Assembly: GCA_963834385.1 (NCBI GenBank)
Contig: CAWIBO010000005.1
Span: 448,001-512,000 of the forward strand
Reading direction: 5' to 3'
DNA: 64,000 nt
Source of the DNA: an uncultured Verrucomicrobiae bacterium
Lineage (GTDB): Bacteria > Verrucomicrobiota > Verrucomicrobiia > Chthoniobacterales > UBA10450
Below, in pieces: positions 1 to 64,000 of the stretch. The notes under the pieces are model-generated. The model did no database searches. It was not told the DNA's origin and saw only the letters and a program-made list of their open reading frames with translations. The position numbers were made by a program, and so were the translations under genes. The stretch's first letter is position 1; each line of letters starts with the position of its first letter.

Positions 1-1741
1 CACGCTCGAGGGGATGCCGTGCTCGAGGAACTTCGTCACCGCGTAGCGCACCTCGCCGCCGGTGCGCCAGATATCGGAGGAAATCCACGGACCAAAGGCC
101 CACGGAGGGGGAAGCGGCGGGCGTCCCGTGTAACCGGTGTAACGACTGAGCACATCCCGCAGATCAGGCCCGGCCACGACGTGGAACTTGAGCGAGCGAA
201 AGAGATTCTGGACCACGTAACGGTCGGGCGCGCCGTGGCGCATGTCGAAATAGCTCTCCGCGGTGGAATCAAGATGGAACCCGTAACCCCGGCTGCTCAG
301 AGAACCATGGCACCGGCTTGTAGGATTGGTCGCCCTTTGTGCCCGGCGGATCCCAGGTCAGCATCCGGACCCGGTTTCCCGTCTGGTTCACCGCGTTGAA
401 TTTTTCCCCGAACCCAAAAAACTGCTCGGTGGCGTCGGAACCGGCCGTGACCAGGGTCTCAGAAGGAACAAGGCCATTCCAATCGACCACCTCAAAGGTC
501 AGGACACCGCCGGTGTTCAGGGTGAGCCGGGTGGTGACGGTGGTGCCGCCGAGGGTCTGGACCAGTTCGAGGCCATCGGGAATGGGAATGGAGGAAACAA
601 CGGGGCCAAGGCTGTAAAGGCGGTCGGCGATCCGGGCCGACGGCGGCGCAAAAGTGATGGCATTGGCGAGAGGCGTACCGTTCAGGTCGGGCTGGAGCAG
701 GACGATGTGTCCGGAACCGGTGTGGATGCGGCCGGCAAAAGCGCCGCTCGTGATCTCGAGATGGTCGCCTGAGGGTTGCAGAGGCCAGGGGACAGTGAAA
801 ACAAACGGGCTGGCGCGCGCGACTTCCTCCAGCTCGCTTGTCTGCGAGAGGGAATCGCTCCCGTGCAGGAACGTGGGCAGATGATCGGAGAACGGAACCC
901 GGAGATAATATTGAATGGTATCGCCGGGGTTGAGGGCGGCGGCCGGGATCACCCCGCCGTAATACTTGTTGTTGCCGGCCTGGCTGTGAAAGGTCATGGC
1001 CGCGGACGACCAGGCCGAGTCGGTGATCTTTTTGTAAAAGACGGTGCTGCCGGTCTGCGTCTGGTTGCCGGGATCACCGGCCCCCTGGAACTGGCTGCCG
1101 TTATAGATCGTAACCCCGGCGCCGGCCCCCGGCGTGAAGGGCGAGCGCATGGTGGCGCCGCCCGGTTCGGCGCTGGAGGGAATGTGCCAGGCGTTGCCGG
1201 TGTGCGCATGGAATGCCGCGTTCGTCGTCAGGATGATCCGGTCGATGCGCAGGCCATCTTCCCGCATCCAGAGATTGACCGTGTGGGTGCCGGCCGAGGG
1301 CACGGTGATCGATCCGCCGGCGGCGCCACCCTGCAGGGTGTTGCTCCACTGCCAGGCGTCATACTGCGAAAGGGTGAAAGCTGCGCTGCCCGCTCCATTC
1401 AGGCCCACGTGCGCCGAATCGTCGTTGCCGGTCGCGGCGTGTCCGCGCAGCCAGACATAACGCACTCCGCTGCCCTGGAACGTGACCGCGAACTGGAGCT
1501 CGGGACTGGTGGCGCCCGCGGCGAGGTTGGCGGTGTTGTTGGGCAGGCTTTCCATGTAGCCGCTCCCGGAGAAGCCCGGGACGCTTTGCCCATGGGTCCA
1601 GTCATGTCCCGAGCGGGGCGAATTGTTCACCGAAAAATTCTCCGCCTCGAGCACGACCACGCCGTTGCTTTCGACGACCTGGGCAGAAAGAGGCAGGGAC
1701 GCCGCGAGCAGGCAGAGGGCTGGGAGCAGGACCCGCTTCAT
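1..1741 (-). CDS. Secreted modular glycoside hydrolase family 31 protein (signal peptide, CBM-like beta-sandwich, Ig-like domain, GH31 N-terminal part); apparent frameshift near 300; runs off the left edge
   Basis: Signal peptide MKRVLLPALCLLAASLPLSA from ATG 1741. GH31-type segment EQFFGFGEKFN...SYKPVPWF. After a one-base shift the frame continues LSSRGYG...LSRYTGYTGR...PPWAFGPWIS...HGIPSSV to the window edge. Confidence 0.8.
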
Positions 1742-1833
1742 CAAGGGCGGGGATGGTATCACCCTCGCGGAAGAGGAGCGATGGAAAAGGAAAGGGATTG
1801 CCAAAGGAAGCGGGAGGTCGCAGTTGTAGGCCC

Positions 1834-3194
1834 ATGGCAGCCACCGCCGAAACCCAGCGCATGGAAAAGATCGTCAGCCTGTGCAAACGGCGCGGGTTCA
1901 TTTTCCAGTCGAGCGAGATCTACGGGGGCTTGAATGGGAGCTGGGACTACGGCCCGCTCGGGGTGGAGCTGAAAAGGAACCTGAAGGATTACTGGTGGCG
2001 CGTGATGGTGCGCGAACGCGAGGACGTGGTCGGGCTCGACGGCTCCATCCTCATGAACCGCGCGGTCTGGAAGGCGAGCGGTCACGAGGAAACCTTCAGT
2101 GACCCGATGGTCGATTGTCGCACCTGCAAGGCGCGGCTGCGGGCCGACCAGCTCCCGGAGAAAAACGGCGAGAAACAATGTTCGAACTGCGGTGGCAAGG
2201 ACCTGACCCCGCCGCGCGCCTTCAACCTCATGTTCAAGACCTACGTCGGCGCGACCGAGGACGAATCGAGCGTGACTTATCTTCGCCCGGAGACGGCGCA
2301 GGCCATCTTTGTCCAGTTCAAGAACGTGCTTGATACCTCGCGGCAGAGATTGCCCTTCGGCATCGCGCAGATCGGGAAAGCGTTCCGGAACGAGATCAAC
2401 CCGCGCAATTTCACCTTTCGCTCGCGCGAGTTCGAGCAGATGGAGCTGGAATATTTCTGCCGGCCGGAGCAGGGGCTGGCGCTGCTGGATTACTGGAAGG
2501 AGGAACGGCTGAAGTTCTACGAGAACATCGGGCTGCGCCGCGACCAGTTGCATGTCCTCACCGTGCCCGAGGCCGACCGCGCCTTTTATTCCCAGGGGAC
2601 TTACGACATCGAGTTCGATTTTCCCTTTGGCCGACAGGAACTCGAGGGCGTGGCCTACCGGACCGATTACGACCTGAAACAGCACCAGACCGCCAGCGGC
2701 AAACCGCTCGAGTATTTCGACGACGAAGCCAAGGAGCGGTTCATTCCGCACGTGGTCGAACCGAGCGCTGGGGTGGACCGGACGGTGCTCGCGCTGATCT
2801 GCAGCGCTTACGATGAGGAAACGGTGACCGATGACAAAGGGAAGGCGGAAACGCGCATCGTGCTCCGGTTCCATCCGCGAATGGCGCCGATCAAGGTGGC
2901 GGTTTTCCCTTGCTGAAGAACAAGGAGGAGCTGGTCCGGAAGGCGCGGGAAGTTTACGATGCGCTCAAGGGCGAGATGGCGGCGTTTTACGATGAAGGCG
3001 GCGCGATTGGGCGGCGTTACCGGCGCCAGGACGAGGCCGGCACGCCGTTCGGCATCACGATCGATTTCGAGACCCTGGGTGAGCGAGGGGACGAGCTGCG
3101 CGACACCGTCACCCTGCGCCATCGCGACAGCATGAAGCAGGAGCGGATCAGCATCGCCGAATTGCCGGGGCGTCTCCGCGACGCGATTCGGTAG
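1834..3194 (+). CDS. glyQS: Glycine--tRNA ligase (homodimeric GlyQS type); apparent frameshift near 2908
   Basis: Motifs LCKRRGF, YLRPETAQ, GKAFRNEI, FRSREFEQME, PHVVEPSAG. The anticodon domain (IGRRYRRQDEAGTPF) continues in ORF 2910..3194. Confidence 0.93.
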
Positions 3195-3197
3195 CTG

Positions 3198-3639
3198 ATG
3201 CACGCAGCGGAGTTCAGGGAAGCCTGCCTGCGTCTTGCCCGGCACGGAAGAGACGCTGCCCTTCGGACCGGACGTTCTGGTCTACAAGGTGGGTGGGAAG
3301 ATGTTTGCCCTCATGGCCCCGGACGAGGTCCCGGTGACCGTAAACCTGAAATGTGATCCGGATCAGGCGCTCGCCCTGCGCGACCGCTATGAAGATGTGC
3401 GGCCCGGTTATCACATGAACAAACGGCACTGGAACACGGTCGTCCTCGGCGGCGGCGTGCCCGACGCAGAACTGCGGCGAATGCTTGAACATTCGTATGA
3501 ACTGGTCGTGGCCAGCCTGCCGCGGGCGCGGCGGGAGACATTGAGCAGCCGGTCGGCGGCTGCCGCCGCCCGCCCCCGCCGCACGCCACGGAAGAATGAG
3601 TGGCCGGGTAGTCGGGCCGGCAGGGGCCAACCGCCCTAA
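3198..3639 (+). CDS. MmcQ/YjbR family DNA-binding protein; probable indel near 3234
   Basis: PFGPDVLVYKVGGKMFAL, NLKCDP, PGYHMNKRHWNTV. ATG 3198 (MHAAEFREACLRL) is one base out of frame with ORF 3235..3639. Confidence 0.85.
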
Positions 3640-3758
3640 AAAGCGTTCCGTAGGGATTGGCGCGGGCGAAGACCGTCGTCCATCCAGTGCGCCGCCGGCC
3701 TTTCAGGAAAAGGGGCGGTCTGGCTTGACCCGCCATGCGCTCCGGTGAACATCGTTCT

Positions 3759-4394
3759 ATGCGCGGCCAGACATTGTGGGAAGGACGATGGATTTTTGCC
3801 GTCCTCGTCGTGCTCACGGTGGTGAGCTGGTTTTTGCTGCCGTGGCTGGCGTTGCTCTGGCTCGCCCTGATCCTCTACACGCTCGCTTTTTTTCGCGACC
3901 CGGAACGGATCGCCCCGCCTGACCCGGACGTGGTCGTGGCCGCGGCCGACGGCGTGGTGGCCGACATCGCGGAGCTGGAGGAACCGGAAGTTCTGAAGGC
4001 GAAGACGCGCCGGGTCGGGATTTTCCTCTCGGTTTTCGACGTGCACACCAACCGCGCGCCGGTGGAAGGCCGGGTGGTGTATCGGCAGCATCGCCGGGGG
4101 CTTTGTCTCGATGCGCGCAGCCTGGACTGCTCGGAAAAGAACGAGGCCATGACCTGGGCGTTCGAGAATCCGCGGGTGACGATCGTGGTGCGCCAGCTGA
4201 CGGGCGCGATTGCCCGGCGGATCGTGGGCTGGTCCCGGGTGGGCGATGAGCTGGCGCGGGGGGAACGTTTCGGAATGATTCGTTTTGGCTCGCGCACGGA
4301 AGTTTATTTGCCGCTGGACGCCACCGTGACGGTGAAAAAAGGCGACCGGGTGGTCGGCGGCCTGACGGTGATTGCGCGTTTGCCCCGGGCCTGA
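3759..4394 (+). CDS. psd: Phosphatidylserine decarboxylase proenzyme
   Basis: FFRDPER, IFLSVFDVHTNRAP and autocleavage motif RFGSR; coupled to pssA. Confidence 0.92.
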   Translation: MRGQTLWEGRWIFAVLVVLTVVSWFLLPWLALLWLALILYTLAFFRDPERIAPPDPDVVVAAADGVVADIAELEEPEVLKAKTRRVGIFLSVFDVHTNRAPVEGRVVYRQHRRGLCLDARSLDCSEKNEAMTWAFENPRVTIVVRQLTGAIARRIVGWSRVGDELARGERFGMIRFGSRTEVYLPLDATVTVKKGDRVVGGLTVIARLPRA

Positions 4395-5218
4395 TGAGCG
4401 ACAACAACCCGAAAATCTACCTGCTGCCGAACCTGATGACGGCGGGGAACCTGTTTTGCGGGTTCGCAGCCACGCTCAAGATTGTGCAGGGCGCTCTCCT
4501 GCAATCGTCCGATCCCGACGCGGCCGCGATCCTTTTCCACACGGCCATCTGGTATATCCTCGGCGCCTGCATCTTTGACCTGCTGGACGGCCGGTTGGCG
4601 CGTTTGGGCGGGCAGGACAGCGCCTTTGGGCGCGAATTCGATTCGCTGGCCGACATTGTCTCGTTCGGGGTGGCGCCGGCGCTCCTGGTTTACCGGATCG
4701 TCCTGCTCGAGTTCCCGCGGGCCGGCTGGGTGGTGGCCTTCATTTATCTTCTTTGCGGCGCGCTGCGCCTCTCCCGTTTCAATGTCATCGCCGCCAGTGG
4801 CGGGCCGGCCTCGGCCGACAAGAACTTCCGCGGCTTCCCGATCCCGGCGGCGGCCGGAGTGATTGCCTCGCTGACCCTGTTTCTGCTTTGGTGGCTGGGG
4901 GAACGCGAGCACGAGATCGGGCGCTGGAAATGGGTTCTGCCTCCGCTGCTTCTCTTCCTTTCCTTCATGATGTTCAGCGGGTTCAAGTATCCCAGCTTCA
5001 AGGGGCTGGGCTGGCGGTCCACCCGTTCGGTCCCGCGTTTCCTTGCCATCATCGTCATCGTCGTGGCGACGGTCATGAACTACGAGTGGATGCCGGCCGT
5101 CCTCTTCATCTCCTACCTTCTCTACGGCTTCGTCCGGCCCTTTATCTCGAAATCGTGGCAGCGCGAGATCGAGGAAGAGATTGGCGACGAACCGATCGAT
5201 CCGCCGGAAAACGCCTGA
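4394..5218 (+). CDS. pssA: CDP-diacylglycerol--serine O-phosphatidyltransferase
   Basis: CDP-alcohol phosphatidyltransferase motif DLLDGRLAR...FGREFDSLADIVSFGVAP. Confidence 0.92.
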   Translation: MSDNNPKIYLLPNLMTAGNLFCGFAATLKIVQGALLQSSDPDAAAILFHTAIWYILGACIFDLLDGRLARLGGQDSAFGREFDSLADIVSFGVAPALLVYRIVLLEFPRAGWVVAFIYLLCGALRLSRFNVIAASGGPASADKNFRGFPIPAAAGVIASLTLFLLWWLGEREHEIGRWKWVLPPLLLFLSFMMFSGFKYPSFKGLGWRSTRSVPRFLAIIVIVVATVMNYEWMPAVLFISYLLYGFVRPFISKSWQREIEEEIGDEPIDPPENA

Positions 5219-5222
5219 AACG

Positions 5223-5246
5223 GCCGGGGGCGCCGCAAGCCCCGGC
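5223..5246. terminator. GC-rich hairpin between convergent pssA and nucleotidyltransferase genes
   Basis: gccgggg...ccccggc stem in a 31-bp convergent gap; no clear U-tract. Confidence 0.3.
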
Positions 5247-5249
5247 GAA

Positions 5250-5967
5250 TCAGGAGAGCGGCTGGTTCAGCCGCGCCAGAATTTCCGGGTCGCGCACATC
5301 GTGCCAGTCGCCGGTGAGCTCGAGGGCCTGGACCCGGCGGCCGGACTGGGCGAGCTCGCGAATCGCGTCCGTCAGCTCGTATTCGCCGCGCGGGGAAGGC
5401 TGGAGCTTCGCCGTGAAGTCAAAAATGCTGCGGCGAAACATGTAGATGCCGGCGTTATACCAGGGGCTGGTCGGCTCGCCCGGTTTCGGTTTTTCGCGGA
5501 GATCGACCAGGTCAAAACGGTCGTTCACAAAAACAGCGCCGCCCTGGCTGACGTCATCGCTTCGTTTCACCGTGACGATGGCCTCGGTTTCCGGGGCAGG
5601 GGAGACAAGCCGGCGATAGTTGGCCGGGTCCACCAGGATGTCGCCATAGCTGAGGAGAAAGGGATCGTCACCGCAGAAGTCGCGGGCCAGTTCGACCACG
5701 CGCCCGGTCCCGTCCTGCACGGCCTGCGTGACATACCGGATCCGCGCCCTGGAAATCCTTTCCCTCGCCGAAATGCTCCTGCACCACCTCCGCGCGCCAG
5801 CCGACCACGATGAGGAAGTCGGTGACGCCGGCGCCGGCCAGGCCCTCGACGATGTGCTGCAGGACGGGCCTGCCGCGCACCGGCAGCATCGGTTTCGGAA
5901 GATCGTCCGTCAGGTTGCGCATGCGGGTCCCGCGACCGGCCGCGAGCAGGACAGCTTTGGTGATCAT
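5250..5967 (-). CDS. Sugar-phosphate nucleotidyltransferase (NTP_transferase family); apparent frameshift near 5750
   Basis: KAVLLAAGRGTRM...PKPMLPV in ORF 5668..6003; QDGTG, LSYGDI and SPRGEYELTDAI in ORF 5250..5720. Confidence 0.88.
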
Positions 5968-5990
5968 GGCAGCACCTGTAAGCCTTTCGA

Positions 5991-6019
5991 TTGCAATTCG
6001 CACGCGCCGGCTTCAATCT
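5991..6019 (+). promoter_or_regulatory. Sigma70-like promoter, leaderless geometry, for the DoxX gene
   Basis: TTGCAA-17 nt-CAATCT, then 7 nt to ATG 6027. Confidence 0.45.
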
Positions 6020-6026
6020 CGCGCGC

Positions 6027-6431
6027 ATGGGTCTCCAGTTCCTCTCCAAATACCGCGAGACCGGCCTGCTCCTTCTCCGTTCCAGCGTCGGCCTTATCCT
6101 CCTCATCCTGACGGCACCTGTCCTCATGGCCGGGAGCGGCGGGTGGCGCCGCTTTGGGAGCGCGCTTCGGCATATCGGCTTTGAATCGAACTACGAGTTC
6201 TGGGGTTTTCTTGGGGTGGTCGGCGCCTGCGCCGCGGGGGTTTTCCTCATCATCGGGCTCTGGTTTCGAGGCGCCGCGCTCGTGGCCCTCTTCATCGCGG
6301 CCATCCATGCCAGCGCGGTCTGGAGCGGCGATCCGCCGCTGCGTCTTCTCCTCGTTCCCCTGGAGTTCTGCCTCCTCCTGGTGGCCCTGATTTTTATCGG
6401 ACCGGGCAAATACAGCGTCGACAAGAACTGA
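6027..6431 (+). CDS. DoxX family membrane protein
   Basis: Four hydrophobic segments, GLLLLR near the N-terminus, C-terminal GPGKYSVD. Confidence 0.8.
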   Translation: MGLQFLSKYRETGLLLLRSSVGLILLILTAPVLMAGSGGWRRFGSALRHIGFESNYEFWGFLGVVGACAAGVFLIIGLWFRGAALVALFIAAIHASAVWSGDPPLRLLLVPLEFCLLLVALIFIGPGKYSVDKN

Positions 6432-6482
6432 ACGCCGGCGGGAGGCGAATGGTCAAAGTTGGCCGCGGTCGCTGGCGTCGCC

Positions 6483-6510
6483 TTGTGAATAACCGGCGCG
6501 AGCGTAACGT
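6483..6510 (+). promoter_or_regulatory. Sigma70-like promoter, leaderless geometry, for the pseudopilin operon
   Basis: TTGTGA-16 nt-TAACGT, then 7 nt to ATG 6518. Confidence 0.45.
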
Positions 6511-6517
6511 TTTCCCC

Positions 6518-6991
6518 ATGGGCAAAGAGCGCGGATTCACGCTGGTGGAGCTGGCCATCGCCGTCTTCATCCTGCTCCTGATCCTGCTCCTGGCGGTGCC
6601 CAGCCTGCGCGGGGTCATGGCCGACAGGGAACTGCGGCGCTCGTTTGAAGCCTTTACCGCGCTGGCCAGCCAGGCCCAGGAATTGAGCATGACCGAGCGG
6701 CGACCTTATCTTTTGATCTGGGAAAAGGGGGCCATTGTCCTGCGACCGGAGGTCTTTGCCCCCGGGGAGGAGGAAGCGGCCACGGCGGTGCTCACCACCG
6801 GGCGCGGCGATGCCTATACCCTCAACCTGCCGGCGGCTCTCTCGGAAAAGCCGGCGCCGGAATGGATTTTCTGGCCTTCCGGCACCTGCGAACCGGCCCT
6901 GGTCGGCTACAAGGGATCGCCCGGTTCCTGGACGGCCTACTTTTCGCCGCTGACCGGGCGTGCTGACCTGACCAATTATGCGGCGAACTAG
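6518..6991 (+). CDS. gspH: Type II secretion minor pseudopilin (GspH-like)
   Basis: Prepilin motif RGFTLVELAIAV; first gene of the pseudopilin run. Confidence 0.7.
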   Translation: MGKERGFTLVELAIAVFILLLILLLAVPSLRGVMADRELRRSFEAFTALASQAQELSMTERRPYLLIWEKGAIVLRPEVFAPGEEEAATAVLTTGRGDAYTLNLPAALSEKPAPEWIFWPSGTCEPALVGYKGSPGSWTAYFSPLTGRADLTNYAAN

Positions 6992-7376
6992 CACGCGAGC
7001 CGGGTTCGCCCTTTACGAGGTGTTGATCGGCGTGACCATCTTCGCCGTTGGCATCCTGGCCCTTGGTCGTTCGGTGGAGAATTGCCTGAATGCCAGCGCG
7101 CTCACGGCCGAGGAAAATCGCATCCGGCAGCTTCTTTCCAACCGGATGGCGGAGATCCAGGCCACGCCGGGCCGCCCGGACGAGACCAAGACCACGAAGA
7201 TCGACAGCGGCTACGGGGAAGTGGTGCTGCAGGAACGAGCCACTGCGGCGGAGATGAAAAGCGACGAGGGGATCGACCTGGTCGGGGTCTTCCGCATCGA
7301 CCTGGCCGCAAAATGGGTCCGGCATGGGATCGAGCAACAACGCGAGGTGATGTTTTATGTCTACCGCCAGCGCTAG
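6978..7376 (+). CDS. gspI: Type II secretion minor pseudopilin (GspI-like)
   Basis: Prepilin motif AGFALYEVLIG; 132 aa; position in the operon. Confidence 0.7.
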   Translation: MRRTSTRAGFALYEVLIGVTIFAVGILALGRSVENCLNASALTAEENRIRQLLSNRMAEIQATPGRPDETKTTKIDSGYGEVVLQERATAAEMKSDEGIDLVGVFRIDLAAKWVRHGIEQQREVMFYVYRQR

Positions 7377-7980
7377 GACGTCGCTCCGCGGCTTCACGCT
7401 CCTGGAGATCGTGCTCGCCGTCCTGATTCTCTCGATGATGTCCTTCGCCATCTATCGGTTTGTGACTTCCAACCTCATTGCCGTCCGTCTTTCCGGCGAA
7501 CAAATGAGCGCGGACGAACGCTACGACGGCTTGCAGGCGTTGCTCACTGCGCAGTGGCAGTCGATCAGCCCGGGCCAGGGCGCCCTGCTGGGCGAGCCGC
7601 TCAAGATGAACGATCGGTCCCGGGATGAGATCACCTGGCTTTCCCCCGCCGGGCCGGGGCTGCTCACCCGCTATGCCCAGGGGGAATACAAGGTGACCCT
7701 CCGCCTGCGGCCGTCGCCCAACCAGCCGGATCGCATGGAACTGGGGTTGTTCCGCCGGCCGCGCTCCGCGCCGGAAGGGAGCGGCGAAGGTTCGTGGGTG
7801 AGTTTGCTCGACCGGGTGGAAAGCGTTGAAATAAAATACTTCGATCCGCGGGTGAATACCTGGGTGACGCGCTGGACGGATACGATTGCGCTGCCGCGCC
7901 TGGTGCGCCTCGTGATCGGGCGCACCGACACCGCCAAACCATGGGAAGGCGTTATCGCGATCGCGCGAACCCCGTTATGA
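7357..7980 (+). CDS. gspJ: Type II secretion minor pseudopilin (GspJ-like)
   Basis: Prepilin motif RGFTLLEIVLA; C-terminal LPRLVRL. Confidence 0.78.
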   Translation: MSTASARTSLRGFTLLEIVLAVLILSMMSFAIYRFVTSNLIAVRLSGEQMSADERYDGLQALLTAQWQSISPGQGALLGEPLKMNDRSRDEITWLSPAGPGLLTRYAQGEYKVTLRLRPSPNQPDRMELGLFRRPRSAPEGSGEGSWVSLLDRVESVEIKYFDPRVNTWVTRWTDTIALPRLVRLVIGRTDTAKPWEGVIAIARTPL

Positions 7981-8885
7981 AACTGACGCCTCGACAAAAC
8001 CGGTCCGGGGCGGCGCTCATGCTCGCGCTCTGGGCGCTGTTTCTCCTCGCAGCCGTGGTCATGGCGTGGGCGACGCAGATTGATGCCCGCATTTCCATGG
8101 GCGGCGCGGCCAACCGCAACCTCGAGGCGGAGGCGATGGCCTGTTCCGGCGCGGAAGTGGCCCTGCATCCCGCGATCAAACCGGGCGCGGCCGTGCTCGA
8201 GGGTCAGCCGTTGCCCGGACAATCGTGGTCGGTCCGCATCACCGGGGAAGGGGGCCGCCTCAACCTGAACTGGCTGCTCGCGGGCGAGAACCCGCAGCGA
8301 CTGGAGATCCTGCGCCGCTTCCTCGAGCTCAAGGGCATTGACCTGAATGAGCGCGATCACATGATCGACACGCTGCTGGACTGGGTGGATCCCGACAACC
8401 TGGTCCGGCTCAACGGCGCCGAGGCCGAGGGCGACTATCGCCCGGCGAACATTCTTTTCACGAGGGTGACCGAGTTGAAACGCGTCCGCGGCTGGGAGGC
8501 GTTTACCTCGCCGGAGAACTGGGATGATGAGCTGACCCTGAACAGCTCGGGGCCGGTCGATCTGCGCTGGGCGCCGCGCGACGTGCTCCTGAGCCTGCCC
8601 GGCATGGATGAAGGCATGGTCGACCGTTACATCGCTCTGCGAAGCGGCCCGGACGAGCTCGACGGCACGGTCGACGACGCGGAATTCAAGACCATGGACG
8701 AAATCCGTGATGCCCTCGGTTTTTCCATTGAACAATTCAAACAGCTTGCTCCCCTCGTGGGATTCAACGATCAGGTGCAGCGCATTGTCAGCGTCGGAAG
8801 GTCGGGCAACGTGTCGCGCACGGTGCAGATGGTTGTCCGAAAAACCGGCGCGGCCCCGCAGATGATCACCTGGAAGGAGATTTAG
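7977..8885 (+). CDS. gspK: Type II secretion pseudopilin GspK
   Basis: SGAALMLALW (no Glu5), GRLNLN, LLDWVDPD, GAEAE, ELKRVRG. Confidence 0.88.
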   Translation: MKLTPRQNRSGAALMLALWALFLLAAVVMAWATQIDARISMGGAANRNLEAEAMACSGAEVALHPAIKPGAAVLEGQPLPGQSWSVRITGEGGRLNLNWLLAGENPQRLEILRRFLELKGIDLNERDHMIDTLLDWVDPDNLVRLNGAEAEGDYRPANILFTRVTELKRVRGWEAFTSPENWDDELTLNSSGPVDLRWAPRDVLLSLPGMDEGMVDRYIALRSGPDELDGTVDDAEFKTMDEIRDALGFSIEQFKQLAPLVGFNDQVQRIVSVGRSGNVSRTVQMVVRKTGAAPQMITWKEI

Positions 8886-8940
8886 CATCGAGACCAAGCC
8901 ACAGCCTGTTTACCTCATTCCCGCGCAGGGCGGCTGGAAC

Positions 8941-10125
8941 ATGGTCCGTTCTCCCGACGGCAACGGCACCTGGCAGGTGCAGGCCCTGGCCGCGCTCGAG
9001 GAGGCGGTCGCCTTTATTCAACCGGCCGATGAAGTGGTCCTTGGCCTGCCCATCAGCGCCATCCTCGCGCAGCGCCTTCGTCTGCCCACCGTGGAAGGCG
9101 AAGACTTCGGCGAGATGGTCCGGATCCAGGTCGAAAAGTCGCTCCCCTATGCGCCGGAAGAAGTCACAAGCGATTTCGATGTCATCGAGAAAACGGACGA
9201 CGAGTCCATCGTTTCCGCCGTCTCCGTCCATCACGCCAGCCTGAACGAGCTGGCCGCGCCACTTCTTTCCCGGGGCGTCATCCCGAGCCGCGTCACGGTT
9301 TACGCCGCCCAGCGTGCCGCCACCCGCGCCCATGAAGGCCCGGCTCTCCTCATCCATCCGGAAGGCGACGCTGTCGTTTCCGTCATCACGGAAAATGGAA
9401 AGCTTAGTTTCACCCGCATTTTTCCGACGTCCGAACCGACACAGATCGAGGCTGACCTGCCCCAACTGGCGCTGGGCGCCGAGATGCAGGGGATCAGCAC
9501 CACTTTTCCCAGCATTCTCCTCGACGAGAACTGCCTTGCCCTGCGGAGCGCGGTTGAGGAGACCTTCGCGCGCCGGACGCAACTGGTGGGAGTGGAAACG
9601 CCGCCCGCGCCTACGGCGCTCAACCTTCTTCCGCCCTCGTGGCAGCGGCAGCGGCAACAGGTGGCCCGGCGCGCGCTCTGGCAAAAACGGCTGCTTCTCG
9701 CCGGGGCGGTTTATCTTGCGCTCGTCCTGCTCGGGTTGCTTTACCTCGGCGTCCTGAAGTTTCTCCTCGGCAGCCTCGAGGGCCGCATCGCCAAGGACGC
9801 GCCCAAGGTGGAATTCGTGCAGGAGACCTCCGCGAAATGGGATGCGCTGGCCCCGGCGCTCGAGCCACGCTTTTACCCGATCGAAATCCTGCTGCATCTT
9901 TCGCAAAGCCTGCCATCGCCTGAAGTGCACATCACCAGCTATACCCAGAGCGCCCGCCAGATCTCCGTGGAAGGCGAGGCCAAAAGCGCCGCGCTCGCCT
10001 ATCAATTCGCCGAGAACGTGAAGAAGAAACCGGAGCTGCGGAAGTTTCAGTTCGACATGGGCACGCCGCGCATCCTGCCCGGGGGCGAGCGCGCCCAATT
10101 CCGTCTGGAGGGCAAACCGAAATGA
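8941..10125 (+). CDS. gspL: Type II secretion GspL/PilMN-like inner-membrane platform protein
   Basis: Cytoplasmic domain, LNLLP motif, single TM helix, PilN-like periplasmic domain. The true start may be slightly upstream. Confidence 0.72.
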   Translation: MVRSPDGNGTWQVQALAALEEAVAFIQPADEVVLGLPISAILAQRLRLPTVEGEDFGEMVRIQVEKSLPYAPEEVTSDFDVIEKTDDESIVSAVSVHHASLNELAAPLLSRGVIPSRVTVYAAQRAATRAHEGPALLIHPEGDAVVSVITENGKLSFTRIFPTSEPTQIEADLPQLALGAEMQGISTTFPSILLDENCLALRSAVEETFARRTQLVGVETPPAPTALNLLPPSWQRQRQQVARRALWQKRLLLAGAVYLALVLLGLLYLGVLKFLLGSLEGRIAKDAPKVEFVQETSAKWDALAPALEPRFYPIEILLHLSQSLPSPEVHITSYTQSARQISVEGEAKSAALAYQFAENVKKKPELRKFQFDMGTPRILPGGERAQFRLEGKPK

Positions 10126-10682
10126 ACTGGGCCTGGTTCGAGCGCCTGAGCAAACGGGAACGGCTCCTGGCCGTGCTGGTCGGCGGCACCGTCTTTTTGC
10201 TCATCAACTACCTGCTCTGGGACGGTCTCCTTTCCGCCGCCGACCGGACGCGGGCCGACCTGGCGGTGCGCAATTCCGAGCGGAACATCCAGAAAGTCTT
10301 CATGCAGGAGCGCGATCCCTGGTCGAAACGCGAGGCCTGGCTGAAGAAGAATCAGCCGGTGGTGCGCAACGCGGGCGAATCTTCCGCCGTGCTCGATGAC
10401 ATCAAGCAGGTGGCCTCGAAGCACAACATTGTCCTGGAAAACCCCCAGCTCGTGACCGGGGAGAAAAATGCCAACTACCAGGCGCTGGGCGCTTCCTTCG
10501 AGACGAAAACGCCCTGGCCGCCGCTGGTGCGTTTTCTCTACGATCTCCAGCAGCCCGGCAAATTTCTCGTCTTCGAAAATTTGAACCTCAGCATCGACGG
10601 CGCTGACAACACCCAGATGCGGGGCAAATTCAAGGTGACCCGCTGGTTTGCCCCGGCCGGGACGGTTTCCAATGCGAAGTAG
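10122..10682 (+). CDS. gspM: Type II secretion GspM/PilO-like protein
   Basis: LSKRERLL followed by a TM helix; LVRFLYDLQ; follows gspL. Confidence 0.75.
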   Translation: MNWAWFERLSKRERLLAVLVGGTVFLLINYLLWDGLLSAADRTRADLAVRNSERNIQKVFMQERDPWSKREAWLKKNQPVVRNAGESSAVLDDIKQVASKHNIVLENPQLVTGEKNANYQALGASFETKTPWPPLVRFLYDLQQPGKFLVFENLNLSIDGADNTQMRGKFKVTRWFAPAGTVSNAK

Positions 10683-11310
10683 CCTCCTGTCCCTGCTGCT
10701 GGTCGGAGGTGTGATTGGCACCGGCTTTGTCCTCGCCGAGAGCGAGATCCCCCAGCAGGCCCCGTTTTCGCGTTACCAGGTGATGCTGGACAAATCGCCG
10801 TTCGCCGTGGCCACGGCGGTGGCGGCGCCTGCTGCCACCCCCAACTTCGCCAAGGACCTTTACGTCGCCAATGCCGCGCGCACCGCCGATGGCGCGGTCG
10901 TCACCATCGCCTCGAGCACCGATAAAAATTTCAAGAAGTACCTGAACACGGCCGCGCCGGTGGACGGCTTTGCCATCACCAACATCGAGTGGTCGGAAAA
11001 GGTCGGGGCCACCCGCGTCACCATCACCAAGGATGGGCAGGTCGCCACCCTGAGCTTCAACCAGGCGCTGCTTGCGCAACCCGCCGCGAACGCGCCGCCG
11101 AGCGCCGCCGCGCAGCAGCCGCCCGCAGCCAATATCCCGGCCGCTCCCGGGCAGCGTCCGCAGAATTTTCCGCGTCCGGCGCCGATCCCGAGCCTGCCGA
11201 TGCCGACGCCGCCGCCGCGGGTGCGCGGGTTGATCCAGAAAAATCCGCAGCAGATCCCGGGTGTGCCTACGCCAGCGCCGAATGTTACTCCGGATCTGCC
11301 GGAGGAATAG
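10672..11310 (+). CDS. Membrane-anchored Pro-rich protein, possible GspC-like component
   Basis: N-terminal hydrophobic anchor, SPF motif, short beta domain, Pro/Ala/Gln-rich tail; overlaps gspM. Confidence 0.5.
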   Translation: MRSSLLSLLLVGGVIGTGFVLAESEIPQQAPFSRYQVMLDKSPFAVATAVAAPAATPNFAKDLYVANAARTADGAVVTIASSTDKNFKKYLNTAAPVDGFAITNIEWSEKVGATRVTITKDGQVATLSFNQALLAQPAANAPPSAAAQQPPAANIPAAPGQRPQNFPRPAPIPSLPMPTPPPRVRGLIQKNPQQIPGVPTPAPNVTPDLPEE

Positions 11311-11319
11311 CCAGGTGCC

Positions 11320-11730
11320 TTAGCGGCCCCAGTCGTCGTCCGCCGTGTCTGGTTTACGGTCCGGGCCGGCGGAATAAAGGTCGAAGGTGTTCTGGTTGCG
11401 TTTGCCGGGGTTGAGATAAACGAACTCGGTGTTCCAGGGATCCTTGGGCACTTCGTCGAAAAGCTGGGTCCAGCGCGAGGGGAGGGGTTCGGAGGAAGGC
11501 CGGCTCACCAGCGCCTGCAGTCCCTGTTCCGTTGTGGGCATGAAACCGTTCATGCTCTCGTAGAGTTTCAGCTGGGTCTGGATGCTCTGGAGGGAGCTTT
11601 GCACAGCCACGGCCCGGCCGACCTCGACGTTGCCGCGCAGCTTGTAGATGGCGGTTCCGAGAAGCAGGGCAATGATCGTCACCACCAGCATGATCTCGAG
11701 AAGGGTGAAGGCGCTTTCCTTGTGTTTCAT
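11320..11730 (-). CDS. gspG: Type II secretion major pseudopilin GspG
   Basis: AFTLLEIMLVV, PTTEQGLQALV, PKDPW, DLYSAGPD. Confidence 0.93.
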   Translation of the reverse strand: MKHKESAFTLLEIMLVVTIIALLLGTAIYKLRGNVEVGRAVAVQSSLQSIQTQLKLYESMNGFMPTTEQGLQALVSRPSSEPLPSRWTQLFDEVPKDPWNTEFVYLNPGKRNQNTFDLYSAGPDRKPDTADDDWGR

Positions 11731-11840
11731 ATTTTCAAGATGTTCGGCAATGTCGGCCCGGAGTTTGCCAGGCGCAGTGGCTTAGACAACGCGAACCCCA
11801 AATTTACTCAGCTTCCCCGCGCTGTCTCCTCCCTCCGCGG

Positions 11841-12902
11841 TCAGGGCCGAAGGAGATAATCCGATTTTTCCCAGAGATATTTGAGCTGGATCTGGGTGGC
11901 CCGGATGGCTGACTTGGCGCCGCCGCCCATGATGACAATGCTGTTGGTGCCCGCCCGGAGATAAGCCGCCGGCACGACTTTTTGGGCCCGGACCCAGCCG
12001 GTATACTGAAATTGCATCTCCGGCACCAGGCTCGTCATCTGCCCGCGATAACCGGGGTCGGCCAAATCGGGCAGAAGGAGGGCGGCGTAGCCCAGCTCGG
12101 CCCCGTTGACCAGCACCTGCGGAGGCGAGTCGATCTGCGGGGCGGCCACTTCGAAGGTAAGCAGCGCGAGGAGCGGCTGCGCTTCCAGGGCAAACTCGAA
12201 GCTCGCGCTTTCGTCATAGGTCAGCCCGAGCGGGACTATTTCCTCCGCCAGGCTGGCCGTGACCGTTCCAAACCGTTCGTTGTCCTGCCCCGGGGCGGTC
12301 AACCGGGGAGAAGCCGCGAAAGGCGCTGTGACCAGACTCTTCTCATCCGCGCCCGCCGGGCGGGTGATCTCGGCCGTGCCCATCCAGTCGAGATAAACGC
12401 CGCGCACGGTGGTGCCGTCGCCCGGCACTTCCACATCGATGGCCGAGGCGCGGATGGCCGGCTTGATGACAATGGAATCGGAGATGGGCAGGTTGACGCC
12501 CGAGCCGAGCGGCCCCGAGCGAACAACCTGTTCGCCGGTCTCATCCCAGGCCACCACTTCAGGCTGGGCGTAAACCATGTCGTCGAAAAAGAGGCGGACG
12601 AGCAGCGAATGAAGCTCGGGGCGCGGCTGTTCGAAGCGAATCCGAAAAACGCTGCGCGGTTCGCCTTCGCCGTGCGGGTTGGGCGGGATGAGCCGGACCG
12701 ATTCGATCCATACCGGCGCCTGCTGTTCCTTGGCGGTGCGCGCGTTGGTCTGGCGGAGATCAAGCCAGGCGCTGGTGGTGAGGGCGCCGGTCGCATTGCC
12801 GTTGGCATCGACCAGAGGCTTGACCGGGCCGTCGCCCGTCTGGGCAAGGGTGGACGACACCACGGCGATGAAAAGGAGAATCGCTGGGGACCGTCTGGGC
12901 AT
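11841..12902 (-). CDS. Secreted hypothetical beta-rich protein
   Basis: 353-aa ORF with signal peptide, co-oriented between gspF and gspG. Confidence 0.75.
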   Translation of the reverse strand: MPRRSPAILLFIAVVSSTLAQTGDGPVKPLVDANGNATGALTTSAWLDLRQTNARTAKEQQAPVWIESVRLIPPNPHGEGEPRSVFRIRFEQPRPELHSLLVRLFFDDMVYAQPEVVAWDETGEQVVRSGPLGSGVNLPISDSIVIKPAIRASAIDVEVPGDGTTVRGVYLDWMGTAEITRPAGADEKSLVTAPFAASPRLTAPGQDNERFGTVTASLAEEIVPLGLTYDESASFEFALEAQPLLALLTFEVAAPQIDSPPQVLVNGAELGYAALLLPDLADPGYRGQMTSLVPEMQFQYTGWVRAQKVVPAAYLRAGTNSIVIMGGGAKSAIRATQIQLKYLWEKSDYLLRP

Positions 12903-12921
12903 CGTTGAGGCCGACGTTACC

Positions 12922-14217
12922 TTATCGCGGCCGCACCTGCAATCCCCGTGTCATGTCGAAAACGGCCGTGAGAATGCTGAAGACAACAAACCCGACCACG
13001 ATCGCGATCAGCACGATAATGACCGGCGGAATCAGGGCCGAGATCACCTGCACGGTACGGTCGAGCTCGCGCTCATAAACATCGGCAATGGTCTGCATCG
13101 TTTCCGAGAAATGCCCGGTCTGTTCGCCCACCGCCATCATGTCGGTGAACAGATCGGGAAATAGATCCTGGGCCGACAGAGCGGTGGAGAGGGTCGCGCC
13201 ATCGACCACCGCGCGGCGAACCGCTGCGAGTTTTTGCTCGAGATAACGGTTGCCCGCGATCTCCGTCACGAGATCGAGCGACCGCAGGAGCGGCACCCCG
13301 TTTTCCATGAGCGTCCCAAGTGTCCGGGCAAACTGCGCATAGTAACGATGCCGGATGATGCGGCCGTAGCCGGGCACCGAAAGGCGAAAACGGTCCCAGG
13401 CCGTGCGCCCCTCGTCGCTGCGCACCAGCGCACGGAAGCCAAGGACGGCGCCGGCGGCGAGCGCGGCAAAGAGCCACCAGTATCCCGTGATGATCACGTT
13501 GGTCTGAAGCAGGATGCGGGTCGGCAGCGGCAGCACGCCCCCGGTCGAGGCCATGAACCCGGTCAACTGCGGCACCATGTAGGTGATGAAAAGAATGATC
13601 AGGACAATCCCGGCGAAGGCGAGGAACGAGGGATAAATGAGCGCCTGTTGCACGCGGTCGCGCAGATTTTTCGCCTGCATCAGGTGGGCCACCAGCCGGG
13701 AAAGAATGTCAGGGAGAGCGCCGCTGGCTTCGCCGGCCGCGACAAGGTTCACATAGATCGGCGGGAAAATGCGGGGGAACTCGCGGAGCGATTGCGAGAA
13801 ACTGCGGCCGTCCACCAGGGCCTGATGCAGCGCGTGCGTCATCTGCTGGACCCGCGGCTGTTTCAAGCGCTTTTCCAGGACGGACAACCCTTCGTCGAGG
13901 GTCATGCCGGCCCGAAGCAGATGCGCCAGTTGTTCCGTGAAGATTAAAAGCTGGCCATGTGGAATGCGGAGATTGGCCGACGGCGTCGGGGCGGACTCAC
14001 CGAAACGCGCCAGCGAGGGCATGGCCGCGGGCCGGGGAGCGGCGCCCTTGGTGGGCGAGGCCGCGGTGGGCGCCGGGGCTGATACCGGCTCAATGCGCAG
14101 CGGAATGCAGTTTTGCTGCTCGATCTGGCGGATCGCCACGGCGCGGTCCGGGCAGTTGAGGACGCCTTCAACGACCCCGCCCTCGGCGTTGCGGGCTTTG
14201 TAGGCGAACTGTGGCAC
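12922..14217 (-). CDS. gspF: Type II secretion inner membrane protein GspF/PilC
   Basis: FAYKAR, AGEASGAL, FARTLGTLMENGVPL, VGEQTG; three TM segments. Confidence 0.93.
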   Translation of the reverse strand: MPQFAYKARNAEGGVVEGVLNCPDRAVAIRQIEQQNCIPLRIEPVSAPAPTAASPTKGAAPRPAAMPSLARFGESAPTPSANLRIPHGQLLIFTEQLAHLLRAGMTLDEGLSVLEKRLKQPRVQQMTHALHQALVDGRSFSQSLREFPRIFPPIYVNLVAAGEASGALPDILSRLVAHLMQAKNLRDRVQQALIYPSFLAFAGIVLIILFITYMVPQLTGFMASTGGVLPLPTRILLQTNVIITGYWWLFAALAAGAVLGFRALVRSDEGRTAWDRFRLSVPGYGRIIRHRYYAQFARTLGTLMENGVPLLRSLDLVTEIAGNRYLEQKLAAVRRAVVDGATLSTALSAQDLFPDLFTDMMAVGEQTGHFSETMQTIADVYERELDRTVQVISALIPPVIIVLIAIVVGFVVFSILTAVFDMTRGLQVRPR

Positions 14218-14327
14218 GGCGGCCCAGCTTATCGCCGGGTGCGTGGAACGTCCAGCGGACCACTGAAACGAAAGGGGACGTAAAATCGGCGCTCGTGTTG
14301 GCGCAATTCCAGCTCTTTTTCCCGGGC

Positions 14328-15182
14328 GTGACCTTTCGTTCCCGCCCCCGCGCCCTGGCGCTTCGCTTTCTTGTCATTCTTCTCGGCCTTTTTCTGGTCG
14401 CGGACGTTTTCGCCCAGCGCCCGGGCTCGCGTCATGCCCGGGTGCGCAAAACCGTGCTGCGCGTCGCCTTGCAGCCTTTTACATTCGACACGCCGGTGAA
14501 GCGGACGATTCGCCGCACACTGGCCCCGCGGTCGCTGCGCGTGGCTTATTATTCGCCTTCCGTCATCCGGCGTGGCCAACCCGTCGACGAGGCCGCTTAT
14601 TATTTACCGCGGCGCGTTCCCCGCGCGCGTCCGCCGCAGGGCGCGGAGGAATACGATGCCGAGCCGTTTGCTGATGAGGAGGAGGACGATGGCCGTCCGG
14701 CGAACTTTGATCGCGACGAGGAAAACGAGGCGCCGCGGATGCTTGGCGGCAGTCGCCCGACCGTGGCCGGGAACCGCGCGGTCCTGCGGAACGGCGTCGC
14801 CTACGCTCCTGCCAATGCTCCGGACCGGGTGAAAGCCGCGATCTGGGCCGCCAACACCCTGCGTCGCAAACCGTACCGGTGGGGCGGGGGACATGGATCG
14901 TTTCAAGATTCCGGCTACGACTGCTCGGGCACGGTCTCCTTTGCCCTGCACCATGCCGGGGCTTTGCGGTCGCCGCTCCCGTCCTCCAGCTTCATGAACT
15001 ACGGGGAACGCGGACGGGGCCGCTGGATCACGGTTTACTCACGACGCGGCCACACCTTTGCCGTCATTGCCGGTCTGCGCCTCGACACGACCGATTTCCG
15101 GGGTGGGCGCGACGGTCCGCGCTGGCACGCCGATGGACGGAGCACCTCGGGCTACGTGGCACGCCACCCGACCGGCCTCTAG
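14328..15182 (+). CDS. NlpC/P60-like peptidoglycan endopeptidase (start uncertain)
   Basis: PYRWGGG...GYDCSG (catalytic Cys) and GHTF (His); N-terminal signal or TM segment and acidic linker. Confidence 0.8.
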   Translation: MTFRSRPRALALRFLVILLGLFLVADVFAQRPGSRHARVRKTVLRVALQPFTFDTPVKRTIRRTLAPRSLRVAYYSPSVIRRGQPVDEAAYYLPRRVPRARPPQGAEEYDAEPFADEEEDDGRPANFDRDEENEAPRMLGGSRPTVAGNRAVLRNGVAYAPANAPDRVKAAIWAANTLRRKPYRWGGGHGSFQDSGYDCSGTVSFALHHAGALRSPLPSSSFMNYGERGRGRWITVYSRRGHTFAVIAGLRLDTTDFRGGRDGPRWHADGRSTSGYVARHPTGL

Positions 15183-15218
15183 GCGCCCGCTCGCGGGCTT
15201 CTGCGCGCCAGGATCAAA

Positions 15219-16433
15219 TCACTGCGCGCAATCCTCGTAGGAATCGCCGCGCAGGTGCGCGAGGGCTTCCCCCACGAAGTGCAGGGAGCCGGTGATGAGG
15301 ATCGGCTCAGAATAACTGCGGGCGGTTTCCAGGCCCGCCGGGAAATCGTCGGCTACGCTGGCCGGCGTGGCGGGATTGACGCGGTTGATTGCGGCTTCGA
15401 GCAACGGGGGCGGCAGGGCACGCTCGCTGCCGATCTGCGGAAGCACGAAGCGCGCGGCCAGCGGCGCGAGGCCTCGGATCATTTCGTCCGCCTCCTTGTC
15501 GCGCAGGATGGCGAGGATCACCGTTGCCCTGGCTTCTCCCATGACATCCCGCCAGGCGCTCACCAGGCGTTCCATGCCGGCGGGGTTATGGGCGCCGTCG
15601 ATGATCACCCGATCGTCCCAACGTTGGAAACGGCCCGGCCATTCCACGCGCTCAAGGCCGGTGGCAATTGCCGCCGCAGAAACTTCGATCCGGGCCGCGC
15701 TCAGCGCCGCCACGGCCACCGCGGCGTTCTCGCGCTGGTGCGGGCCGGCCAGGCCCACCCGGCGAGCCGGGTCCGGAGGTTCGACTTCGCGAAGCGGCGC
15801 GTTCCGTTCCGCGGCGGCCGCATGGATCACCTCGGCGGCCTCGGGAGGTTGCCGGGCGGTGACTACGGGCACGCCGGGCTTGATGATCCCGGCCTTCTCC
15901 AGGGCGATCGCGCTCAGGCTGGAGCCGAGCCATTTTTGATGGTCGAGCGCGATCGGGGTCAGGACAGCCACCGCCGGAGTGAGCGCGTTGGTGGCGTCGA
16001 GCCGGCCGCCCATCCCGGTCTCGAGAACCACGATCTCACACCGGGTGCGCTCGAAATGCAGCAGGGCGAGGACGGTGGTGATTTCAAAAAAAGTCGGGTG
16101 CGGCTCCCAGCCATCGACCAGATGGCGCAGGCGGGTGAGGCCGGCGGCGACTTCCTCGGCGCTGATCATCTCACCATCCACCCGGATGCGTTCGCGGAAG
16201 GTGACCAGGTGCGGCGAGGTGAAAAGACCGGTGCGCAGGCCCTGAACGCGGCAGATCGAATCGATCATGGCGCAGACGGAACCTTTGCCGTTGGTCCCGG
16301 CGACGTGCACGATCCGGGCGGTGGGAGACGTCAGCTGCAGCTCGCGCAGGAGACGTTCGGTGTTCTCCAGGCCAAGCTTGATCCCAAAACGCTGCGTGGC
16401 GTAAAGCCAGCCGAGCGCGTCGCGATAGTTCAC
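15219..16433 (-). CDS. folC: Folylpolyglutamate synthase/dihydrofolate synthase
   Basis: HVAGTNGKGS, FTSPHL, ETGMGGRLDATN, WPGRF, DGAHNP. Confidence 0.95.
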   Translation of the reverse strand: MNYRDALGWLYATQRFGIKLGLENTERLLRELQLTSPTARIVHVAGTNGKGSVCAMIDSICRVQGLRTGLFTSPHLVTFRERIRVDGEMISAEEVAAGLTRLRHLVDGWEPHPTFFEITTVLALLHFERTRCEIVVLETGMGGRLDATNALTPAVAVLTPIALDHQKWLGSSLSAIALEKAGIIKPGVPVVTARQPPEAAEVIHAAAAERNAPLREVEPPDPARRVGLAGPHQRENAAVAVAALSAARIEVSAAAIATGLERVEWPGRFQRWDDRVIIDGAHNPAGMERLVSAWRDVMGEARATVILAILRDKEADEMIRGLAPLAARFVLPQIGSERALPPPLLEAAINRVNPATPASVADDFPAGLETARSYSEPILITGSLHFVGEALAHLRGDSYEDCAQ

Positions 16434-17275
16434 TGCCCGGTGGCGAGGTATCCCAGGAGCTGCGCCACCTGCGGTCGCATCTGTTTGCGATGCACGATCA
16501 GGTCCAACAGGCCGCGTTCCTCGAGGAACTCGGCGGTCTGGAAACCCTTCGGCAGGTCCTGGTGGGTGGTTTCCTTGATCACGCGCGGCCCGGCGAACCC
16601 AATCATGCTGCGCGGCTCCGCCATGATGATGTCGCCCAGCGAAGCATAACTGGCCATGACGCCGGCGGTGGTGGGATTGGTCAGGATGGAGATGTAGGGG
16701 AGGCGGGCCGCCGCATGGAGAGCGAGGGCGCCGCTGGTCTTGGCCATCTGCATGAGCGAAAGCATCCCTTCATACATGCGGGCGCCGCCGGAAGCGGCCA
16801 CGATGATGACGGCGCACTTGTGCTTGGTGCCGTATTCGATCACGCGCGTGATGCGTTCCCCGACGACCGAGCCCATGGTGGCGGCGAGAAAATCAAATTC
16901 CATCACGGCCACGGCGACCTTGTAGCCCTCGAGCAGGCCGTGTCCGCTGAGGACGGCATCAACCAACCCGGTGGCATCCTGGTATTTCTTGAGGCGGTCC
17001 TTGTAGCTGGCCATGCCCTGGAACTGGAGGGTGTCGACCGAGGAGAGCCCGGCGTCGAACTCCGTGAAAGAGTCGGGGTCAAGCAGCATCTCGATCCGTT
17101 CCTTGGCCGAGATGGTGAAATGATAATCGCACCGGGGACAGACCCGCTGGTTTTGGGTCAGCTCAATCTCGTGCACCACCTCGGAACAACCGGGACACTT
17201 GCGCCAGAGGCCCTGCGGCATCTCGCGTTTTTTGCTCGATTCAGACCGGATGGTCGGTTTTTTGAAAATGGCCAT
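16430..17275 (-). CDS. accD: Acetyl-CoA carboxylase carboxyltransferase beta subunit
   Basis: Zn finger CPGC...CPRC, SGGARMYEG, SLMQMAK, GFAGPRVI. Confidence 0.95.
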   Translation of the reverse strand: MAIFKKPTIRSESSKKREMPQGLWRKCPGCSEVVHEIELTQNQRVCPRCDYHFTISAKERIEMLLDPDSFTEFDAGLSSVDTLQFQGMASYKDRLKKYQDATGLVDAVLSGHGLLEGYKVAVAVMEFDFLAATMGSVVGERITRVIEYGTKHKCAVIIVAASGGARMYEGMLSLMQMAKTSGALALHAAARLPYISILTNPTTAGVMASYASLGDIIMAEPRSMIGFAGPRVIKETTHQDLPKGFQTAEFLEERGLLDLIVHRKQMRPQVAQLLGYLATGQ

Positions 17276-17279
17276 GTAA

Positions 17280-17996
17280 TCAGGCGCGTGCCGCCGTCAC
17301 CGCGTGGACCGAAGCCGCGCCGCCCGCCCGCAGGACGCGCGCACACTCGCTCAAGGTCGACCCGGTGGTCAGGACATCATCAATTAGTAGCACGCGCAAC
17401 CCTCGCACGTCGGCATTTTTCCGTAAACGGAAGGCATTACGCAAGTTTTCCATGCGCTCCGCCCGGTCGAAGGCTGTCTGGGTGGTGGTAAACCGGACCC
17501 GTTGCAGGAGCGGACGGAGCGGCAGGTCGGTGTGCCCGGAGAGGACCTCGGCAAGGAGCTGCGCCTGGTTGAACCCGCGGGAGCGCTGCCGGGCCGGGTG
17601 CAGCGGGACCGGCACGAGCAGATCGAAGGTCTGACCCCGGAGACGTTCGTCCTCCATCGCCTCGACCAGCCACTGGCCCAGCGGGTAACGCAGGTAAAGC
17701 GCCTTGCGGTATTTGAACTCGTGCAGGAGCTGGCGGACAAGGCCCCGGCTGCGGTAGGCGGAGACCGCCGCCTCGAAATGAACCGTGCGGTGCCCGCAAT
17801 TGGCGCAGTCAAACGGGCTGGTGATGTCGCCGGGAAACGGTTCCGAACATTTCCGGCAGAACGGCGGACTGATTCTCGGCGCCCGCCGAAGGCAGGGTTC
17901 GCAGAGATACTGGCCGGCCGGCACGCTCATCCCGCAACCCTCGCAAAGCGACGGATAAAACAGGGAGACCAGCGCCCGGCACGATTCAGCGAGCAT
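17280..17996 (-). CDS. comF: ComF family amidophosphoribosyltransferase
   Basis: Double zinc ribbon, PVPLH...RGFNQA, LIDDVLTTGST. Confidence 0.92.
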   Translation of the reverse strand: MLAESCRALVSLFYPSLCEGCGMSVPAGQYLCEPCLRRAPRISPPFCRKCSEPFPGDITSPFDCANCGHRTVHFEAAVSAYRSRGLVRQLLHEFKYRKALYLRYPLGQWLVEAMEDERLRGQTFDLLVPVPLHPARQRSRGFNQAQLLAEVLSGHTDLPLRPLLQRVRFTTTQTAFDRAERMENLRNAFRLRKNADVRGLRVLLIDDVLTTGSTLSECARVLRAGGAASVHAVTAARA

Positions 17997-18867
17997 GGCG
18001 CCCTGTCTTCTTTAGATAAAAAATCAGCGCGCCCCAGGTGATCAGCGCGACCAGGACCGGCACCACGCCGAGGCGCAGGTTGTCGCCGATCCAGGGCCAG
18101 GCGGGCGAATCGAGCCGGGCCATCTTGTTAAAGGCGCCGTTGGCCAGGATCCATCCGGCATGCAGGCCGATGGGCAGCCAGAGCGACCGGGTGCGCCAGC
18201 GGGCCACGCCCATGATGAGACCAAGGACGAAGAGCGTGGCGCAGGCCGCCCAGGTCTCGCCCGGCTCGGTTTGGAAGGAATGAAAACCCTGCCCCGCGAG
18301 GGCGAAACCCGACTGCCAGAAGACCGGTTGATCCGCGACCTCGGGAGCTTTCAGGAAATGAATCACCGAATAGAACGCCGAGGTGAGCAGGAGCCCGAGG
18401 GTCGCCTGGGCCCGCCGGGCAAAAAGACCGAGCAGAAAACCGCGAAAAAAGAATTCCTCGATCACCGGAACGATGAGAGCGGCCAGGGCGACCTGCCCGA
18501 GGCCGGACCAGCGCGGGTTGGTCCGGATCAGATAGACATCGAGCAGAACGAGCAGGCCGGCGGCGGCGGCCAGCGGGAGAGCGGCCAGGCAAAACCCGGT
18601 CGCCGCATCGCGGCCCCCGCGGGGATTCGGGACGAGATCGAGGTCGCTCAGCCGGCGGATCTCGAGGCTGCGCCAGAGCGGATAGAGCAAAGCCAGCGCG
18701 GCCAGGAGCAAAGCCCGGTGAAAAAAACTCCGGAACCCGTAACCGGTCAGATCGGGCCCGCCCTGCGCGGCGAGGGCCTGCGCTCCCCAGAAGAGAGGCG
18801 GCGCGAGGAGCGCGCCGAGCAGCACGACCGCGACAAAGTAGGCCAGCACTCGCGCTGCGTCTTTCAA
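17986..18867 (-). CDS. CPBP (CAAX/Abi) family intramembrane metalloprotease
   Basis: EEFFFRG, FYSVIH, LWLPIGLHAGW. Confidence 0.9.
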   Translation of the reverse strand: MKDAARVLAYFVAVVLLGALLAPPLFWGAQALAAQGGPDLTGYGFRSFFHRALLLAALALLYPLWRSLEIRRLSDLDLVPNPRGGRDAATGFCLAALPLAAAAGLLVLLDVYLIRTNPRWSGLGQVALAALIVPVIEEFFFRGFLLGLFARRAQATLGLLLTSAFYSVIHFLKAPEVADQPVFWQSGFALAGQGFHSFQTEPGETWAACATLFVLGLIMGVARWRTRSLWLPIGLHAGWILANGAFNKMARLDSPAWPWIGDNLRLGVVPVLVALITWGALIFYLKKTGRHAR

Positions 18868-18892
18868 GATCCTAATGTAGAGTCGCGACGGA

Positions 18893-19150
18893 ATGCCCAG
18901 TCAACACATATGGACGGAGCGGGACGAGGAAGGCCGGAAACGCGAGGTTCGCGCGGTCAAATTCGGCGGCAAATGGAAGCTACAGGCGAAATTCGTCGAT
19001 GAAGAAAACTGGACCTATTACGAGGAACCGCTTCTGGCCGATCTCAGGGCCCTGCACGACCTGCTCTTCCGGAAATATCAGCGCCGGCGGGTTCCGGCCG
19101 AGGATGTCACCGCGATCGAGCGGATGCTGCACGAGCACCCCGGCGAATGA
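18893..19150 (+). CDS. Small hypothetical protein coupled to bioA
   Basis: 85-aa ORF with typical codon usage; stop overlaps the bioA start (ATGA). Confidence 0.7.
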   Translation: MPSQHIWTERDEEGRKREVRAVKFGGKWKLQAKFVDEENWTYYEEPLLADLRALHDLLFRKYQRRRVPAEDVTAIERMLHEHPGE

Positions 19151-20432
19151 GCGCCTGGAAAACAGAGGAGCTGGCGGCGGCCGACAAGCGGCATCTCTGG
19201 CACCCTTTCACCCCGCTGCACGCCTGGTGCGCGGATGATCATGAACCGATCGTGCTGGTGGAAGGGGAGGGGGCGCTTCTCCGGGACAGCCGGGGCCGCG
19301 AGTATATCGACGGCAATTCGTCCATTTGGACCAACATCCACGGGCACAACCATCCGCGCCTCAACCAGGCCATCCGGGAGCAGCTCGGGCGCGTGGCCCA
19401 CACCTCTTTCCTCGGATTCTCCAACCCGCGAGCCATCGAACTGGCCACCCGGCTGATTGGCCTGTTCCCACCCGGGGCCTTTTCCCGGGTGTTTTTCTCC
19501 GACAACGGCTCCACCGGGATCGAGGTGGCCCTGCGGATAGCCGACCAATATTGGCGGTTGCGCGGGGAGAACCGGCCGGAATTTGTCTCGTTTGCGCGGG
19601 GATACCATGGCGACACCGCGGGGGCGGCGGCCTTGGGGGCCCAGAGCCTCTTCCCGAACGGGCCGGCGGGGTGGGGATTCCCGGTGCGCCAGGTGTCGTC
19701 CGTCGAAGAGCTGGAAGAGGGGGAGAGCCGAAATGTCGCGGCGGTGGTGATCGAGCCGCTGATCCAGGGAGCCGCCGGGATGCAACCATGGCCAGAAGGG
19801 GTGCTCGCCGACCTCAAGCGGTGGTGTACGGTCAGCGGCGCCCTTCTTGTAGCCGATGAAGTGATGACCGGGTTCGGCCGGACCGGAACCATGTTCGCCT
19901 GCGAGCAGGAAGGCGTTTTACCGGACATCGTGGTTCTCGGTAAAGCGTTGACGGGAGGATATGTTCCGTTGGCTGCTACTTTAATAACGGAACAAGTATC
20001 AGAGCTGTTTTTGCGTGATTCTGACCCCCGGCGGACGCTGTTTTACGGGCATTCTTATGCCGGAAATCCGATTGGCTGCGCCGTGGCCCTGGCCAGTCTC
20101 GATTTGTTCGGGGAAGAGCGGAACCCTGCAACGTCTCCAAGACTCCATCCAGCTCCTCCGGGACGAACTGTCGCGCCTCGCAGACGCGGTCGGACGTCGC
20201 GGAGGTTCGGCAATGCGGCTTCATCGCGGGCGTTGAACTGGCGCCGCGCGCCGAAAAGTCGGGTCCGAAACGTCGGCTCGGGGCGGAGGTCTGCCAGGCG
20301 GCCCGGCAGCACGGGCTTTTGACCCGTCCCATTGGGGACACGGTGGTTCTGATGCCGCCTTATTGCATCACCCCCGACCAGCTAAAGCAGTCGGTCCGGG
20401 CGATCGAGCTGGCCCTCGAGGAGGTCATGTGA
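19147..20432 (+). CDS. bioA: Adenosylmethionine--8-amino-7-oxononanoate transaminase; two apparent frameshifts near 20120 and 20185
   Basis: LWHPFT, SDNGSTGIEVALR, YHGDT, EPLIQGAAGM, DEVMTGFGRTG, GKALTGG. The C-terminus (EVRQCG...LTRPIGDTVVLMPP) is in a shifted frame ending at TGA 20432. Confidence 0.92.
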
Positions 20433-21166
20433 GCCTGAAGTCGCGCCTGGACGTCGCCCTGGTGGAGCGCGGCCTTTTTGATACCCGCGAGAAGGCGCAG
20501 CGCGCGATCATGGCCGGGAAGGTCAGGGTGAACGACCAGATCGCCGCCAAAGCCTCGCTCACGGTCAGGCGGGAGACGCCCATCGAGGTGGAGCCCGACC
20601 GGGAATTTGTCGGCCGCGGCGGCACCAAGCTGGCGGGGGCCCTGGAGCATTTCGGCCTCGACCCTTCGGGGCAGACCGCCCTCGACATCGGGGCTTCCAC
20701 CGGCGGGTTCACCGATTGCCTGCTGCAACGGGGCGCCGCGCATGTTTATGCGGTGGACGTCGGGCATAGCCAGCTCGCCTGGAAGATCCGGTCGGATCCC
20801 CGGGTGACGGTGCTGGAGAAGGTGAATGCCCGCTATCTTGGCCCGGCTGAAATTCCCGGGCCGATAGACCTCTGCGTGATCGATGTCTCGTTTATCTCGC
20901 TGACTTTGATCTTGCCGCCGGCGCTCCAATTGGTAAGGGCAGGGGGCGTGATCCTGGCCCTGATCAAACCGCAGTTCGAATTGCAGCCCGGCGAGGTCGG
21001 CCGCGGAGGCGTCGTCACCGAGAGCGCGTTCCATGAGAAGGCGGTGCGACGGATCGAGGATTTTTGCGGGAACATTGCCGAGCTCGAAAATAAGGGGGTG
21101 ATCCCGTCGCCCATCACCGGCACCGAGGGGAACCGTGAATTTTTCATATGCCTGCAAAAACAATAG
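20429..21166 (+). CDS. tlyA: TlyA family rRNA (cytidine-2'-O)-methyltransferase
   Basis: S4 domain RLDVALVERG, DIGASTGGFTD, DVSFISL, LIKPQFE, GNREF. Confidence 0.93.
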   Translation: MSLKSRLDVALVERGLFDTREKAQRAIMAGKVRVNDQIAAKASLTVRRETPIEVEPDREFVGRGGTKLAGALEHFGLDPSGQTALDIGASTGGFTDCLLQRGAAHVYAVDVGHSQLAWKIRSDPRVTVLEKVNARYLGPAEIPGPIDLCVIDVSFISLTLILPPALQLVRAGGVILALIKPQFELQPGEVGRGGVVTESAFHEKAVRRIEDFCGNIAELENKGVIPSPITGTEGNREFFICLQKQ

Positions 21167-22007
21167 GGATCATCGCCCATACCGGGAAACCGGGGGTGCA
21201 GGAGCTGGTGGCGCGGCTGGCCGAAGGCTTTGCCCGGGAGAAGATCGAGGTCCTGGTCGAGGACAAAACCGCGGCGGTGGCGGGGCGGGAGGGCGGATTG
21301 CCGATCGGCGAAGTGGGAAAACGGTCCGACCTGCTCGTGGTCCTGGGTGGTGACGGCACCATCCTGAACGCGGTCGGCCGGCTTGGCCCGAACCTGAAAC
21401 CTGTTTTCGGCATCAATATTGGCTCGCTCGGGTTCCTGACCTGCCTCAATTCCGCGTCGGCCGAGGAAGCGGTCGCGGCCATCGCCTCGGAGAAGATCTC
21501 GCTCAGTTCACGGACCCTGCTCAGGGTCGAACTGCCCGGGCGAAAAGAGGAGGCGCTGATCGGCCTGAACGACGCCGTCCTGAGCCGGGGGAAGTTTCGC
21601 GGCTGGTCCGGATGCTGGTGAGCGTGGAGGGCGAGGCGCTGACCGAGTTTAACGCGGACGGGCTGGTTATTGCCACGCCGACCGGTTCCACGGCTTACTC
21701 GTTATCGGCCGGCGGCCCGATCATGTCGCCGGACTCGGGTGTTTTCGTGATCACGCCGATCTGCCCGCATGTTTTGACCAACCGGTCGCTGGTGATCTCC
21801 GAGCGCTCGACCATTGAGGTGCGGGTGACCGAGCGTGATTACCCGGTGTTCCTGAATGTGGACGGGAACGACCCGGTGCGGCTGGAACGGGACGAGATCG
21901 TCCGGATCCGCCGGCACGACCGAAAGCTGGAACTGGCGGCCCTGCCCGGAACCTCCTTCTTCAGCGTGGTCCGCCAGAAGCTGAAGTGGAGCGGAAGCAG
22001 CGTGTAA
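21148..22007 (+). CDS. nadK: NAD kinase; apparent frameshift near 21590
   Basis: LGGDGT, GINIGSLGFL and LNDAV in ORF 21148..21621; DGLVIATPTGSTAYSLSAGGP in ORF 21612..22007. Confidence 0.93.
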
Positions 22008-22019
22008 CGGCCCAGCCAA

Positions 22020-22142
22020 GCCGGGGCTTGTTTCTTCGCCATAAACCCCGGTCACCTTCGTCATTCCAATAGGCTTCAAAGCGCAAGAATCGACCACGCG
22101 CTGTGTAAACGATCCGGTAGCTCCGGTATCCCATACTGCGTC
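22020..22142 (-). pseudogene. Remnant of a retropepsin-like aspartyl protease gene
   Basis: Minus frame reads DAVWDTGATGSFTQRVVDSCALKPIGMTKVTGVYGEETSP (DTGA motif plus flap-like region). No ATG/GTG/TTG between the upstream in-frame stop and the motif; truncated against the nadK 3' end. Confidence 0.6.
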
Positions 22143-22293
22143 CCCTTCACAAGCCGCAGGGCGCGTGGCCTCGTTTAGATTTACAGCGTTTGCCGGGAAA
22201 CCTGAATTGCCGGAAATGTACCGCGCAGACCGCTGCTTTTGAGTTGCCTGCTACTGGGGTGCGGACCAGGATGTCGGAATCGCCCACATCAAA

Positions 22294-22965
22294 ATGCGAA
22301 ATTCGTTCGTGATTCTGATTCTTCGGCGCGCCGCGCTCATGGCGATTCTTCTCACGGCTGGATATTCCTCCGGCCACGCGACCGGACAGACAGCGGCTTG
22401 GGAGCGCGAGCTCGACCATTTGCGCGCGAAAAAGGCTCAAGTGACGGCCCGGATCAAGACTCTCGAAGCGGAAATTCTTCGCGAATTGGCCAAGCGCCCT
22501 AAATCGGTGATAGACCGATTTCTAGAAGAATTAGCGCAGAGAGCAACGATCGATCCACCTGATGATCCGGTCCTGCGGCGCGTGCTTCAGCTCACGAGAG
22601 AAGTCTGGGTGCTGCAAGACGAGCTCGCCGCGGTCGATTACCGGATCAAGGGAATAGTCCATGAGATGAGAGCCGCTGAGGAACAGCTGAAACGAAGCCG
22701 TAAGGTGATTGAAGTCGATCAGTCGAACACCGGCACGGTGAGAAGGGCCTTCCGTTACTCGCACGCCCTCCAGGAGGTCGGGGGCAGTTCGGCCTTAGAT
22801 CGGCGCGCGTTCACTGGCACCGTGATAGAAAAAGCCATACTCAGTCGACAGGTCGCCATCACGACTGGTGTTGGTGCCGTTTTCAAACGGCACCAACACC
22901 TCACGACTTCATATGACATATATTGTATGATGTTATTGAAGGGTGTTCTCGGGTCTGGGGCTTGA
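22294..22965 (+). CDS. Orphan exported coiled-coil protein with atypical codon usage; the 3' part may be non-native read-through
   Basis: 223-aa ORF, signal-like N-terminus, heptad-like helices, visibly more A/T-ending codons than neighbours. Confidence 0.5.
   Translation: MRNSFVILILRRAALMAILLTAGYSSGHATGQTAAWERELDHLRAKKAQVTARIKTLEAEILRELAKRPKSVIDRFLEELAQRATIDPPDDPVLRRVLQLTREVWVLQDELAAVDYRIKGIVHEMRAAEEQLKRSRKVIEVDQSNTGTVRRAFRYSHALQEVGGSSALDRRAFTGTVIEKAILSRQVAITTGVGAVFKRHQHLTTSYDIYCMMLLKGVLGSGA
22859..22908. mobile_element. 34-bp palindromic mini-element (inverted repeats only) with 8-bp target-site duplication
   Basis: TCACGACT (22859-22866) + GGTGTTGGTGCCGTTT-TC-AAACGGCACCAACACC (22867-22900, perfect 16-bp arms) + TCACGACT (22901-22908). 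Confidence 0.72.
22906..22933. other. dif-like / tyrosine-recombinase core-type site (11-6-11)
   Basis: ACTTCATATGA-CATATA-TTGTATGATGT; the arms are an 8/11 inverted repeat, strongly AT-rich for this window. Confidence 0.4.
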
Positions 22966-22994
22966 ATGTTTCCGCGGGTCGCGCACTCTCCCCC

Positions 22995-23450
22995 GTGCCT
23001 GACCCTTTATCGCCCGTTTCGCCTGATTCTCCCCAGGATTGGGACGATTATTACGATCTGCGCTGGCGGGTGCTTCGCGCCCCTTGGAACCAGCCGCGCG
23101 GATCCGAGCGGGATGAACTCGAGGATTCGGCGATTCACCTGATGATTCGGTCCCCGAAAGGCCCGGTGGTGGCTGTCGGGCGGGTCCATCTCACCTCGCC
23201 CGGCGAGGCGGTGATCCGGTTCATGGCCGTGGAACCTTCCTGGAGCAGCCGCGGGTATGGCACCCGCATCCTCGCGGGTCTGGAAGCCAGGGCGGCCGCC
23301 GCCGGCGCCCGGTCCATCCAGCTCAACGCGCGGGAATATGCCCGCCGCTTCTACTCCCGACATGGCTACGAGGAGATCGGGCCGGGCCCAACCCTCTTCG
23401 ACGCCATTCGACATGTCCGGATGCAAAAGCAGCTGCCGACCGCGGGATAA
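22995..23450 (+). CDS. GNAT family N-acetyltransferase (YiiD N-terminal-like)
   Basis: YYDLRWRVLRAPW, IRFMAV, SRGYGTRIL, LNAR, FYSRHGY. Confidence 0.88.
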   Translation: MPDPLSPVSPDSPQDWDDYYDLRWRVLRAPWNQPRGSERDELEDSAIHLMIRSPKGPVVAVGRVHLTSPGEAVIRFMAVEPSWSSRGYGTRILAGLEARAAAAGARSIQLNAREYARRFYSRHGYEEIGPGPTLFDAIRHVRMQKQLPTAG

Positions 23451-23661
23451 GGGCGAGACGAGCGCCGATGGGGGTTCGGCCACGTGATCATTACACCCGT
23501 GCCGCGAACCGGTTGCGCTACTTCTTACCTTAACCACGTAGTCTCATTTCGTACTGGTTACGGGCGGATGGACCATGTAAATGGAGGCATCAGGATCGCG
23601 GTGACGGGGAACTTCGATGGGTTCCGCCGCGCTCAGGTCCGGCTGTTCGCGGCCTCTTGGC

Positions 23662-23689
23662 TTGACGATCGTCCCCTCCCCGTTAACCT
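23662..23689 (+). promoter_or_regulatory. Sigma70-like promoter
   Basis: TTGACG-16 nt-TAACCT upstream of ATG 23711. Confidence 0.45.
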
Positions 23690-23710
23690 CGCGACCCACT
23701 CCTATTTGCC

Positions 23711-24325
23711 ATGATTTATCTTCGTTTCCTTCTCCTTCCGGCCCTGTTCTGGGCAGTTTCCACCTCGCAAATGTCCGCCCAGGAAGTTGAGGGGGCCGAA
23801 GAGGTGAAATCAGAGCCCGAAGAGGAACTGGCGGACGATCTGACCCCGGTGCGCAAGGCGACGGCGGAGCCGTCGAGGAGCGAGGCGACCCCCGAGAAGA
23901 GTGAAGCCCGTCCGTCGGGCCAGGCGGTGGTCAAAGGCCCGGTGCAGGAGATGATGACCCCTGAGCAGTTCAAGGCGGCGGGGTTGAACAAGCTGACCCC
24001 GGCCGAGCTGAACAAGCTCAACGAATTTCTCCTTGGTTTCCGGCAGGAGACGCTGGCAAAGGCGGAGACCCAGGCAAAGATCGAAAAGCAGGACCTCATC
24101 ATCAGCCGCGTGGACGGGGCGTTTGAAGGGTTGAAGGGCAAAACGCTCATCCGGCTGGCCAATGGCACCGTCTGGAAACAGGCCAACTCGAGCGATCGCT
24201 ACAAAGGCCCGGGCCGGCCGGGCGAGTACGTCAACCTGGCGGCCGTGGTGATGAAGAAGGGTCTGTTCGGCTACAAAATGCGGATCGAGGGCACGCCCGA
24301 GTTCTACGTGACCAAGGTCCAGTAG
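23711..24325 (+). CDS. Secreted hypothetical protein
   Basis: Signal peptide, acidic linker, helical motif MTPEQFKAAGLNKLTPAELNKLN and a C-terminal beta domain. Confidence 0.8.
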   Translation: MIYLRFLLLPALFWAVSTSQMSAQEVEGAEEVKSEPEEELADDLTPVRKATAEPSRSEATPEKSEARPSGQAVVKGPVQEMMTPEQFKAAGLNKLTPAELNKLNEFLLGFRQETLAKAETQAKIEKQDLIISRVDGAFEGLKGKTLIRLANGTVWKQANSSDRYKGPGRPGEYVNLAAVVMKKGLFGYKMRIEGTPEFYVTKVQ

Positions 24326-24334
24326 GCGGCTCCC

Positions 24335-24556
24335 GCTCCTCCAGAACCGCTGAGGAGAGCGGACGCTACAGCGCGCCATCGCTCCGTCAGCGTCGTCCGC
24401 GAATCCACGCTGTCGCGTGTGCCGTCCCCGGCGCATCCCCTCCTGCTCTTGCTCTTAATCCTGATCCTGCTCCTCCAGATCCGCTAAAGAGAGCGGACGC
24501 CACCGCGCGCCATCTCCGGGCCGCGCATTCCAACTAAGAGAGCGGACGTTGCGCGC
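24335..24556. repeat. REP-like intergenic repeat cluster: two 46-bp copies, one partial copy and a degenerate hexamer tract
   Basis: 24335-24380 and 24469-24514 differ at 5 of 46 positions, each with a ccgct...agcgg hairpin. Partial copy near 24529-24556. Hexamer tract ctcctg-ctcttg-ctctta-atcctg-atcctg-ctcctc at 24440-24475. Confidence 0.75.
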
Positions 24557-25800
24557 TACCCCGCGCCGCCACCGACCGGCGGGACAAACTTGGCCAGTTT
24601 AAAGGTCTCGTGCGTGAGCTGGGCAGCCCGGTCAGCGTCTTTTTCGTCGATGACCACGGCGATCTTGATCTCCGAAGTGGAGATAAGCTGGATGTTGACG
24701 CCCCCTTCCCCAAGGCATTGGAAGAGCCGGGCGGCCACGCCGGAATGCGAGCGCATCCCGATGCCGACCACGCTCAGCTTGGCCAGCCCGCTCTTGCAGG
24801 AAATGCCGGTGGCGCCGATCTCGTGCAGGAGCGGTTGCAGAAGTTCCTCCGAGCGGGGCGCGTCGTTCTGCGGGACCGTAAAGGAAATATCGGTGGTCGA
24901 CTCGCTGGCCACGTTCTGCACGATCATGTCGACGTTGATATTGGCGGCGGAAACCGCCGAGAAAATGCGGCCGGCGACCCCGGCGGTGTCCGGCACGCCC
25001 GAGACCGTGAGCTTGGCCTGGGCCCGGTCGAGGCTGACGCCGCGCACGACGACGTCCTCCATGTTCGGCGTTTCCTCTTTCGCCAGCGTGCCTTTTTTAT
25101 CGTGGAAACTGGACCGGACCTCGAAAGGGACGCTGAATTTCTTGGCGAACTCAACCGCGCGCGACTGCATCACCTTGGCCCCGGCCCCGGCCATCTCGAG
25201 CAGCTCGTCGTAGGCAATCTCGTCGACCTTCTGCGCTTCCGGCACAACCCGCGGATCGCAGGTGAAAACGCCGTCAACATCGGTGTAGATCTGGCAGGCG
25301 TCGGCGCCGAGGGCGCCGGCAAGGGCGATGGCGGTCAGGTCGGAACCGCCGCGCCCGAGCGTGGTGATGTCACCTTCCGGGGTCTGGCCCTGGAAACCGG
25401 CGACAATGACAATGAAATCCTCCGCGAGCAGCTCGTGAATGCGGCGCGGGGTGATGTTCGAGATCTTGGCCCGGGTGTGGGCGCGGTCGGTCAGGATGCC
25501 GGCCTCGGCGCCGGTCAGGGAAATGGCGCGGCCGCCGAGCGCGTTGATGGCCATGGCGGTCAGCGCCATGGTGGTCTGTTCGCCGGTGGCGAGGAGCGCG
25601 TCCATCTCGCGTTCCGCCGGTTGCGGCGCGAGCTCTCTCGCCATTTTGATCAGGTTGTCCGTGACCCCGGCCATGGCTGAAACCACCGCCACGACCCGCG
25701 CCCCCTCCTTTTGGGTGGCGAGGATGCGCTCAGCCACCTTGCGGATGCGCTCCGGCGTGCCCACGGAGGTGCCGCCAAATTTCTGGACAACAAGACGCAT
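24556..25800 (-). CDS. lysC: Aspartate kinase
   Basis: VQKFGGTSV, VVSAM, TTLGRGGSD, IYTDVDG, two ACT domains, ISTSEIKI. Confidence 0.96.
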   Translation of the reverse strand: MRLVVQKFGGTSVGTPERIRKVAERILATQKEGARVVAVVSAMAGVTDNLIKMARELAPQPAEREMDALLATGEQTTMALTAMAINALGGRAISLTGAEAGILTDRAHTRAKISNITPRRIHELLAEDFIVIVAGFQGQTPEGDITTLGRGGSDLTAIALAGALGADACQIYTDVDGVFTCDPRVVPEAQKVDEIAYDELLEMAGAGAKVMQSRAVEFAKKFSVPFEVRSSFHDKKGTLAKEETPNMEDVVVRGVSLDRAQAKLTVSGVPDTAGVAGRIFSAVSAANINVDMIVQNVASESTTDISFTVPQNDAPRSEELLQPLLHEIGATGISCKSGLAKLSVVGIGMRSHSGVAARLFQCLGEGGVNIQLISTSEIKIAVVIDEKDADRAAQLTHETFKLAKFVPPVGGGAG

Positions 25801-25882
25801 GCTTAAGAGCGCACGGGCATGGAGAAAAAGTAACAGGTCACCGGCGGAAGCGTTTTCGTTTTTCTGGCGTCGGTGTCAATCC

Positions 25883-26953
25883 TCAAAGCTCCAGCGCGCG
25901 CAAGAGATCGGTCTCCTCCGGGGCTGCCGGCACCGCGTCCGGCAGCCGGCCGGTTTCCACCTCAGGATCTTTCAACCCATGACCCGTAATGGTGCAGACG
26001 ATGGTGCGACCCCGCAGTTGTAACGACAAGTCCGTTTTCGCGCGGGCGGCCTTGAGCAGACCCGCCACCGGCGCGGCGCTGGCCGGCTCGGCAAAAAGTC
26101 CGTCGTGCCCCGCGAGCCATTGCTGCGCCTCGAGAATCTCCTCGTCGGTCACGATGTCGATGGCGCCTTCCGACTCGCGCACGGCGGCCCGGGCGCTTTC
26201 CCAGCTTGCGGGATGGCCGATGCGAATGGCCGTGGCCACCGTCTCCGGTTTCGAGATCACGCGGTTGTGATAAATCGGCGCGGCCCCGGCGGCCTGGAAC
26301 CCAAGCAGTCGAGGCCGCCGCCCGGCCGTTTCCCCGGCCTCGAGATAACCCTGCCAGTGCGCGGTGATGTTTCCGGCGTTGCCCACTGGCAGGAGATGAA
26401 AGTCAGGAGCCGCGCCCAGTTGTTCGATGACTTCAAAGGCGATGGTTTTCTGGCCGGCGATGCGGTCGGGATTCGTGGAATTGACCACGCAGACCCCGGG
26501 ACGTCGACCCACGCTTTGCACAAGGCGAAGGGCGTCGTCGAAGTTTCCGTCGAGCGCGACGATGCGCGCTCCGTGCATCCGGGCCTGGAGAAGTTTGCCC
26601 CGGGCAATCCTGCCCGCGGGCAAAACCACGGCACAACGGATTCCGGCCCGGGCGGCATAGGCCGCGGCGGAGGCGGAGGTGTTGCCAGTGGACGCGCAGA
26701 GGAGCACTTGCACGCCGGCAGCGGCCGCCGCGGTCACGGCCACGGTCATGCCGCGATCCTTGAACGAACCCGTCGGGTTGCTCCCTTCAAACTTCAGGTA
26801 CACCTCGGCTTGCACCATTTCCGAAAGCGCCGCGCTGCGGAGTAGCGGGGTGTCCCCTTCCCCAAGCGAGATCACCGTGGCGCCTTCCGGCACCGGAAGC
26901 CGGTCGCGATAACGGGCGATGAGACCGGAAGTCGCAACGACAGGCAGGGGCAT
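25883..26953 (-). CDS. thrC: Threonine synthase
   Basis: LGEGDTPL, NPTGSFKDRG, CASTGNTSAS, PVGNAGN, EPASAA, TGHGLKDP. Confidence 0.94.
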   Translation of the reverse strand: MPLPVVATSGLIARYRDRLPVPEGATVISLGEGDTPLLRSAALSEMVQAEVYLKFEGSNPTGSFKDRGMTVAVTAAAAAGVQVLLCASTGNTSASAAAYAARAGIRCAVVLPAGRIARGKLLQARMHGARIVALDGNFDDALRLVQSVGRRPGVCVVNSTNPDRIAGQKTIAFEVIEQLGAAPDFHLLPVGNAGNITAHWQGYLEAGETAGRRPRLLGFQAAGAAPIYHNRVISKPETVATAIRIGHPASWESARAAVRESEGAIDIVTDEEILEAQQWLAGHDGLFAEPASAAPVAGLLKAARAKTDLSLQLRGRTIVCTITGHGLKDPEVETGRLPDAVPAAPEETDLLRALEL

Positions 26954-27083
26954 TCCGGAATGGAAGCGCAGCGGCGCCCTTCGTCGAGTCCCTTGTGGGC
27001 CGAAGCCGGGGTCCTGTGATTTATTTGCAAAGTTGGGCGGTCTGTCGTCCCTTAGCTCACGCCCATTCCGGCGTTTTTTTCCC

Positions 27084-30000
27084 ATGGCTTCCCTGAGCAA
27101 AGACGATCAACTGCGGCTTCTGACCATCATGCTGGAGAGCCGGCATGGCGACCTTCGCGAGCAGAACCTGAACCGGCAGGGCAAAGGGCATTTTCATGTT
27201 TCCGGAATGGGGCACGAGGCGCTTGCGGCCATTTCCTACGCCATGGAGGAGGGGGACTATATCTGCCCCTATTATCGCGACCGTGGGCTGGTCCTGGGGC
27301 GCGGGGTTTCCTCGGCCGATCTCGCCCTCGATTATTTCGCGAAGAAACAGGGGCAAAGCCACGGCCGGCAGATGCCGTCCCATTTCAGCTATGCCTCGCA
27401 CCACATCTGGAGTGTCCCGACGCCGACCGGCGCCCAGCTTTTGCCCGCCTGCGGCATTGCCTGGGGCATTCGGCTCGACGGGAAAAAGAACATCGTCGTA
27501 ACGACGATCGGCGATGCCGCCACCCGCCAGGGCGACTTTTACGAGGCGGTTTGTTTTGCCAAGGAGCGAAAGCTTCCGGTTTTGTTCGTCGTGGAAGACA
27601 ACGGCTACGGCATCAGCAGTCCCACGCGCAAGATCAACCCGCGCGCGCTCGACGTATTGCAGCCGAACGACTGGCGGGAAGTGGACGGGACCGATGTGAA
27701 GGCCGTTTATGAGGCCGGCCAGGAAGCGATGGCGCACATGCGCGCCGGGAAGGGTCCGGTCTTCTTCTGGGTGATGATGGAACGGCTTTCCAGCCATACC
27801 AGTTCCGACGACCAGAAACTTTACCGTTCGGCCGAGGAGCTGGAGACACTCGAGGAACGGGATCCCTTGCGGAAATGGAAGGAACGGCTCATCGCCGACG
27901 GCATCCTCACGGAGGAAGCCTACGCCAGGCTTGACCAGGAAGTGAAGGAACGCATTCGCTCCGAGTTCAGCAGCGCCGAGAAGGCGGAGGACCCCTCAGC
28001 GGATGACCTGGAGCTCGAGGTGCGCGGCGAGTTCGCGGGCAAGGGCGATGAAGTGCTGCCGGCCGGCAAGTATCGGATCGGCGACACCATCAACAAAACG
28101 CTGCATGCCGGGTTGAAGGCCGACTCGGACCGGATCGTCTTCGGCGAAGACATCGAGGACCCGAAAGGCGGCGTCTTCCGCCTGACCCAACGTCTTTCCA
28201 CCGACTTCCCTGAGCAGGTTTTCAATTCTCCGTTGGCGGAGTCAACCATTGTCGGCGTGGCCTGCGGCCTCGCTTCCTATGGAAAACGGCCGGTGTTCGA
28301 GCTGCAATTTATTGATTTCATTGGACCGGCCTGGAATCAGGTGGTGACCAATCTTTCGACCCTGCGCTGGCGTTCCTTTGGCACCTGGAAATGTCCGCTC
28401 GTCATCTATGCGCCCTATGGGGCCTATCTGCCGGGCGGCAGCCTCTGGCACAGCCAGGCCAACGAGGCGCCCCTGGCGCATTTCCCCGGCATCAACGTCG
28501 CCATTCCCAGCACCCCGGCCGACGCCGCCGGCCTGCTCTGGAGCGCGATGCACGCCGAGGACCCAACCTTTATCCTGATCCCCAAGCATCTCCTCTGGGC
28601 CGAACACGAATACGCCGAGCCCATCGAGGCCGTGCCCCTCGGCCAGGCCCGCCACGTCCGGAACGGCCGCGAGGTCACCCTCGTCGGTTGGGGCAACACC
28701 ATCGAGAAAGCGCTCGAGGCGCTGGAAGAAATCGGCGACGACATCAGCATCGATCTGATTGATCTGCGCTCCGTCGCCCCATGGGACCGCGCCGCCGTGG
28801 AACGCTCCGTGCGCAAGACCGGTCGTCTCGTGGTCGTCCAGGAAGACACCGAGAATTGCAGCGTTGGGCAAATGGTCATCTCCCACATCGCCTCGCAGTC
28901 CGAGCTTTGGGAAAGCATGATCAGCCCGCCCGTCTTGGTCAGCAAAGGGAACGTCATGATCGGCTACAACCCGATCTATGAGTATGCCGCGCTGCCGGAC
29001 GTGAAACGGATCGTCGCCGCCGTCCGTCAAAGCATGGAACGGAAGGCGACGCGCCCGGGCGGCACCTCGGCGCCGCCGGCGAAAGAGCCTTCGCGCGAAA
29101 ACACGGCCGGGTCATCGGCCCCGACCAGGGAAGCGACGCCCCCGGCCGCGCCCCCGCAGGAATCCAAACAGCGCGCCCAGACCGTGACGGTGCCGATCAT
29201 GGGAGAAGGCATCCGCAACGCCAAGGTCGTCTCCCTCCTGAAGAAGCCGGGTGATGCGATTGAGCTGGATGATCCGCTCTGCGAACTCGAGACCGACAAG
29301 GCGGTCTATCCGGTTGAATCCTCTTTCGCGGGCGTCATGGGCGATTGGAAAGTAGCCTCGGGCGACACGGTGGAGATCGGCCAGGATCTGGGCACGATCC
29401 TGACGGGGGAATCCGGGTTTGCTGACCAGATGCAGGATGCGGCCGCGGCCTCCCCGGGTCCGAAGGAAAACGGCGCTTCGCAGCAGAGTTCGAGTCGGAT
29501 CCGGCAGCGCGCGAAGTCGGACGGGGTTGAGCCCGCCCTGTCCGCCACGATCACGCGACGACTTTACAGCGTCATTCCGGCGAATCTTCAGATCGACGCG
29601 GAATGGGACGCGATCCGGAAAGCGCGCGAAGCGGCCAAGAAAGACCAGGGTGGAAAAGCCCCCTCCCCGTCGGTCATGGTGGCCTGGGCGGTGACGCGGG
29701 CGATGGAAAAACATGCGCCTTTCCGCCGGCAAATGACGGAGGAGGACCGCATCATTGAAAAGGAGAATTTCGATCTTGGCATTGCGGTGGCGATGGATGA
29801 TGACCGCCTCGCCACGGCCGTGATCGCGGATGCCAACAAAAAGTCGTGGGAGGAGTTCGTGCGCAGCTTCCATGAAACGGTCGAGGAAACACGGCAGGGC
29901 CGGGTGGATGCCATGAACGCGCCGGTGGTCATCAGCAGCCTTGGCGCCTTTGGCGTTCGCGCCGGCGCACCCATCGTGGTGCCGCCTTCGGTCGGGACGC

Positions 30001-30206
30001 TTTTTGTCGGCTCAGCCCATGCCGCCATGGTGGGCGACGGTCGCAAGGCGAGAAACGCGGAGGTCATCACCCTCTCCCTGACCTTTGATCACCGGATTGT
30101 GAATGGCGCGGGCGCGGCCAGTTTCGTCCATGAGATCAAGGAGCTGATCGAAAATTTCCAGCTTCCGGGCGCGAAGAAAAAAGCCGCCGCCAAAAGCAAG
30201 GGCTAG
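27084..30206 (+). CDS. Fused 2-oxoacid dehydrogenase E1alpha-E1beta-lipoyl-E2 acyltransferase (probably branched-chain specific)
   Basis: E1alpha PYYRD, GRQMPSH, GDAATRQG...EDNGYGIS, HTSSDD; E1beta FGEDI, NSPLAES, ELQFIDF, IDLRS; lipoyl ETDKA; E2 LGIAVA, ISSLG, LTFDHRIVNG; all in one uninterrupted ORF. Confidence 0.9.
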   Translation: MASLSKDDQLRLLTIMLESRHGDLREQNLNRQGKGHFHVSGMGHEALAAISYAMEEGDYICPYYRDRGLVLGRGVSSADLALDYFAKKQGQSHGRQMPSHFSYASHHIWSVPTPTGAQLLPACGIAWGIRLDGKKNIVVTTIGDAATRQGDFYEAVCFAKERKLPVLFVVEDNGYGISSPTRKINPRALDVLQPNDWREVDGTDVKAVYEAGQEAMAHMRAGKGPVFFWVMMERLSSHTSSDDQKLYRSAEELETLEERDPLRKWKERLIADGILTEEAYARLDQEVKERIRSEFSSAEKAEDPSADDLELEVRGEFAGKGDEVLPAGKYRIGDTINKTLHAGLKADSDRIVFGEDIEDPKGGVFRLTQRLSTDFPEQVFNSPLAESTIVGVACGLASYGKRPVFELQFIDFIGPAWNQVVTNLSTLRWRSFGTWKCPLVIYAPYGAYLPGGSLWHSQANEAPLAHFPGINVAIPSTPADAAGLLWSAMHAEDPTFILIPKHLLWAEHEYAEPIEAVPLGQARHVRNGREVTLVGWGNTIEKALEALEEIGDDISIDLIDLRSVAPWDRAAVERSVRKTGRLVVVQEDTENCSVGQMVISHIASQSELWESMISPPVLVSKGNVMIGYNPIYEYAALPDVKRIVAAVRQSMERKATRPGGTSAPPAKEPSRENTAGSSAPTREATPPAAPPQESKQRAQTVTVPIMGEGIRNAKVVSLLKKPGDAIELDDPLCELETDKAVYPVESSFAGVMGDWKVASGDTVEIGQDLGTILTGESGFADQMQDAAAASPGPKENGASQQSSSRIRQRAKSDGVEPALSATITRRLYSVIPANLQIDAEWDAIRKAREAAKKDQGGKAPSPSVMVAWAVTRAMEKHAPFRRQMTEEDRIIEKENFDLGIAVAMDDDRLATAVIADANKKSWEEFVRSFHETVEETRQGRVDAMNAPVVISSLGAFGVRAGAPIVVPPSVGTLFVGSAHAAMVGDGRKARNAEVITLSLTFDHRIVNGAGAASFVHEIKELIENFQLPGAKKKAAAKSKG

Positions 30207-31462
30207 CCGCCCGGTGCAGCAGGCTTGTCGCCCGGCGGCGGCGTTGGCGTCTGTTCCACGGGAAATTTGATCGCTTCCGCCAGGGCCGGATTGTTCCCGG
30301 CTACTTTCCGGAAGAAGAGATCATTCGCGCCGGCTCGGAACAGGCGGACCTGGTCACGGCTGCGCGCCTCCTCGATCAGCCGGATGGCTTCATTAATCTT
30401 GTTCTCCCGCAGACGCAGCGCGGCCTCGGTCAGCAGCCAGTCGATGCTGAGCGTTCCCTTCGCCTTTTCCTCCCCGAGAGCCGCCTCGAGCACGCCGGTT
30501 TCCCCCGCTTCGAGGCGGGCCAGGCGAATCTTGTACTGGCAGACCATCAGGTCCTGCTCGCTCGTGGCGCGGGCCGCGGCCTGCCGATACCAGGGGATGG
30601 CGTCGGAGGGTTTCTCCTCCATCCTGAGCGCTTCCCCGGCAAAGTAATGATATTCCGCCGTGAGCGGTTCGGTCTCGGCGGCGGCGGCGAAAAAGCGGTG
30701 CGCCGTGGGGAAATCGTTCCGGCGCAGGGCGATCAGGCCGCGGGAGAACTGCGCCTGGTGAACGTCTTCGCCGAAGGCAATGGCCCGCTCAAAGGCGGCG
30801 TCCGCGCCCACCAGTTCGCCGAGGTTGAAACTGATCCGGCCCACCCGGTAAAGAACGCCCCGGAGAAAAAGGTTTTTCTTCTTGGCCGCGATGAAAAGAT
30901 CGACCGCCTCGGACCAGCGCCGCTCGCGTTCCGCCGCAAACGCCTCCTCGATGAGCTGGTCCGGCCCTTTATCCGGAAACTTGTCGGCCACCGCCAGGTC
31001 GGGCTGCTGATACTTCTTCACAAATTGGTAGCGCCAGTAGTCGAAACGCTTGCCGACGTAGAAAACGGCCGCGAGCAGAACAAGGCCGCCGATCAGGAAA
31101 GCCACCGTCACGAACGCGGAACGGCTCGCCGTTTCCTTGTCGGGGCCGACTGCGCGCGGCTCCGCGCCCGCTGCGGGGCGCCCTTGGGAAGTGACGGCGG
31201 GCTTCTCGCCCTCCGCCGGCTCGGTGCGCCGTTCGGACATCACGCGTGGGCGCGGCGTGATCTTGGCGTGGGTCGGTTCCGGATGCGACGGCGGGGCCGG
31301 ATCCGCCCCGGGTTTTCCGGGCGCCTCCGCGGCGTCGCCGGGCGTCTCCGAAGGCTCCCGATGTTTCGGGGTCTGGAGAAACCGCCGCTGCTCCGGGGTG
31401 AGCGCGCTGCGGCGAAGGGGTTGTTCCTGCCCGGATGGGTCTTCGTGCTTGTCGTCCGCCAT
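30203..31462 (-). CDS. Membrane-anchored TPR-repeat protein
   Basis: Pro/Ala-rich N-terminus, one TM helix, repeated TPR-like helices (AFERAI, YHYFAGEAL, AIPWYRQA). Confidence 0.8.
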   Translation of the reverse strand: MADDKHEDPSGQEQPLRRSALTPEQRRFLQTPKHREPSETPGDAAEAPGKPGADPAPPSHPEPTHAKITPRPRVMSERRTEPAEGEKPAVTSQGRPAAGAEPRAVGPDKETASRSAFVTVAFLIGGLVLLAAVFYVGKRFDYWRYQFVKKYQQPDLAVADKFPDKGPDQLIEEAFAAERERRWSEAVDLFIAAKKKNLFLRGVLYRVGRISFNLGELVGADAAFERAIAFGEDVHQAQFSRGLIALRRNDFPTAHRFFAAAAETEPLTAEYHYFAGEALRMEEKPSDAIPWYRQAAARATSEQDLMVCQYKIRLARLEAGETGVLEAALGEEKAKGTLSIDWLLTEAALRLRENKINEAIRLIEEARSRDQVRLFRAGANDLFFRKVAGNNPALAEAIKFPVEQTPTPPPGDKPAAPGG

Positions 31463-31465
31463 GAG

Positions 31466-32230
31466 CTAATCCTGCCAGTTCGGGGGCCGCTTTTCGAGAA
31501 AAGCCGAGACTCCCTCGCTCGCCTCCGGCGATTCGCGCGCGGTCATGTGGTGTCGGAGGGCCGCCTCCACGTCCTCGCGCACCGTGCTTGACCAGAGTTC
31601 CTCGATGAGCCGTTTGCTGCTGGCCATGGCCATGGGCGCACCGAGCAGCGCCCGCTCGACAATCTCCTGCACCGCGGCTTCCAGCCTCTCCGCCTCCACC
31701 ACCCGGTTGACCAGGCCCATCGCGCGCGCGCGTTCCGCGTCGATCAGTTCAGCCTCAAGCAGCAGTTCGCGCAGGTCGCGTTCCCGCAACTGGCGCCGGA
31801 GAAAAGTCATGACCAGTCCGGCGACGAGCCCGCGCCGGACCTCCGGGTAACCAATCCGGGTGCCCGCCGCCGCCACCACGAAATCACAGGCAGACATCAG
31901 GCCGGCCCCGCCCGCGACAGCCGCGCCGTGCACGGCGGCGATCGTAACCAGCCTCGTCTCCGCCAGCGCCAGCAAAACAGCCGCCACCGCCTCGCCCGAA
32001 GCGTGGGCTTTTTCCTTCTGCGCGGTTTCCTTGAGATCGAGCCCGGCGCAAAAGGCGGGCCCGGCCCCGCGCAGGATCAGGACGCGCTGCCTGGGATCGC
32101 TCTCCGCGGTCTGCACCGCTTCGGTCAGGTTCGTCATCAACTCGATGGTGAGCGCGTTACGACGCTCCGGGCGATTCAAGGTCAGAACCGTGACCTGGGG
32201 AGTTTGTTTTTCGACGAGGACGACAGACAT
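31466..32230 (-). CDS. Enoyl-CoA hydratase/isomerase (methylglutaconyl-CoA hydratase-like)
   Basis: LNRPERRNAL, FCAGLDL, AVAGGAGL, PEVRRGL, AFLEKRPP; flanked by leucine-catabolism genes. Confidence 0.88.
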   Translation of the reverse strand: MSVVLVEKQTPQVTVLTLNRPERRNALTIELMTNLTEAVQTAESDPRQRVLILRGAGPAFCAGLDLKETAQKEKAHASGEAVAAVLLALAETRLVTIAAVHGAAVAGGAGLMSACDFVVAAAGTRIGYPEVRRGLVAGLVMTFLRRQLRERDLRELLLEAELIDAERARAMGLVNRVVEAERLEAAVQEIVERALLGAPMAMASSKRLIEELWSSTVREDVEAALRHHMTARESPEASEGVSAFLEKRPPNWQD

Positions 32231-32261
32231 GCTTTACTTTAGCCCGCCCAGTAATCCCGTC

Positions 32262-33119
32262 ATGACCCGATCCGTCAAGCTCATCGAATGTCCACGCGAC
32301 GCGTGGCAGGGGTTGGCGCATCTCATCCCGACGGAAAGAAAGGCGGAATATTTGCGCGCGCTGGTCGAAGCAGGATTTCGTCACCTTGATGCGGTCAGCT
32401 TTGTTTCGCCGAAGGCGGTGCCGCAGATGGCCGACAGCGAAGAAGTGCTGAAGCTGCTCGGCCGGCCGGCTGGGGTCGAGGTGATCGGCATTGTGGTGAA
32501 CGAGAAAGGCGCGGAGCGCGCGATCAGCACCGGAGCGGTGAGCACGCTCGGTTATCCGTTCTCGATATCCGGGACGTTTCTCCAGCGCAACCAGAAGCAG
32601 ACGCGGGCGGAAAGTGAGAAAATGCTGGAGCGCATCCGGCACCTGGCCGCGGACGCCGGGCTGCAAACGGTGGCCTACATTTCCATGGCCTTCGGCAATC
32701 CCTACGGTGACCCCTGGGACGAGGGGGCCGTGGCCGATGCCGTCCGCCTGCTCGCGAGCTTCGGCGTGGAGGCCATTTCGCTCGCCGACACGGTGGGCGC
32801 GGCCGGGGAGGACCTGATCCGGCGGGTGGTGGAGCGCGCCCTGCCCGAGTGCGGGAACAGCGAACTCGGTGTGCACCTGCACAGCCGCGCGGGAGAAGCG
32901 CGATCGCGGATCCTGGCCGCCTATGATGCGGGCTGCCGCCGTTTCGACTCGGCCCTGGGGGGACTGGGCGGCTGCCCGTTCGCGCAGGACTCGATGGTGG
33001 GAAACATTCCGACGGAAGAATTGCTGGGCGCGCTTCGGGATCGCAACGCCGTGCCTGATCCAGAGCCCGACCTGGGCCCGGCGATCACCTTGAATCGGGA
33101 GATTGCGGGCGTTGCCTAG
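32262..33119 (+). CDS. Hydroxymethylglutaryl-CoA lyase
   Basis: ECPRDAWQG, SFVSPKAVPQMAD, LADTVG, HLH, GLGGCPFA. Confidence 0.92.
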   Translation: MTRSVKLIECPRDAWQGLAHLIPTERKAEYLRALVEAGFRHLDAVSFVSPKAVPQMADSEEVLKLLGRPAGVEVIGIVVNEKGAERAISTGAVSTLGYPFSISGTFLQRNQKQTRAESEKMLERIRHLAADAGLQTVAYISMAFGNPYGDPWDEGAVADAVRLLASFGVEAISLADTVGAAGEDLIRRVVERALPECGNSELGVHLHSRAGEARSRILAAYDAGCRRFDSALGGLGGCPFAQDSMVGNIPTEELLGALRDRNAVPDPEPDLGPAITLNREIAGVA

Positions 33120-34744
33120 ACCTGGACCACGCCGGTATGGAAACGCGCCCGCGGCATCGGGCGGGAGACATACTCAAGCAGACGGTCGAGGACGTCGCGC
33201 GTCTCGTGCGGCTGAATGATGGCGTCGATCCAGCCGCGCGCGGCGCCGTAGCGCACATCGGTCTGTTCCTCGTAGGAACGTTTTACCCGGGCGCGCAGTT
33301 CCTCGAGCTCCTCCGGCGATGACTTTTTGTCGCCGCGGTCGCGGGCTCGCGCGAGGATGCTGAAAACCGTGTCGGACGCCTGGGCCGCGCCCATGACGGC
33401 ATAACGGGCGTTGGGCCAGGCAATGAGAAAGCGCGGGTCGTAGGCCTTGCCGCAGAGGGCATAGTTGCCGGCACCAAAGGAACCGCCCACCACCACGGTG
33501 ATTTTCGGAACCACGGAATTGCTGACCGCGTTGACCAGCTTGGCCCCGCTCCGGATGATCCCGCTCTGTTCCGCGTCCTTTCCGACCATGAACCCGGTGA
33601 CATCCTGGAAAAAAATGATCGGAAGACCGGTCTGGTTGCAATCCATCACAAAACGCGCCGCCTTGTCGGCGCTGTCGGCATAGATCACGCCGCCCATCTG
33701 GATGCCTTCCTTTTTCGTTCGCACCTGCAGGCGCTGGTTCGCCACGATGCCAACCGGCCGGCCGCCGATCCGGGCGTAGGCGGTCACCAGCGTCTTGCCG
33801 TAGTCCGCCTTGTATTCGTCCAGGGAATCGGGGTCAATTACCGTGGCAAGCAGATCGCGCATGTCGTACGGCTTGGACCCGTCGGCGCTGATCAACTCGT
33901 AAACCGTCGCGGGATCCTTGCCTGGACCGGTGTTTTTTGCGGGAGCCTTCGTCTTCTTCGCCTGCTCGGCTTCGGGCAACAGCGCCATGAGCGAACGAAT
34001 CCGTTTCAGGCAGGAAGGATCATCCTTCTCGTAAAAATCGACCGTGCCGCTGATCTCCGAGTGCATGTGCGCCCCGCCCAGTTCCTCGGCTTCCACGATC
34101 TGCCCGATGGCCGCCTTGACCAGCGACGGCCCGGCAAGGTAAAGGCCGCTTCCCTGCGTCATCAGGATTTTGTCGCACAAGACCGGGAGGTAGGCGCCGC
34201 CGGCGACGCAGTTGCCCATGATGGCGGCAAACTGCGGGATGCCCGCGGCGGAAATGACGGAGTTATTGCGAAAGATGCGCCCGAAATCGTCTTCATCGGG
34301 AAAAATCTCGTCCTGCAGGGGGAGGAACACGCCGGCGGAATCGACCAGGTAAATCAGCGGAAGATTGCTCTCGAAGGCGACGCGCTGGGCCCGGATGAGT
34401 TTCTTGGCCGTCTGGGGAAAGAAGGCCCCGGCTTTCACACTGGCGTCGTTGGCCACGATCATGCAGGGAACACCCGAGACCCGGCCAATGCCGGCGACGG
34501 CGCCGGCGGCGGGGACGCTGCCCCAATCCGGATACATTTTGTAGGCGGCCCAGAGGCCGAGCTCGAAGAAAGGGGTGTTTTTATCGAGCAACAAAGCCAG
34601 GCGCTCGCGGGCGCTAAGGCGGCCGAGTTTGTGCTGGCGTTCCTGGCCAGCCTTGCCCCCACCTTCGCGCAGGAGAGCTTCCTCCTTGGCGATGGCGGCG
34701 CAGACGTCGCGCAAGCTGGTCTTGGGTGCGGAAGCAGAGGCCAT
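33116..34744 (-). CDS. Acyl-CoA carboxylase beta subunit (methylcrotonyl-CoA carboxylase-like)
   Basis: ARERL, LVDSAGVFLPLQ, MGNCVAGGAY, QDVTGFMVG, GSFGAGNY. Confidence 0.9.
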   Translation of the reverse strand: MASASAPKTSLRDVCAAIAKEEALLREGGGKAGQERQHKLGRLSARERLALLLDKNTPFFELGLWAAYKMYPDWGSVPAAGAVAGIGRVSGVPCMIVANDASVKAGAFFPQTAKKLIRAQRVAFESNLPLIYLVDSAGVFLPLQDEIFPDEDDFGRIFRNNSVISAAGIPQFAAIMGNCVAGGAYLPVLCDKILMTQGSGLYLAGPSLVKAAIGQIVEAEELGGAHMHSEISGTVDFYEKDDPSCLKRIRSLMALLPEAEQAKKTKAPAKNTGPGKDPATVYELISADGSKPYDMRDLLATVIDPDSLDEYKADYGKTLVTAYARIGGRPVGIVANQRLQVRTKKEGIQMGGVIYADSADKAARFVMDCNQTGLPIIFFQDVTGFMVGKDAEQSGIIRSGAKLVNAVSNSVVPKITVVVGGSFGAGNYALCGKAYDPRFLIAWPNARYAVMGAAQASDTVFSILARARDRGDKKSSPEELEELRARVKRSYEEQTDVRYGAARGWIDAIIQPHETRDVLDRLLEYVSRPMPRARFHTGVVQV

Positions 34745-34811
34745 GGAACGGATGCACGCTTAATCCGCGCGCGGGCCCGAAGCAAGCGGAGTCGCAGTCC
34801 CGCGGCGCGAA

Positions 34812-35114
34812 CTAGTAGATATCGATCTCCGAGCGGTAACCGGAATCGCCACGGATGCTGCGGAGCCGGTTGCGGCTGCCGCGCTCGGTTTCAGGGCGAT
34901 TGATGCGTTCCAGCGCGACCTTGACGAGGAAAGGGAGGGCGGCGAGGGCGCCGACGGAGACGAGCGCGATGGCGGCGGCCTGGCGCACGGGGCGCGCAAA
35001 CTTGTCCGCCACCAGCATGCCCACGCCCAGGCCCAGCGCGGTGCGCGTGAGCGACAGCAGGCCGTCGAGCGGCAGCTGATCGGGGGTTTTTGGCATGGAT
35101 AACGAAATAGACAT
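34812..35114 (-). CDS. Small hypothetical membrane protein (start 35114 or 35096)
   Basis: Two hydrophobic segments; fills the gap between the carboxylase gene and manC. Confidence 0.7.
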   Translation of the reverse strand: MSISLSMPKTPDQLPLDGLLSLTRTALGLGVGMLVADKFARPVRQAAAIALVSVGALAALPFLVKVALERINRPETERGSRNRLRSIRGDSGYRSEIDIY

Positions 35115-35193
35115 CGCCTACCCTTATACGGTCCGATTCCAAAAAAGAAACGGGAAATTCTTCATTCGTGCGCGGCGCTGAACATAAGGTTTG

Positions 35194-36261
35194 ATGGCTA
35201 ATTCGCTTTACGCGCTCATCCTTGCCGGGGGCAGTGGGGAACGCTTCTGGCCGCTCAGCCGCCGGGCCAAACCAAAGCAACTGTTGCGCCTCGTCTCCGG
35301 CCAGACGCTTCTCGAGGAGACCATCAGCCGCCTCGATGGGCTGGTTCCGCCCGAAAAAATCCTCGTCCTGACCAACACCGACCAGGAGCAGGCGGTCCGG
35401 GCGCTCCTCCCGAAATTTCCCGCCGGCAACATCGTGGCGGAGCCCGCCAAGCGGGACACCGCCGCGGCTGTGGCCCTCGGCGTCGGCTGGGTTTCCGCCC
35501 GCGATCCCGGCGCCACCATGATGGTTCTGCCGGCCGATCACGTCATCCGGGACGCGGAAGGATTCCGGTCCACCCTGGCCGGCGCGGCGCGCGCCGCGGA
35601 AGAGCATTCCGCGCTGGTCACCATCGGCATCAAGCCGTCGTGGGCCTGCCCCGGCTTCGGCTACATCGAGATGGGCAAGGAAGCCCGCGTGCGGGAGGCC
35701 ACCACAGCAGTGCACCACGTCGCGCGGTTCCGGGAGAAACCGAACGCCGACCTGGCCGAGACTTTTCTCCGGCAGGGCACGTTTCGCTGGAATGCCGGCA
35801 TGTTTCTCTGGTCCGTCCCGACCGTGATCAGCGAGTTCAACCGGCACACGCCCGCGCTGGGCCGATTCATCGCCGCCGTGCACGGGGCCAAGGATCTCCC
35901 GCGTCTTCTCGGGGATGAATTCGCGAAGCTGCCGAAGATTTCCTTCGATTACGCCATCATGGAACATGCCGAGCGGGTCCTCATGGTGGAGGCGGGCTTT
36001 GACTGGGATGACGTCGGCAGCTGGACCGCGGTGGCTCGTTACTTCCAGAAGGACGGGGAGGAAAACGCGGCCAACTGCCATCTGACCGCGTCCGATTCGA
36101 CCAACAACATCGTTTTCGACGAAAGCGGCGGGAGCGTGGCCCTGCTCGGCGTGCACAACCTCATCGTCGTGCGCACCGGTGATGCCATTCTCATCTGTCA
36201 CCGCCACCAGGCCGAGAAGATCAAGGAACTGGTGGGACGCATTCCGCCGGAGCTGCAGTAG
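35194..36261 (+). CDS. manC: Mannose-1-phosphate guanylyltransferase
   Basis: ILAGGSGERFWPLSR, PKQ, EPAKRDTA, PADH, WNAGMF, ISFDYAIME, WDDVGSW. Confidence 0.94.
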   Translation: MANSLYALILAGGSGERFWPLSRRAKPKQLLRLVSGQTLLEETISRLDGLVPPEKILVLTNTDQEQAVRALLPKFPAGNIVAEPAKRDTAAAVALGVGWVSARDPGATMMVLPADHVIRDAEGFRSTLAGAARAAEEHSALVTIGIKPSWACPGFGYIEMGKEARVREATTAVHHVARFREKPNADLAETFLRQGTFRWNAGMFLWSVPTVISEFNRHTPALGRFIAAVHGAKDLPRLLGDEFAKLPKISFDYAIMEHAERVLMVEAGFDWDDVGSWTAVARYFQKDGEENAANCHLTASDSTNNIVFDESGGSVALLGVHNLIVVRTGDAILICHRHQAEKIKELVGRIPPELQ

Positions 36262-36263
36262 AG

Positions 36264-36701
36264 ATGAAACGGATCCTCGGGATCGATTTCGGCAGTGTTC
36301 GGGTGGGCCTCGCCCTTTCCGACGAACTGCAGATGCTGGCGCATCCGCTCGAAACCGTGGCGGCCGTGCCGGAGAAAGCCCTGCTCGCCCGTCTTTCCTC
36401 CCTGGTCACGGAGAAGGAGGTTGAGCGGGTCGTGGTGGGACATCCGCGAAACATGGACGGGACCTACGGGCCGGCCGCGGAGGGCGCGAAGGCGTTCGCC
36501 GAAAAGCTCCGGGGCCAGGTCGCGCCGGAGGTGATTCTCTGGGATGAACGCCTGACCAGCGTGGCGGCCAACCGCGCCGTCCGGGAAAGTGGACGCTCCA
36601 CGCGTGAGTCGCGCCAGTTCATCGACCAGGTCGCGGCGCAAATGATCCTGCAGGGATATCTCGACCGCCAGGCCGCCGCGGCCGGACCCGGTGGGGCATG
36701 A
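36264..36701 (+). CDS. ruvX: Holliday junction resolvase-like protein RuvX/YqgF
   Basis: LGIDFG..RVGLALSD, VVGHP, WDERLTS, IDQVAAQMILQGYLD. Confidence 0.93.
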   Translation: MKRILGIDFGSVRVGLALSDELQMLAHPLETVAAVPEKALLARLSSLVTEKEVERVVVGHPRNMDGTYGPAAEGAKAFAEKLRGQVAPEVILWDERLTSVAANRAVRESGRSTRESRQFIDQVAAQMILQGYLDRQAAAAGPGGA

Positions 36702-37438
36702 GAAGACTCAAGCTCACGCTCTCCTATCACGGCGCGGAGTTCAGCGGCTGGCAAAGCCAGGCCGACGGCAATGCCGTGCAGGATCATCTGGAAGCGGCCT
36801 TCCGCAAGATTCTTGACCGGCCGGTGCGGGTCCATGGCTCGGGCCGGACCGACAGCGGGGTGCACGCGCTCGGCCAGGTGGCCCATGTGGATCTGCCGGA
36901 CGCGCGCCGGAGCCCGGAGCGGTGGCTGGAAGCCCTGAACGGTCTCCTGCCGCGCGCGATTCGGATCGTGCGCAGCCGGTTTGTCCCTGATTCGTTTCAC
37001 GCCCGCTTTTCCGCCCGGGGGAAGGTTTACCGCTATCAGATCTGGGCTGCGCCTGTGGCCTCGCCCTTCGAGGCGGACCGTTCCTGGCACGTCCGGAGGC
37101 CGCTGGACGGGCAGGCGCTGGCCCGGGCCGCTTTTTTTTTCCAGGGAACGCACGATTTTGCCGGTTTCGCCGCCAACAGGGGAAAGAAGGAAGAAAGCAC
37201 CGTGCGCACGATTCACCGGATGCGTGTGACCTCCTCCGGCGCGCGCGTGCGTATCGAACTCGATGGGAACGGTTTCCTTTACAAGATGGCGCGCCTGATG
37301 GTGGGGATGATGGTGCAATGCGCCACCGGAAAACTGCCGGTGACGGCGGTGGAAGAGGCCCTGCGGAACCCGGCAGCAAAACACCCCCGGCTGGTGGCCC
37401 CGGCAGAGGGTCTTTTCCTCGTGCGGGTGCGGTACTGA
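36698..37438 (+). CDS. truA: tRNA pseudouridine(38-40) synthase
   Basis: GWQSQ, GSGRTDSGVHA, FHARF, GTHDF, GFLYKMAR, APAEGL. Confidence 0.95.
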   Translation: MRRLKLTLSYHGAEFSGWQSQADGNAVQDHLEAAFRKILDRPVRVHGSGRTDSGVHALGQVAHVDLPDARRSPERWLEALNGLLPRAIRIVRSRFVPDSFHARFSARGKVYRYQIWAAPVASPFEADRSWHVRRPLDGQALARAAFFFQGTHDFAGFAANRGKKEESTVRTIHRMRVTSSGARVRIELDGNGFLYKMARLMVGMMVQCATGKLPVTAVEEALRNPAAKHPRLVAPAEGLFLVRVRY

Positions 37439-37516
37439 GATTGCTACGGGGAAGGCTCTCCAGGCGAGCGGCGGCGGGTGTCGGCGTGGCAGGAGACCTG
37501 CTTTGTGGAAATTTTA

Positions 37517-40500
37517 ATGTCTCCGGATTCCTCTCCTCTTGCCACGGGTCGTCAGCGCGAAGGTCTTCCGGTCACCCGCCGCGCTCTTTCCTGGCTCTTC
37601 AGCCAGGAACATTTCGGGGTGAAACTGTTCTCGGGCACGGCGGTGGCGGTGATCGTCATCGTGGCCATGGCGGCAATCTTCGGGCTCGTCTCCTATCGCA
37701 CGCATCATCACGAGGAACTGCGCGCCCAGACGACCGAGGTGATCCGGCTGAGCGCAATCCTCGAGAACGACATCAGCGTCCTGGAGACGAGTTACCGGGG
37801 ATTCCTCCTCTCGGGACAGAAACCATACCTGGCGCCGTTCGAGACGCGCCGGCCGCTTCTGCAGGAACACGTGGCGGAGCTGGTGGCTCGCATTGTCGAC
37901 AACCAAAGCCAGCGGAAACGCATTCTCAAGGTCCAGGACCTCGTCCAGAAATGGGTTAACACCGTGGCCACGCCGGGCATCGAGGCCCGCCAACGGGGCG
38001 GGGCCGTCACGGCCGAGGCCATCGAGGACCTGCTCGACCAGGCCCGCGCGCTCCTCAAGTCGATCCAGAGCGAGGAGCGCGTCGTCCTGAACGAACGGAT
38101 GCGCGAGCATGAGTGGGCCGCCCAGTCTTCCCAGATCCTCGATTACATTCCAAAGCTCGAGCATTCCGTCATCCAGATGGAAAACGCCAAACGCGCCTTT
38201 CTTCTCACGGCCAAACCGCATCTGACGGAGACCTACACCGCGGGCGTGGCTGATTTCTACACCGTGCATGGCCTCCTGAGCATGCTCATCGCCACCAACC
38301 CCGGCCAGATGGAGATGTTAAACGGGATCAAGGCGCAGGTGCAGCAATGGATCAACGAATCGGCCATCCCGGAAATTGACGCGCGCCGGAACGGACGCGA
38401 CATCGCGCCGATGCTCGCCACGCAGCGTGGACAGACGCTGATGACCGGCGTGCGCGCGGCCATCTCGAAATTCGAGCAGACCCAGCTCAAACTCTTTGAA
38501 GAACGGGCCGCGGCCACGAAAAAGGCGCGCATCTGGAAGACCGGCGCGCTCGGCGCGGTGGCCTGCCTCGCCGCCATCCTCCTGGCGCTCTCCAGCAGCT
38601 ACAGTTTTGTCCTCAGCCGCCGCCAGCTCTCCAAGCTCGAAGGCGCCGATGTCCGCATCCGCTCCATCATCGAGAACATCCTTGATGGCATGATCACGGT
38701 GGACCAGGACGGCACCATTTGTTCCATGAACCCGGCGGCGGAAAAAATGTTTGGCTGCATCAACAACGAGATGGTCGGCCACAAGTTCATCAAGCTGGTC
38801 CCGAAATCATACAGCGCCGACCCGGAGGCCGAACCGGTCCCGTGCGCCTGGAACCAGATTGCGCGCCGGACCGGCTCCACCACCCTGGCTGTGGGACGAA
38901 CCCGCAAGCACGCCACTTTCCCGATCGAAATTTCGCTCAGCGAGATGACCGTCGACCGTCAGATCCTTTATGTGGCCATGATCCGCGACGTCACGGAACG
39001 GAAACGGTTTGAGGGGGAAATCGCGGCCGAGAAGGAGAGCCTCGCCGTCACCCTGCGCTCGATCGGCGACGGCGTCATCACCACCGATGTGCAGGGCCGC
39101 ATCATCATGATCAACAAGGCGGGCGAGAACCTGACCGGTTGGCCCTCGAGCGAGGCCATCGGCCAGCCGCTCAAATCGGTTTTCAACGTCACGATCGACC
39201 TCGCCGCGCAGGCTCGCACCCAGCGGAGCGGCTACCGCAGCGAAGCCCACTCCATTCTCCTGAACCTTCCCGAAAACGCCACCCTGACCGCGCGGGACAC
39301 GACCGAACGGGTGATCGAGCAGGTCGCCTCCCCCATCCGCGACCCGAAGAACGAAGTGGCTGGCGTCGTGCTCGTCTTCCGCGACATCACCGAGCGGCAG
39401 CGCAACGAGGCGGAACGGCGCAAGGCCGAGACCCTCGAGCAGCTCGGGTTGCTCGCCGGCGGCATCGCGCACGACTTCAACAATCTTCTCACCGCCATCA
39501 TCGGCAACATCTCCCTCGCCTCGCTCCTCCTCCCGCCCAGCGACGAGATGGCCACCCGCCTGAACGACGCCAAGAACGCCTCCATGCGCGCGCGCGACCT
39601 GGCCCAGCAGCTTCTCACCTTTGCCCGCGGCGGCGCCCCCATCAAAAAGACCGCCTCCATCGGCAAACTCATCCAGGACACGGTCAGCTTCTCCCTGCGC
39701 GGATCGCACAGCCGGAGCGAGTTCAATTTCGGTTCGGAACTCTGGCCGGCCGAGATCGACCCCGGCCAGATCAGCCAGGTCGTGGCCAATCTCGTGGTCA
39801 ACGCCGACCAGGCCATGCCGCAGGGCGGGACCCTGCGGGTCACCTGCGACAACTTCGTTTACAACCCGGAACAGCAGGCGGCCATCGCCGACCTCATGCC
39901 CGGTGATTACGTCCGCATCATCCTGAAGGATGAAGGCGTCGGCATCCCGGAAAATTACCTCAAGCGCATCTTTGATCCCTATTTCACCACCAAGGCCAAG
40001 GGCAACGGCCTCGGGCTGGCCACGACCTATTCCATCATCAAGAATCACAACGGCCTCATCACCGTCGATTCCGAGGTGCACAATGGGACCACCTTCACCA
40101 TCTACCTGCCGGCCAGCAGCGAGATCGAGGTCCCGGCCGAAACCGTGCAGGTCTCGCCCGAGAGCATCTCCGGGACCGGCAGCATCCTCGTGGTCGATGA
40201 TGAGGAAGCCATCCGCGCCCTGGTCGAGTTCACCCTCTCCCGGTTGGGTTACGAGGTGGCCGAGGCGGAGACCGCCCTGGCCGGCGTCGAGCTTTACCGT
40301 GAACGACTCGAGGCCGGGAAACGCTTTGACCTTGTCATCCTCGACCTGACCCTCCCCGGCGGCATGGGCGGAAAAGAGGCGCTCAAGCGCCTGATTGAGA
40401 TTGATCCGACGGTGAATGCCATCGTCTCCAGCGGCTACGCCATGGACGCCACCATGAGCCGTTACCAGGATTACGGGTTCCGCGGCGTCATCGCGAAGCC

Positions 40501-40609
40501 CTACGAGGCGGCGGAACTCGGCCGGGTGGTGCACGACGCCATCGCCGCCGGCCGGATCAACGTGGTGGAAGACTTCGAAGGCGGCCGGCTCGCCACCCGC
40601 GTGGCCTGA
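37517..40609 (+). CDS. Hybrid sensor histidine kinase (TM, two CHASE3, TM, two PAS, HisKA, HATPase, receiver)
   Basis: ETSYRGFLLSG and ENAKRAFLLTA; NPAAEKMF; AGGIAHDFNNLL; NLVVNA; DEGVG; GNGLGL; ILVVDDE...ILDL. Confidence 0.93.
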   Translation: MSPDSSPLATGRQREGLPVTRRALSWLFSQEHFGVKLFSGTAVAVIVIVAMAAIFGLVSYRTHHHEELRAQTTEVIRLSAILENDISVLETSYRGFLLSGQKPYLAPFETRRPLLQEHVAELVARIVDNQSQRKRILKVQDLVQKWVNTVATPGIEARQRGGAVTAEAIEDLLDQARALLKSIQSEERVVLNERMREHEWAAQSSQILDYIPKLEHSVIQMENAKRAFLLTAKPHLTETYTAGVADFYTVHGLLSMLIATNPGQMEMLNGIKAQVQQWINESAIPEIDARRNGRDIAPMLATQRGQTLMTGVRAAISKFEQTQLKLFEERAAATKKARIWKTGALGAVACLAAILLALSSSYSFVLSRRQLSKLEGADVRIRSIIENILDGMITVDQDGTICSMNPAAEKMFGCINNEMVGHKFIKLVPKSYSADPEAEPVPCAWNQIARRTGSTTLAVGRTRKHATFPIEISLSEMTVDRQILYVAMIRDVTERKRFEGEIAAEKESLAVTLRSIGDGVITTDVQGRIIMINKAGENLTGWPSSEAIGQPLKSVFNVTIDLAAQARTQRSGYRSEAHSILLNLPENATLTARDTTERVIEQVASPIRDPKNEVAGVVLVFRDITERQRNEAERRKAETLEQLGLLAGGIAHDFNNLLTAIIGNISLASLLLPPSDEMATRLNDAKNASMRARDLAQQLLTFARGGAPIKKTASIGKLIQDTVSFSLRGSHSRSEFNFGSELWPAEIDPGQISQVVANLVVNADQAMPQGGTLRVTCDNFVYNPEQQAAIADLMPGDYVRIILKDEGVGIPENYLKRIFDPYFTTKAKGNGLGLATTYSIIKNHNGLITVDSEVHNGTTFTIYLPASSEIEVPAETVQVSPESISGTGSILVVDDEEAIRALVEFTLSRLGYEVAEAETALAGVELYRERLEAGKRFDLVILDLTLPGGMGGKEALKRLIEIDPTVNAIVSSGYAMDATMSRYQDYGFRGVIAKPYEAAELGRVVHDAIAAGRINVVEDFEGGRLATRVA

Positions 40610-40622
40610 TCCTCCGGCAATC

Positions 40623-42527
40623 CTACTTCTCCGGCTTCAACCGGGGCAGCAGTTCTTCCAGGATGGTGGCAACGGACTCCGAGACGCTTTGGCGGTGTGT
40701 CTGCACCACCACTTCGGCGTCGTCCGGCGCCTCATAGGGCGCGTCGATCCCGGTGAACTCCCGGATCTTTCCCGCGCGCGCCTTCTCATAGAGCTTCTTC
40801 GGGTCGCGCTCCTCGCAGACCGCGAGGGGAGCATCGACAAAGACCTCGAAAAACTCGGCGCCCCCCTCGAGCGCGATTTCGCGGGCGCGCCGCCGATCGT
40901 GCCGGTAAGGCGAAATGAAGGCGGTTACGACAATGATTCCCGAGTCCGCCATGAGGCGGGCCACTTCCGCGACCCGGCGGATGTTCTCGACGCGGTCTTC
41001 CGGTGAGAAGCCAAGGTTCGAGTTGAGGCCGTGGCGGACATTGTCGCCGTCGAGCACATAGGTATTCATGGCGCGGCGGAAGAGCTCGGCCTCGAGGGCC
41101 TGCGCGATGGTCGACTTGCCCGCGCCGGAAAGGCCGGTCAGCCAGACGACGGCGCCATGATGGCCATTGTGCCGCGCCCGGTCGCCCGGGGTGATCTTGC
41201 CCTCGGTCCAGAAGATGTTCTTGCTCTTGACCTCCGTTCGGTCGGTGTAAACGCCGCCAAAGACGATGCCGCCGCCGCCGATCCGGTTGTTCTGGACGAG
41301 AACGAACCGGCCGAGCTGCGGGATGCGGTCGTGGTTGTCGAGCACAAGGGGCGCGCGCGTCTGGATGGTGATGCGGCCAATTTCGTTCCGCGCCACTTCC
41401 GTGGCCGCCTTGCCGGAGGAGGCGAGGGTGGCGGAATCGATCACTTCCTCGATGGAAACGACCCGGCAGACGAGTTCCTGCGTCCCAAGCCGAAGGTGAT
41501 AATTCTGGTCGCAGCGCAGGGGCGTCGGGGAAATCCAGAAGATGTCGGCGTGGAACCGGTTGGTCTCGATCGGCGTCTCCTTCTCGTGTGAAGCCACGAA
41601 ACCGCGTTCGACGAAAATCTGCTCCCCCAGGGTGATGCCGGCCGAGTCCCCCGCCCGCACTTCCTCCGGGGCGTCGCCGTTCCAGCGCTCGATCGTTTTC
41701 ACCACGGCCTGCTTGTTTGCCGGCGAAAAGATGACCTGGTCCCCCACCCGCAGACGCCCCGTCTCGACCCGGCCCGCAATGATGCGGCGCTCGTCGAACC
41801 GGTAGACATCCTGCACACAGAACCGCAGGGGCAGCTCGGTCGATGAACCTTTGGCCGTGAGGTCGTCGAAAGCCTCGAGGATGGTCGGGCCCTTGTACCA
41901 CGCCATCTTTTCCGCGCTCCTCCGCGCCACGTTCTCGCCTTCGCGGGCCGAGACCGGCACAAAGACGCGCGGATCGAGCTTCAAACCGCCGAGAAACTCG
42001 CGGTATTCCCGCTCGATCTCGCGGAACCGTTCCTCAGCGTAGCCGACGAGGTCCATTTTGTTCACCGCCACCACGATCTGCTCGATCCCAAGCAGGCTGA
42101 GCAGATACGCGTGCCGCCGACTCTGCTCGCGGATTCCCTCGTTGGCGGCAATGAGCAGGATGGCGGCGTCGGCCGTGGACGCCCCGGTGATCATGTTCTT
42201 GAGGAACTCCTTGTGCCCGGGCGCGTCGATGATGACGTACTGGCGGCGCGGTGTCCGGAACGGGATCTGCGTCGTGTCGATGGTGATGTTCTGTTCCTGT
42301 TCCTCCAGGAGCGCATCGAGGAGAAAGGCGAACTCGAAGTCCATGCCCTCGGCCGCGGCCGCTTTCTGCACCGCCTCGATCTTGCCTTCCGGCAACGAAT
42401 CGGTGTCGTGCAGGATGCGGCCGATCAGGGTCGATTTGCCGTGATCGACATGGCCGACGAAAACGACCTGGAGCCGGGGCGATTCCCCGCGGCCCGCCGA
42501 ATCGATGGCTGTTCTACCCGCCGCCAT
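40623..42527 (-). CDS. cysNC: Bifunctional sulfate adenylyltransferase subunit 1 / adenylylsulfate kinase
   Basis: GHVDHGKST, DAPGH and NKMD GTPase motifs; C-terminal WLTGLSGAGKST, LDGDNVR, FISPY. Confidence 0.95.
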   Translation of the reverse strand: MAAGRTAIDSAGRGESPRLQVVFVGHVDHGKSTLIGRILHDTDSLPEGKIEAVQKAAAAEGMDFEFAFLLDALLEEQEQNITIDTTQIPFRTPRRQYVIIDAPGHKEFLKNMITGASTADAAILLIAANEGIREQSRRHAYLLSLLGIEQIVVAVNKMDLVGYAEERFREIEREYREFLGGLKLDPRVFVPVSAREGENVARRSAEKMAWYKGPTILEAFDDLTAKGSSTELPLRFCVQDVYRFDERRIIAGRVETGRLRVGDQVIFSPANKQAVVKTIERWNGDAPEEVRAGDSAGITLGEQIFVERGFVASHEKETPIETNRFHADIFWISPTPLRCDQNYHLRLGTQELVCRVVSIEEVIDSATLASSGKAATEVARNEIGRITIQTRAPLVLDNHDRIPQLGRFVLVQNNRIGGGGIVFGGVYTDRTEVKSKNIFWTEGKITPGDRARHNGHHGAVVWLTGLSGAGKSTIAQALEAELFRRAMNTYVLDGDNVRHGLNSNLGFSPEDRVENIRRVAEVARLMADSGIIVVTAFISPYRHDRRRAREIALEGGAEFFEVFVDAPLAVCEERDPKKLYEKARAGKIREFTGIDAPYEAPDDAEVVVQTHRQSVSESVATILEELLPRLKPEK

Positions 42528-43342
42528 TACATGAAACCCTTGGCGCGCAGCTTTTGCATGGCGTTGCGCTCGTGATGGTCCTGCGCGCGGCCGGCCCGCT
42601 CGCTCGTTTTCGTGATTTCCAGCTCGGCAATGATCTCTTCGATCGTCGCGGCCGTGCTCGCCACGTCCTTCGTGATCGGACGGCAGCCCAGCGATCGGTA
42701 GCGGCGGCCGTTTCGCGCGAAATACATCTGCGGGATGGGAATCTTCTCGCGCTCGATGTAGCGCCAGATATCCACCTCCGTCCAGTCGAGCAGCGGCTGC
42801 ACCCGGACATGTTCCCCGGGCGCGGCCGCGGAGGCGAACTGCCCCCAGAATTCCGGCGGCTGGTCCTTGTACTCCCACTCGAACTGCGCGTTCCGCGGTG
42901 AAAAATAGCGCTCCTTCGCCCGGGTCGGGTCCTCGTCGCGACGAATGCCGGTGATGAGGGCGTCGAACTTGTGCTCGGACAGCACCTGCTGCAACGCCAC
43001 CGTCTTCAGCTCGTGCGTCACCGTCACCGGGTCATGCGTCTCGTAGCCGATGCCGCGGGCCCGGGCCTCGGTGTTGATCTTCACCATGAGGTTGAGCTTG
43101 TAATGCCCGGTGGCCCATTCCCGGAACTCGAGCATCTCCGGGAACTCGTAGGTGGTGTCGATGTGCAGGACGGGGAACGGGATCTTTCCGAAAAATGCGC
43201 GCATCGCCAGCCAGATCAGGACGTTGGAGTCCTTCCCCATCGACCAGGGCATGGCGATGTTCTTGAACGAGTGGTAGGCCTCGCGAAAAATGAAGACACT
43301 CTGGTTCTCCAGCTGGTCGAGATGGCTGCGGATCGGGGTCAT
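42527..43342 (-). CDS. cysD: Sulfate adenylyltransferase subunit 2
   Basis: [35 protein letters not shown]. Confidence 0.95.
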
Positions 43343-43470
43343 CGTCGGTTCCCACAGTAGACGCGCTCCCGGGAGCCGCCACCGCGGACCGAATGTTTAG
43401 CGAGAGTGTGGGCACGGTCAATCTCGCGCGCGGCGAGGCCGCCCGGCGGCGCGGTCCCGAGAGATCCTGC

Positions 43471-43498
43471 TTGCTTCGTCCGCCCCTGATTTTAGTGT
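43471..43498 (+). promoter_or_regulatory. Sigma70-like promoter, leaderless geometry, for nuoB
   Basis: TTGCTT-16 nt-TAGTGT, then 5 nt to ATG 43504. Confidence 0.45.
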
Positions 43499-43503
43499 CA
43501 GGA

Positions 43504-44040
43504 ATGCCGGAACAACGCCCCGCCGCCTACGATTCCAAGATCGAGGGCAACGTGATTTTTACCCGGCTCGACGCCGCCATAAACTGGATGCGCAAAAATT
43601 CGCTCTGGCCCATGCCGATGGGTTTGGCCTGCTGCGCCATTGAGCTGATGGCCACGGCGTCCTCCCGGTTCGACATCGCGCGTTTCGGCGCCGAGGTCAT
43701 GCGCTTTTCCCCCCGGCAATGCGACGTCATGATCGTGGCCGGGACGGTCACCTACAAAATGGCCCTGGCGGTGAAGCGCATCTACGAGCAGATGCCTGAG
43801 CCGAAATGGGTCATCGCCATGGGAGCCTGCGCTTCCACTGGCGGCATGTATCGCTCCTATGCCGTTCTCCAGGGGATTGACCAGCTTCTCCCGGTGGATG
43901 TTTATGTCTCCGGTTGCCCGCCCCGCCCGGAAGCGCTGCTCGAAGGCCTGATGAAGCTCCAGGAAAAGATCAGCGGCGAACGCTCCTTTCTCGCGCAGAA
44001 ACCGGCCCTGGGGCGGATGCTGGAAACCGCCGCGTCATGA
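43504..44040 (+). CDS. nuoB: NADH-quinone oxidoreductase subunit B
   Basis: [34 protein letters not shown]. Confidence 0.95.
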
Positions 44041-44618
44041 CCGGCGAAACGCTCCTGGTCGAGCTGGCCAAGCTGTTTGGCGGCAAAATTCTCCAGCGGA
44101 TCGATTTTCGCGGCGAAACCACCTTTGTCATCGCTCCCGCCGACCTCCGCGAGGTGGCAAAGTTCTGCCGGGACGAGCTCTCCTTTGATTACCTGGTCGA
44201 CATCACCAGCATCGATAATTTCGGGGAGGACCCGCGGTTCGCCATCGTTTACGAACTTTATTCCCTCACCCTCTCCATTCATCTTCGGCTCCGGCTGGCG
44301 GTGGCCGAAGAGGAAAGTGCCGTCGACACCGTCTCGGATATCTGGCCGACGGCCAACTGGCACGAGCGGGAGATCTACGACATGATGGGCTTGCGGTTCC
44401 ACGGTCACCCGGACCTGCGCCGGATCCTGATGTGGGAGGGATATCCCTATTTTCCGCTGCGGAAAGAATTCCCGCTGGAAGGCCGGCCGAGCAACATGCC
44501 CGACGTCGCTTTCACCTCGGCGGCGCCAATGGAAGGCGGCCCGTTTGTGACCGTCCCGAGCACGGCCACGACCAAGGACCGTGAACCGCGGGCCCGTCCC
44601 CCGGAGTTGCCGCGCTAG
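44037..44618 (+). CDS. nuoC: NADH-quinone oxidoreductase subunit C
   Basis: [29 protein letters not shown]. Confidence 0.94.
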
Positions 44619-44619
44619 C

Positions 44620-45144
44620 GTGATCCGGTTCGCGGTGATCCTGTTTCTCGTCCTGGCCGGCGGGCTCCTCGCCGCCTTTTTCATCTCGCAGCGTTACCGT
44701 CCGGAAACACCGGCGCTCCCCGCGGCCGATCGCGTTCTGGTGGAGAAAGCGGCGCGGCGCCTGACCTTGTTGCGCGAGGGGCGACCGTTGAAAACCTATC
44801 GGGTCGCGCTCGGGGGCAACCCGCTCGGGCACAAGGAACAGGAGGGCGATCAACGAACCCCCGAAGGCGTCTACACCATTGATTTCCACAAGGCCGACAG
44901 TTCCTTTCATCGGGCCCTTCACATCACCTATCCCAACGCCGAGGACACGGCGCGTGCCGCTGCTCGGGGCGTTCCCGCCGGTGGCGACATCATGATCCAT
45001 GGTCTGCCCAACGAGAACCCCGATTGGGGCGCACTCCACGTGGAGCGCGACTGGACCGCGGGCTGCATCGCCGTGACCAACGAGGAAATTGAGGAGATTT
45101 GGGCGGCGGTGGCGGATGGCACCCCGATCGAGATCCGGCCCTGA
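44620..45144 (+). CDS. L,D-transpeptidase family (YkuD) protein
   Basis: GDQRTPEG, IMIHG...WTAGCIA catalytic His/Cys, GTPIEI. Confidence 0.9.
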   Translation: MIRFAVILFLVLAGGLLAAFFISQRYRPETPALPAADRVLVEKAARRLTLLREGRPLKTYRVALGGNPLGHKEQEGDQRTPEGVYTIDFHKADSSFHRALHITYPNAEDTARAAARGVPAGGDIMIHGLPNENPDWGALHVERDWTAGCIAVTNEEIEEIWAAVADGTPIEIRP

Positions 45145-45152
45145 GCCGGCCT

Positions 45153-46052
45153 TCAGGCACGATAAGGATCGGCGACCCCGGCCGGCGGACTCTTGAAGCG
45201 CTTGTATTCCCAGTGATACTGCGCCGGGTCCTGTCGCACCAGCTCTTCAATGGCGGCGTTCATGGCCGCGACCGCCACTGTTTCATCATCCGCGTAAATC
45301 TCCGGGCTGAGTTCGCTGAACACGATCCGGAACCCGTTCTTTTCCCGGCGGCAACTCCCGAGGACCACCAGGGGTTGGGTGCTTTTGGTCAGCCGATGCG
45401 CAAACGTCATGGTCAGCGCCGGACGACCAAAAAACGGCACGTGGATTCCCGACGGCCGCGGAGGAACCTGGTCGGGCAGGATGCTCACCGGGCGCCCCTG
45501 CTTCAGCGCCTGGAAGATGCTGCGCACCCCGCGGGCGTCGATCGGCCGGAGGCTGGCCCCGGTCCGTTCCCGCCGGGTCCGGATCAGGGCGTCCAACGCC
45601 GGCGGCTTCAGGGGATCATAAAGGGCCATGAAGCCGTAGCGTCCAAAGTGCAGGGCAAAGAGTTCCCAGTTCCCGAAATGCGGCGCCAGCACAAGGATCC
45701 CCCGCTTCGCGTCCCACGCCTCCTGCAGCGGCGCGGTGCCTTCGACCGCCGTGATCACGCCCTCCAACTCTGTTTCCGACCAGTGCCCGGTCAGCCCCGA
45801 TTCCGCGAGGAGACGCCCGGTGTGACGCAGGCTTTCCCGCGTCAGCCGGAGCCGCTCCCGGCGGTTTAGCTCCGGGAAACAAATTTGCAGGTTCGTTTCC
45901 GTGGTCCGGGCCGCCCGCGTTCCGAGGAGATAAAAGAGGTCCCCGATGACGTTGCCGATGAAACGGGTGGTGCCGTAGCTACACGGGGCCAGCAGCCCGG
46001 ACCAAACCCGGAGTGCCAGCGGAGCCAAAAGATCGAGGACCCGGCGTTTCAC
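45153..46052 (-). CDS. Lipid A biosynthesis acyltransferase (LpxL/HtrB family)
   Basis: HFGNWE, ILPDQ, VPFFG, PAQYHWEYKRFK. Confidence 0.88.
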   Translation of the reverse strand: MKRRVLDLLAPLALRVWSGLLAPCSYGTTRFIGNVIGDLFYLLGTRAARTTETNLQICFPELNRRERLRLTRESLRHTGRLLAESGLTGHWSETELEGVITAVEGTAPLQEAWDAKRGILVLAPHFGNWELFALHFGRYGFMALYDPLKPPALDALIRTRRERTGASLRPIDARGVRSIFQALKQGRPVSILPDQVPPRPSGIHVPFFGRPALTMTFAHRLTKSTQPLVVLGSCRREKNGFRIVFSELSPEIYADDETVAVAAMNAAIEELVRQDPAQYHWEYKRFKSPPAGVADPYRA

Positions 46053-46095
46053 CCGCGCACTAAAGCGCGCATCCGTTTGGCCTTCCAAGGGACAA

Positions 46096-47652
46096 TCACT
46101 CCGGCTGGCTTGCCTCAAAGCGGGGAAACAGCGGCGACGGCTTTCCGACTGTGTGTCCCGGAGGAAGAACGCCCCAGCCGGCTGCGGCCAGGCTCTGCTC
46201 CCCTTCCCAGTTCAATTGCCGGAAAATTTCCCGCGCCGCCTGTGGCGCAAAAGGCGAAAAGTAGATTGCAGATCAGGCGCAATCCTTCCGCGAGGGCGGC
46301 CAGGACCTCGTCGAGCGCGCCGGCCTGGGCCGGGTCCTTCGCCATCTTCCAGGGCGCGCTCGTCTCGATGTAACCATTGCACGCGGTGACGAAATTCCCC
46401 AGCAACTCCGCGGCCCGGTGCGTTTCCCAGGCCTCCATGGCGGTCGCGTAGCCGGTGGCGAGCTTCTCCGCCTCAGCCGGGAGAGGTGAGCCGGTTCCGG
46501 CCGCACCGAGGCGGCCTTCCCGGTAGCGTTGCGCCATGCTCAGCGTGCGGTTGAGCAAATTGCCAAGGTTGTTGGCCAGGTCGGTGTTGTAGCGCGTGAT
46601 CAGCCGTTCCTCGCTGAAATCGGCGTCCTGCCCGATGACCATGTCGCTCACCAGATAATACCGCAGCGGCTCCGCGCCATACTTGTCGGCGAGCGTGTCG
46701 GGATCGACGACGTTCCCCAGGCTTTTGCTCATCTTATCGCCGCTGATGTTCCACCAGCCGTGGACGAGCAGGCGCGGAATCTGGTCGTCCGGAAAACCGA
46801 GCGCGTGCAGCATGATCGGCCAGTAAATGCCGTGCGCCGGGACTCATGATGTCCTTCCCGATCAGGTGCACCGCCGGCCAGCGTTCCCGAAACGCCGGCG
46901 GCTGCGAAGCAAAAGTTTTCCCGCCATCGATAGCCGGCAAAGCTGATGTAATTCGTGAGGGCATCGAACCAGACGTAGGTGACAAACGCCGGGTCGAACG
47001 GCAGCTCGATGCCCCAGTCGAGCCGCGCTTTTGGCCGCGAGATGCAAAGGTCGCCGCTGATTTTCTCCGCGGCATTGATCAACTCCGCCTGGCGAAAGGC
47101 GGGCGTCACCAGACCGGGCCGGTCGCGCAGGAGAGCCACCAGCCAGTCGCGATGCTGCGCCAGCCGAAAGTAATAGTTCTCCTCCTCGCGGAACTCGACC
47201 TCGCCCCATTCCGGCCCGAACTCCCCATCCGGTCCGCGCTCCTTGTCCGTGAGAAACTGTTCCTGCCGGATGGAGTAATGCCCGGAACGGGTGTCCTTGT
47301 AAATCTGGCCCTCGTCAAAAAGCCGCTGCAGGATGGCCCGAACACATTCCCGGTGAAGCTCGTCGGTGGTGGCGGCCCAGGCATCATATTGCACTCCGAG
47401 CTTCCGCCAGAGAGCGAGAAACTTCCCGGTGATCCCGGCGACATACTGCGGCGGCGTGACCCCCTCTTTCTGCGCCGATTTCTGCACCTTTTGCCCGTGC
47501 TGGTCCACTCCGGTGAGGAAGAACACTTCTTCGCCCCGCAGGCGGTGATATCGGGCCATGACATCGGCCAGCACCTTTTCGTAGGCGTGGCCGAGATGCG
47601 GCGCGCCATTGGTATAATCAATGGCGGTGGTGAGGTTGAAGCGCGGGGGCAT
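46096..47652 (-). CDS. metG: Methionine--tRNA ligase; several apparent frameshifts (near 46930, 46842 and 46250-46190)
   Basis: [61 protein letters not shown]-terminal PLFPRFE. Confidence 0.93.
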
Positions 47653-47733
47653 GCGGGGACCAAGCTGTCCGAACCGGTCCGCATGGCGCAACCGTTGTTC
47701 GCCGGCGCCTCCTTCCTGCGTATCCTCCCGCCC

Positions 47734-49032
47734 ATGCCGAGCACGGTCGATTCCCCTGCCGCTGCCCCCTCTTTTGCCGCGGCCTTCCGTTTCTGGCTCA
47801 GGCTCGGCTTCATCAGCTTCGGTGGTCCCGCCGGGCAGATCGCGATCATGCAACGGGAGCTGGTGGAAACGCGGCGCTGGATCGGGCAGGATCGGTTTTT
47901 GCATGCCCTGAATTTTTGCCTGCTCTTGCCCGGCCCGGAGGCGCAGCAGCTCGCGATTTATTGCGGCTGGCTCCTCCACCGGACCTGGGGAGGAATCGTG
48001 GCCGGCGTGCTCTTCGTTCTGCCCTCGATGTTCGTGCTCTGGGGCCTGAGTTATGTCTACGCGGCCTTTGGTGAGGTGGCGTGGGTCACCGCGATTTTTT
48101 ACGGGCTCAAGCCGGCCGTGGTCGCGATCGTGGTGGCGGCGCTCTTCCGGATCAGCCGGAAAACACTGCAAACGGCCCCGGCAGCGACCATTGCCCTCCT
48201 GGCTTTCGTCGCGCTTTATTTCCTGCACGTTCCCTTCCCATGGGTCGTGGGAGGAGCAGCCGCGGCAGGTTTCCTCGGCGGGCTCGCCTGGCCTTCCGCT
48301 TTTCGTTCCCCCCGCGACGAGGCGCCGCCGATGGAATTATCGGAACATCACACAACGGTCTCCTGGGCGCGCGCCGCTCGCATCGTCGCCCTCTGCCTGC
48401 TTCTCTGGTTTGCGCCCGTCGTGGCGATCGTGCTCTTCTTTGGGACCGACCATTTTCTTTTTCGCGAAGCGATTTTCTTCAGCAAAGCGGCCGTGGTCAC
48501 GTTCGGCGGCGCCTATGCCGTCCTTCCCTACGTGGCGCAGCAGGCGGTCGAGAACTTTGGCTGGCTCGCCCCCGGGCAAATGCTGGATGGCCTGGCTTTG
48601 GCCGAGACGACGCCGGGGCCGCTCATCATGGTCCTGCAGTTCGTGGGATTCATGGGAGGCTGGAACAATCCGGGAAACCTGCCGCCCCTCGCGGCTGCGA
48701 CCCTCGGCGCGCTCGTCACCACCTGGGTGACCTTTGTCCCCTGCTTCCTCTGGATTTTCCTCGGCGCGCCGCACCTGGAACGCCTGCGCGGCAACCGGCG
48801 CCTTCGGGCCACCCTCGCCGGCGTTTCGGCCGCCGTGGCCGGGGTGATGTTGAATCTCGCCGTCTGGTTTGCCCGGCATGTTTTTGTTCCGGAAAACACG
48901 GGGCTCGACTGGGTCGCGCTCGCCCTGGGAGTTCTCGCCCTCATCGCCCTGGTGCGATGGAAGCTCGAGGTCATCACCCTGATCCTCGCCGGCGGCGCCG
49001 CCGGTTTTCTCCTGCGCTACCTGGCCGGCTAA
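47734..49032 (+). CDS. chrA: Chromate efflux transporter (long-chain CHR)
   Basis: Duplicated motifs SFGGPAGQ / LPGPEAQQL and TFGGAYAV / TTPGPL. Confidence 0.93.
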
Positions 49033-49871
49033 TCCGCCGCGCTGTCCGAAACCGTCTCGCCGGTCGCGCCCGCGCTGTCCAGTTCCCACAGGAGCCAGTC
49101 GTCGTCGGTGACGTATTTCTTGAGCTTGTTGTCCCAGCGTTGCGGCAGCTTCTGCGAAAGGCGCTCGAGAAACGGGAGCAGCGGGTTCTGCGGCGGGTGC
49201 GCCTTTTCCTGGTCATCCATCGGAATCGGCTCCCACTTGAATCTCTCCACGTAATCGGCAAACCCAAAACCGTCGAAGAACCGTCCGCTGCCGATCAACG
49301 GCATATACCAGAGACTCGGAATGCCGCGCGGGTTTGGCTTGATCGGGACCTCCGTGGCCAGCTTCTCGAGCAGGGCGGAACCGGCGGAATCGCTCTCGAG
49401 ATGTTTCCGAAGCTGTTCCAGGGCGGGGAACTCGACCGGCGGACTGACAAAAAGGACCGGCTTCCATTGCTGCCGTGAGAGGACAATTTCGTGCACGGTG
49501 CCGACGCTGTAGATGTTGGTCGGGCAATAGGCGATGGTGAAATCGCTCGTGTCGACCATGCGCAGGTCGATGTGCAGCGTTTCCCAGAAATGATCGGCGC
49601 AGTCGGAACGGGTGGCGTCCCCTTCCTGGCCCCGGGCGAAGGTCCATTTCTCGCGCACATCGACGGTGTTGATGTCCTCCAGCCCGTACTGGTGCAGGCC
49701 GCGCACCTTCGGTTTCGACCAGGGATCAAAAACGATGCCGCCGCTCGCGCGCAGAAAATCGCCTACCCGGTTGCGCCACCCGAACTTTTTTTCGTTGGCT
49801 CGGGAGGCGACAAAATCCATCGGCCCACTCAGGTAAACGCGGGCGCCGCGGAGGTGGTTGTGCTCGCTCAT
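49029..49871 (-). CDS. Nucleoside 2-deoxyribosyltransferase-like (N-glycosidase fold) protein with C-terminal extension
   Basis: [32 protein letters not shown]. Confidence 0.65.
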
Positions 49872-49938
49872 GCCGCCATGAGTGCGCTTTTTCCGAGCGA
49901 CGGGCAAACCAAAATGGCGCGCCGGTCCCGTCCCGGAT

Positions 49939-50616
49939 ATGTTTTCGTCCATGCGACACGTCGCGGAAAACATCTGGCTGATGCCGTTTCCGCTTTCGAT
50001 TGCCGGGGTGCAGGCGGGGCGCAATGTCTCCCTGGTCCGGCTGACCACGGGCGAAGTGATCATTCATTCCACCGCGCCCTTCCGCGACGCGGAGGTGGCG
50101 GAAATCCGGCGGATCGGTCCGCCCGCGGCGCTGCTCGAGGCCACCCTTTTGCACGACACCTTTGCCCGGGCGGCCCGGGCGGCTCTCCCCGGCGTGCCTT
50201 ACTTCGCGCCGCCGGCCCTCGGCGACCAGACCTTTGATCGCTGGCCGGCCTCCTGGAACGAAGAACTGGCGGTGCTGCCTCTCGCCGGCATGCCCCTTCT
50301 GCAGGAGCACCTGGTGCTGCATCGCCCCACGCGGACGCTCATCACGGGCGATTTCGTTTTTAACATGCCCCGTGACGTTTCCTGGTGGACCCGCCTCGTT
50401 TTCCGGATCGTCTCGCGAATGCGCGAATATCCCGCGATGAGCCTGGCCTTTCGGCTCGCCATCCGGGATCGCGCGGCTTTTCGCGAGTCGATGCGCCGGT
50501 TGCTGGCCTGGGATTTCGACCGGATCATTGTCGGTCACGGCGAACCCATCGAGACCGGCGGCAAGGAGATCGTCCGCGTTCTCCTGGCCCGGCACGGCCT
50601 GCTGCCGGACGATTAA
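49939..50616 (+). CDS. DUF4336-like metallo-beta-lactamase-fold protein
   Basis: IIHST, LVLHRPTRTLITGD, WDFDRIIVGHG. Confidence 0.75.
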   Translation: MFSSMRHVAENIWLMPFPLSIAGVQAGRNVSLVRLTTGEVIIHSTAPFRDAEVAEIRRIGPPAALLEATLLHDTFARAARAALPGVPYFAPPALGDQTFDRWPASWNEELAVLPLAGMPLLQEHLVLHRPTRTLITGDFVFNMPRDVSWWTRLVFRIVSRMREYPAMSLAFRLAIRDRAAFRESMRRLLAWDFDRIIVGHGEPIETGGKEIVRVLLARHGLLPDD

Positions 50617-51524
50617 AGCTCGAACTGGCTCATCGACCGGAAGACGGCGTAGCGCTCCCGGATCTCCTCCTCCGTCAGACGGCGGAGACGCTCGAGGCTG
50701 AATTCCTCGACGTTGAAGCTGGCCAGGACGCTGCCGTAGATCACGGCCCGGCGCAGGTCGGCAAACGTCACCTTGCCCCCGGCCGTGCTGGCGAGATATC
50801 CGGCCACGCCCCCGGCAAAGGTGTCGCCCGCCCCCGTGGGATCATGAATGTCTTCCAACGGATAAGCGCCGCAGCTAAAGAACTCGTTCTCGCCGAAAAG
50901 CAGCGCACCATGCTCGCCTTTTTTGATCGCGACGAAAGCCGGCCCCATCGCGCGAATGGTGCGACCGGCCTTGATCAGGCTCGTCTCCTTCGTCATGGCG
51001 CGGGCTTCGCTGTCGTTCAGGATGAGCAGGTCAACCCGCCGGAGCAGGGCATCGAGCGCCGGCCGGGCCGTCTCGATCCAAAGATCCATGGTGTCGGCCA
51101 CGACGAAACGCGGTTCCTTCATCTGGTCGAGCACGTGCGCCTGGAGCTGGGGCGCGATGTTCGCCAGGAGGACGAACTTCGTCTCCCGAAAGGCCTCGGG
51201 CAAAGTCGGCTCGAATTTTTCGAAAACGTTCAGCTCGATCGAGCGTGTTTCCCGCGTGTTCAGGTCCCACATGTATTCCCCCGACCACCGGAAGGTTTTG
51301 CCCCGGGCGCGTTCCACGCCGCTGGCGTCGATCTTGCGCTCCCGCCAGAACTCAAACTCCGAGGCGGGAAAATCGTCGCCCACGATGCCCACAAGATTGA
51401 CCGGCGAGAAGAAGCTGGCCCCGAGCGCGGCGTAGGAGGCGGACCCGCCAAGAAGATCGGCGTGCTCCTCCACCGGCGTCTTCACGGTATCAAGGGCAAT
51501 GGAACCAACGACGAGGACAGACAT
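50613..51524 (-). CDS. PfkB family carbohydrate/nucleoside kinase
   Basis: GGSASY, LNDSEA, KKGEHG, DPTGAGDTFAGG. Confidence 0.93.
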   Translation of the reverse strand: MSVLVVGSIALDTVKTPVEEHADLLGGSASYAALGASFFSPVNLVGIVGDDFPASEFEFWRERKIDASGVERARGKTFRWSGEYMWDLNTRETRSIELNVFEKFEPTLPEAFRETKFVLLANIAPQLQAHVLDQMKEPRFVVADTMDLWIETARPALDALLRRVDLLILNDSEARAMTKETSLIKAGRTIRAMGPAFVAIKKGEHGALLFGENEFFSCGAYPLEDIHDPTGAGDTFAGGVAGYLASTAGGKVTFADLRRAVIYGSVLASFNVEEFSLERLRRLTEEEIRERYAVFRSMSQFEL

Positions 51525-51536
51525 GATGCTTTGGAC

Positions 51537-52178
51537 TCAGGGGGTTTGGGATGACGGCCCGGGCAGGAGCGACCGGGCGCGGCGCGCGTAATCTGCGGGA
51601 TCATCGGCCTGGAGCAAGCCGGAAACGATCACCACCCGACGGGCCCCGGCCGCGATCACCTCGGGCAGATTCTCCTGCTTGATTCCCCCGATGCAGAAAA
51701 TGGGGAGGCGCACCGCCTGGTGCACCCGCTTGATTTCCTCCAGGCCGATCGGCCGATACTCAGGCTTGGTCGGGGTGCTGAAGAGCGGGCCGAACCCGAT
51801 GTAATCGACCGCTTCCTCCGCGGCGGCCACCGCCTGCTCAAAGCTATGCGTTGATTTGCCGATGATCCCCTCTCCCATCAGGGCACGGGCCGCGCTCACG
51901 GAAAGATCGTCCTGCCCCAGGTGCACTCCGGCCGCGCCGACCGCCCGGGCCACGGCGGGATGATCGTTGATAATGAGCGGGACGCCGGCGGGTCCGATGG
52001 CCCCGATGAGTTCGCGCGCGAGTTCCTCCACCTCCTCGGACGAAAGATTCTTGGCGCGCAGTTGCAGGAGATCGACGCCGCCGGCGAGAAGGCGCTTCGC
52101 CATGGGCGCCATCTCCGAGGCCGCGACGTATTGGAGATCGAGGATGCCGTAGAGACGGCTTTGGGCGAGCGCGCGCAC
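51537..52178 (-). CDS. thiE: Thiamine-phosphate synthase
   Basis: LYGILD, QLRAK, IINDH, HLGQDD, GKSTH, TPTKP, IGGI. Confidence 0.93.
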   Translation of the reverse strand: MRALAQSRLYGILDLQYVAASEMAPMAKRLLAGGVDLLQLRAKNLSSEEVEELARELIGAIGPAGVPLIINDHPAVARAVGAAGVHLGQDDLSVSAARALMGEGIIGKSTHSFEQAVAAAEEAVDYIGFGPLFSTPTKPEYRPIGLEEIKRVHQAVRLPIFCIGGIKQENLPEVIAAGARRVVIVSGLLQADDPADYARRARSLLPGPSSQTP

Positions 52179-52194
52179 GGGAATCCCGGAACGG

Positions 52195-53580
52195 CTACTC
52201 GTGCAGCCGGTCGGGTGGCGGCAGAATCTGGAAGGAATCGTCCGCCATGACCTTTTCCACAAAACCGGTGTCGTATTTGCCGGAGCGAAATTCCGCCGAG
52301 CGCATGATCGCGCTGTGAAAGGCCACCGTCGTTTTGATGCCGGTGATGTAATACTCCTCGAGCGCGCGCCGCATGCGATCAATCGCCGAATCGCGGGTGG
52401 CCCCGATCGTGATCAGCTTGGAGATCATCGAGTCGTAATAAGGCGGGACGACGTAACCGGTGTAGGCATGGGAATCGACCCGGACGCCGCGGCCGCCGGG
52501 CGCGTAATAGAACATGATCTTGCCGGGCGAAGGCTGGAAATTGCGCGTCGGATCCTCGGCATTGATGCGGCACTGGATGGCGTGCAGGCGCGGTTCGGCC
52601 TTTTGCACGTGCGGGGAAAGATGCTCGCCCGCGGCGATGCGGATCTGCTCCTTCACCAGGTCGCAGCCGTAAACCTCCTCGGTCACGGTGTGCTCCACCT
52701 GGATGCGCGTGTTCATTTCCATGAAATAGTAGTGGCCCTCGTTATCGACCAGGAACTCGAGGGTGCCGGCATTCTCGTAGCCCACGCTGTGGGCGAGCTT
52801 GATCGCGGCCGCCCCCATTTTCTTGCGCAGGGCCGGGGTCATGAGCGGCGAAGGACATTCCTCGACCACCTTCTGGTTGCGGCGCTGAATCGAGCAGTCC
52901 CGCTCGCCCAGGTGCACGATGTGCCCGTGCGAATCCGCCACGATCTGGAATTCGATGTGATGGGGATTCACGATCAGCTTCTCGATGTAAACCTCGGGAT
53001 TGCCAAAGGCCTTCCCCGCCTCGGTCCGGGCGGCGTGATATCCCTGGATCAGGCTGCCCTCGTTGTGCGCCGCACGCATCCCCTTGCCGCCGCCGCCGGC
53101 GACCGCCTTGATCATCACCGGGTAACCGATCTTCTTCGCCACCTTGACCGCTTCCGCCTCGCTCTCGACGATGCCGTCGCTTCCCGGGGTAACCGGGACG
53201 CCCGCCTTGCGCGCGCATTCCCGTGCGGAATTCTTGTCGCCCATGGCGGCGATGGCACTCGGCGGCGGCCCGATGAACTTGATGTTGCAGCTCTGGCAGA
53301 CCTCGGCGAAATGCGCGTTTTCGGCCAGGAACCCGTAGCCGGGATGAATGGCATCGACGTCGCCGACCTCGGCCGCGCTGACGATGCGATCGATCTTGAG
53401 GTAGCTCTCCGAGCTCGGCGGCGCCCCGATGCAGATGGCCTCGTCCGCCAGCTGCACGTGGAGCGAATCAACATCTGCTTCCGAATAAACCGCGACCGTG
53501 CGAATCCCGAGTTCCTTGCAGGCGCGAATGACGCGCAGGGCGATTTCGCCGCGGTTGGCGATGAGGATTTTTTCGAACAT
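52195..53580 (-). CDS. accC: Acetyl-CoA carboxylase biotin carboxylase subunit
   Basis: [49 protein letters not shown]. Confidence 0.96.
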
Positions 53581-53653
53581 CAGCCAGGAAGATTAGAACG
53601 AGAGGGAGGACATTCCGACGACGCACTCACTCATACCATCCTTCATCCCCCGG

Positions 53654-54115
53654 CTATTTGACGCGAAAAAGCACCTGGCCGAATTGCACCGGCTTGCCGT
53701 TCTCGGCCACGATCTCGGCAATGGTGCCGGAGACCTCGGCCTTGATTTCGTTCATGACTTTCATGGCCTCGATGATGCAGACCACGCTTTCCGGATTCAC
53801 GCTCGCGCCGACCTCGATGTAGGAGGGTGATTCCGGCGACGACGCCCGGTAAAAAGTTCCCACCATCGGCGAAACGATGTCCTTGAGTCCGCCCCCGGCC
53901 GCCGGAGCCGGTGAAGCCGGGGAGGCCGCCGCGGGACCGCCCGGTGCAGGAGCCGGGGCCGCCATCGGGGCGGGCGCGGGGGAATACATCATGCCGCCGC
54001 CGTTCTCGTGCCCCTTTTGCAGCTTCAGCTTGAAGCCGTCCTTCTCCATCTCGAAGACCGACAGGTCGTTCTTCTTCATGAGATCGATAACGGCTTTGAT
54101 GTCTTTTAATTCCAA
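53654..54115 (-). CDS. accB: Biotin carboxyl carrier protein
   Basis: SPMVGTFY and EAMKVMNEI biotinylation motif; Pro/Ala linker; TTG start. Confidence 0.95.
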   Translation of the reverse strand: MELKDIKAVIDLMKKNDLSVFEMEKDGFKLKLQKGHENGGGMMYSPAPAPMAAPAPAPGGPAAASPASPAPAAGGGLKDIVSPMVGTFYRASSPESPSYIEVGASVNPESVVCIIEAMKVMNEIKAEVSGTIAEIVAENGKPVQFGQVLFRVK

Positions 54116-54167
54116 GGCGCCTCCCTGCGGTCTAGAGGGCCTAGGTAAAGCCGATTCGCGAAGGAGG

Positions 54168-54632
54168 TCAAGCAAACGAATCCGGGGAACGCAGCCTTTC
54201 CTCCCGGAAATCAAAAAGGCGCTGCAACTGCGGGGCAATCACGAGGCGATTGAGAACCGCGCCAAACGCCCAGAACGGCGGGACATACGTCACGAGGTCG
54301 CTCACAACCGTCCGCTCCCCAGGCGCCTCCTCGAAAAAATGCTCATGATGCCAGAGCGCATACGGTCCCACTCTTTGCTCATCGGAAAAATAATGGGGCG
54401 CCCGGACATGCGTGATCTCGGTCAGCCAGGAGACCGGAAACCCGGCCAGGGGCGAGACGGTGTATTGAATCATCATCCCGGGATAAATCGGTCCGGCCAG
54501 TTCCGTGTGGAGGCGAAACTTGAATGAGGGGGGCGTGATCCGCGAGAGATTGGCCGGATTGGAAAAGAAATCCCAGCAGGCGGCCAGCGGCATCGCGACC
54601 ACCTGGCGGCGGCGCAGGGTGTAAATCGGCAT
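54168..54632 (-). CDS. SRPBCC family protein
   Basis: WDFFSNPANL..ITPP, WLTEIT, DEQRVGPYALWHHEH. Confidence 0.88.
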   Translation of the reverse strand: MPIYTLRRRQVVAMPLAACWDFFSNPANLSRITPPSFKFRLHTELAGPIYPGMMIQYTVSPLAGFPVSWLTEITHVRAPHYFSDEQRVGPYALWHHEHFFEEAPGERTVVSDLVTYVPPFWAFGAVLNRLVIAPQLQRLFDFREERLRSPDSFA

Positions 54633-54640
54633 GGTAAACG

Positions 54641-55345
54641 TTACGCCCGGGCCGCCGGCACCGACGCCTTTCCCGCCTCATCCCGGACCACCCGGCCATC
54701 CCGCATCGTGACCTGTCGCTCCGCCGCGGAAGCCACCTCCAGGCTGTGCGTCACCACCAGCAGCGTCGTGCTCCGGTCGGCGGCGATCCCGCGCAGCAGC
54801 TCCATCACGGTCCCGGTCGCTTCACTGTCCAGGTTGCCCGTCGGCTCATCCGCCAGCAACACCCGGGGTTGATGCACCAGCGCGCGCGCAATCGCCACTC
54901 GCTGCTGTTCCCCGCCGCTCAACTGGTGGGGAAAATGCCCGGATCGCCCGGTCAAGCCCACCCGCGCGAGCAACGCCGCCGCCCGTTCCTGGCTTTGCCC
55001 CGCCGCTTCCCCCTGCAACAAAAGCGGGAAAGCCACGTTCTCTTCCACCGTCATGGTCGGAAGCAGATTGAAGAACTGGAAAACCACCCCCAGCCGGCGG
55101 CGCCGGTACTCGGTCAACGCCCGGTCATCCGCCCGGTGCAACGGCACGCCGTCCACCATGATCTCGCCCGTGGTCGGAGTGTCCATCCCGCCGATCAGAT
55201 GCATCAGCGTGCTCTTGCCGCAACCGCTCGGACCGGTCACTGCCACGAACTCCCCCTCACCGATCTCGAGCGAGACATCCTCCACCGCGTGCACCACCCG
55301 TTCCCCCTCGCTATAATGGCGGCTGACATGGCGGAGCGAGATCAT
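54641..55345 (-). CDS. ABC transporter ATP-binding protein (LolD/MacB-like)
   Basis: GPSGCGKST, FQFFNL, LSGGEQQRVAIARAL, LADEPTGNLD. Confidence 0.93.
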   Translation of the reverse strand: MISLRHVSRHYSEGERVVHAVEDVSLEIGEGEFVAVTGPSGCGKSTLMHLIGGMDTPTTGEIMVDGVPLHRADDRALTEYRRRRLGVVFQFFNLLPTMTVEENVAFPLLLQGEAAGQSQERAAALLARVGLTGRSGHFPHQLSGGEQQRVAIARALVHQPRVLLADEPTGNLDSEATGTVMELLRGIAADRSTTLLVVTHSLEVASAAERQVTMRDGRVVRDEAGKASVPAARA

Positions 55346-56111
55346 GGACCTTTATCGGCGACTCCCCCGCCCCGCGCAATCCGCCCGGACTTCCGCGTCA
55401 TTGACGAGACCGCCGATTACCTTGTCATCGACAAACCGCCGTTATTGCTGATGCATCCCACGAAACCGGACGGAACCCGGACGCTCTGGGGCGAACTGCG
55501 GCAATTGCTGGCGTTCGAGCTGGAAACGGGCGGCCAGATTTCTCTGGTGAACCGGCTGGACCGTGAGACGAGCGGCCTTGTCCTGGTGGCGAAGAATCCC
55601 GGGGCGGCCCGTCGCTTCGGCCTGATGATGCAGCGACGCCAGATCGAGAAGGAATACTTTGCCGTCGTCTACGGTCTCCCGGAATGGGAAATCAGAACGG
55701 TGGACGCGCCCATCCTGCGACAGGGCGAGCGCACCGGGACGATCATTTATCTGAAACAAATGATCCATCCCGACGGCGCGCCGGCGCTGACGGAGTTCAC
55801 CGTGGAACGCCGCCATCCGGGCGGAACGCCGCCGGTCACCCTGGTGCGCTGCCGGCCGCAGACGGGCCGGACCCACCAGATCCGCGTCCATCTCGCCTCG
55901 CTCGGGCACCCGGTCGTGGGCGATAAAATTTATGGGCCGGACGAGCGCCTCTATTTGCAATTCATCGAGACCGGCTGGACCGACGAGCTGGCCGGGAAAC
56001 TCATCCTGCCGCGCCACGCGCTTCACGCTTCGCGTCTTGCGCCTCGAAACCGGCGAGACATGGGAGAGTCCGCTCCCGGATGATCTGGGCGCGCTCCTCG
56101 CCGGCGGGTGA
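55328..56111 (+). CDS. RluA family pseudouridine synthase; apparent frameshift near 56042
   Basis: IDKPP, NRLDRETSG, TGRTHQIRVH, GDKIYG, HALHA. Shifted tail WESPLPDDL ends at TGA 56111. TATAAT at 55312-55317 precedes ATG 55328. Confidence 0.88.
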
Positions 56112-56112
56112 G

Positions 56113-56757
56113 TTATTCGACCTCGATGTCGGCAAACCGGATGGTCTTGCCGCCGAACTGGTGTGACGTGGAAAGAGTCAGCCCGCCGTGCTCCTCATAT
56201 TTTTCCCAGGAGCCATGCACGGTCTTGTCGGGCGACGGGAGATAATCCCAGGCGCGCGGGAGTTTCGACGTCGGATCAAGGTAGAAGACATATTTGTCGC
56301 CCGGGGTGAGGCCGACCTGCGCAAAGCTGAGCTGCAGCGCTTCGGCCGGGCCGCCGGCGATTTCCTTTGTCCCGAGATGCTCCAGGGTCACGCCGCGATC
56401 GAGCACCTTGAGCGGCGCCAGGAGCCAGTAGGAATCGTTGACCCAGCGGGCATACGCCGCCGTGGCTTCCTCCCCGTCGCCCGGGTCGGCCAGATTCACC
56501 GTCACATCCTTGTCCTTCCAGACGACACGATCCGTTTGACCCGCCACGTCCCAGTCGTGCCGGACCCGCGCCAGTTCCTTCCCCTGGTCCTCCACGATGA
56601 AGGTGAAACGCAGACGCTTCACCTTCGCCCAGTTTTCGCCGCCGCTCGCCTGCCAGAGTTCCTTCGCCAGGCTCCGGGCCTTTTCCTCCGTGGCGAACGC
56701 CGTTTCCGGCAGCAGGAAAGCGAGCGCGACAACGGCCAAAAGAGAGCGGGGACTCAT
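56113..56757 (-). CDS. Exported hypothetical beta-sheet protein
   Basis: Signal peptide; SGGENW, WVNDSYWL, GLTPGDKY. Confidence 0.75.
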   Translation of the reverse strand: MSPRSLLAVVALAFLLPETAFATEEKARSLAKELWQASGGENWAKVKRLRFTFIVEDQGKELARVRHDWDVAGQTDRVVWKDKDVTVNLADPGDGEEATAAYARWVNDSYWLLAPLKVLDRGVTLEHLGTKEIAGGPAEALQLSFAQVGLTPGDKYVFYLDPTSKLPRAWDYLPSPDKTVHGSWEKYEEHGGLTLSTSHQFGGKTIRFADIEVE

Positions 56758-56827
56758 GCCCACGACCGTCCGCGTGGTCGGACGCGATTGCAATTCAATC
56801 CCGCCTTCCTATCGTAGCACGCCACTG

Positions 56828-57433
56828 ATGAAACGATCCCTCCTGACCCTCCTTTTCCTTGTCTTCGCGCTGTCCGCCCGTGCCGGGATCGAGAGCCGTT
56901 TCTACAGCCAGGCCAGCGCGCCCTTCGACGCTCCTGACTTCGAGATGGCGGCGGAAACGGCCTACCTTATGGGCATCATCGGCAACCCGAACAGCTACGA
57001 GATGGGCGCCACCTTCGTGACCGCGCGCTGGCGCCTCGGGCTCAACACCAGCGACGGCTGGCTTCGGGGTTACAACCAGGTTTACCTGCTCGGCATGGTC
57101 GAGCCGATCTTTCGCGGCCCCGAAAACATCTATGCCGGGCTTTCCACCGGCTTTCGCTACAACTTCGTCCAGCCCGGCTGGAAGGTGGTCCCCTACATAT
57201 CCGGCGGCGCCGGCCTCGGCTACATCGACAGCCGCCCGCAGGTGCGCGGCGCGCAGGGCCAGGATTTCACCTTCAACATCCTGACCGCTGCCGGCGTTTC
57301 CTACCAGGTGAATGACCGGTTGAAGATTACCGCCGGCATTCTTTACCAGCATTTGTCGAACGCCGGGCAGACCTCGCCCAACCCGAGCCTCAACCTGCTC
57401 GGGCCGCAGATCGGCCTCACCTGGTCCTTCTAG
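56828..57433 (+). CDS. pagL: Lipid A 3-O-deacylase PagL-like outer-membrane beta-barrel
   Basis: Signal peptide, FTFN, YQHLSNAG...NPSLN, terminal Phe. Confidence 0.8.
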   Translation: MKRSLLTLLFLVFALSARAGIESRFYSQASAPFDAPDFEMAAETAYLMGIIGNPNSYEMGATFVTARWRLGLNTSDGWLRGYNQVYLLGMVEPIFRGPENIYAGLSTGFRYNFVQPGWKVVPYISGGAGLGYIDSRPQVRGAQGQDFTFNILTAAGVSYQVNDRLKITAGILYQHLSNAGQTSPNPSLNLLGPQIGLTWSF

Positions 57434-57443
57434 CAGGCTTCCC

Positions 57444-58061
57444 ATGGGCGCTCCGGAGGAAAATGTGCTCGTGGTGCGCCGCAGTCTGTTCGATGAGCTG
57501 GGCGCTTTCCACGGCCTGAACTTCGAGCCCGGGCCCTACCTCGACGCCATCCTGCGGCGCGGGAACAATTTCTTCATGCCGCGCGCGCAGGCGGAGAACG
57601 ATCCGACCCACAAACAGATTATCCCCTACGCTCTCATCGCGCACGAGGGGCGCGTCCTGCATTACGTCCGCGGGAAGAAAGCGGGGGAACAGCGCCTGGT
57701 GGCCAAGGGATCGATCGGCATTGGCGGTCACATGAACGACACCGACGAATCGCTCTTTGCCTGGGACGAGGAAGCCTACCGCGCCGGAGTGGAACGGGAG
57801 GTGAACGAGGAGATCACGATCACCGGCGGGTTTCAGGACCGGATCGTGGCCCTGTTAAACGACGACACCACCGAGGTCGGCCGGGTGCATCTCGGGATCG
57901 TGCACGTCTTCCGCCTGGCGGAGCCGCGGGTGGAAAAGCGCGAGGCCATGATCACCAACGTGGGCTTCAAGACCCCGGCCGAGCTGGCGGGCCTGCGCGA
58001 GAACCTGGAAACGTGGTCCCAGATTTGTGTCGATCATCTCGACCGCCTTCTCGCAGAATAG
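57444..58061 (+). CDS. NUDIX-like phosphoesterase
   Basis: AENDPTHKQIIPY, SIGIGGH, REVNEE, VGRVHLG. Confidence 0.82.
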   Translation: MGAPEENVLVVRRSLFDELGAFHGLNFEPGPYLDAILRRGNNFFMPRAQAENDPTHKQIIPYALIAHEGRVLHYVRGKKAGEQRLVAKGSIGIGGHMNDTDESLFAWDEEAYRAGVEREVNEEITITGGFQDRIVALLNDDTTEVGRVHLGIVHVFRLAEPRVEKREAMITNVGFKTPAELAGLRENLETWSQICVDHLDRLLAE

Positions 58062-58069
58062 CCGCCGCG

Positions 58070-58581
58070 TGACCCTGGCCGACCCTTCCACCCTCAACAC
58101 CATGGTCGGCAATCCCTTTGCCGTCCTTTCCCTGATAGCCGCGCCCGCGGTGCTGACCAATGCCAGCTCGGTCCTGGCCTTGAGCACGAGCAACCGGTTC
58201 CTGCGCGCGGCGGAACGGATCCGCGCGGTCTCGGAAAAACTGGAACGGTGCCGCACACCGGAGGAGAAACAGATGCTCCTCAAGCAGGTGGAACGCATCG
58301 AGAAACAGGCGGTGCTGCTGCTGCGGGCTTTGCGCGGGGTTTACGTTTCGCTCGGCGCCTTCGCCGGCGCCAGTCTCATCTCCATCGTCGGCGCGGCCCT
58401 GCCCGCCACCCCGCTCGGACGGTATGAAGCGGTCGTGGTCGCGGTCGCGCTGGTGGTCGGCGTCATCGGCGCCTTCGGGCTGATCTCGGCCTGTCTCAAT
58501 CTCTTTCACGCCACCCGGCTTTCCATGACCAACATTTCCGAGGAAGCCGCGCTGATCCGGGAGCGGGAGTCGGCCGCCTGA
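58070..58581 (+). CDS. DUF2721-like membrane protein (start 58070 or 58102)
   Basis: APAVL...STSNRF, coiled segment, two C-terminal TM helices. Confidence 0.75.
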
Positions 58582-59351
58582 TGCTGCGGCGCCTCACGGA
58601 CGCGGACGAAAGGCTGAACAGCTTTCGTTATTACAACCTGCTCGTCCCGATCTTTGTCGCGATCCTGCTCATCTCGAATCTGGTCGCGGGAAAAATCTGC
58701 GCAATCCCCCTCGGCACCTGGGGCGGGCGCGAGATCGTGGCCAACATCAGCGGGGCGCAGCTTCTTTTTCCCCTCACCTACATCTTTGGCGACATCTTTA
58801 CGGAGGTCTACGGCTATGGCGCCTCGCGTCGCGCCATCTGGCTCGGTTTCTTTTCCTCGACCATCCTCGTCGGGATGAGTCTGTTCGTCGTCTGGGTGCC
58901 GCCGGCCCCCGACTGGCCGCATCAGCACGCCTTCGAAGTCGTTTTTGGGATGGTTCCCCGCATCATCGTGGCCAGCCTCGCAGCCTACTGGCTGGGAGAA
59001 TTCGCCAACTCCTTTGTCCTCGCCAAGATGAAGATCTGGACAAACGGACGCTGGCTCTGGACCCGCACCATCGGCTCCACCGCGGTCGGCCAGTTCGTCG
59101 ACACCGCGGTCGTCATCCTCATCATTTTTGCCGGGACCACCTCCTGGAGCACGATGTTGAACCTGATCGTTTCCGGTTACGTGGGAAAGGTGCTCTATGA
59201 AACCGCGGCCACGCCGGTCACCTACCTGGTGGTGAACCGGCTCAAGCGCGCGGAGGGAGTCGATGTTTACGATCGCGAGACCGACTTCAATCCCTTCGCC
59301 CGGAACAAGGCGCCCGCTGGCGCGGCCCCGCCGGCTCCTAGCGCCGGTTGA
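58581..59351 (+). CDS. Queuosine precursor transporter (YhhQ/VUT family)
   Basis: SNLVAGK, FPLTYIFGDIFTEVYG, RTIGSTAVGQFVDT. Confidence 0.92.
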   Translation: MLRRLTDADERLNSFRYYNLLVPIFVAILLISNLVAGKICAIPLGTWGGREIVANISGAQLLFPLTYIFGDIFTEVYGYGASRRAIWLGFFSSTILVGMSLFVVWVPPAPDWPHQHAFEVVFGMVPRIIVASLAAYWLGEFANSFVLAKMKIWTNGRWLWTRTIGSTAVGQFVDTAVVILIIFAGTTSWSTMLNLIVSGYVGKVLYETAATPVTYLVVNRLKRAEGVDVYDRETDFNPFARNKAPAGAAPPAPSAG

Positions 59352-60444
59352 GCCGGACGAAAAGCCAGAGGCCGAGCGCGATAAAAATGACGTTCGGCGC
59401 CCAGACCAGCAGTTCCGGACGCAGGGTCGGCTGGGAACGCAGGGCGTCCGCCAGGATGATGAAAAGGAAATAGGCGATGGCGATGACCAGGCCAAGGGCG
59501 AAGCCGATGGAGGTTTCGCGCCGGTGGGCCCGGATGCCGAGGGGGACGGCCACGAGGGCAAAGGCGATGCAGGAGAAGGGAAAGGAAAAGCGCTTGTTGA
59601 TCTCAGTGCGGCTGGCGCTGCGCTCGAATTTGTCCCCGGTGCGCTGCCGGGAAACGAGCTGCTCGAGCGAGAGGGCGGAGCGATTGGTGCGTCTCTTGGC
59701 CTTGAGATAAAGGTCCTCGAGGCTGATCGGCATGGTCCCTTCGGCCATGCTGATGCCGTCGCGAATCTTCCGCAGGTTGTAGGGGTCCTGCGGGTCCCGC
59801 TGCTGGTAACGTGCGTTGTAGAGCTTCATCAGGATCTGCTGGTTGGCCAGGTCGGTCTCCAGGCTGCCGCTCCGGGCAAAGATGACCCGCATCGGCAGGG
59901 CCCGGTCGTCCACCTCGAAGACCGTGATGTTTTCAAGCCGGTTTCCCTCCTTCTTGCCCACGTAGATTTTTCGGCCCGGAAAATCCTCGATGATCTGGTC
60001 ACTCCCGAAAAGCGCCATCGGGTCGCGCGTGGCCAGGTCGAAAATGGCGGCGCGCAAACGTTGCTGCGCCGCCGGGGCGACCTGGACGTTGAGCCAGAGA
60101 CAAAGGGCGGTGGCTCCCACGGCGATGACCGCGAGAGGAAGGCAGATGCGGAGAATGCTGACGCCGTTGCTGCGCCAGGCCACCAGCTCGTTGTCGGCCG
60201 AGAGGCGGCCAAAGACGAGCAGGGTCGCGGTGAGCAATCCCCACGGGATGGTGAAGATGAGCGAGAACGGCAGGATGTAGGCGACAAAGGTGAGGATGTA
60301 CTGCGCCGGGACGTCGTGGTTCACCAGCAGGGGCAGAAGCTTGCGAAAAATATTCCCGACCACCAGGACGAGGCTCAGGGCGAAGATCGCGAACAGGATG
60401 TTCACGAGCAGCTCGCGCGTCAGGAACCGGTCGATCAGCTTCAC
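59338..60444 (-). CDS. LptF/LptG family LPS export permease
   Basis: IDRFL, GRLSADNELVA..SNG, EINKRFSFP, WAPN. Confidence 0.9.
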   Translation of the reverse strand: MKLIDRFLTRELLVNILFAIFALSLVLVVGNIFRKLLPLLVNHDVPAQYILTFVAYILPFSLIFTIPWGLLTATLLVFGRLSADNELVAWRSNGVSILRICLPLAVIAVGATALCLWLNVQVAPAAQQRLRAAIFDLATRDPMALFGSDQIIEDFPGRKIYVGKKEGNRLENITVFEVDDRALPMRVIFARSGSLETDLANQQILMKLYNARYQQRDPQDPYNLRKIRDGISMAEGTMPISLEDLYLKAKRRTNRSALSLEQLVSRQRTGDKFERSASRTEINKRFSFPFSCIAFALVAVPLGIRAHRRETSIGFALGLVIAIAYFLFIILADALRSQPTLRPELLVWAPNVIFIALGLWLFVRLNRR

Positions 60445-60532
60445 CGCGAACGTTTACGACTCTTCCGTCATCCCGACAAGAGGCCGGAATGAGCGATTGC
60501 GCGGAAAAGCGAGGAGCCTGACTTTGCAGGGA

Positions 60533-61429
60533 ATGACCACAACCTGGCAGAAAGTGACCGTGATCACGCTTGGCGCCGCCATTCTCGGCGGTTCCCTTTA
60601 TTTGGTCCGGCAGATTTACCGCCAGGAATTCGGGTGGGGCCGGGGCCCCGCCGCCGTGCCCCAGCGCAAATGGGTGCATCCCAACGTGGCCCGGCTGGAG
60701 GAGGCGCGGAAACTGGTCGAGGAGGAAAAGCTGGCCGAGGCGCGCGACCTGATCACCCGGGCGCTCACCGTCTGGCCGGAATCGCCCGTGACGACCGGCC
60801 TGCGCGATCTCCTCGGCGAGATCAACACCCGTCTTTTCTTCTCGAAAACGCCGACCGTTCGCAAAACGGAGTATGTCGTGAGGCGGGGCGACGCCCTCGG
60901 GCGCATTGCCCGCCGTCTGCAATCGAGCACCGACCTGATCATGCGGACCAACGAGATGACCAGCACGCTCCTCCGGCCGGGCGACCAGCTCCTTGTTCCC
61001 AGCATCGATTTCACCATCACGGTGGATCTACCGCGGGAACGGATCGTCGTGCACGACAGCCGCGGTTTCTTCACGCAGTATCCCATCGTCATGGCGGAGC
61101 TGCCGCCTTCGCGGCGTTCCAGGCAGGAAACGCGGGTGCGGGCGCGCAGTTACTGGAAGGAGGGCGAACGGGTCCGCCCGCGCCCGGGCAATCCGCAGGC
61201 GGCGGCCACCTGGATCCACCTCGGCAACGCCGCCTACACTCTTTATGGCGTGGACGAGGCGGATGTTCCCGGCGAGGTGGAAATCCGCATCGCCGAGGCG
61301 GGCGACACCCCGGCGGAGGAAGAACAACGCCCGCGCACCGGGATCGCCCTGCGCCTCGCCGATATCGAGGAGCTGAGTCTCCTCATCAAGCGCGGCACGC
61401 CCGTGACCATCATCCGCGAGGACGAATAG
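60533..61429 (+). CDS. Membrane-anchored TPR-like + LysM + degenerate L,D-transpeptidase (YkuD) protein
   Basis: TM helix; LysM YVVRRGDALGRIA...N...LRPGDQLLVP; YkuD-like ITVDL...QYPI...DIEEL...GTPVTI. Confidence 0.8.
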   Translation: MTTTWQKVTVITLGAAILGGSLYLVRQIYRQEFGWGRGPAAVPQRKWVHPNVARLEEARKLVEEEKLAEARDLITRALTVWPESPVTTGLRDLLGEINTRLFFSKTPTVRKTEYVVRRGDALGRIARRLQSSTDLIMRTNEMTSTLLRPGDQLLVPSIDFTITVDLPRERIVVHDSRGFFTQYPIVMAELPPSRRSRQETRVRARSYWKEGERVRPRPGNPQAAATWIHLGNAAYTLYGVDEADVPGEVEIRIAEAGDTPAEEEQRPRTGIALRLADIEELSLLIKRGTPVTIIREDE

Positions 61430-61457
61430 CCCCGTTTTGCTTCCCCGCCGGATTCGG

Positions 61458-61463
61458 TAAGCT
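61458..61463 (+). promoter_or_regulatory. -10 element 7 nt before the halogenase ATG (leaderless geometry)
   Basis: TAAGCT at 61458-61463, with TTGCTT at 61437-61442. Confidence 0.4.
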
Positions 61464-61470
61464 GTCGCCG

Positions 61471-62787
61471 ATGGAACCAGGCAACTACGACGTCGCAATC
61501 ATTGGCGGCGGCCCGGCCGGAAGCACCGCGGCCACCATCCTGGCCCGCGCCGGCCGGCGCGTCGTGGTCCTCGAGCGCGACCGGTTCCCCCGGTTTCACA
61601 TCGGCGAATCGCTTCTTCCTTTCAGCATGCAGACCTTCACCCGCCTCGGCCTGCATGAAAAATTCCGTGCCGCCGGGTTCCTGGAAAAGTTCGGGGGCGA
61701 GATGTGCGGCGCCTGCTCGCCGGAATCCGTGAAGTTCTATTTCGAGGAAGGGTTCAGGGCGCGGACCGATCGCTCCTATCAGGTCACGCGGGCTGATTTC
61801 GACAAGATCCTGCTTGATCATGCCGCTGACAGCGGCGCGGAGGTCCGGGAGGAGACCGCGGTGGAACAAATCGCCTTCACAGAACAGAGCGTCCGCCTGG
61901 TCGTGCGCTCCCGGGCCGGCGAAGCGGAAGAAATCGCCTCCTCCTACGTGATCGACGCCAGCGGGCGCAACTCGGTCGTGGGCAATCATTTTTCGCTGCG
62001 CCGCAATTACACCGACCTGCAAAAGCTCTCGGTCTTTGCCCATTACGACGGCGTCTGGCGCGAATCAGGCCGCGACGGGACCCTGACGCGCATGGTCCGG
62101 GGCGACGACCGCTGGTTCTGGATGATCCCGTTGTCGCCGGAACGGATGAGCATCGGCGTGGTCCTCGATGCCGGCGTCTACAAGGCCGGCGGCCAAAGCC
62201 CGGAGGAGTTCCTCGAAGGGGCCATGGCGGCGCAACCGCTCATTGCCGACCGGATGCGGACGGCCCGGCGCGTGTCGCCCGTCCGGGTGGCGGCCGATTT
62301 CTCCTATCGTTGCGAGAAACTGGCGGGCGAACGCTGGCTTCTCGCCGGCGATGCCGCCGGCTTCATCGACCCGGTCTTCAGCAGCGGTGTTTTCCTCGCC
62401 GTGATGGCGGGGGAAAAAGCGGCCGACGCTCTGGTCGCCGTGCTGGAACGACCCGGCCGACGTAAACGCCTTTTCCGGGAATACGAACGCGTGCTTCACC
62501 GCGCCATGGACGTTTATCTCCGCTTCGTTAAGTCGTGGTATACCAAGGAGTTTATCGAGGTTTTCCTTAATCCGCGGGATTTCCTGCAGCTGCCGCCGGC
62601 GGTGAACGCCGTGCTCGCCGGCAATCTCGGGACCAGCTTTGCCATCCGCTGGCGCATGTGGATTTTCTATGGACTGGTCCGCCTGCAAAAGCATTTCGCG
62701 CTTTCACCCCGTCGCACTCTCGTCCCGGGCGCCCCGGCGCCGGCGCCGACCCCGCCGCAGCGCGAACCGGCCGAAGTCGCCGCTTAG
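61471..62787 (+). CDS. FAD-dependent oxidoreductase / flavin-dependent halogenase-like protein
   Basis: GGGPAG, FPRFHIGESL, GFLEKFG, WFWMIP, GDAAGFIDPVFSSG. Confidence 0.88.
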   Translation: MEPGNYDVAIIGGGPAGSTAATILARAGRRVVVLERDRFPRFHIGESLLPFSMQTFTRLGLHEKFRAAGFLEKFGGEMCGACSPESVKFYFEEGFRARTDRSYQVTRADFDKILLDHAADSGAEVREETAVEQIAFTEQSVRLVVRSRAGEAEEIASSYVIDASGRNSVVGNHFSLRRNYTDLQKLSVFAHYDGVWRESGRDGTLTRMVRGDDRWFWMIPLSPERMSIGVVLDAGVYKAGGQSPEEFLEGAMAAQPLIADRMRTARRVSPVRVAADFSYRCEKLAGERWLLAGDAAGFIDPVFSSGVFLAVMAGEKAADALVAVLERPGRRKRLFREYERVLHRAMDVYLRFVKSWYTKEFIEVFLNPRDFLQLPPAVNAVLAGNLGTSFAIRWRMWIFYGLVRLQKHFALSPRRTLVPGAPAPAPTPPQREPAEVAA

Positions 62788-62791
62788 AACC

Positions 62792-63202
62792 ATGGATCCA
62801 CTCCGTCGCCTGCTCCTCATCTGTCTCTGCGCCGGCCTTGCCGGTTGTGCCACCACCCCGCCGCATGATTTCGCCTCGCCTGATCCCTCCTGGAAAACCC
62901 GCGTCGGCCAGCTCCAGTATCAGGGGCCCCGCCTTTCTCTCATCGGCGAGCTGGTGGTCCGCTCTTCCCCCGCGGGCGATTTCCAGCTGACCTTCAGCAA
63001 AGGCCCGGCAGCCACACTCCTGACCGTGCGCCAGGACGCCACACATGCGGTGGTGGAAGGTCCGCTCGCGCGCGGGCGCTGGGCCGGTCGCGTCGCCGAA
63101 GCGCCGACGCGCCTGCGCGGATGGCTCGGGCTGCGCGATGCCATCCGCCGGGGTGAGACGCGTTTCCAGGCAGAGGAAGAAGTCTTCAGGTTCAGCTTCT
63201 AA
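62792..63202 (+). CDS. Hypothetical lipoprotein
   Basis: Lipobox LAGC after a hydrophobic signal. Confidence 0.8.
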   Translation: MDPLRRLLLICLCAGLAGCATTPPHDFASPDPSWKTRVGQLQYQGPRLSLIGELVVRSSPAGDFQLTFSKGPAATLLTVRQDATHAVVEGPLARGRWAGRVAEAPTRLRGWLGLRDAIRRGETRFQAEEEVFRFSF

Positions 63203-63222
63203 CGGGGCTTCCGGCGCTCAGC

Positions 63223-64000
63223 ATGTCGTTCCCCGATTCCATTGCCCGCCTCGTCACGGAGCGTCGCCGGGTCGTCTGGATCTCGGTCGCGCTGCTGGCG
63301 GTTGTCTGTCTTGGCGTGCTCGTCCTGAAACTCCGCCTCGACACCGAGGTGCTCAATCTTCTCCCGCGCGGGTTCGAGTCGGTCGAAGGACTCAAGGTCT
63401 ATAACCGCGACTTTGCCCAGACCCGTGAGCTGACGTTTGCCCTGATCTGCCAGCCGGGGGACACCGGGCGGCTCGAGGAGTTCGCCCCTGTTTTCGAGGA
63501 ACGCCTGCAGGCACAGCCATGGAGCGTCCGCGTCCTCGCGGGGAACCCGATGGAAACGCCCGATGGCATGCGCGACCTGCAAAGCATTGCCGTCCCGCTT
63601 CTCCTGAACCTGCCCGAACCTGACTTCGCCGAAGCCATCGCGGTCCTGCGGCCGGAACGAATCGGTGAGCGCCTGCAGCGATTGCGGGAGGAGCTGGAAG
63701 CCGGTTCACCGCGCCCGCAGTTTGAACTCGAGCTCGATCCGCTGGGACTGGTCGGGCCCGCGCTCAAGCCTTTCGCGGTGAACGCGGGCATGACCTCCGA
63801 CCAACCGCTCGTCTCGGACGATCGCACCATGCGCGTTTTTCTCGTGGTCACGAACCAGGCCGACGGCAGCGCCTGGGAAAGCCAGCGCCTCATGGCCGAG
63901 GTCAAGGCGTTCCAGTCCACCGCGAAGGAAGGCTGGGAAGGCGGTCCCCTCGAGGTGCTCGTGACCGGCCGGGCCGCTTACGTGGCGGAAATTTCGCTGA
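63223..64000 (+). CDS. MMPL/RND family exporter, 5' part (runs off the right edge)
   Basis: Open frame from ATG 63223: TM1, LRLDTEVLNLLP, DPLGL, LVSDDRT, VLVTG; absent from the ORF track because it has no stop in the window. Confidence 0.8.
   Translation, partial: MSFPDSIARLVTERRRVVWISVALLAVVCLGVLVLKLRLDTEVLNLLPRGFESVEGLKVYNRDFAQTRELTFALICQPGDTGRLEEFAPVFEERLQAQPWSVRVLAGNPMETPDGMRDLQSIAVPLLLNLPEPDFAEAIAVLRPERIGERLQRLREELEAGSPRPQFELELDPLGLVGPALKPFAVNAGMTSDQPLVSDDRTMRVFLVVTNQADGSAWESQRLMAEVKAFQSTAKEGWEGGPLEVLVTGRAAYVAEISL

Follow-up and report, generated by a model that had tools for sequence, protein, structure and literature searches.

A single gene in the 64,000-nucleotide stretch of DNA analysed here (the window), which comes from an uncultured soil bacterium of the Verrucomicrobiae, encodes E1α, E1β, a lipoyl domain and an E2 acyltransferase in one polypeptide. 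This fused protein is genuine, its family is conserved across two bacterial orders, and its architecture seems never to have been studied before. The gene probably supplies, in working form, two of the three enzymes of a 2-oxoacid dehydrogenase complex, most likely a branched-chain one, with E3 provided in trans.

The gene occupies window positions 27084..30206 on the plus strand, on which all of its parts listed below also lie. An earlier note on this DNA had described one uninterrupted ORF of about 1040 residues, and translation indeed gives 1040 stop-free codons followed by a stop; the stop-to-stop frame opens at 26919, but the alignment with relatives begins only at the Met at 27084. The domain-architecture search that the note proposed matched all five expected Pfam domains. 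The E1α module (E1_dh, residues 17-304, 27132..27995, 7e-57) carries the ThDP/Mg motif G143-D-A...E171-D172-N173 and the catalytic-loop His238 within HTSSDD. E1β comprises a pyrimidine-binding domain (Transket_pyr, residues 334-504, 28083..28595, 1.3e-26) and a C-terminal domain (Transketolase_C, residues 520-610, 28641..28913, 2.4e-22), which, judged by pLDDT and secondary structure, is folded until about residue 655 in the AlphaFold2 model. A Pro/Ala/Ser-rich linker 1 (residues 658-694, 29055..29165, pLDDT<50) leads to the lipoyl domain (Biotin_lipoyl, residues 700-772, 29181..29399, 1.7e-15), in which the lipoyl-lysine K739 of ETDKA is encoded at 29298-29300. Linker 2 (residues 776-814, 29409..29525, pLDDT<50) occupies the place of the peripheral subunit-binding domain (PSBD) of a canonical E2. 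The catalytic acyltransferase domain of E2 follows (2-oxoacid_dh, residues 814-1026, 29523..30161, 1.8e-36), with the motif D1002-H1003-R-x-x-N1007-G1008 and Ser952, and the chain closes with a Lys/Ala-rich tail (residues 1029-1040, 30168..30203) behind a non-canonical F-x-L-P-G end. The model of the full chain has a mean pLDDT of 81.6 and drops below 50 only in the two linkers and three loops.

The motifs quoted in the earlier note are all in place: GDAATRQG...EDN at residues 143-173, HTSSDD at 238-243, ETDKA at 736-740 and DHRIVNG at 1002-1008. Their conservation was assessed in an alignment of 54 sequences (45-73% identity). Invariant in E1α are G143, D172, N173, H238, D242 and D243; in the Transket_pyr part the stretch N381-x-P-x-A-E386-S-T is invariant, and E386 is presumably the ThDP-activating Glu. 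In the lipoyl turn, E736, K739 and A740 never vary, and T737 and D738 are conserved to at least 90%; in the E2 domain, the motif residues D1002, H1003, N1007 and G1008 do not vary either, with S952 conserved to at least 90%.

An indel might have merged an E1 gene with a separate E2 gene by erasing the stop and start that lay between them, as the assembly is error-prone: the NAD kinase gene at 21148-22007 of the window reads in at least two frames, further multi-frame genes are lpd (at its C-terminus), the PDH E2 gene and an E1β gene on contig 3 of the same genome (three frames), and linker 1 lies outside the coverage of public contigs aligned to the window. The relatives, however, speak decisively against such an origin. 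The five domains are common to all of at least 120 homologues from independent assemblies, in chains of 1015-1058 aa (71-74% identity among the matches listed). In three locus sets a single ORF spans the protein at 12 of 12 loci, at 17 of 17 loci and, in the set of 70 named loci, at 53; the other 17 named loci are cut by contig ends (15), N-terminally short (one) or broken within the E1α and E2 domains (one). The stop and restart within a linker that the earlier note had envisaged was found at none of the loci in these three sets. Moreover, an independent short-read public contig of 429 nt covers 29169-29579, and thus linker 2, with 0 gaps. An artefactual fusion is effectively refuted, and we regard its probability as negligible. 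A full-length match is present in 38 of 301 genomes sampled across the phylum, all within the window's own class, and the family is represented in Chthoniobacterales (including Ca. Udaeobacter), Opitutales and Puniceicoccales. The earlier note had also allowed that the architecture might already be biochemically characterised; a literature search found no published description of an E1α-E1β-lipoyl-E2 single chain.

That no PSBD is recognisable, as first noticed from the sequence, holds up well. Pfam E3_binding has no match in the whole fused protein at E<=0.01 or in residues 768-826 alone at E<=0.05, and the AlphaFold2 model contains no folded element at residues 776-814. Linker 2 varies in sequence and length in 22 of 22 aligned relatives; linker 1 is variable in length and has zero conserved columns, and in these alignments neither linker holds a conserved candidate E3 site. 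The genome's sucB and PDH E2 do carry E3_binding (54.8 and 61.5 bits, respectively). The window was rightly said to have no lpd gene, its sole match being a 34-residue FAD-motif at 61483-61584. The genomic lpd lies beside sucA-sucB (C5:34886-36157; TIGR01350 521.2 bits, cut-off 408.8), 440 kb away from the fused gene, and none of 108 related loci has an lpd adjacent to the fused gene. Both lipA (383.6 bits, cut-off 310.25) and lipB (161.8 bits, cut-off 83.55) are present in the genome. In the glycine cleavage system, E3 reoxidises the lipoyl H-protein without any PSBD; thus stable docking of E3 is not needed for the chemistry. The view that E3 recruitment is unexplained is overstated, given a bona fide lpd beside sucAB and a chemistry that does not require docking. 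We assume that E3 acts on the fused chain in trans.

These features suggest the following scheme, in which we infer the substrate, the dimerisation of E1, the size of the oligomer and the way E3 acts. Residues 1-655, the fused E1α-E1β, would presumably dimerise like an α2β2 E1 and, with ThDP/Mg2+, decarboxylate the 2-oxoacid. The acyl group would pass to lipoyl-Lys739, and the lipoyl domain, flanked by two disordered linkers that are each about 40 residues long, would ferry it to the C-terminal E2, a predicted trimer with His1003 at the subunit interface, for transfer to CoA. The reduced lipoyl group would then be reoxidised by the genome's Lpd, in trans and with no docking domain involved. 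Once E1 was covalently tethered, the PSBD may have become dispensable and so been lost. The branched-chain acyl-CoA product would feed catabolism and, possibly, the supply of branched fatty acid primers.

A branched-chain 2-oxoacid dehydrogenase (BCKDH), acting on the oxoacids of Leu, Ile and Val, is the most likely function because of leucine-catabolism and β-oxidation neighbours, an exclusion based on the third E2, and a closest solved E1 that is the Thermus BCKDH. The T. thermophilus enzyme is the best solved match of both E1 halves (E1α 1UM9_A, 143.4 bits; E1β, 197 bits), and Foldseek aligns the E1β model to 1um9_B with a TM of 0.93 on the target. The genome also has OGDH and PDH, the latter with E1α and E1β that pass curated cut-offs. 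In all five near-complete relatives checked, the fused gene accounts for the third E2 domain and there is no fourth; by exclusion, it would be the only possible branched-chain-type complex there.

Three genes with a bearing on leucine catabolism lie 1.3-4.5 kb downstream of the fused gene. The first encodes a crotonase-family enoyl-CoA hydratase, a candidate methylglutaconyl-CoA hydratase (31466..32230, minus strand, ECH_1 5.4e-51), which is syntenic in same-family genomes and, in 10 of 70 named loci, lies no more than 4 kb from the fused gene. The second is HMG-CoA-lyase-like (32292..33119, plus strand, HMGL-like 8.2e-21; in 9/70 loci); its listed ORF begins at 31860 with a homologous part from about residue 145, and its NF004283 score of 194.8 bits is under the cut-off of 246. 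The third encodes a 542-aa acyl-CoA carboxyltransferase resembling the methylcrotonyl-CoA carboxylase β subunit (33116..34744, minus strand, Carboxyl_trans 4.6e-140), 80% identical and syntenic in same-family genomes (8/70 loci). Although all three are syntenic in the family, these catabolic genes do not form an operon with the fused gene, since they lie on other strands and a TPR gene intervenes. In Opitutaceae-type loci, a FadB-like gene is found nearby (15/70), directly upstream in two loci inspected. At four loci (L029-L032) from a third family of the class, metabolic neighbours are lacking.

A genuine complex with a different substrate (a second PDH, or an enzyme for 2-oxobutyrate, acetoin or another oxoacid) is, in our opinion, improbable but deserves consideration. 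The best NCBIfam matches of E1 are the PDH E1α and E1β models; all of them, however, fall far below the cut-offs (TIGR03181: 224 bits vs 411), and a PDH that passes is already present in the genome. The E2 domain is likewise nearest to PDH E2p of E. coli and A. vinelandii among solved structures (65.5 bits vs 49 bits for BCKDH E2b). The conserved upstream neighbours thrC (26/70 loci) and aspartokinase (22/70) could point towards threonine and 2-oxobutyrate metabolism, whereas leucine-catabolism and β-oxidation neighbours recur in two lineages. The role of BCKDH would in that case fall to the additional canonical E1α/E1β/E2 set on contig 3, which could itself be a BCKDH and whose E1α also has the Thermus BCKDH as its best solved match (113.4 bits); against this, the five near-complete relatives offer no fourth E2 to serve in that capacity.

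The fused protein shares the four catalytic and carrier modules and their motifs, including a lipoyl-lysine and a DHRxxNG acyltransferase, with BCKDH and Gram-positive-type PDH complexes that have a heterotetrameric E1 (T. thermophilus E1b, 1UM9; G. stearothermophilus E1p, 1W85; human BCKDH, 1DTW). It differs from them in uniting all modules in one polypeptide instead of separate E1α, E1β and E2 subunits, in the absence of a PSBD and in the non-canonical C-terminus of E2. Actinobacterial OdhA/KGD (PDB 8P5T, 2XT6) is also a natural one-chain fusion of E2-type and E1-type parts, but in reversed order, with the E2-like part at the N-terminus and a homodimeric E1o in place of an α/β-type E1. OdhA is not known to carry its own lipoyl domain, and its sequence similarity to the fused protein is confined to the E2 domain (38 bits). 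An OdhA-type identity was rejected, as NF008907 scores 64.7 bits against a cut-off of 878, in the E2 part only, and the domain order differs. The OdhA/KGD fusion is tied to an atypical, non-core architecture in a preprint (Bruch et al., 10.1101/2020.07.24.212647).

Two further groups share the front of the chain. E1α-β fusions of about 680-790 aa (Chlamydiota, Neomarinimicrobiota and one Verrucomicrobiota genome, G004) are likewise joined at the α-β junction, but end after E1β; on the E1β tree they branch just outside the fused family (supports 99* and 85). In G004, the next gene encodes a separate E2 of 425 aa that has kept its PSBD (E3_binding 5.6e-11). The next clade out after the G004 row (99*) is an E1α-E1β-lipoyl-FabH (KAS III) family, which has the same E1α-β-lipoyl front (32-35% identity) and, instead of E2, a C-terminal FabH-type condensing enzyme with Cys/His/Asn kept in 9 of 9 members examined. 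By E1β phylogeny it would be the sister family of the E1-lipoyl-E2 fusion; a literature search returned no paper on a fusion of this kind.

The E2 domain is the most unusual part of the chain. Compared with canonical E2s from the same genomes it has diverged far more, with Pfam scores of 73-126 bits vs 157-284 for the canonical E2s examined and a stem branch of 3.86 changes per column; given this strong divergence, an altered activity is possible. Its active-site motif has the same DHRVING form in A. vinelandii E2p. The family ends in ...IE(N/G)F-x-L-P-(G/A) and a variable tail of 0-12 residues. Three of five aligned canonical E2s end in ...E-x-P-x-L-M/L-L-V/I, while sucB and the contig-3 E2 of this genome have other endings.

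The fixed 1:1:1 stoichiometry of E1α, E1β and E2 stated in the earlier note follows directly from the single chain. The oligomer prediction that it recommended gives an E2 homotrimer (score 0.93 vs 0.00 for the best of three controls, contact agreement at least 96%, partner pLDDT at least 87). Among reference cases, 20 of 30 solved pairs reach the score mark, as does 1 of 23 single chains, and the pass of E2 may reflect the predictor's memory of solved E2 trimers. With a trimer predicted and a non-canonical C-terminus, a non-canonical assembly of the fused chain is plausible.

How far assembly proceeds beyond the trimer can be viewed in two ways. A classical 24- or 60-mer E2 core, built through knob-and-socket contacts of the C-terminal 3_10 knob helix, with the tethered E1 outside and E3 at an unrecognised site, is a serious contender to which we give somewhat less than an even chance. 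The trimer interface is kept in the prediction, and the C-terminus, just about one residue short of the canonical length, retains the hydrophobic Phe1025 and Leu1027. Until the actinobacterial E2p was described, all known E2s formed a core of the 24-/60-mer type, according to the preprint (Bruch et al., 10.1101/2020.07.24.212647). On the other hand, F-x-L-P-G with its variable tails replaces the canonical P-x-L-M-L-V ending, and the linkers offer no conserved E3 site. The same preprint associates the trimeric state with small C-terminal changes, or possibly a leftover C-terminal tag. More speculatively, and in our estimate rather unlikely, the complex may have a new geometry without a large core, in which the diverged E2 with the changed C-terminus stops at trimers and E1 dimers cross-link them into small, closed particles. 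Two trimers bridged by three E1 dimers, for example, would form a 6-chain particle of about 680 kDa; open lattices could also arise. Undocked E3 would then serve the lipoyl arms by collision, as L-protein serves H-protein, and E2 would be an exchangeable C-terminal acceptor on an E1α-β-lipoyl cassette. If so, the FabH-bearing sister family would complete a lineage of such cassettes whose acceptor module was swapped in evolution.

Complexes of the 2-oxoacid dehydrogenase family are textbook multi-subunit machines, in which a 24- or 60-mer E2 core recruits E1 and E3 via a small binding domain. To our knowledge, actinobacterial OdhA with its trimeric E2p, which overturned the core paradigm, is the only well-studied exception. 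In the fused chain, E1 and E2 are hard-wired to each other, the lipoyl arm is retained and the binding domain is gone. The chain represents a second, independent natural test of which classical parts substrate channelling requires, a direct test of E3's need for docking, and a compact engineering template. Ca. Udaeobacter are abundant soil bacteria. Present throughout two orders that include them, and by exclusion the only candidate for a branched-chain-type complex in the five near-complete relatives checked, the fused protein would therefore bear on their amino-acid catabolism and, possibly, on branched-chain lipid synthesis.

The gene at 27084–30206 on the forward strand encodes a real, conserved, and apparently complete E1-lipoyl-E2 enzyme in a single chain. 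Its 1040 codons form a frame without interruption; the stop-to-stop frame begins at 26919, and the start is the Met at 27084, from which every relative aligns. Pfam places E1_dh at residues 17–304, Transket_pyr at 334–504, Transketolase_C at 520–610, Biotin_lipoyl at 700–772, and 2-oxoacid_dh at 814–1026, with no E3_binding domain. The translation and these five domains bear out in every particular the anatomy read in the earlier note, namely E1α, E1β, one lipoyl domain, and an E2 catalytic domain in one frame with no recognizable peripheral-subunit-binding domain (PSBD). The only NCBIfam models that match the protein are related to PDH, OGDH, and BCKDH, and all score far under their curated cut-offs (the best, TIGR03181, at 224 bits vs a cut-off of 411); thus, the protein is a diverged member of the superfamily and no equivalog of a named enzyme. 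Fused homologues are publicly annotated as "thiamine pyrophosphate-dependent enzyme" or "2-oxoisovalerate dehydrogenase E1 component", and a full-text literature search outside subscription journals found no paper on the E1αβ-lipoyl-E2 architecture or its FabH-bearing counterpart.

In the assembly of the window's own genome (2.9 Mb, 5 contigs, 89.6% complete), several coding regions are spread over two or more frames. These are the NAD kinase at 21148–22007 of the window (two or three frames), lpd near its C-terminus (C5:34886–36278, two frames), the PDH E2 (C1:183029–183711, two or three frames), and the E1β of a third canonical E1/E2 set (C3:326600–327383, three frames). They represent either assembly indel errors or pseudogenes, and for this reason a fusion created by an indel had to be considered. 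It is excluded by the single reading frames of relatives. All 120 listed matches of a protein search are 1015–1058 aa long, 71–74% identical, and have the same five Pfam domains. A full-length match at 47–100% identity was found in 38 of the 301 sampled genomes of the phylum, the window's own included, all of which belong to its class. One open frame covers the entire match in each of 12 loci fetched from the sampled genomes, where any single stop inside the match lies at the C-terminal end, at which the tail of the window protein runs past the relative's own stop. More broadly, one ORF spans query residues from ≤40 to ≥1015 in 53 of the 70 named loci; 15 others are cut by contig ends, and of the remaining two, one lacks its N-terminal 62 residues and the other is split into three pieces by breaks within the E1α and E2 domains. 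The earlier note had regarded a stop and restart within a linker of relatives as the mark of an artefact, and none of the 70 loci has such a break. Read-level evidence comes from Logan contigs of three soil-metagenome runs of one study, which cover 16, 7, and 7 of 30 bins; the best-covering run may be the sample from which the window came. Both linkers had been singled out in the earlier note as places where the frame might fail; the second (residues 776–814; 29409–29525) is bridged by a 429-nt contig of a public soil-metagenome run that spans 29169–29579 with no gap, and the first (residues 658–694; 29055–29165) is uncovered, coverage beginning at 29169. No RNA dataset was listed for the fused gene.

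Carriers of the fused gene fall into three groups: Chthoniobacterales, including Candidatus Udaeobacter and "Spartobacteria"; Opitutales (Lacunisphaera, Opitutus, Didemnitutus, and Oleiharenicola); and Puniceicoccales with Coraliomargarita. Fused genes also appear on contigs binned as Polaribacter sp. (L093; 48% identity to the window's gene) and Candidatus Dormiibacterota (L118; 67%), which probably reflects mis-binning rather than transfer.

In an E1β tree of 48 rows (quick IQ-TREE search, SH-aLRT support only), the 25 fused-E2 proteins form one clade with a support of 100. Nearest to it, on a long branch and with weak support (85), is an E1αβ fusion of genome G004 (locus L041, 4810–8455, reverse strand), in which the 791-aa frame of the fusion precedes the gene of a separate 425-aa E2, the start of which overlaps the stop of the fusion. 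This E2 retains a PSBD, and its C-terminus begins E-G-F as in the fused family; the arrangement is possibly an intermediate form. Next out (99) is a clade of E1αβ-lipoyl proteins ending in a FabH-type KAS III, with members from Spirochaete MAGs and from other classes of Verrucomicrobiota, followed (99) by the short E1αβ fusions of Chlamydiota and Neomarinimicrobiota. Members of the FabH-bearing family (L035–L040 in genomes G089, G203, G023, G246, G104, and G062; L123, L125, and L127 in Spirochaete MAGs) have ORFs of 1115–1521 aa and, unlike the fused-E2 proteins, possess the FabH-type KAS III in place of the E2 core. This architecture was confirmed in all nine proteins examined, the catalytic Cys, His, and Asn aligning with those of the genome's own FabH, and most members share a short conserved D-P-G-T-P-V-like motif in the linker preceding FabH. 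Another open frame, at locus L047 (genome G117, 2733–6050, reverse strand), comprises E1α, E1β, and lipoyl domains and ends a few residues past the latter. Rooted on separate E1βs, an imperfect root that leaves two outgroup rows on the wrong side, the tree would make the αβ fusion older than either C-terminal addition. The E2-domain tree, the rows of which include one spurious antisense ORF (L020_1498_4644_+), singles out no closest canonical E2 as the origin of the E2 domain, since the fused clade shares a polytomy with the separate E2 of G004, the E2 of contig C3, and the other canonical E2s. The E2 domain is unusually diverged: the stem branch of the fused clade measures 3.86 changes per column in this tree, and Pfam scores in the family are 73–126 bits, vs 157–284 for the canonical E2s examined.

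The catalytic residues are conserved throughout. Across 54 sequences with 45–73% identity to the window protein, the ThDP/Mg motif (G143, D172, and N173), the HTSSDD loop (H238, D242, and D243), the E1β stretch N381-x-P-x-A-E386-S-T, the lipoyl turn (E736, K739, and A740), and the acyltransferase motif (D1002, H1003, N1007, and G1008) are invariant, and S952 is conserved in at least 90%. The DHRxxNG variant of the last motif is also present in A. vinelandii E2p, as seen in a printed alignment. Among relatives, neither linker has a fixed length or sequence, and neither contains a conserved column. The AlphaFold2 model of the protein (mean pLDDT 81.6, pTM 0.70) is confident throughout, except for residues 658–694 and 776–814 and three loops. 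Single-chain transketolase and the SucA domain of KGD both superpose on its α plus β part, over ~700–780 columns, and T. thermophilus E1b-β superposes on its β part with a TM of 0.93.

Three copies of residues 812–1040 are predicted to form a trimer with a score of 0.93 (best of 3 controls, 0.00), a contact agreement of at least 96%, and a partner pLDDT of at least 87. In the calibration, which used two copies and not three, 20 of 30 solved pairs and 1 of 23 single chains reached the score mark; because E2 trimers have already been solved, this pass may merely reproduce structures known to the predictor. In the predicted trimer, His1003 touches residues 962–964 of the adjacent copy. Of five aligned canonical E2s, three terminate in E-x-P-x-L-M/L-L-V/I; the genome's own sucB product and contig-C3 E2 have other endings. 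In the fused family, the chain either stops at IE(N/G)-F-x-L-P-(G/A) or continues into a variable tail no longer than 12 residues, which is Lys/Ala-rich in the window protein. According to passages of Bruch et al. (10.1101/2020.07.24.212647), the trimers of all classical cores contact one another through a C-terminal 3_10 helix, actinobacterial E2p is locked as trimers by a three-residue Phe-containing insertion just ahead of this helix, and a trimeric crystal form of one otherwise cubic E2b may be explained by a leftover C-terminal tag. It is plausible that the E2 of the fused chain likewise stops at trimers. That a trimer-limited E2, with dimerizing and trimerizing modules in one chain, would give rise to small closed particles or lattices is a doubtful, tentative extension.

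As to the substrate, we lean towards a branched-chain 2-oxoacid dehydrogenase. The best solved relative of both E1 halves is the T. thermophilus branched-chain E1 (143 and 197 bits), and the gene context points the same way. Downstream of the fused gene, the window encodes a crotonase, an HMG-CoA-lyase-like protein, and a carboxyltransferase of 542 aa, the signature of leucine catabolism. The three are syntenic in both genomes of the same family and occur within 4 kb of the fused gene in 10, 9, and 8 of the 70 named loci, respectively; no synteny with the window's neighbours was found outside its own family. A FadB-like hydratase/dehydrogenase is near the fused gene in 15 of the 70 loci (Opitutaceae-type), directly upstream in both of those inspected. 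The listed HMG-CoA-lyase-like ORF (31860–33119, forward) overlaps the opposite-strand crotonase (31466–32230) by ~370 nt; its homology starts near residue 145, which probably places the true start around 32290. The genome has a single biotin-carboxylase domain, at 52255–52575 of the window (reverse strand); the MCC-β-like carboxyltransferase (33116–34744, reverse strand) is thus without a dedicated α subunit and may share this sole biotin carboxylase. Two further multidomain products of the window, a 1043-aa hybrid sensor kinase (CHASE3, PAS, HisKA, HATPase, and receiver; 37478–40609, forward) and a CysN/CysC-type fusion of sulfate adenylyltransferase GTPase and APS kinase (40623–42878, reverse), look ordinary.

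The genome also encodes OGDH (an E1o with an OxoGdeHyase_C domain, plus sucB), a PDH that passes curated cut-offs (E1α, 458.5 vs 393.85; E1β, 466.9 vs 321), and a third canonical α/β-type E1α/E1β/E2 set adjoining a NifU-like gene (L015; C3:325201–328400, reverse strand). This third set, which includes the E1β in three frames and a weak PSBD under the cut-off (21.1 bits), is a rival of the fused gene as BCKDH and could fill this role in the genome instead. Also counting against the branched-chain assignment, the E2 domain of the fused protein is closest to PDH E2p, its top NCBIfam models are those of PDH, and four loci of another family (L029–L032) have no metabolic neighbours. In favour of the branched-chain assignment, the E2s of five near-complete relatives, four of them single contigs, number exactly three in each, two canonical and one fused, and the fused protein there stands where a third classical complex would be expected.

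No PSBD was detected in the whole protein (Pfam E3_binding, E≤0.01), in isolated linker 2, its usual place in canonical E2s (any Pfam, E≤0.05), in the alignment of relatives, or in the AlphaFold2 model. E3_binding scores 54.8 bits in the genome's sucB and 61.5 bits in its PDH E2, and 43.9–65.9 bits in the separate E2s of relatives. An lpd gene, encoding E3, adjoins the fused gene in none of 108 related loci, and a tblastn search of 109 such loci with the genome's own Lpd for a dedicated E3 gave a sole match, L128, outside the fused clade. The genome encodes lipA, lipB, and one lpd that passes the cut-off (521 bits vs 408.8), immediately after sucA-sucB (C5:30.7–36.3 kb). In the glycine cleavage system, the H-protein is reoxidized by E3 without a PSBD, and stable docking is therefore chemically unnecessary. 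In complexes of the α2β2 type, the second task of the PSBD is to hold E1, which the covalent E1-E2 link makes redundant in the fused protein. We infer that the fusion may have led to the loss of the PSBD and that E3 would act in trans.
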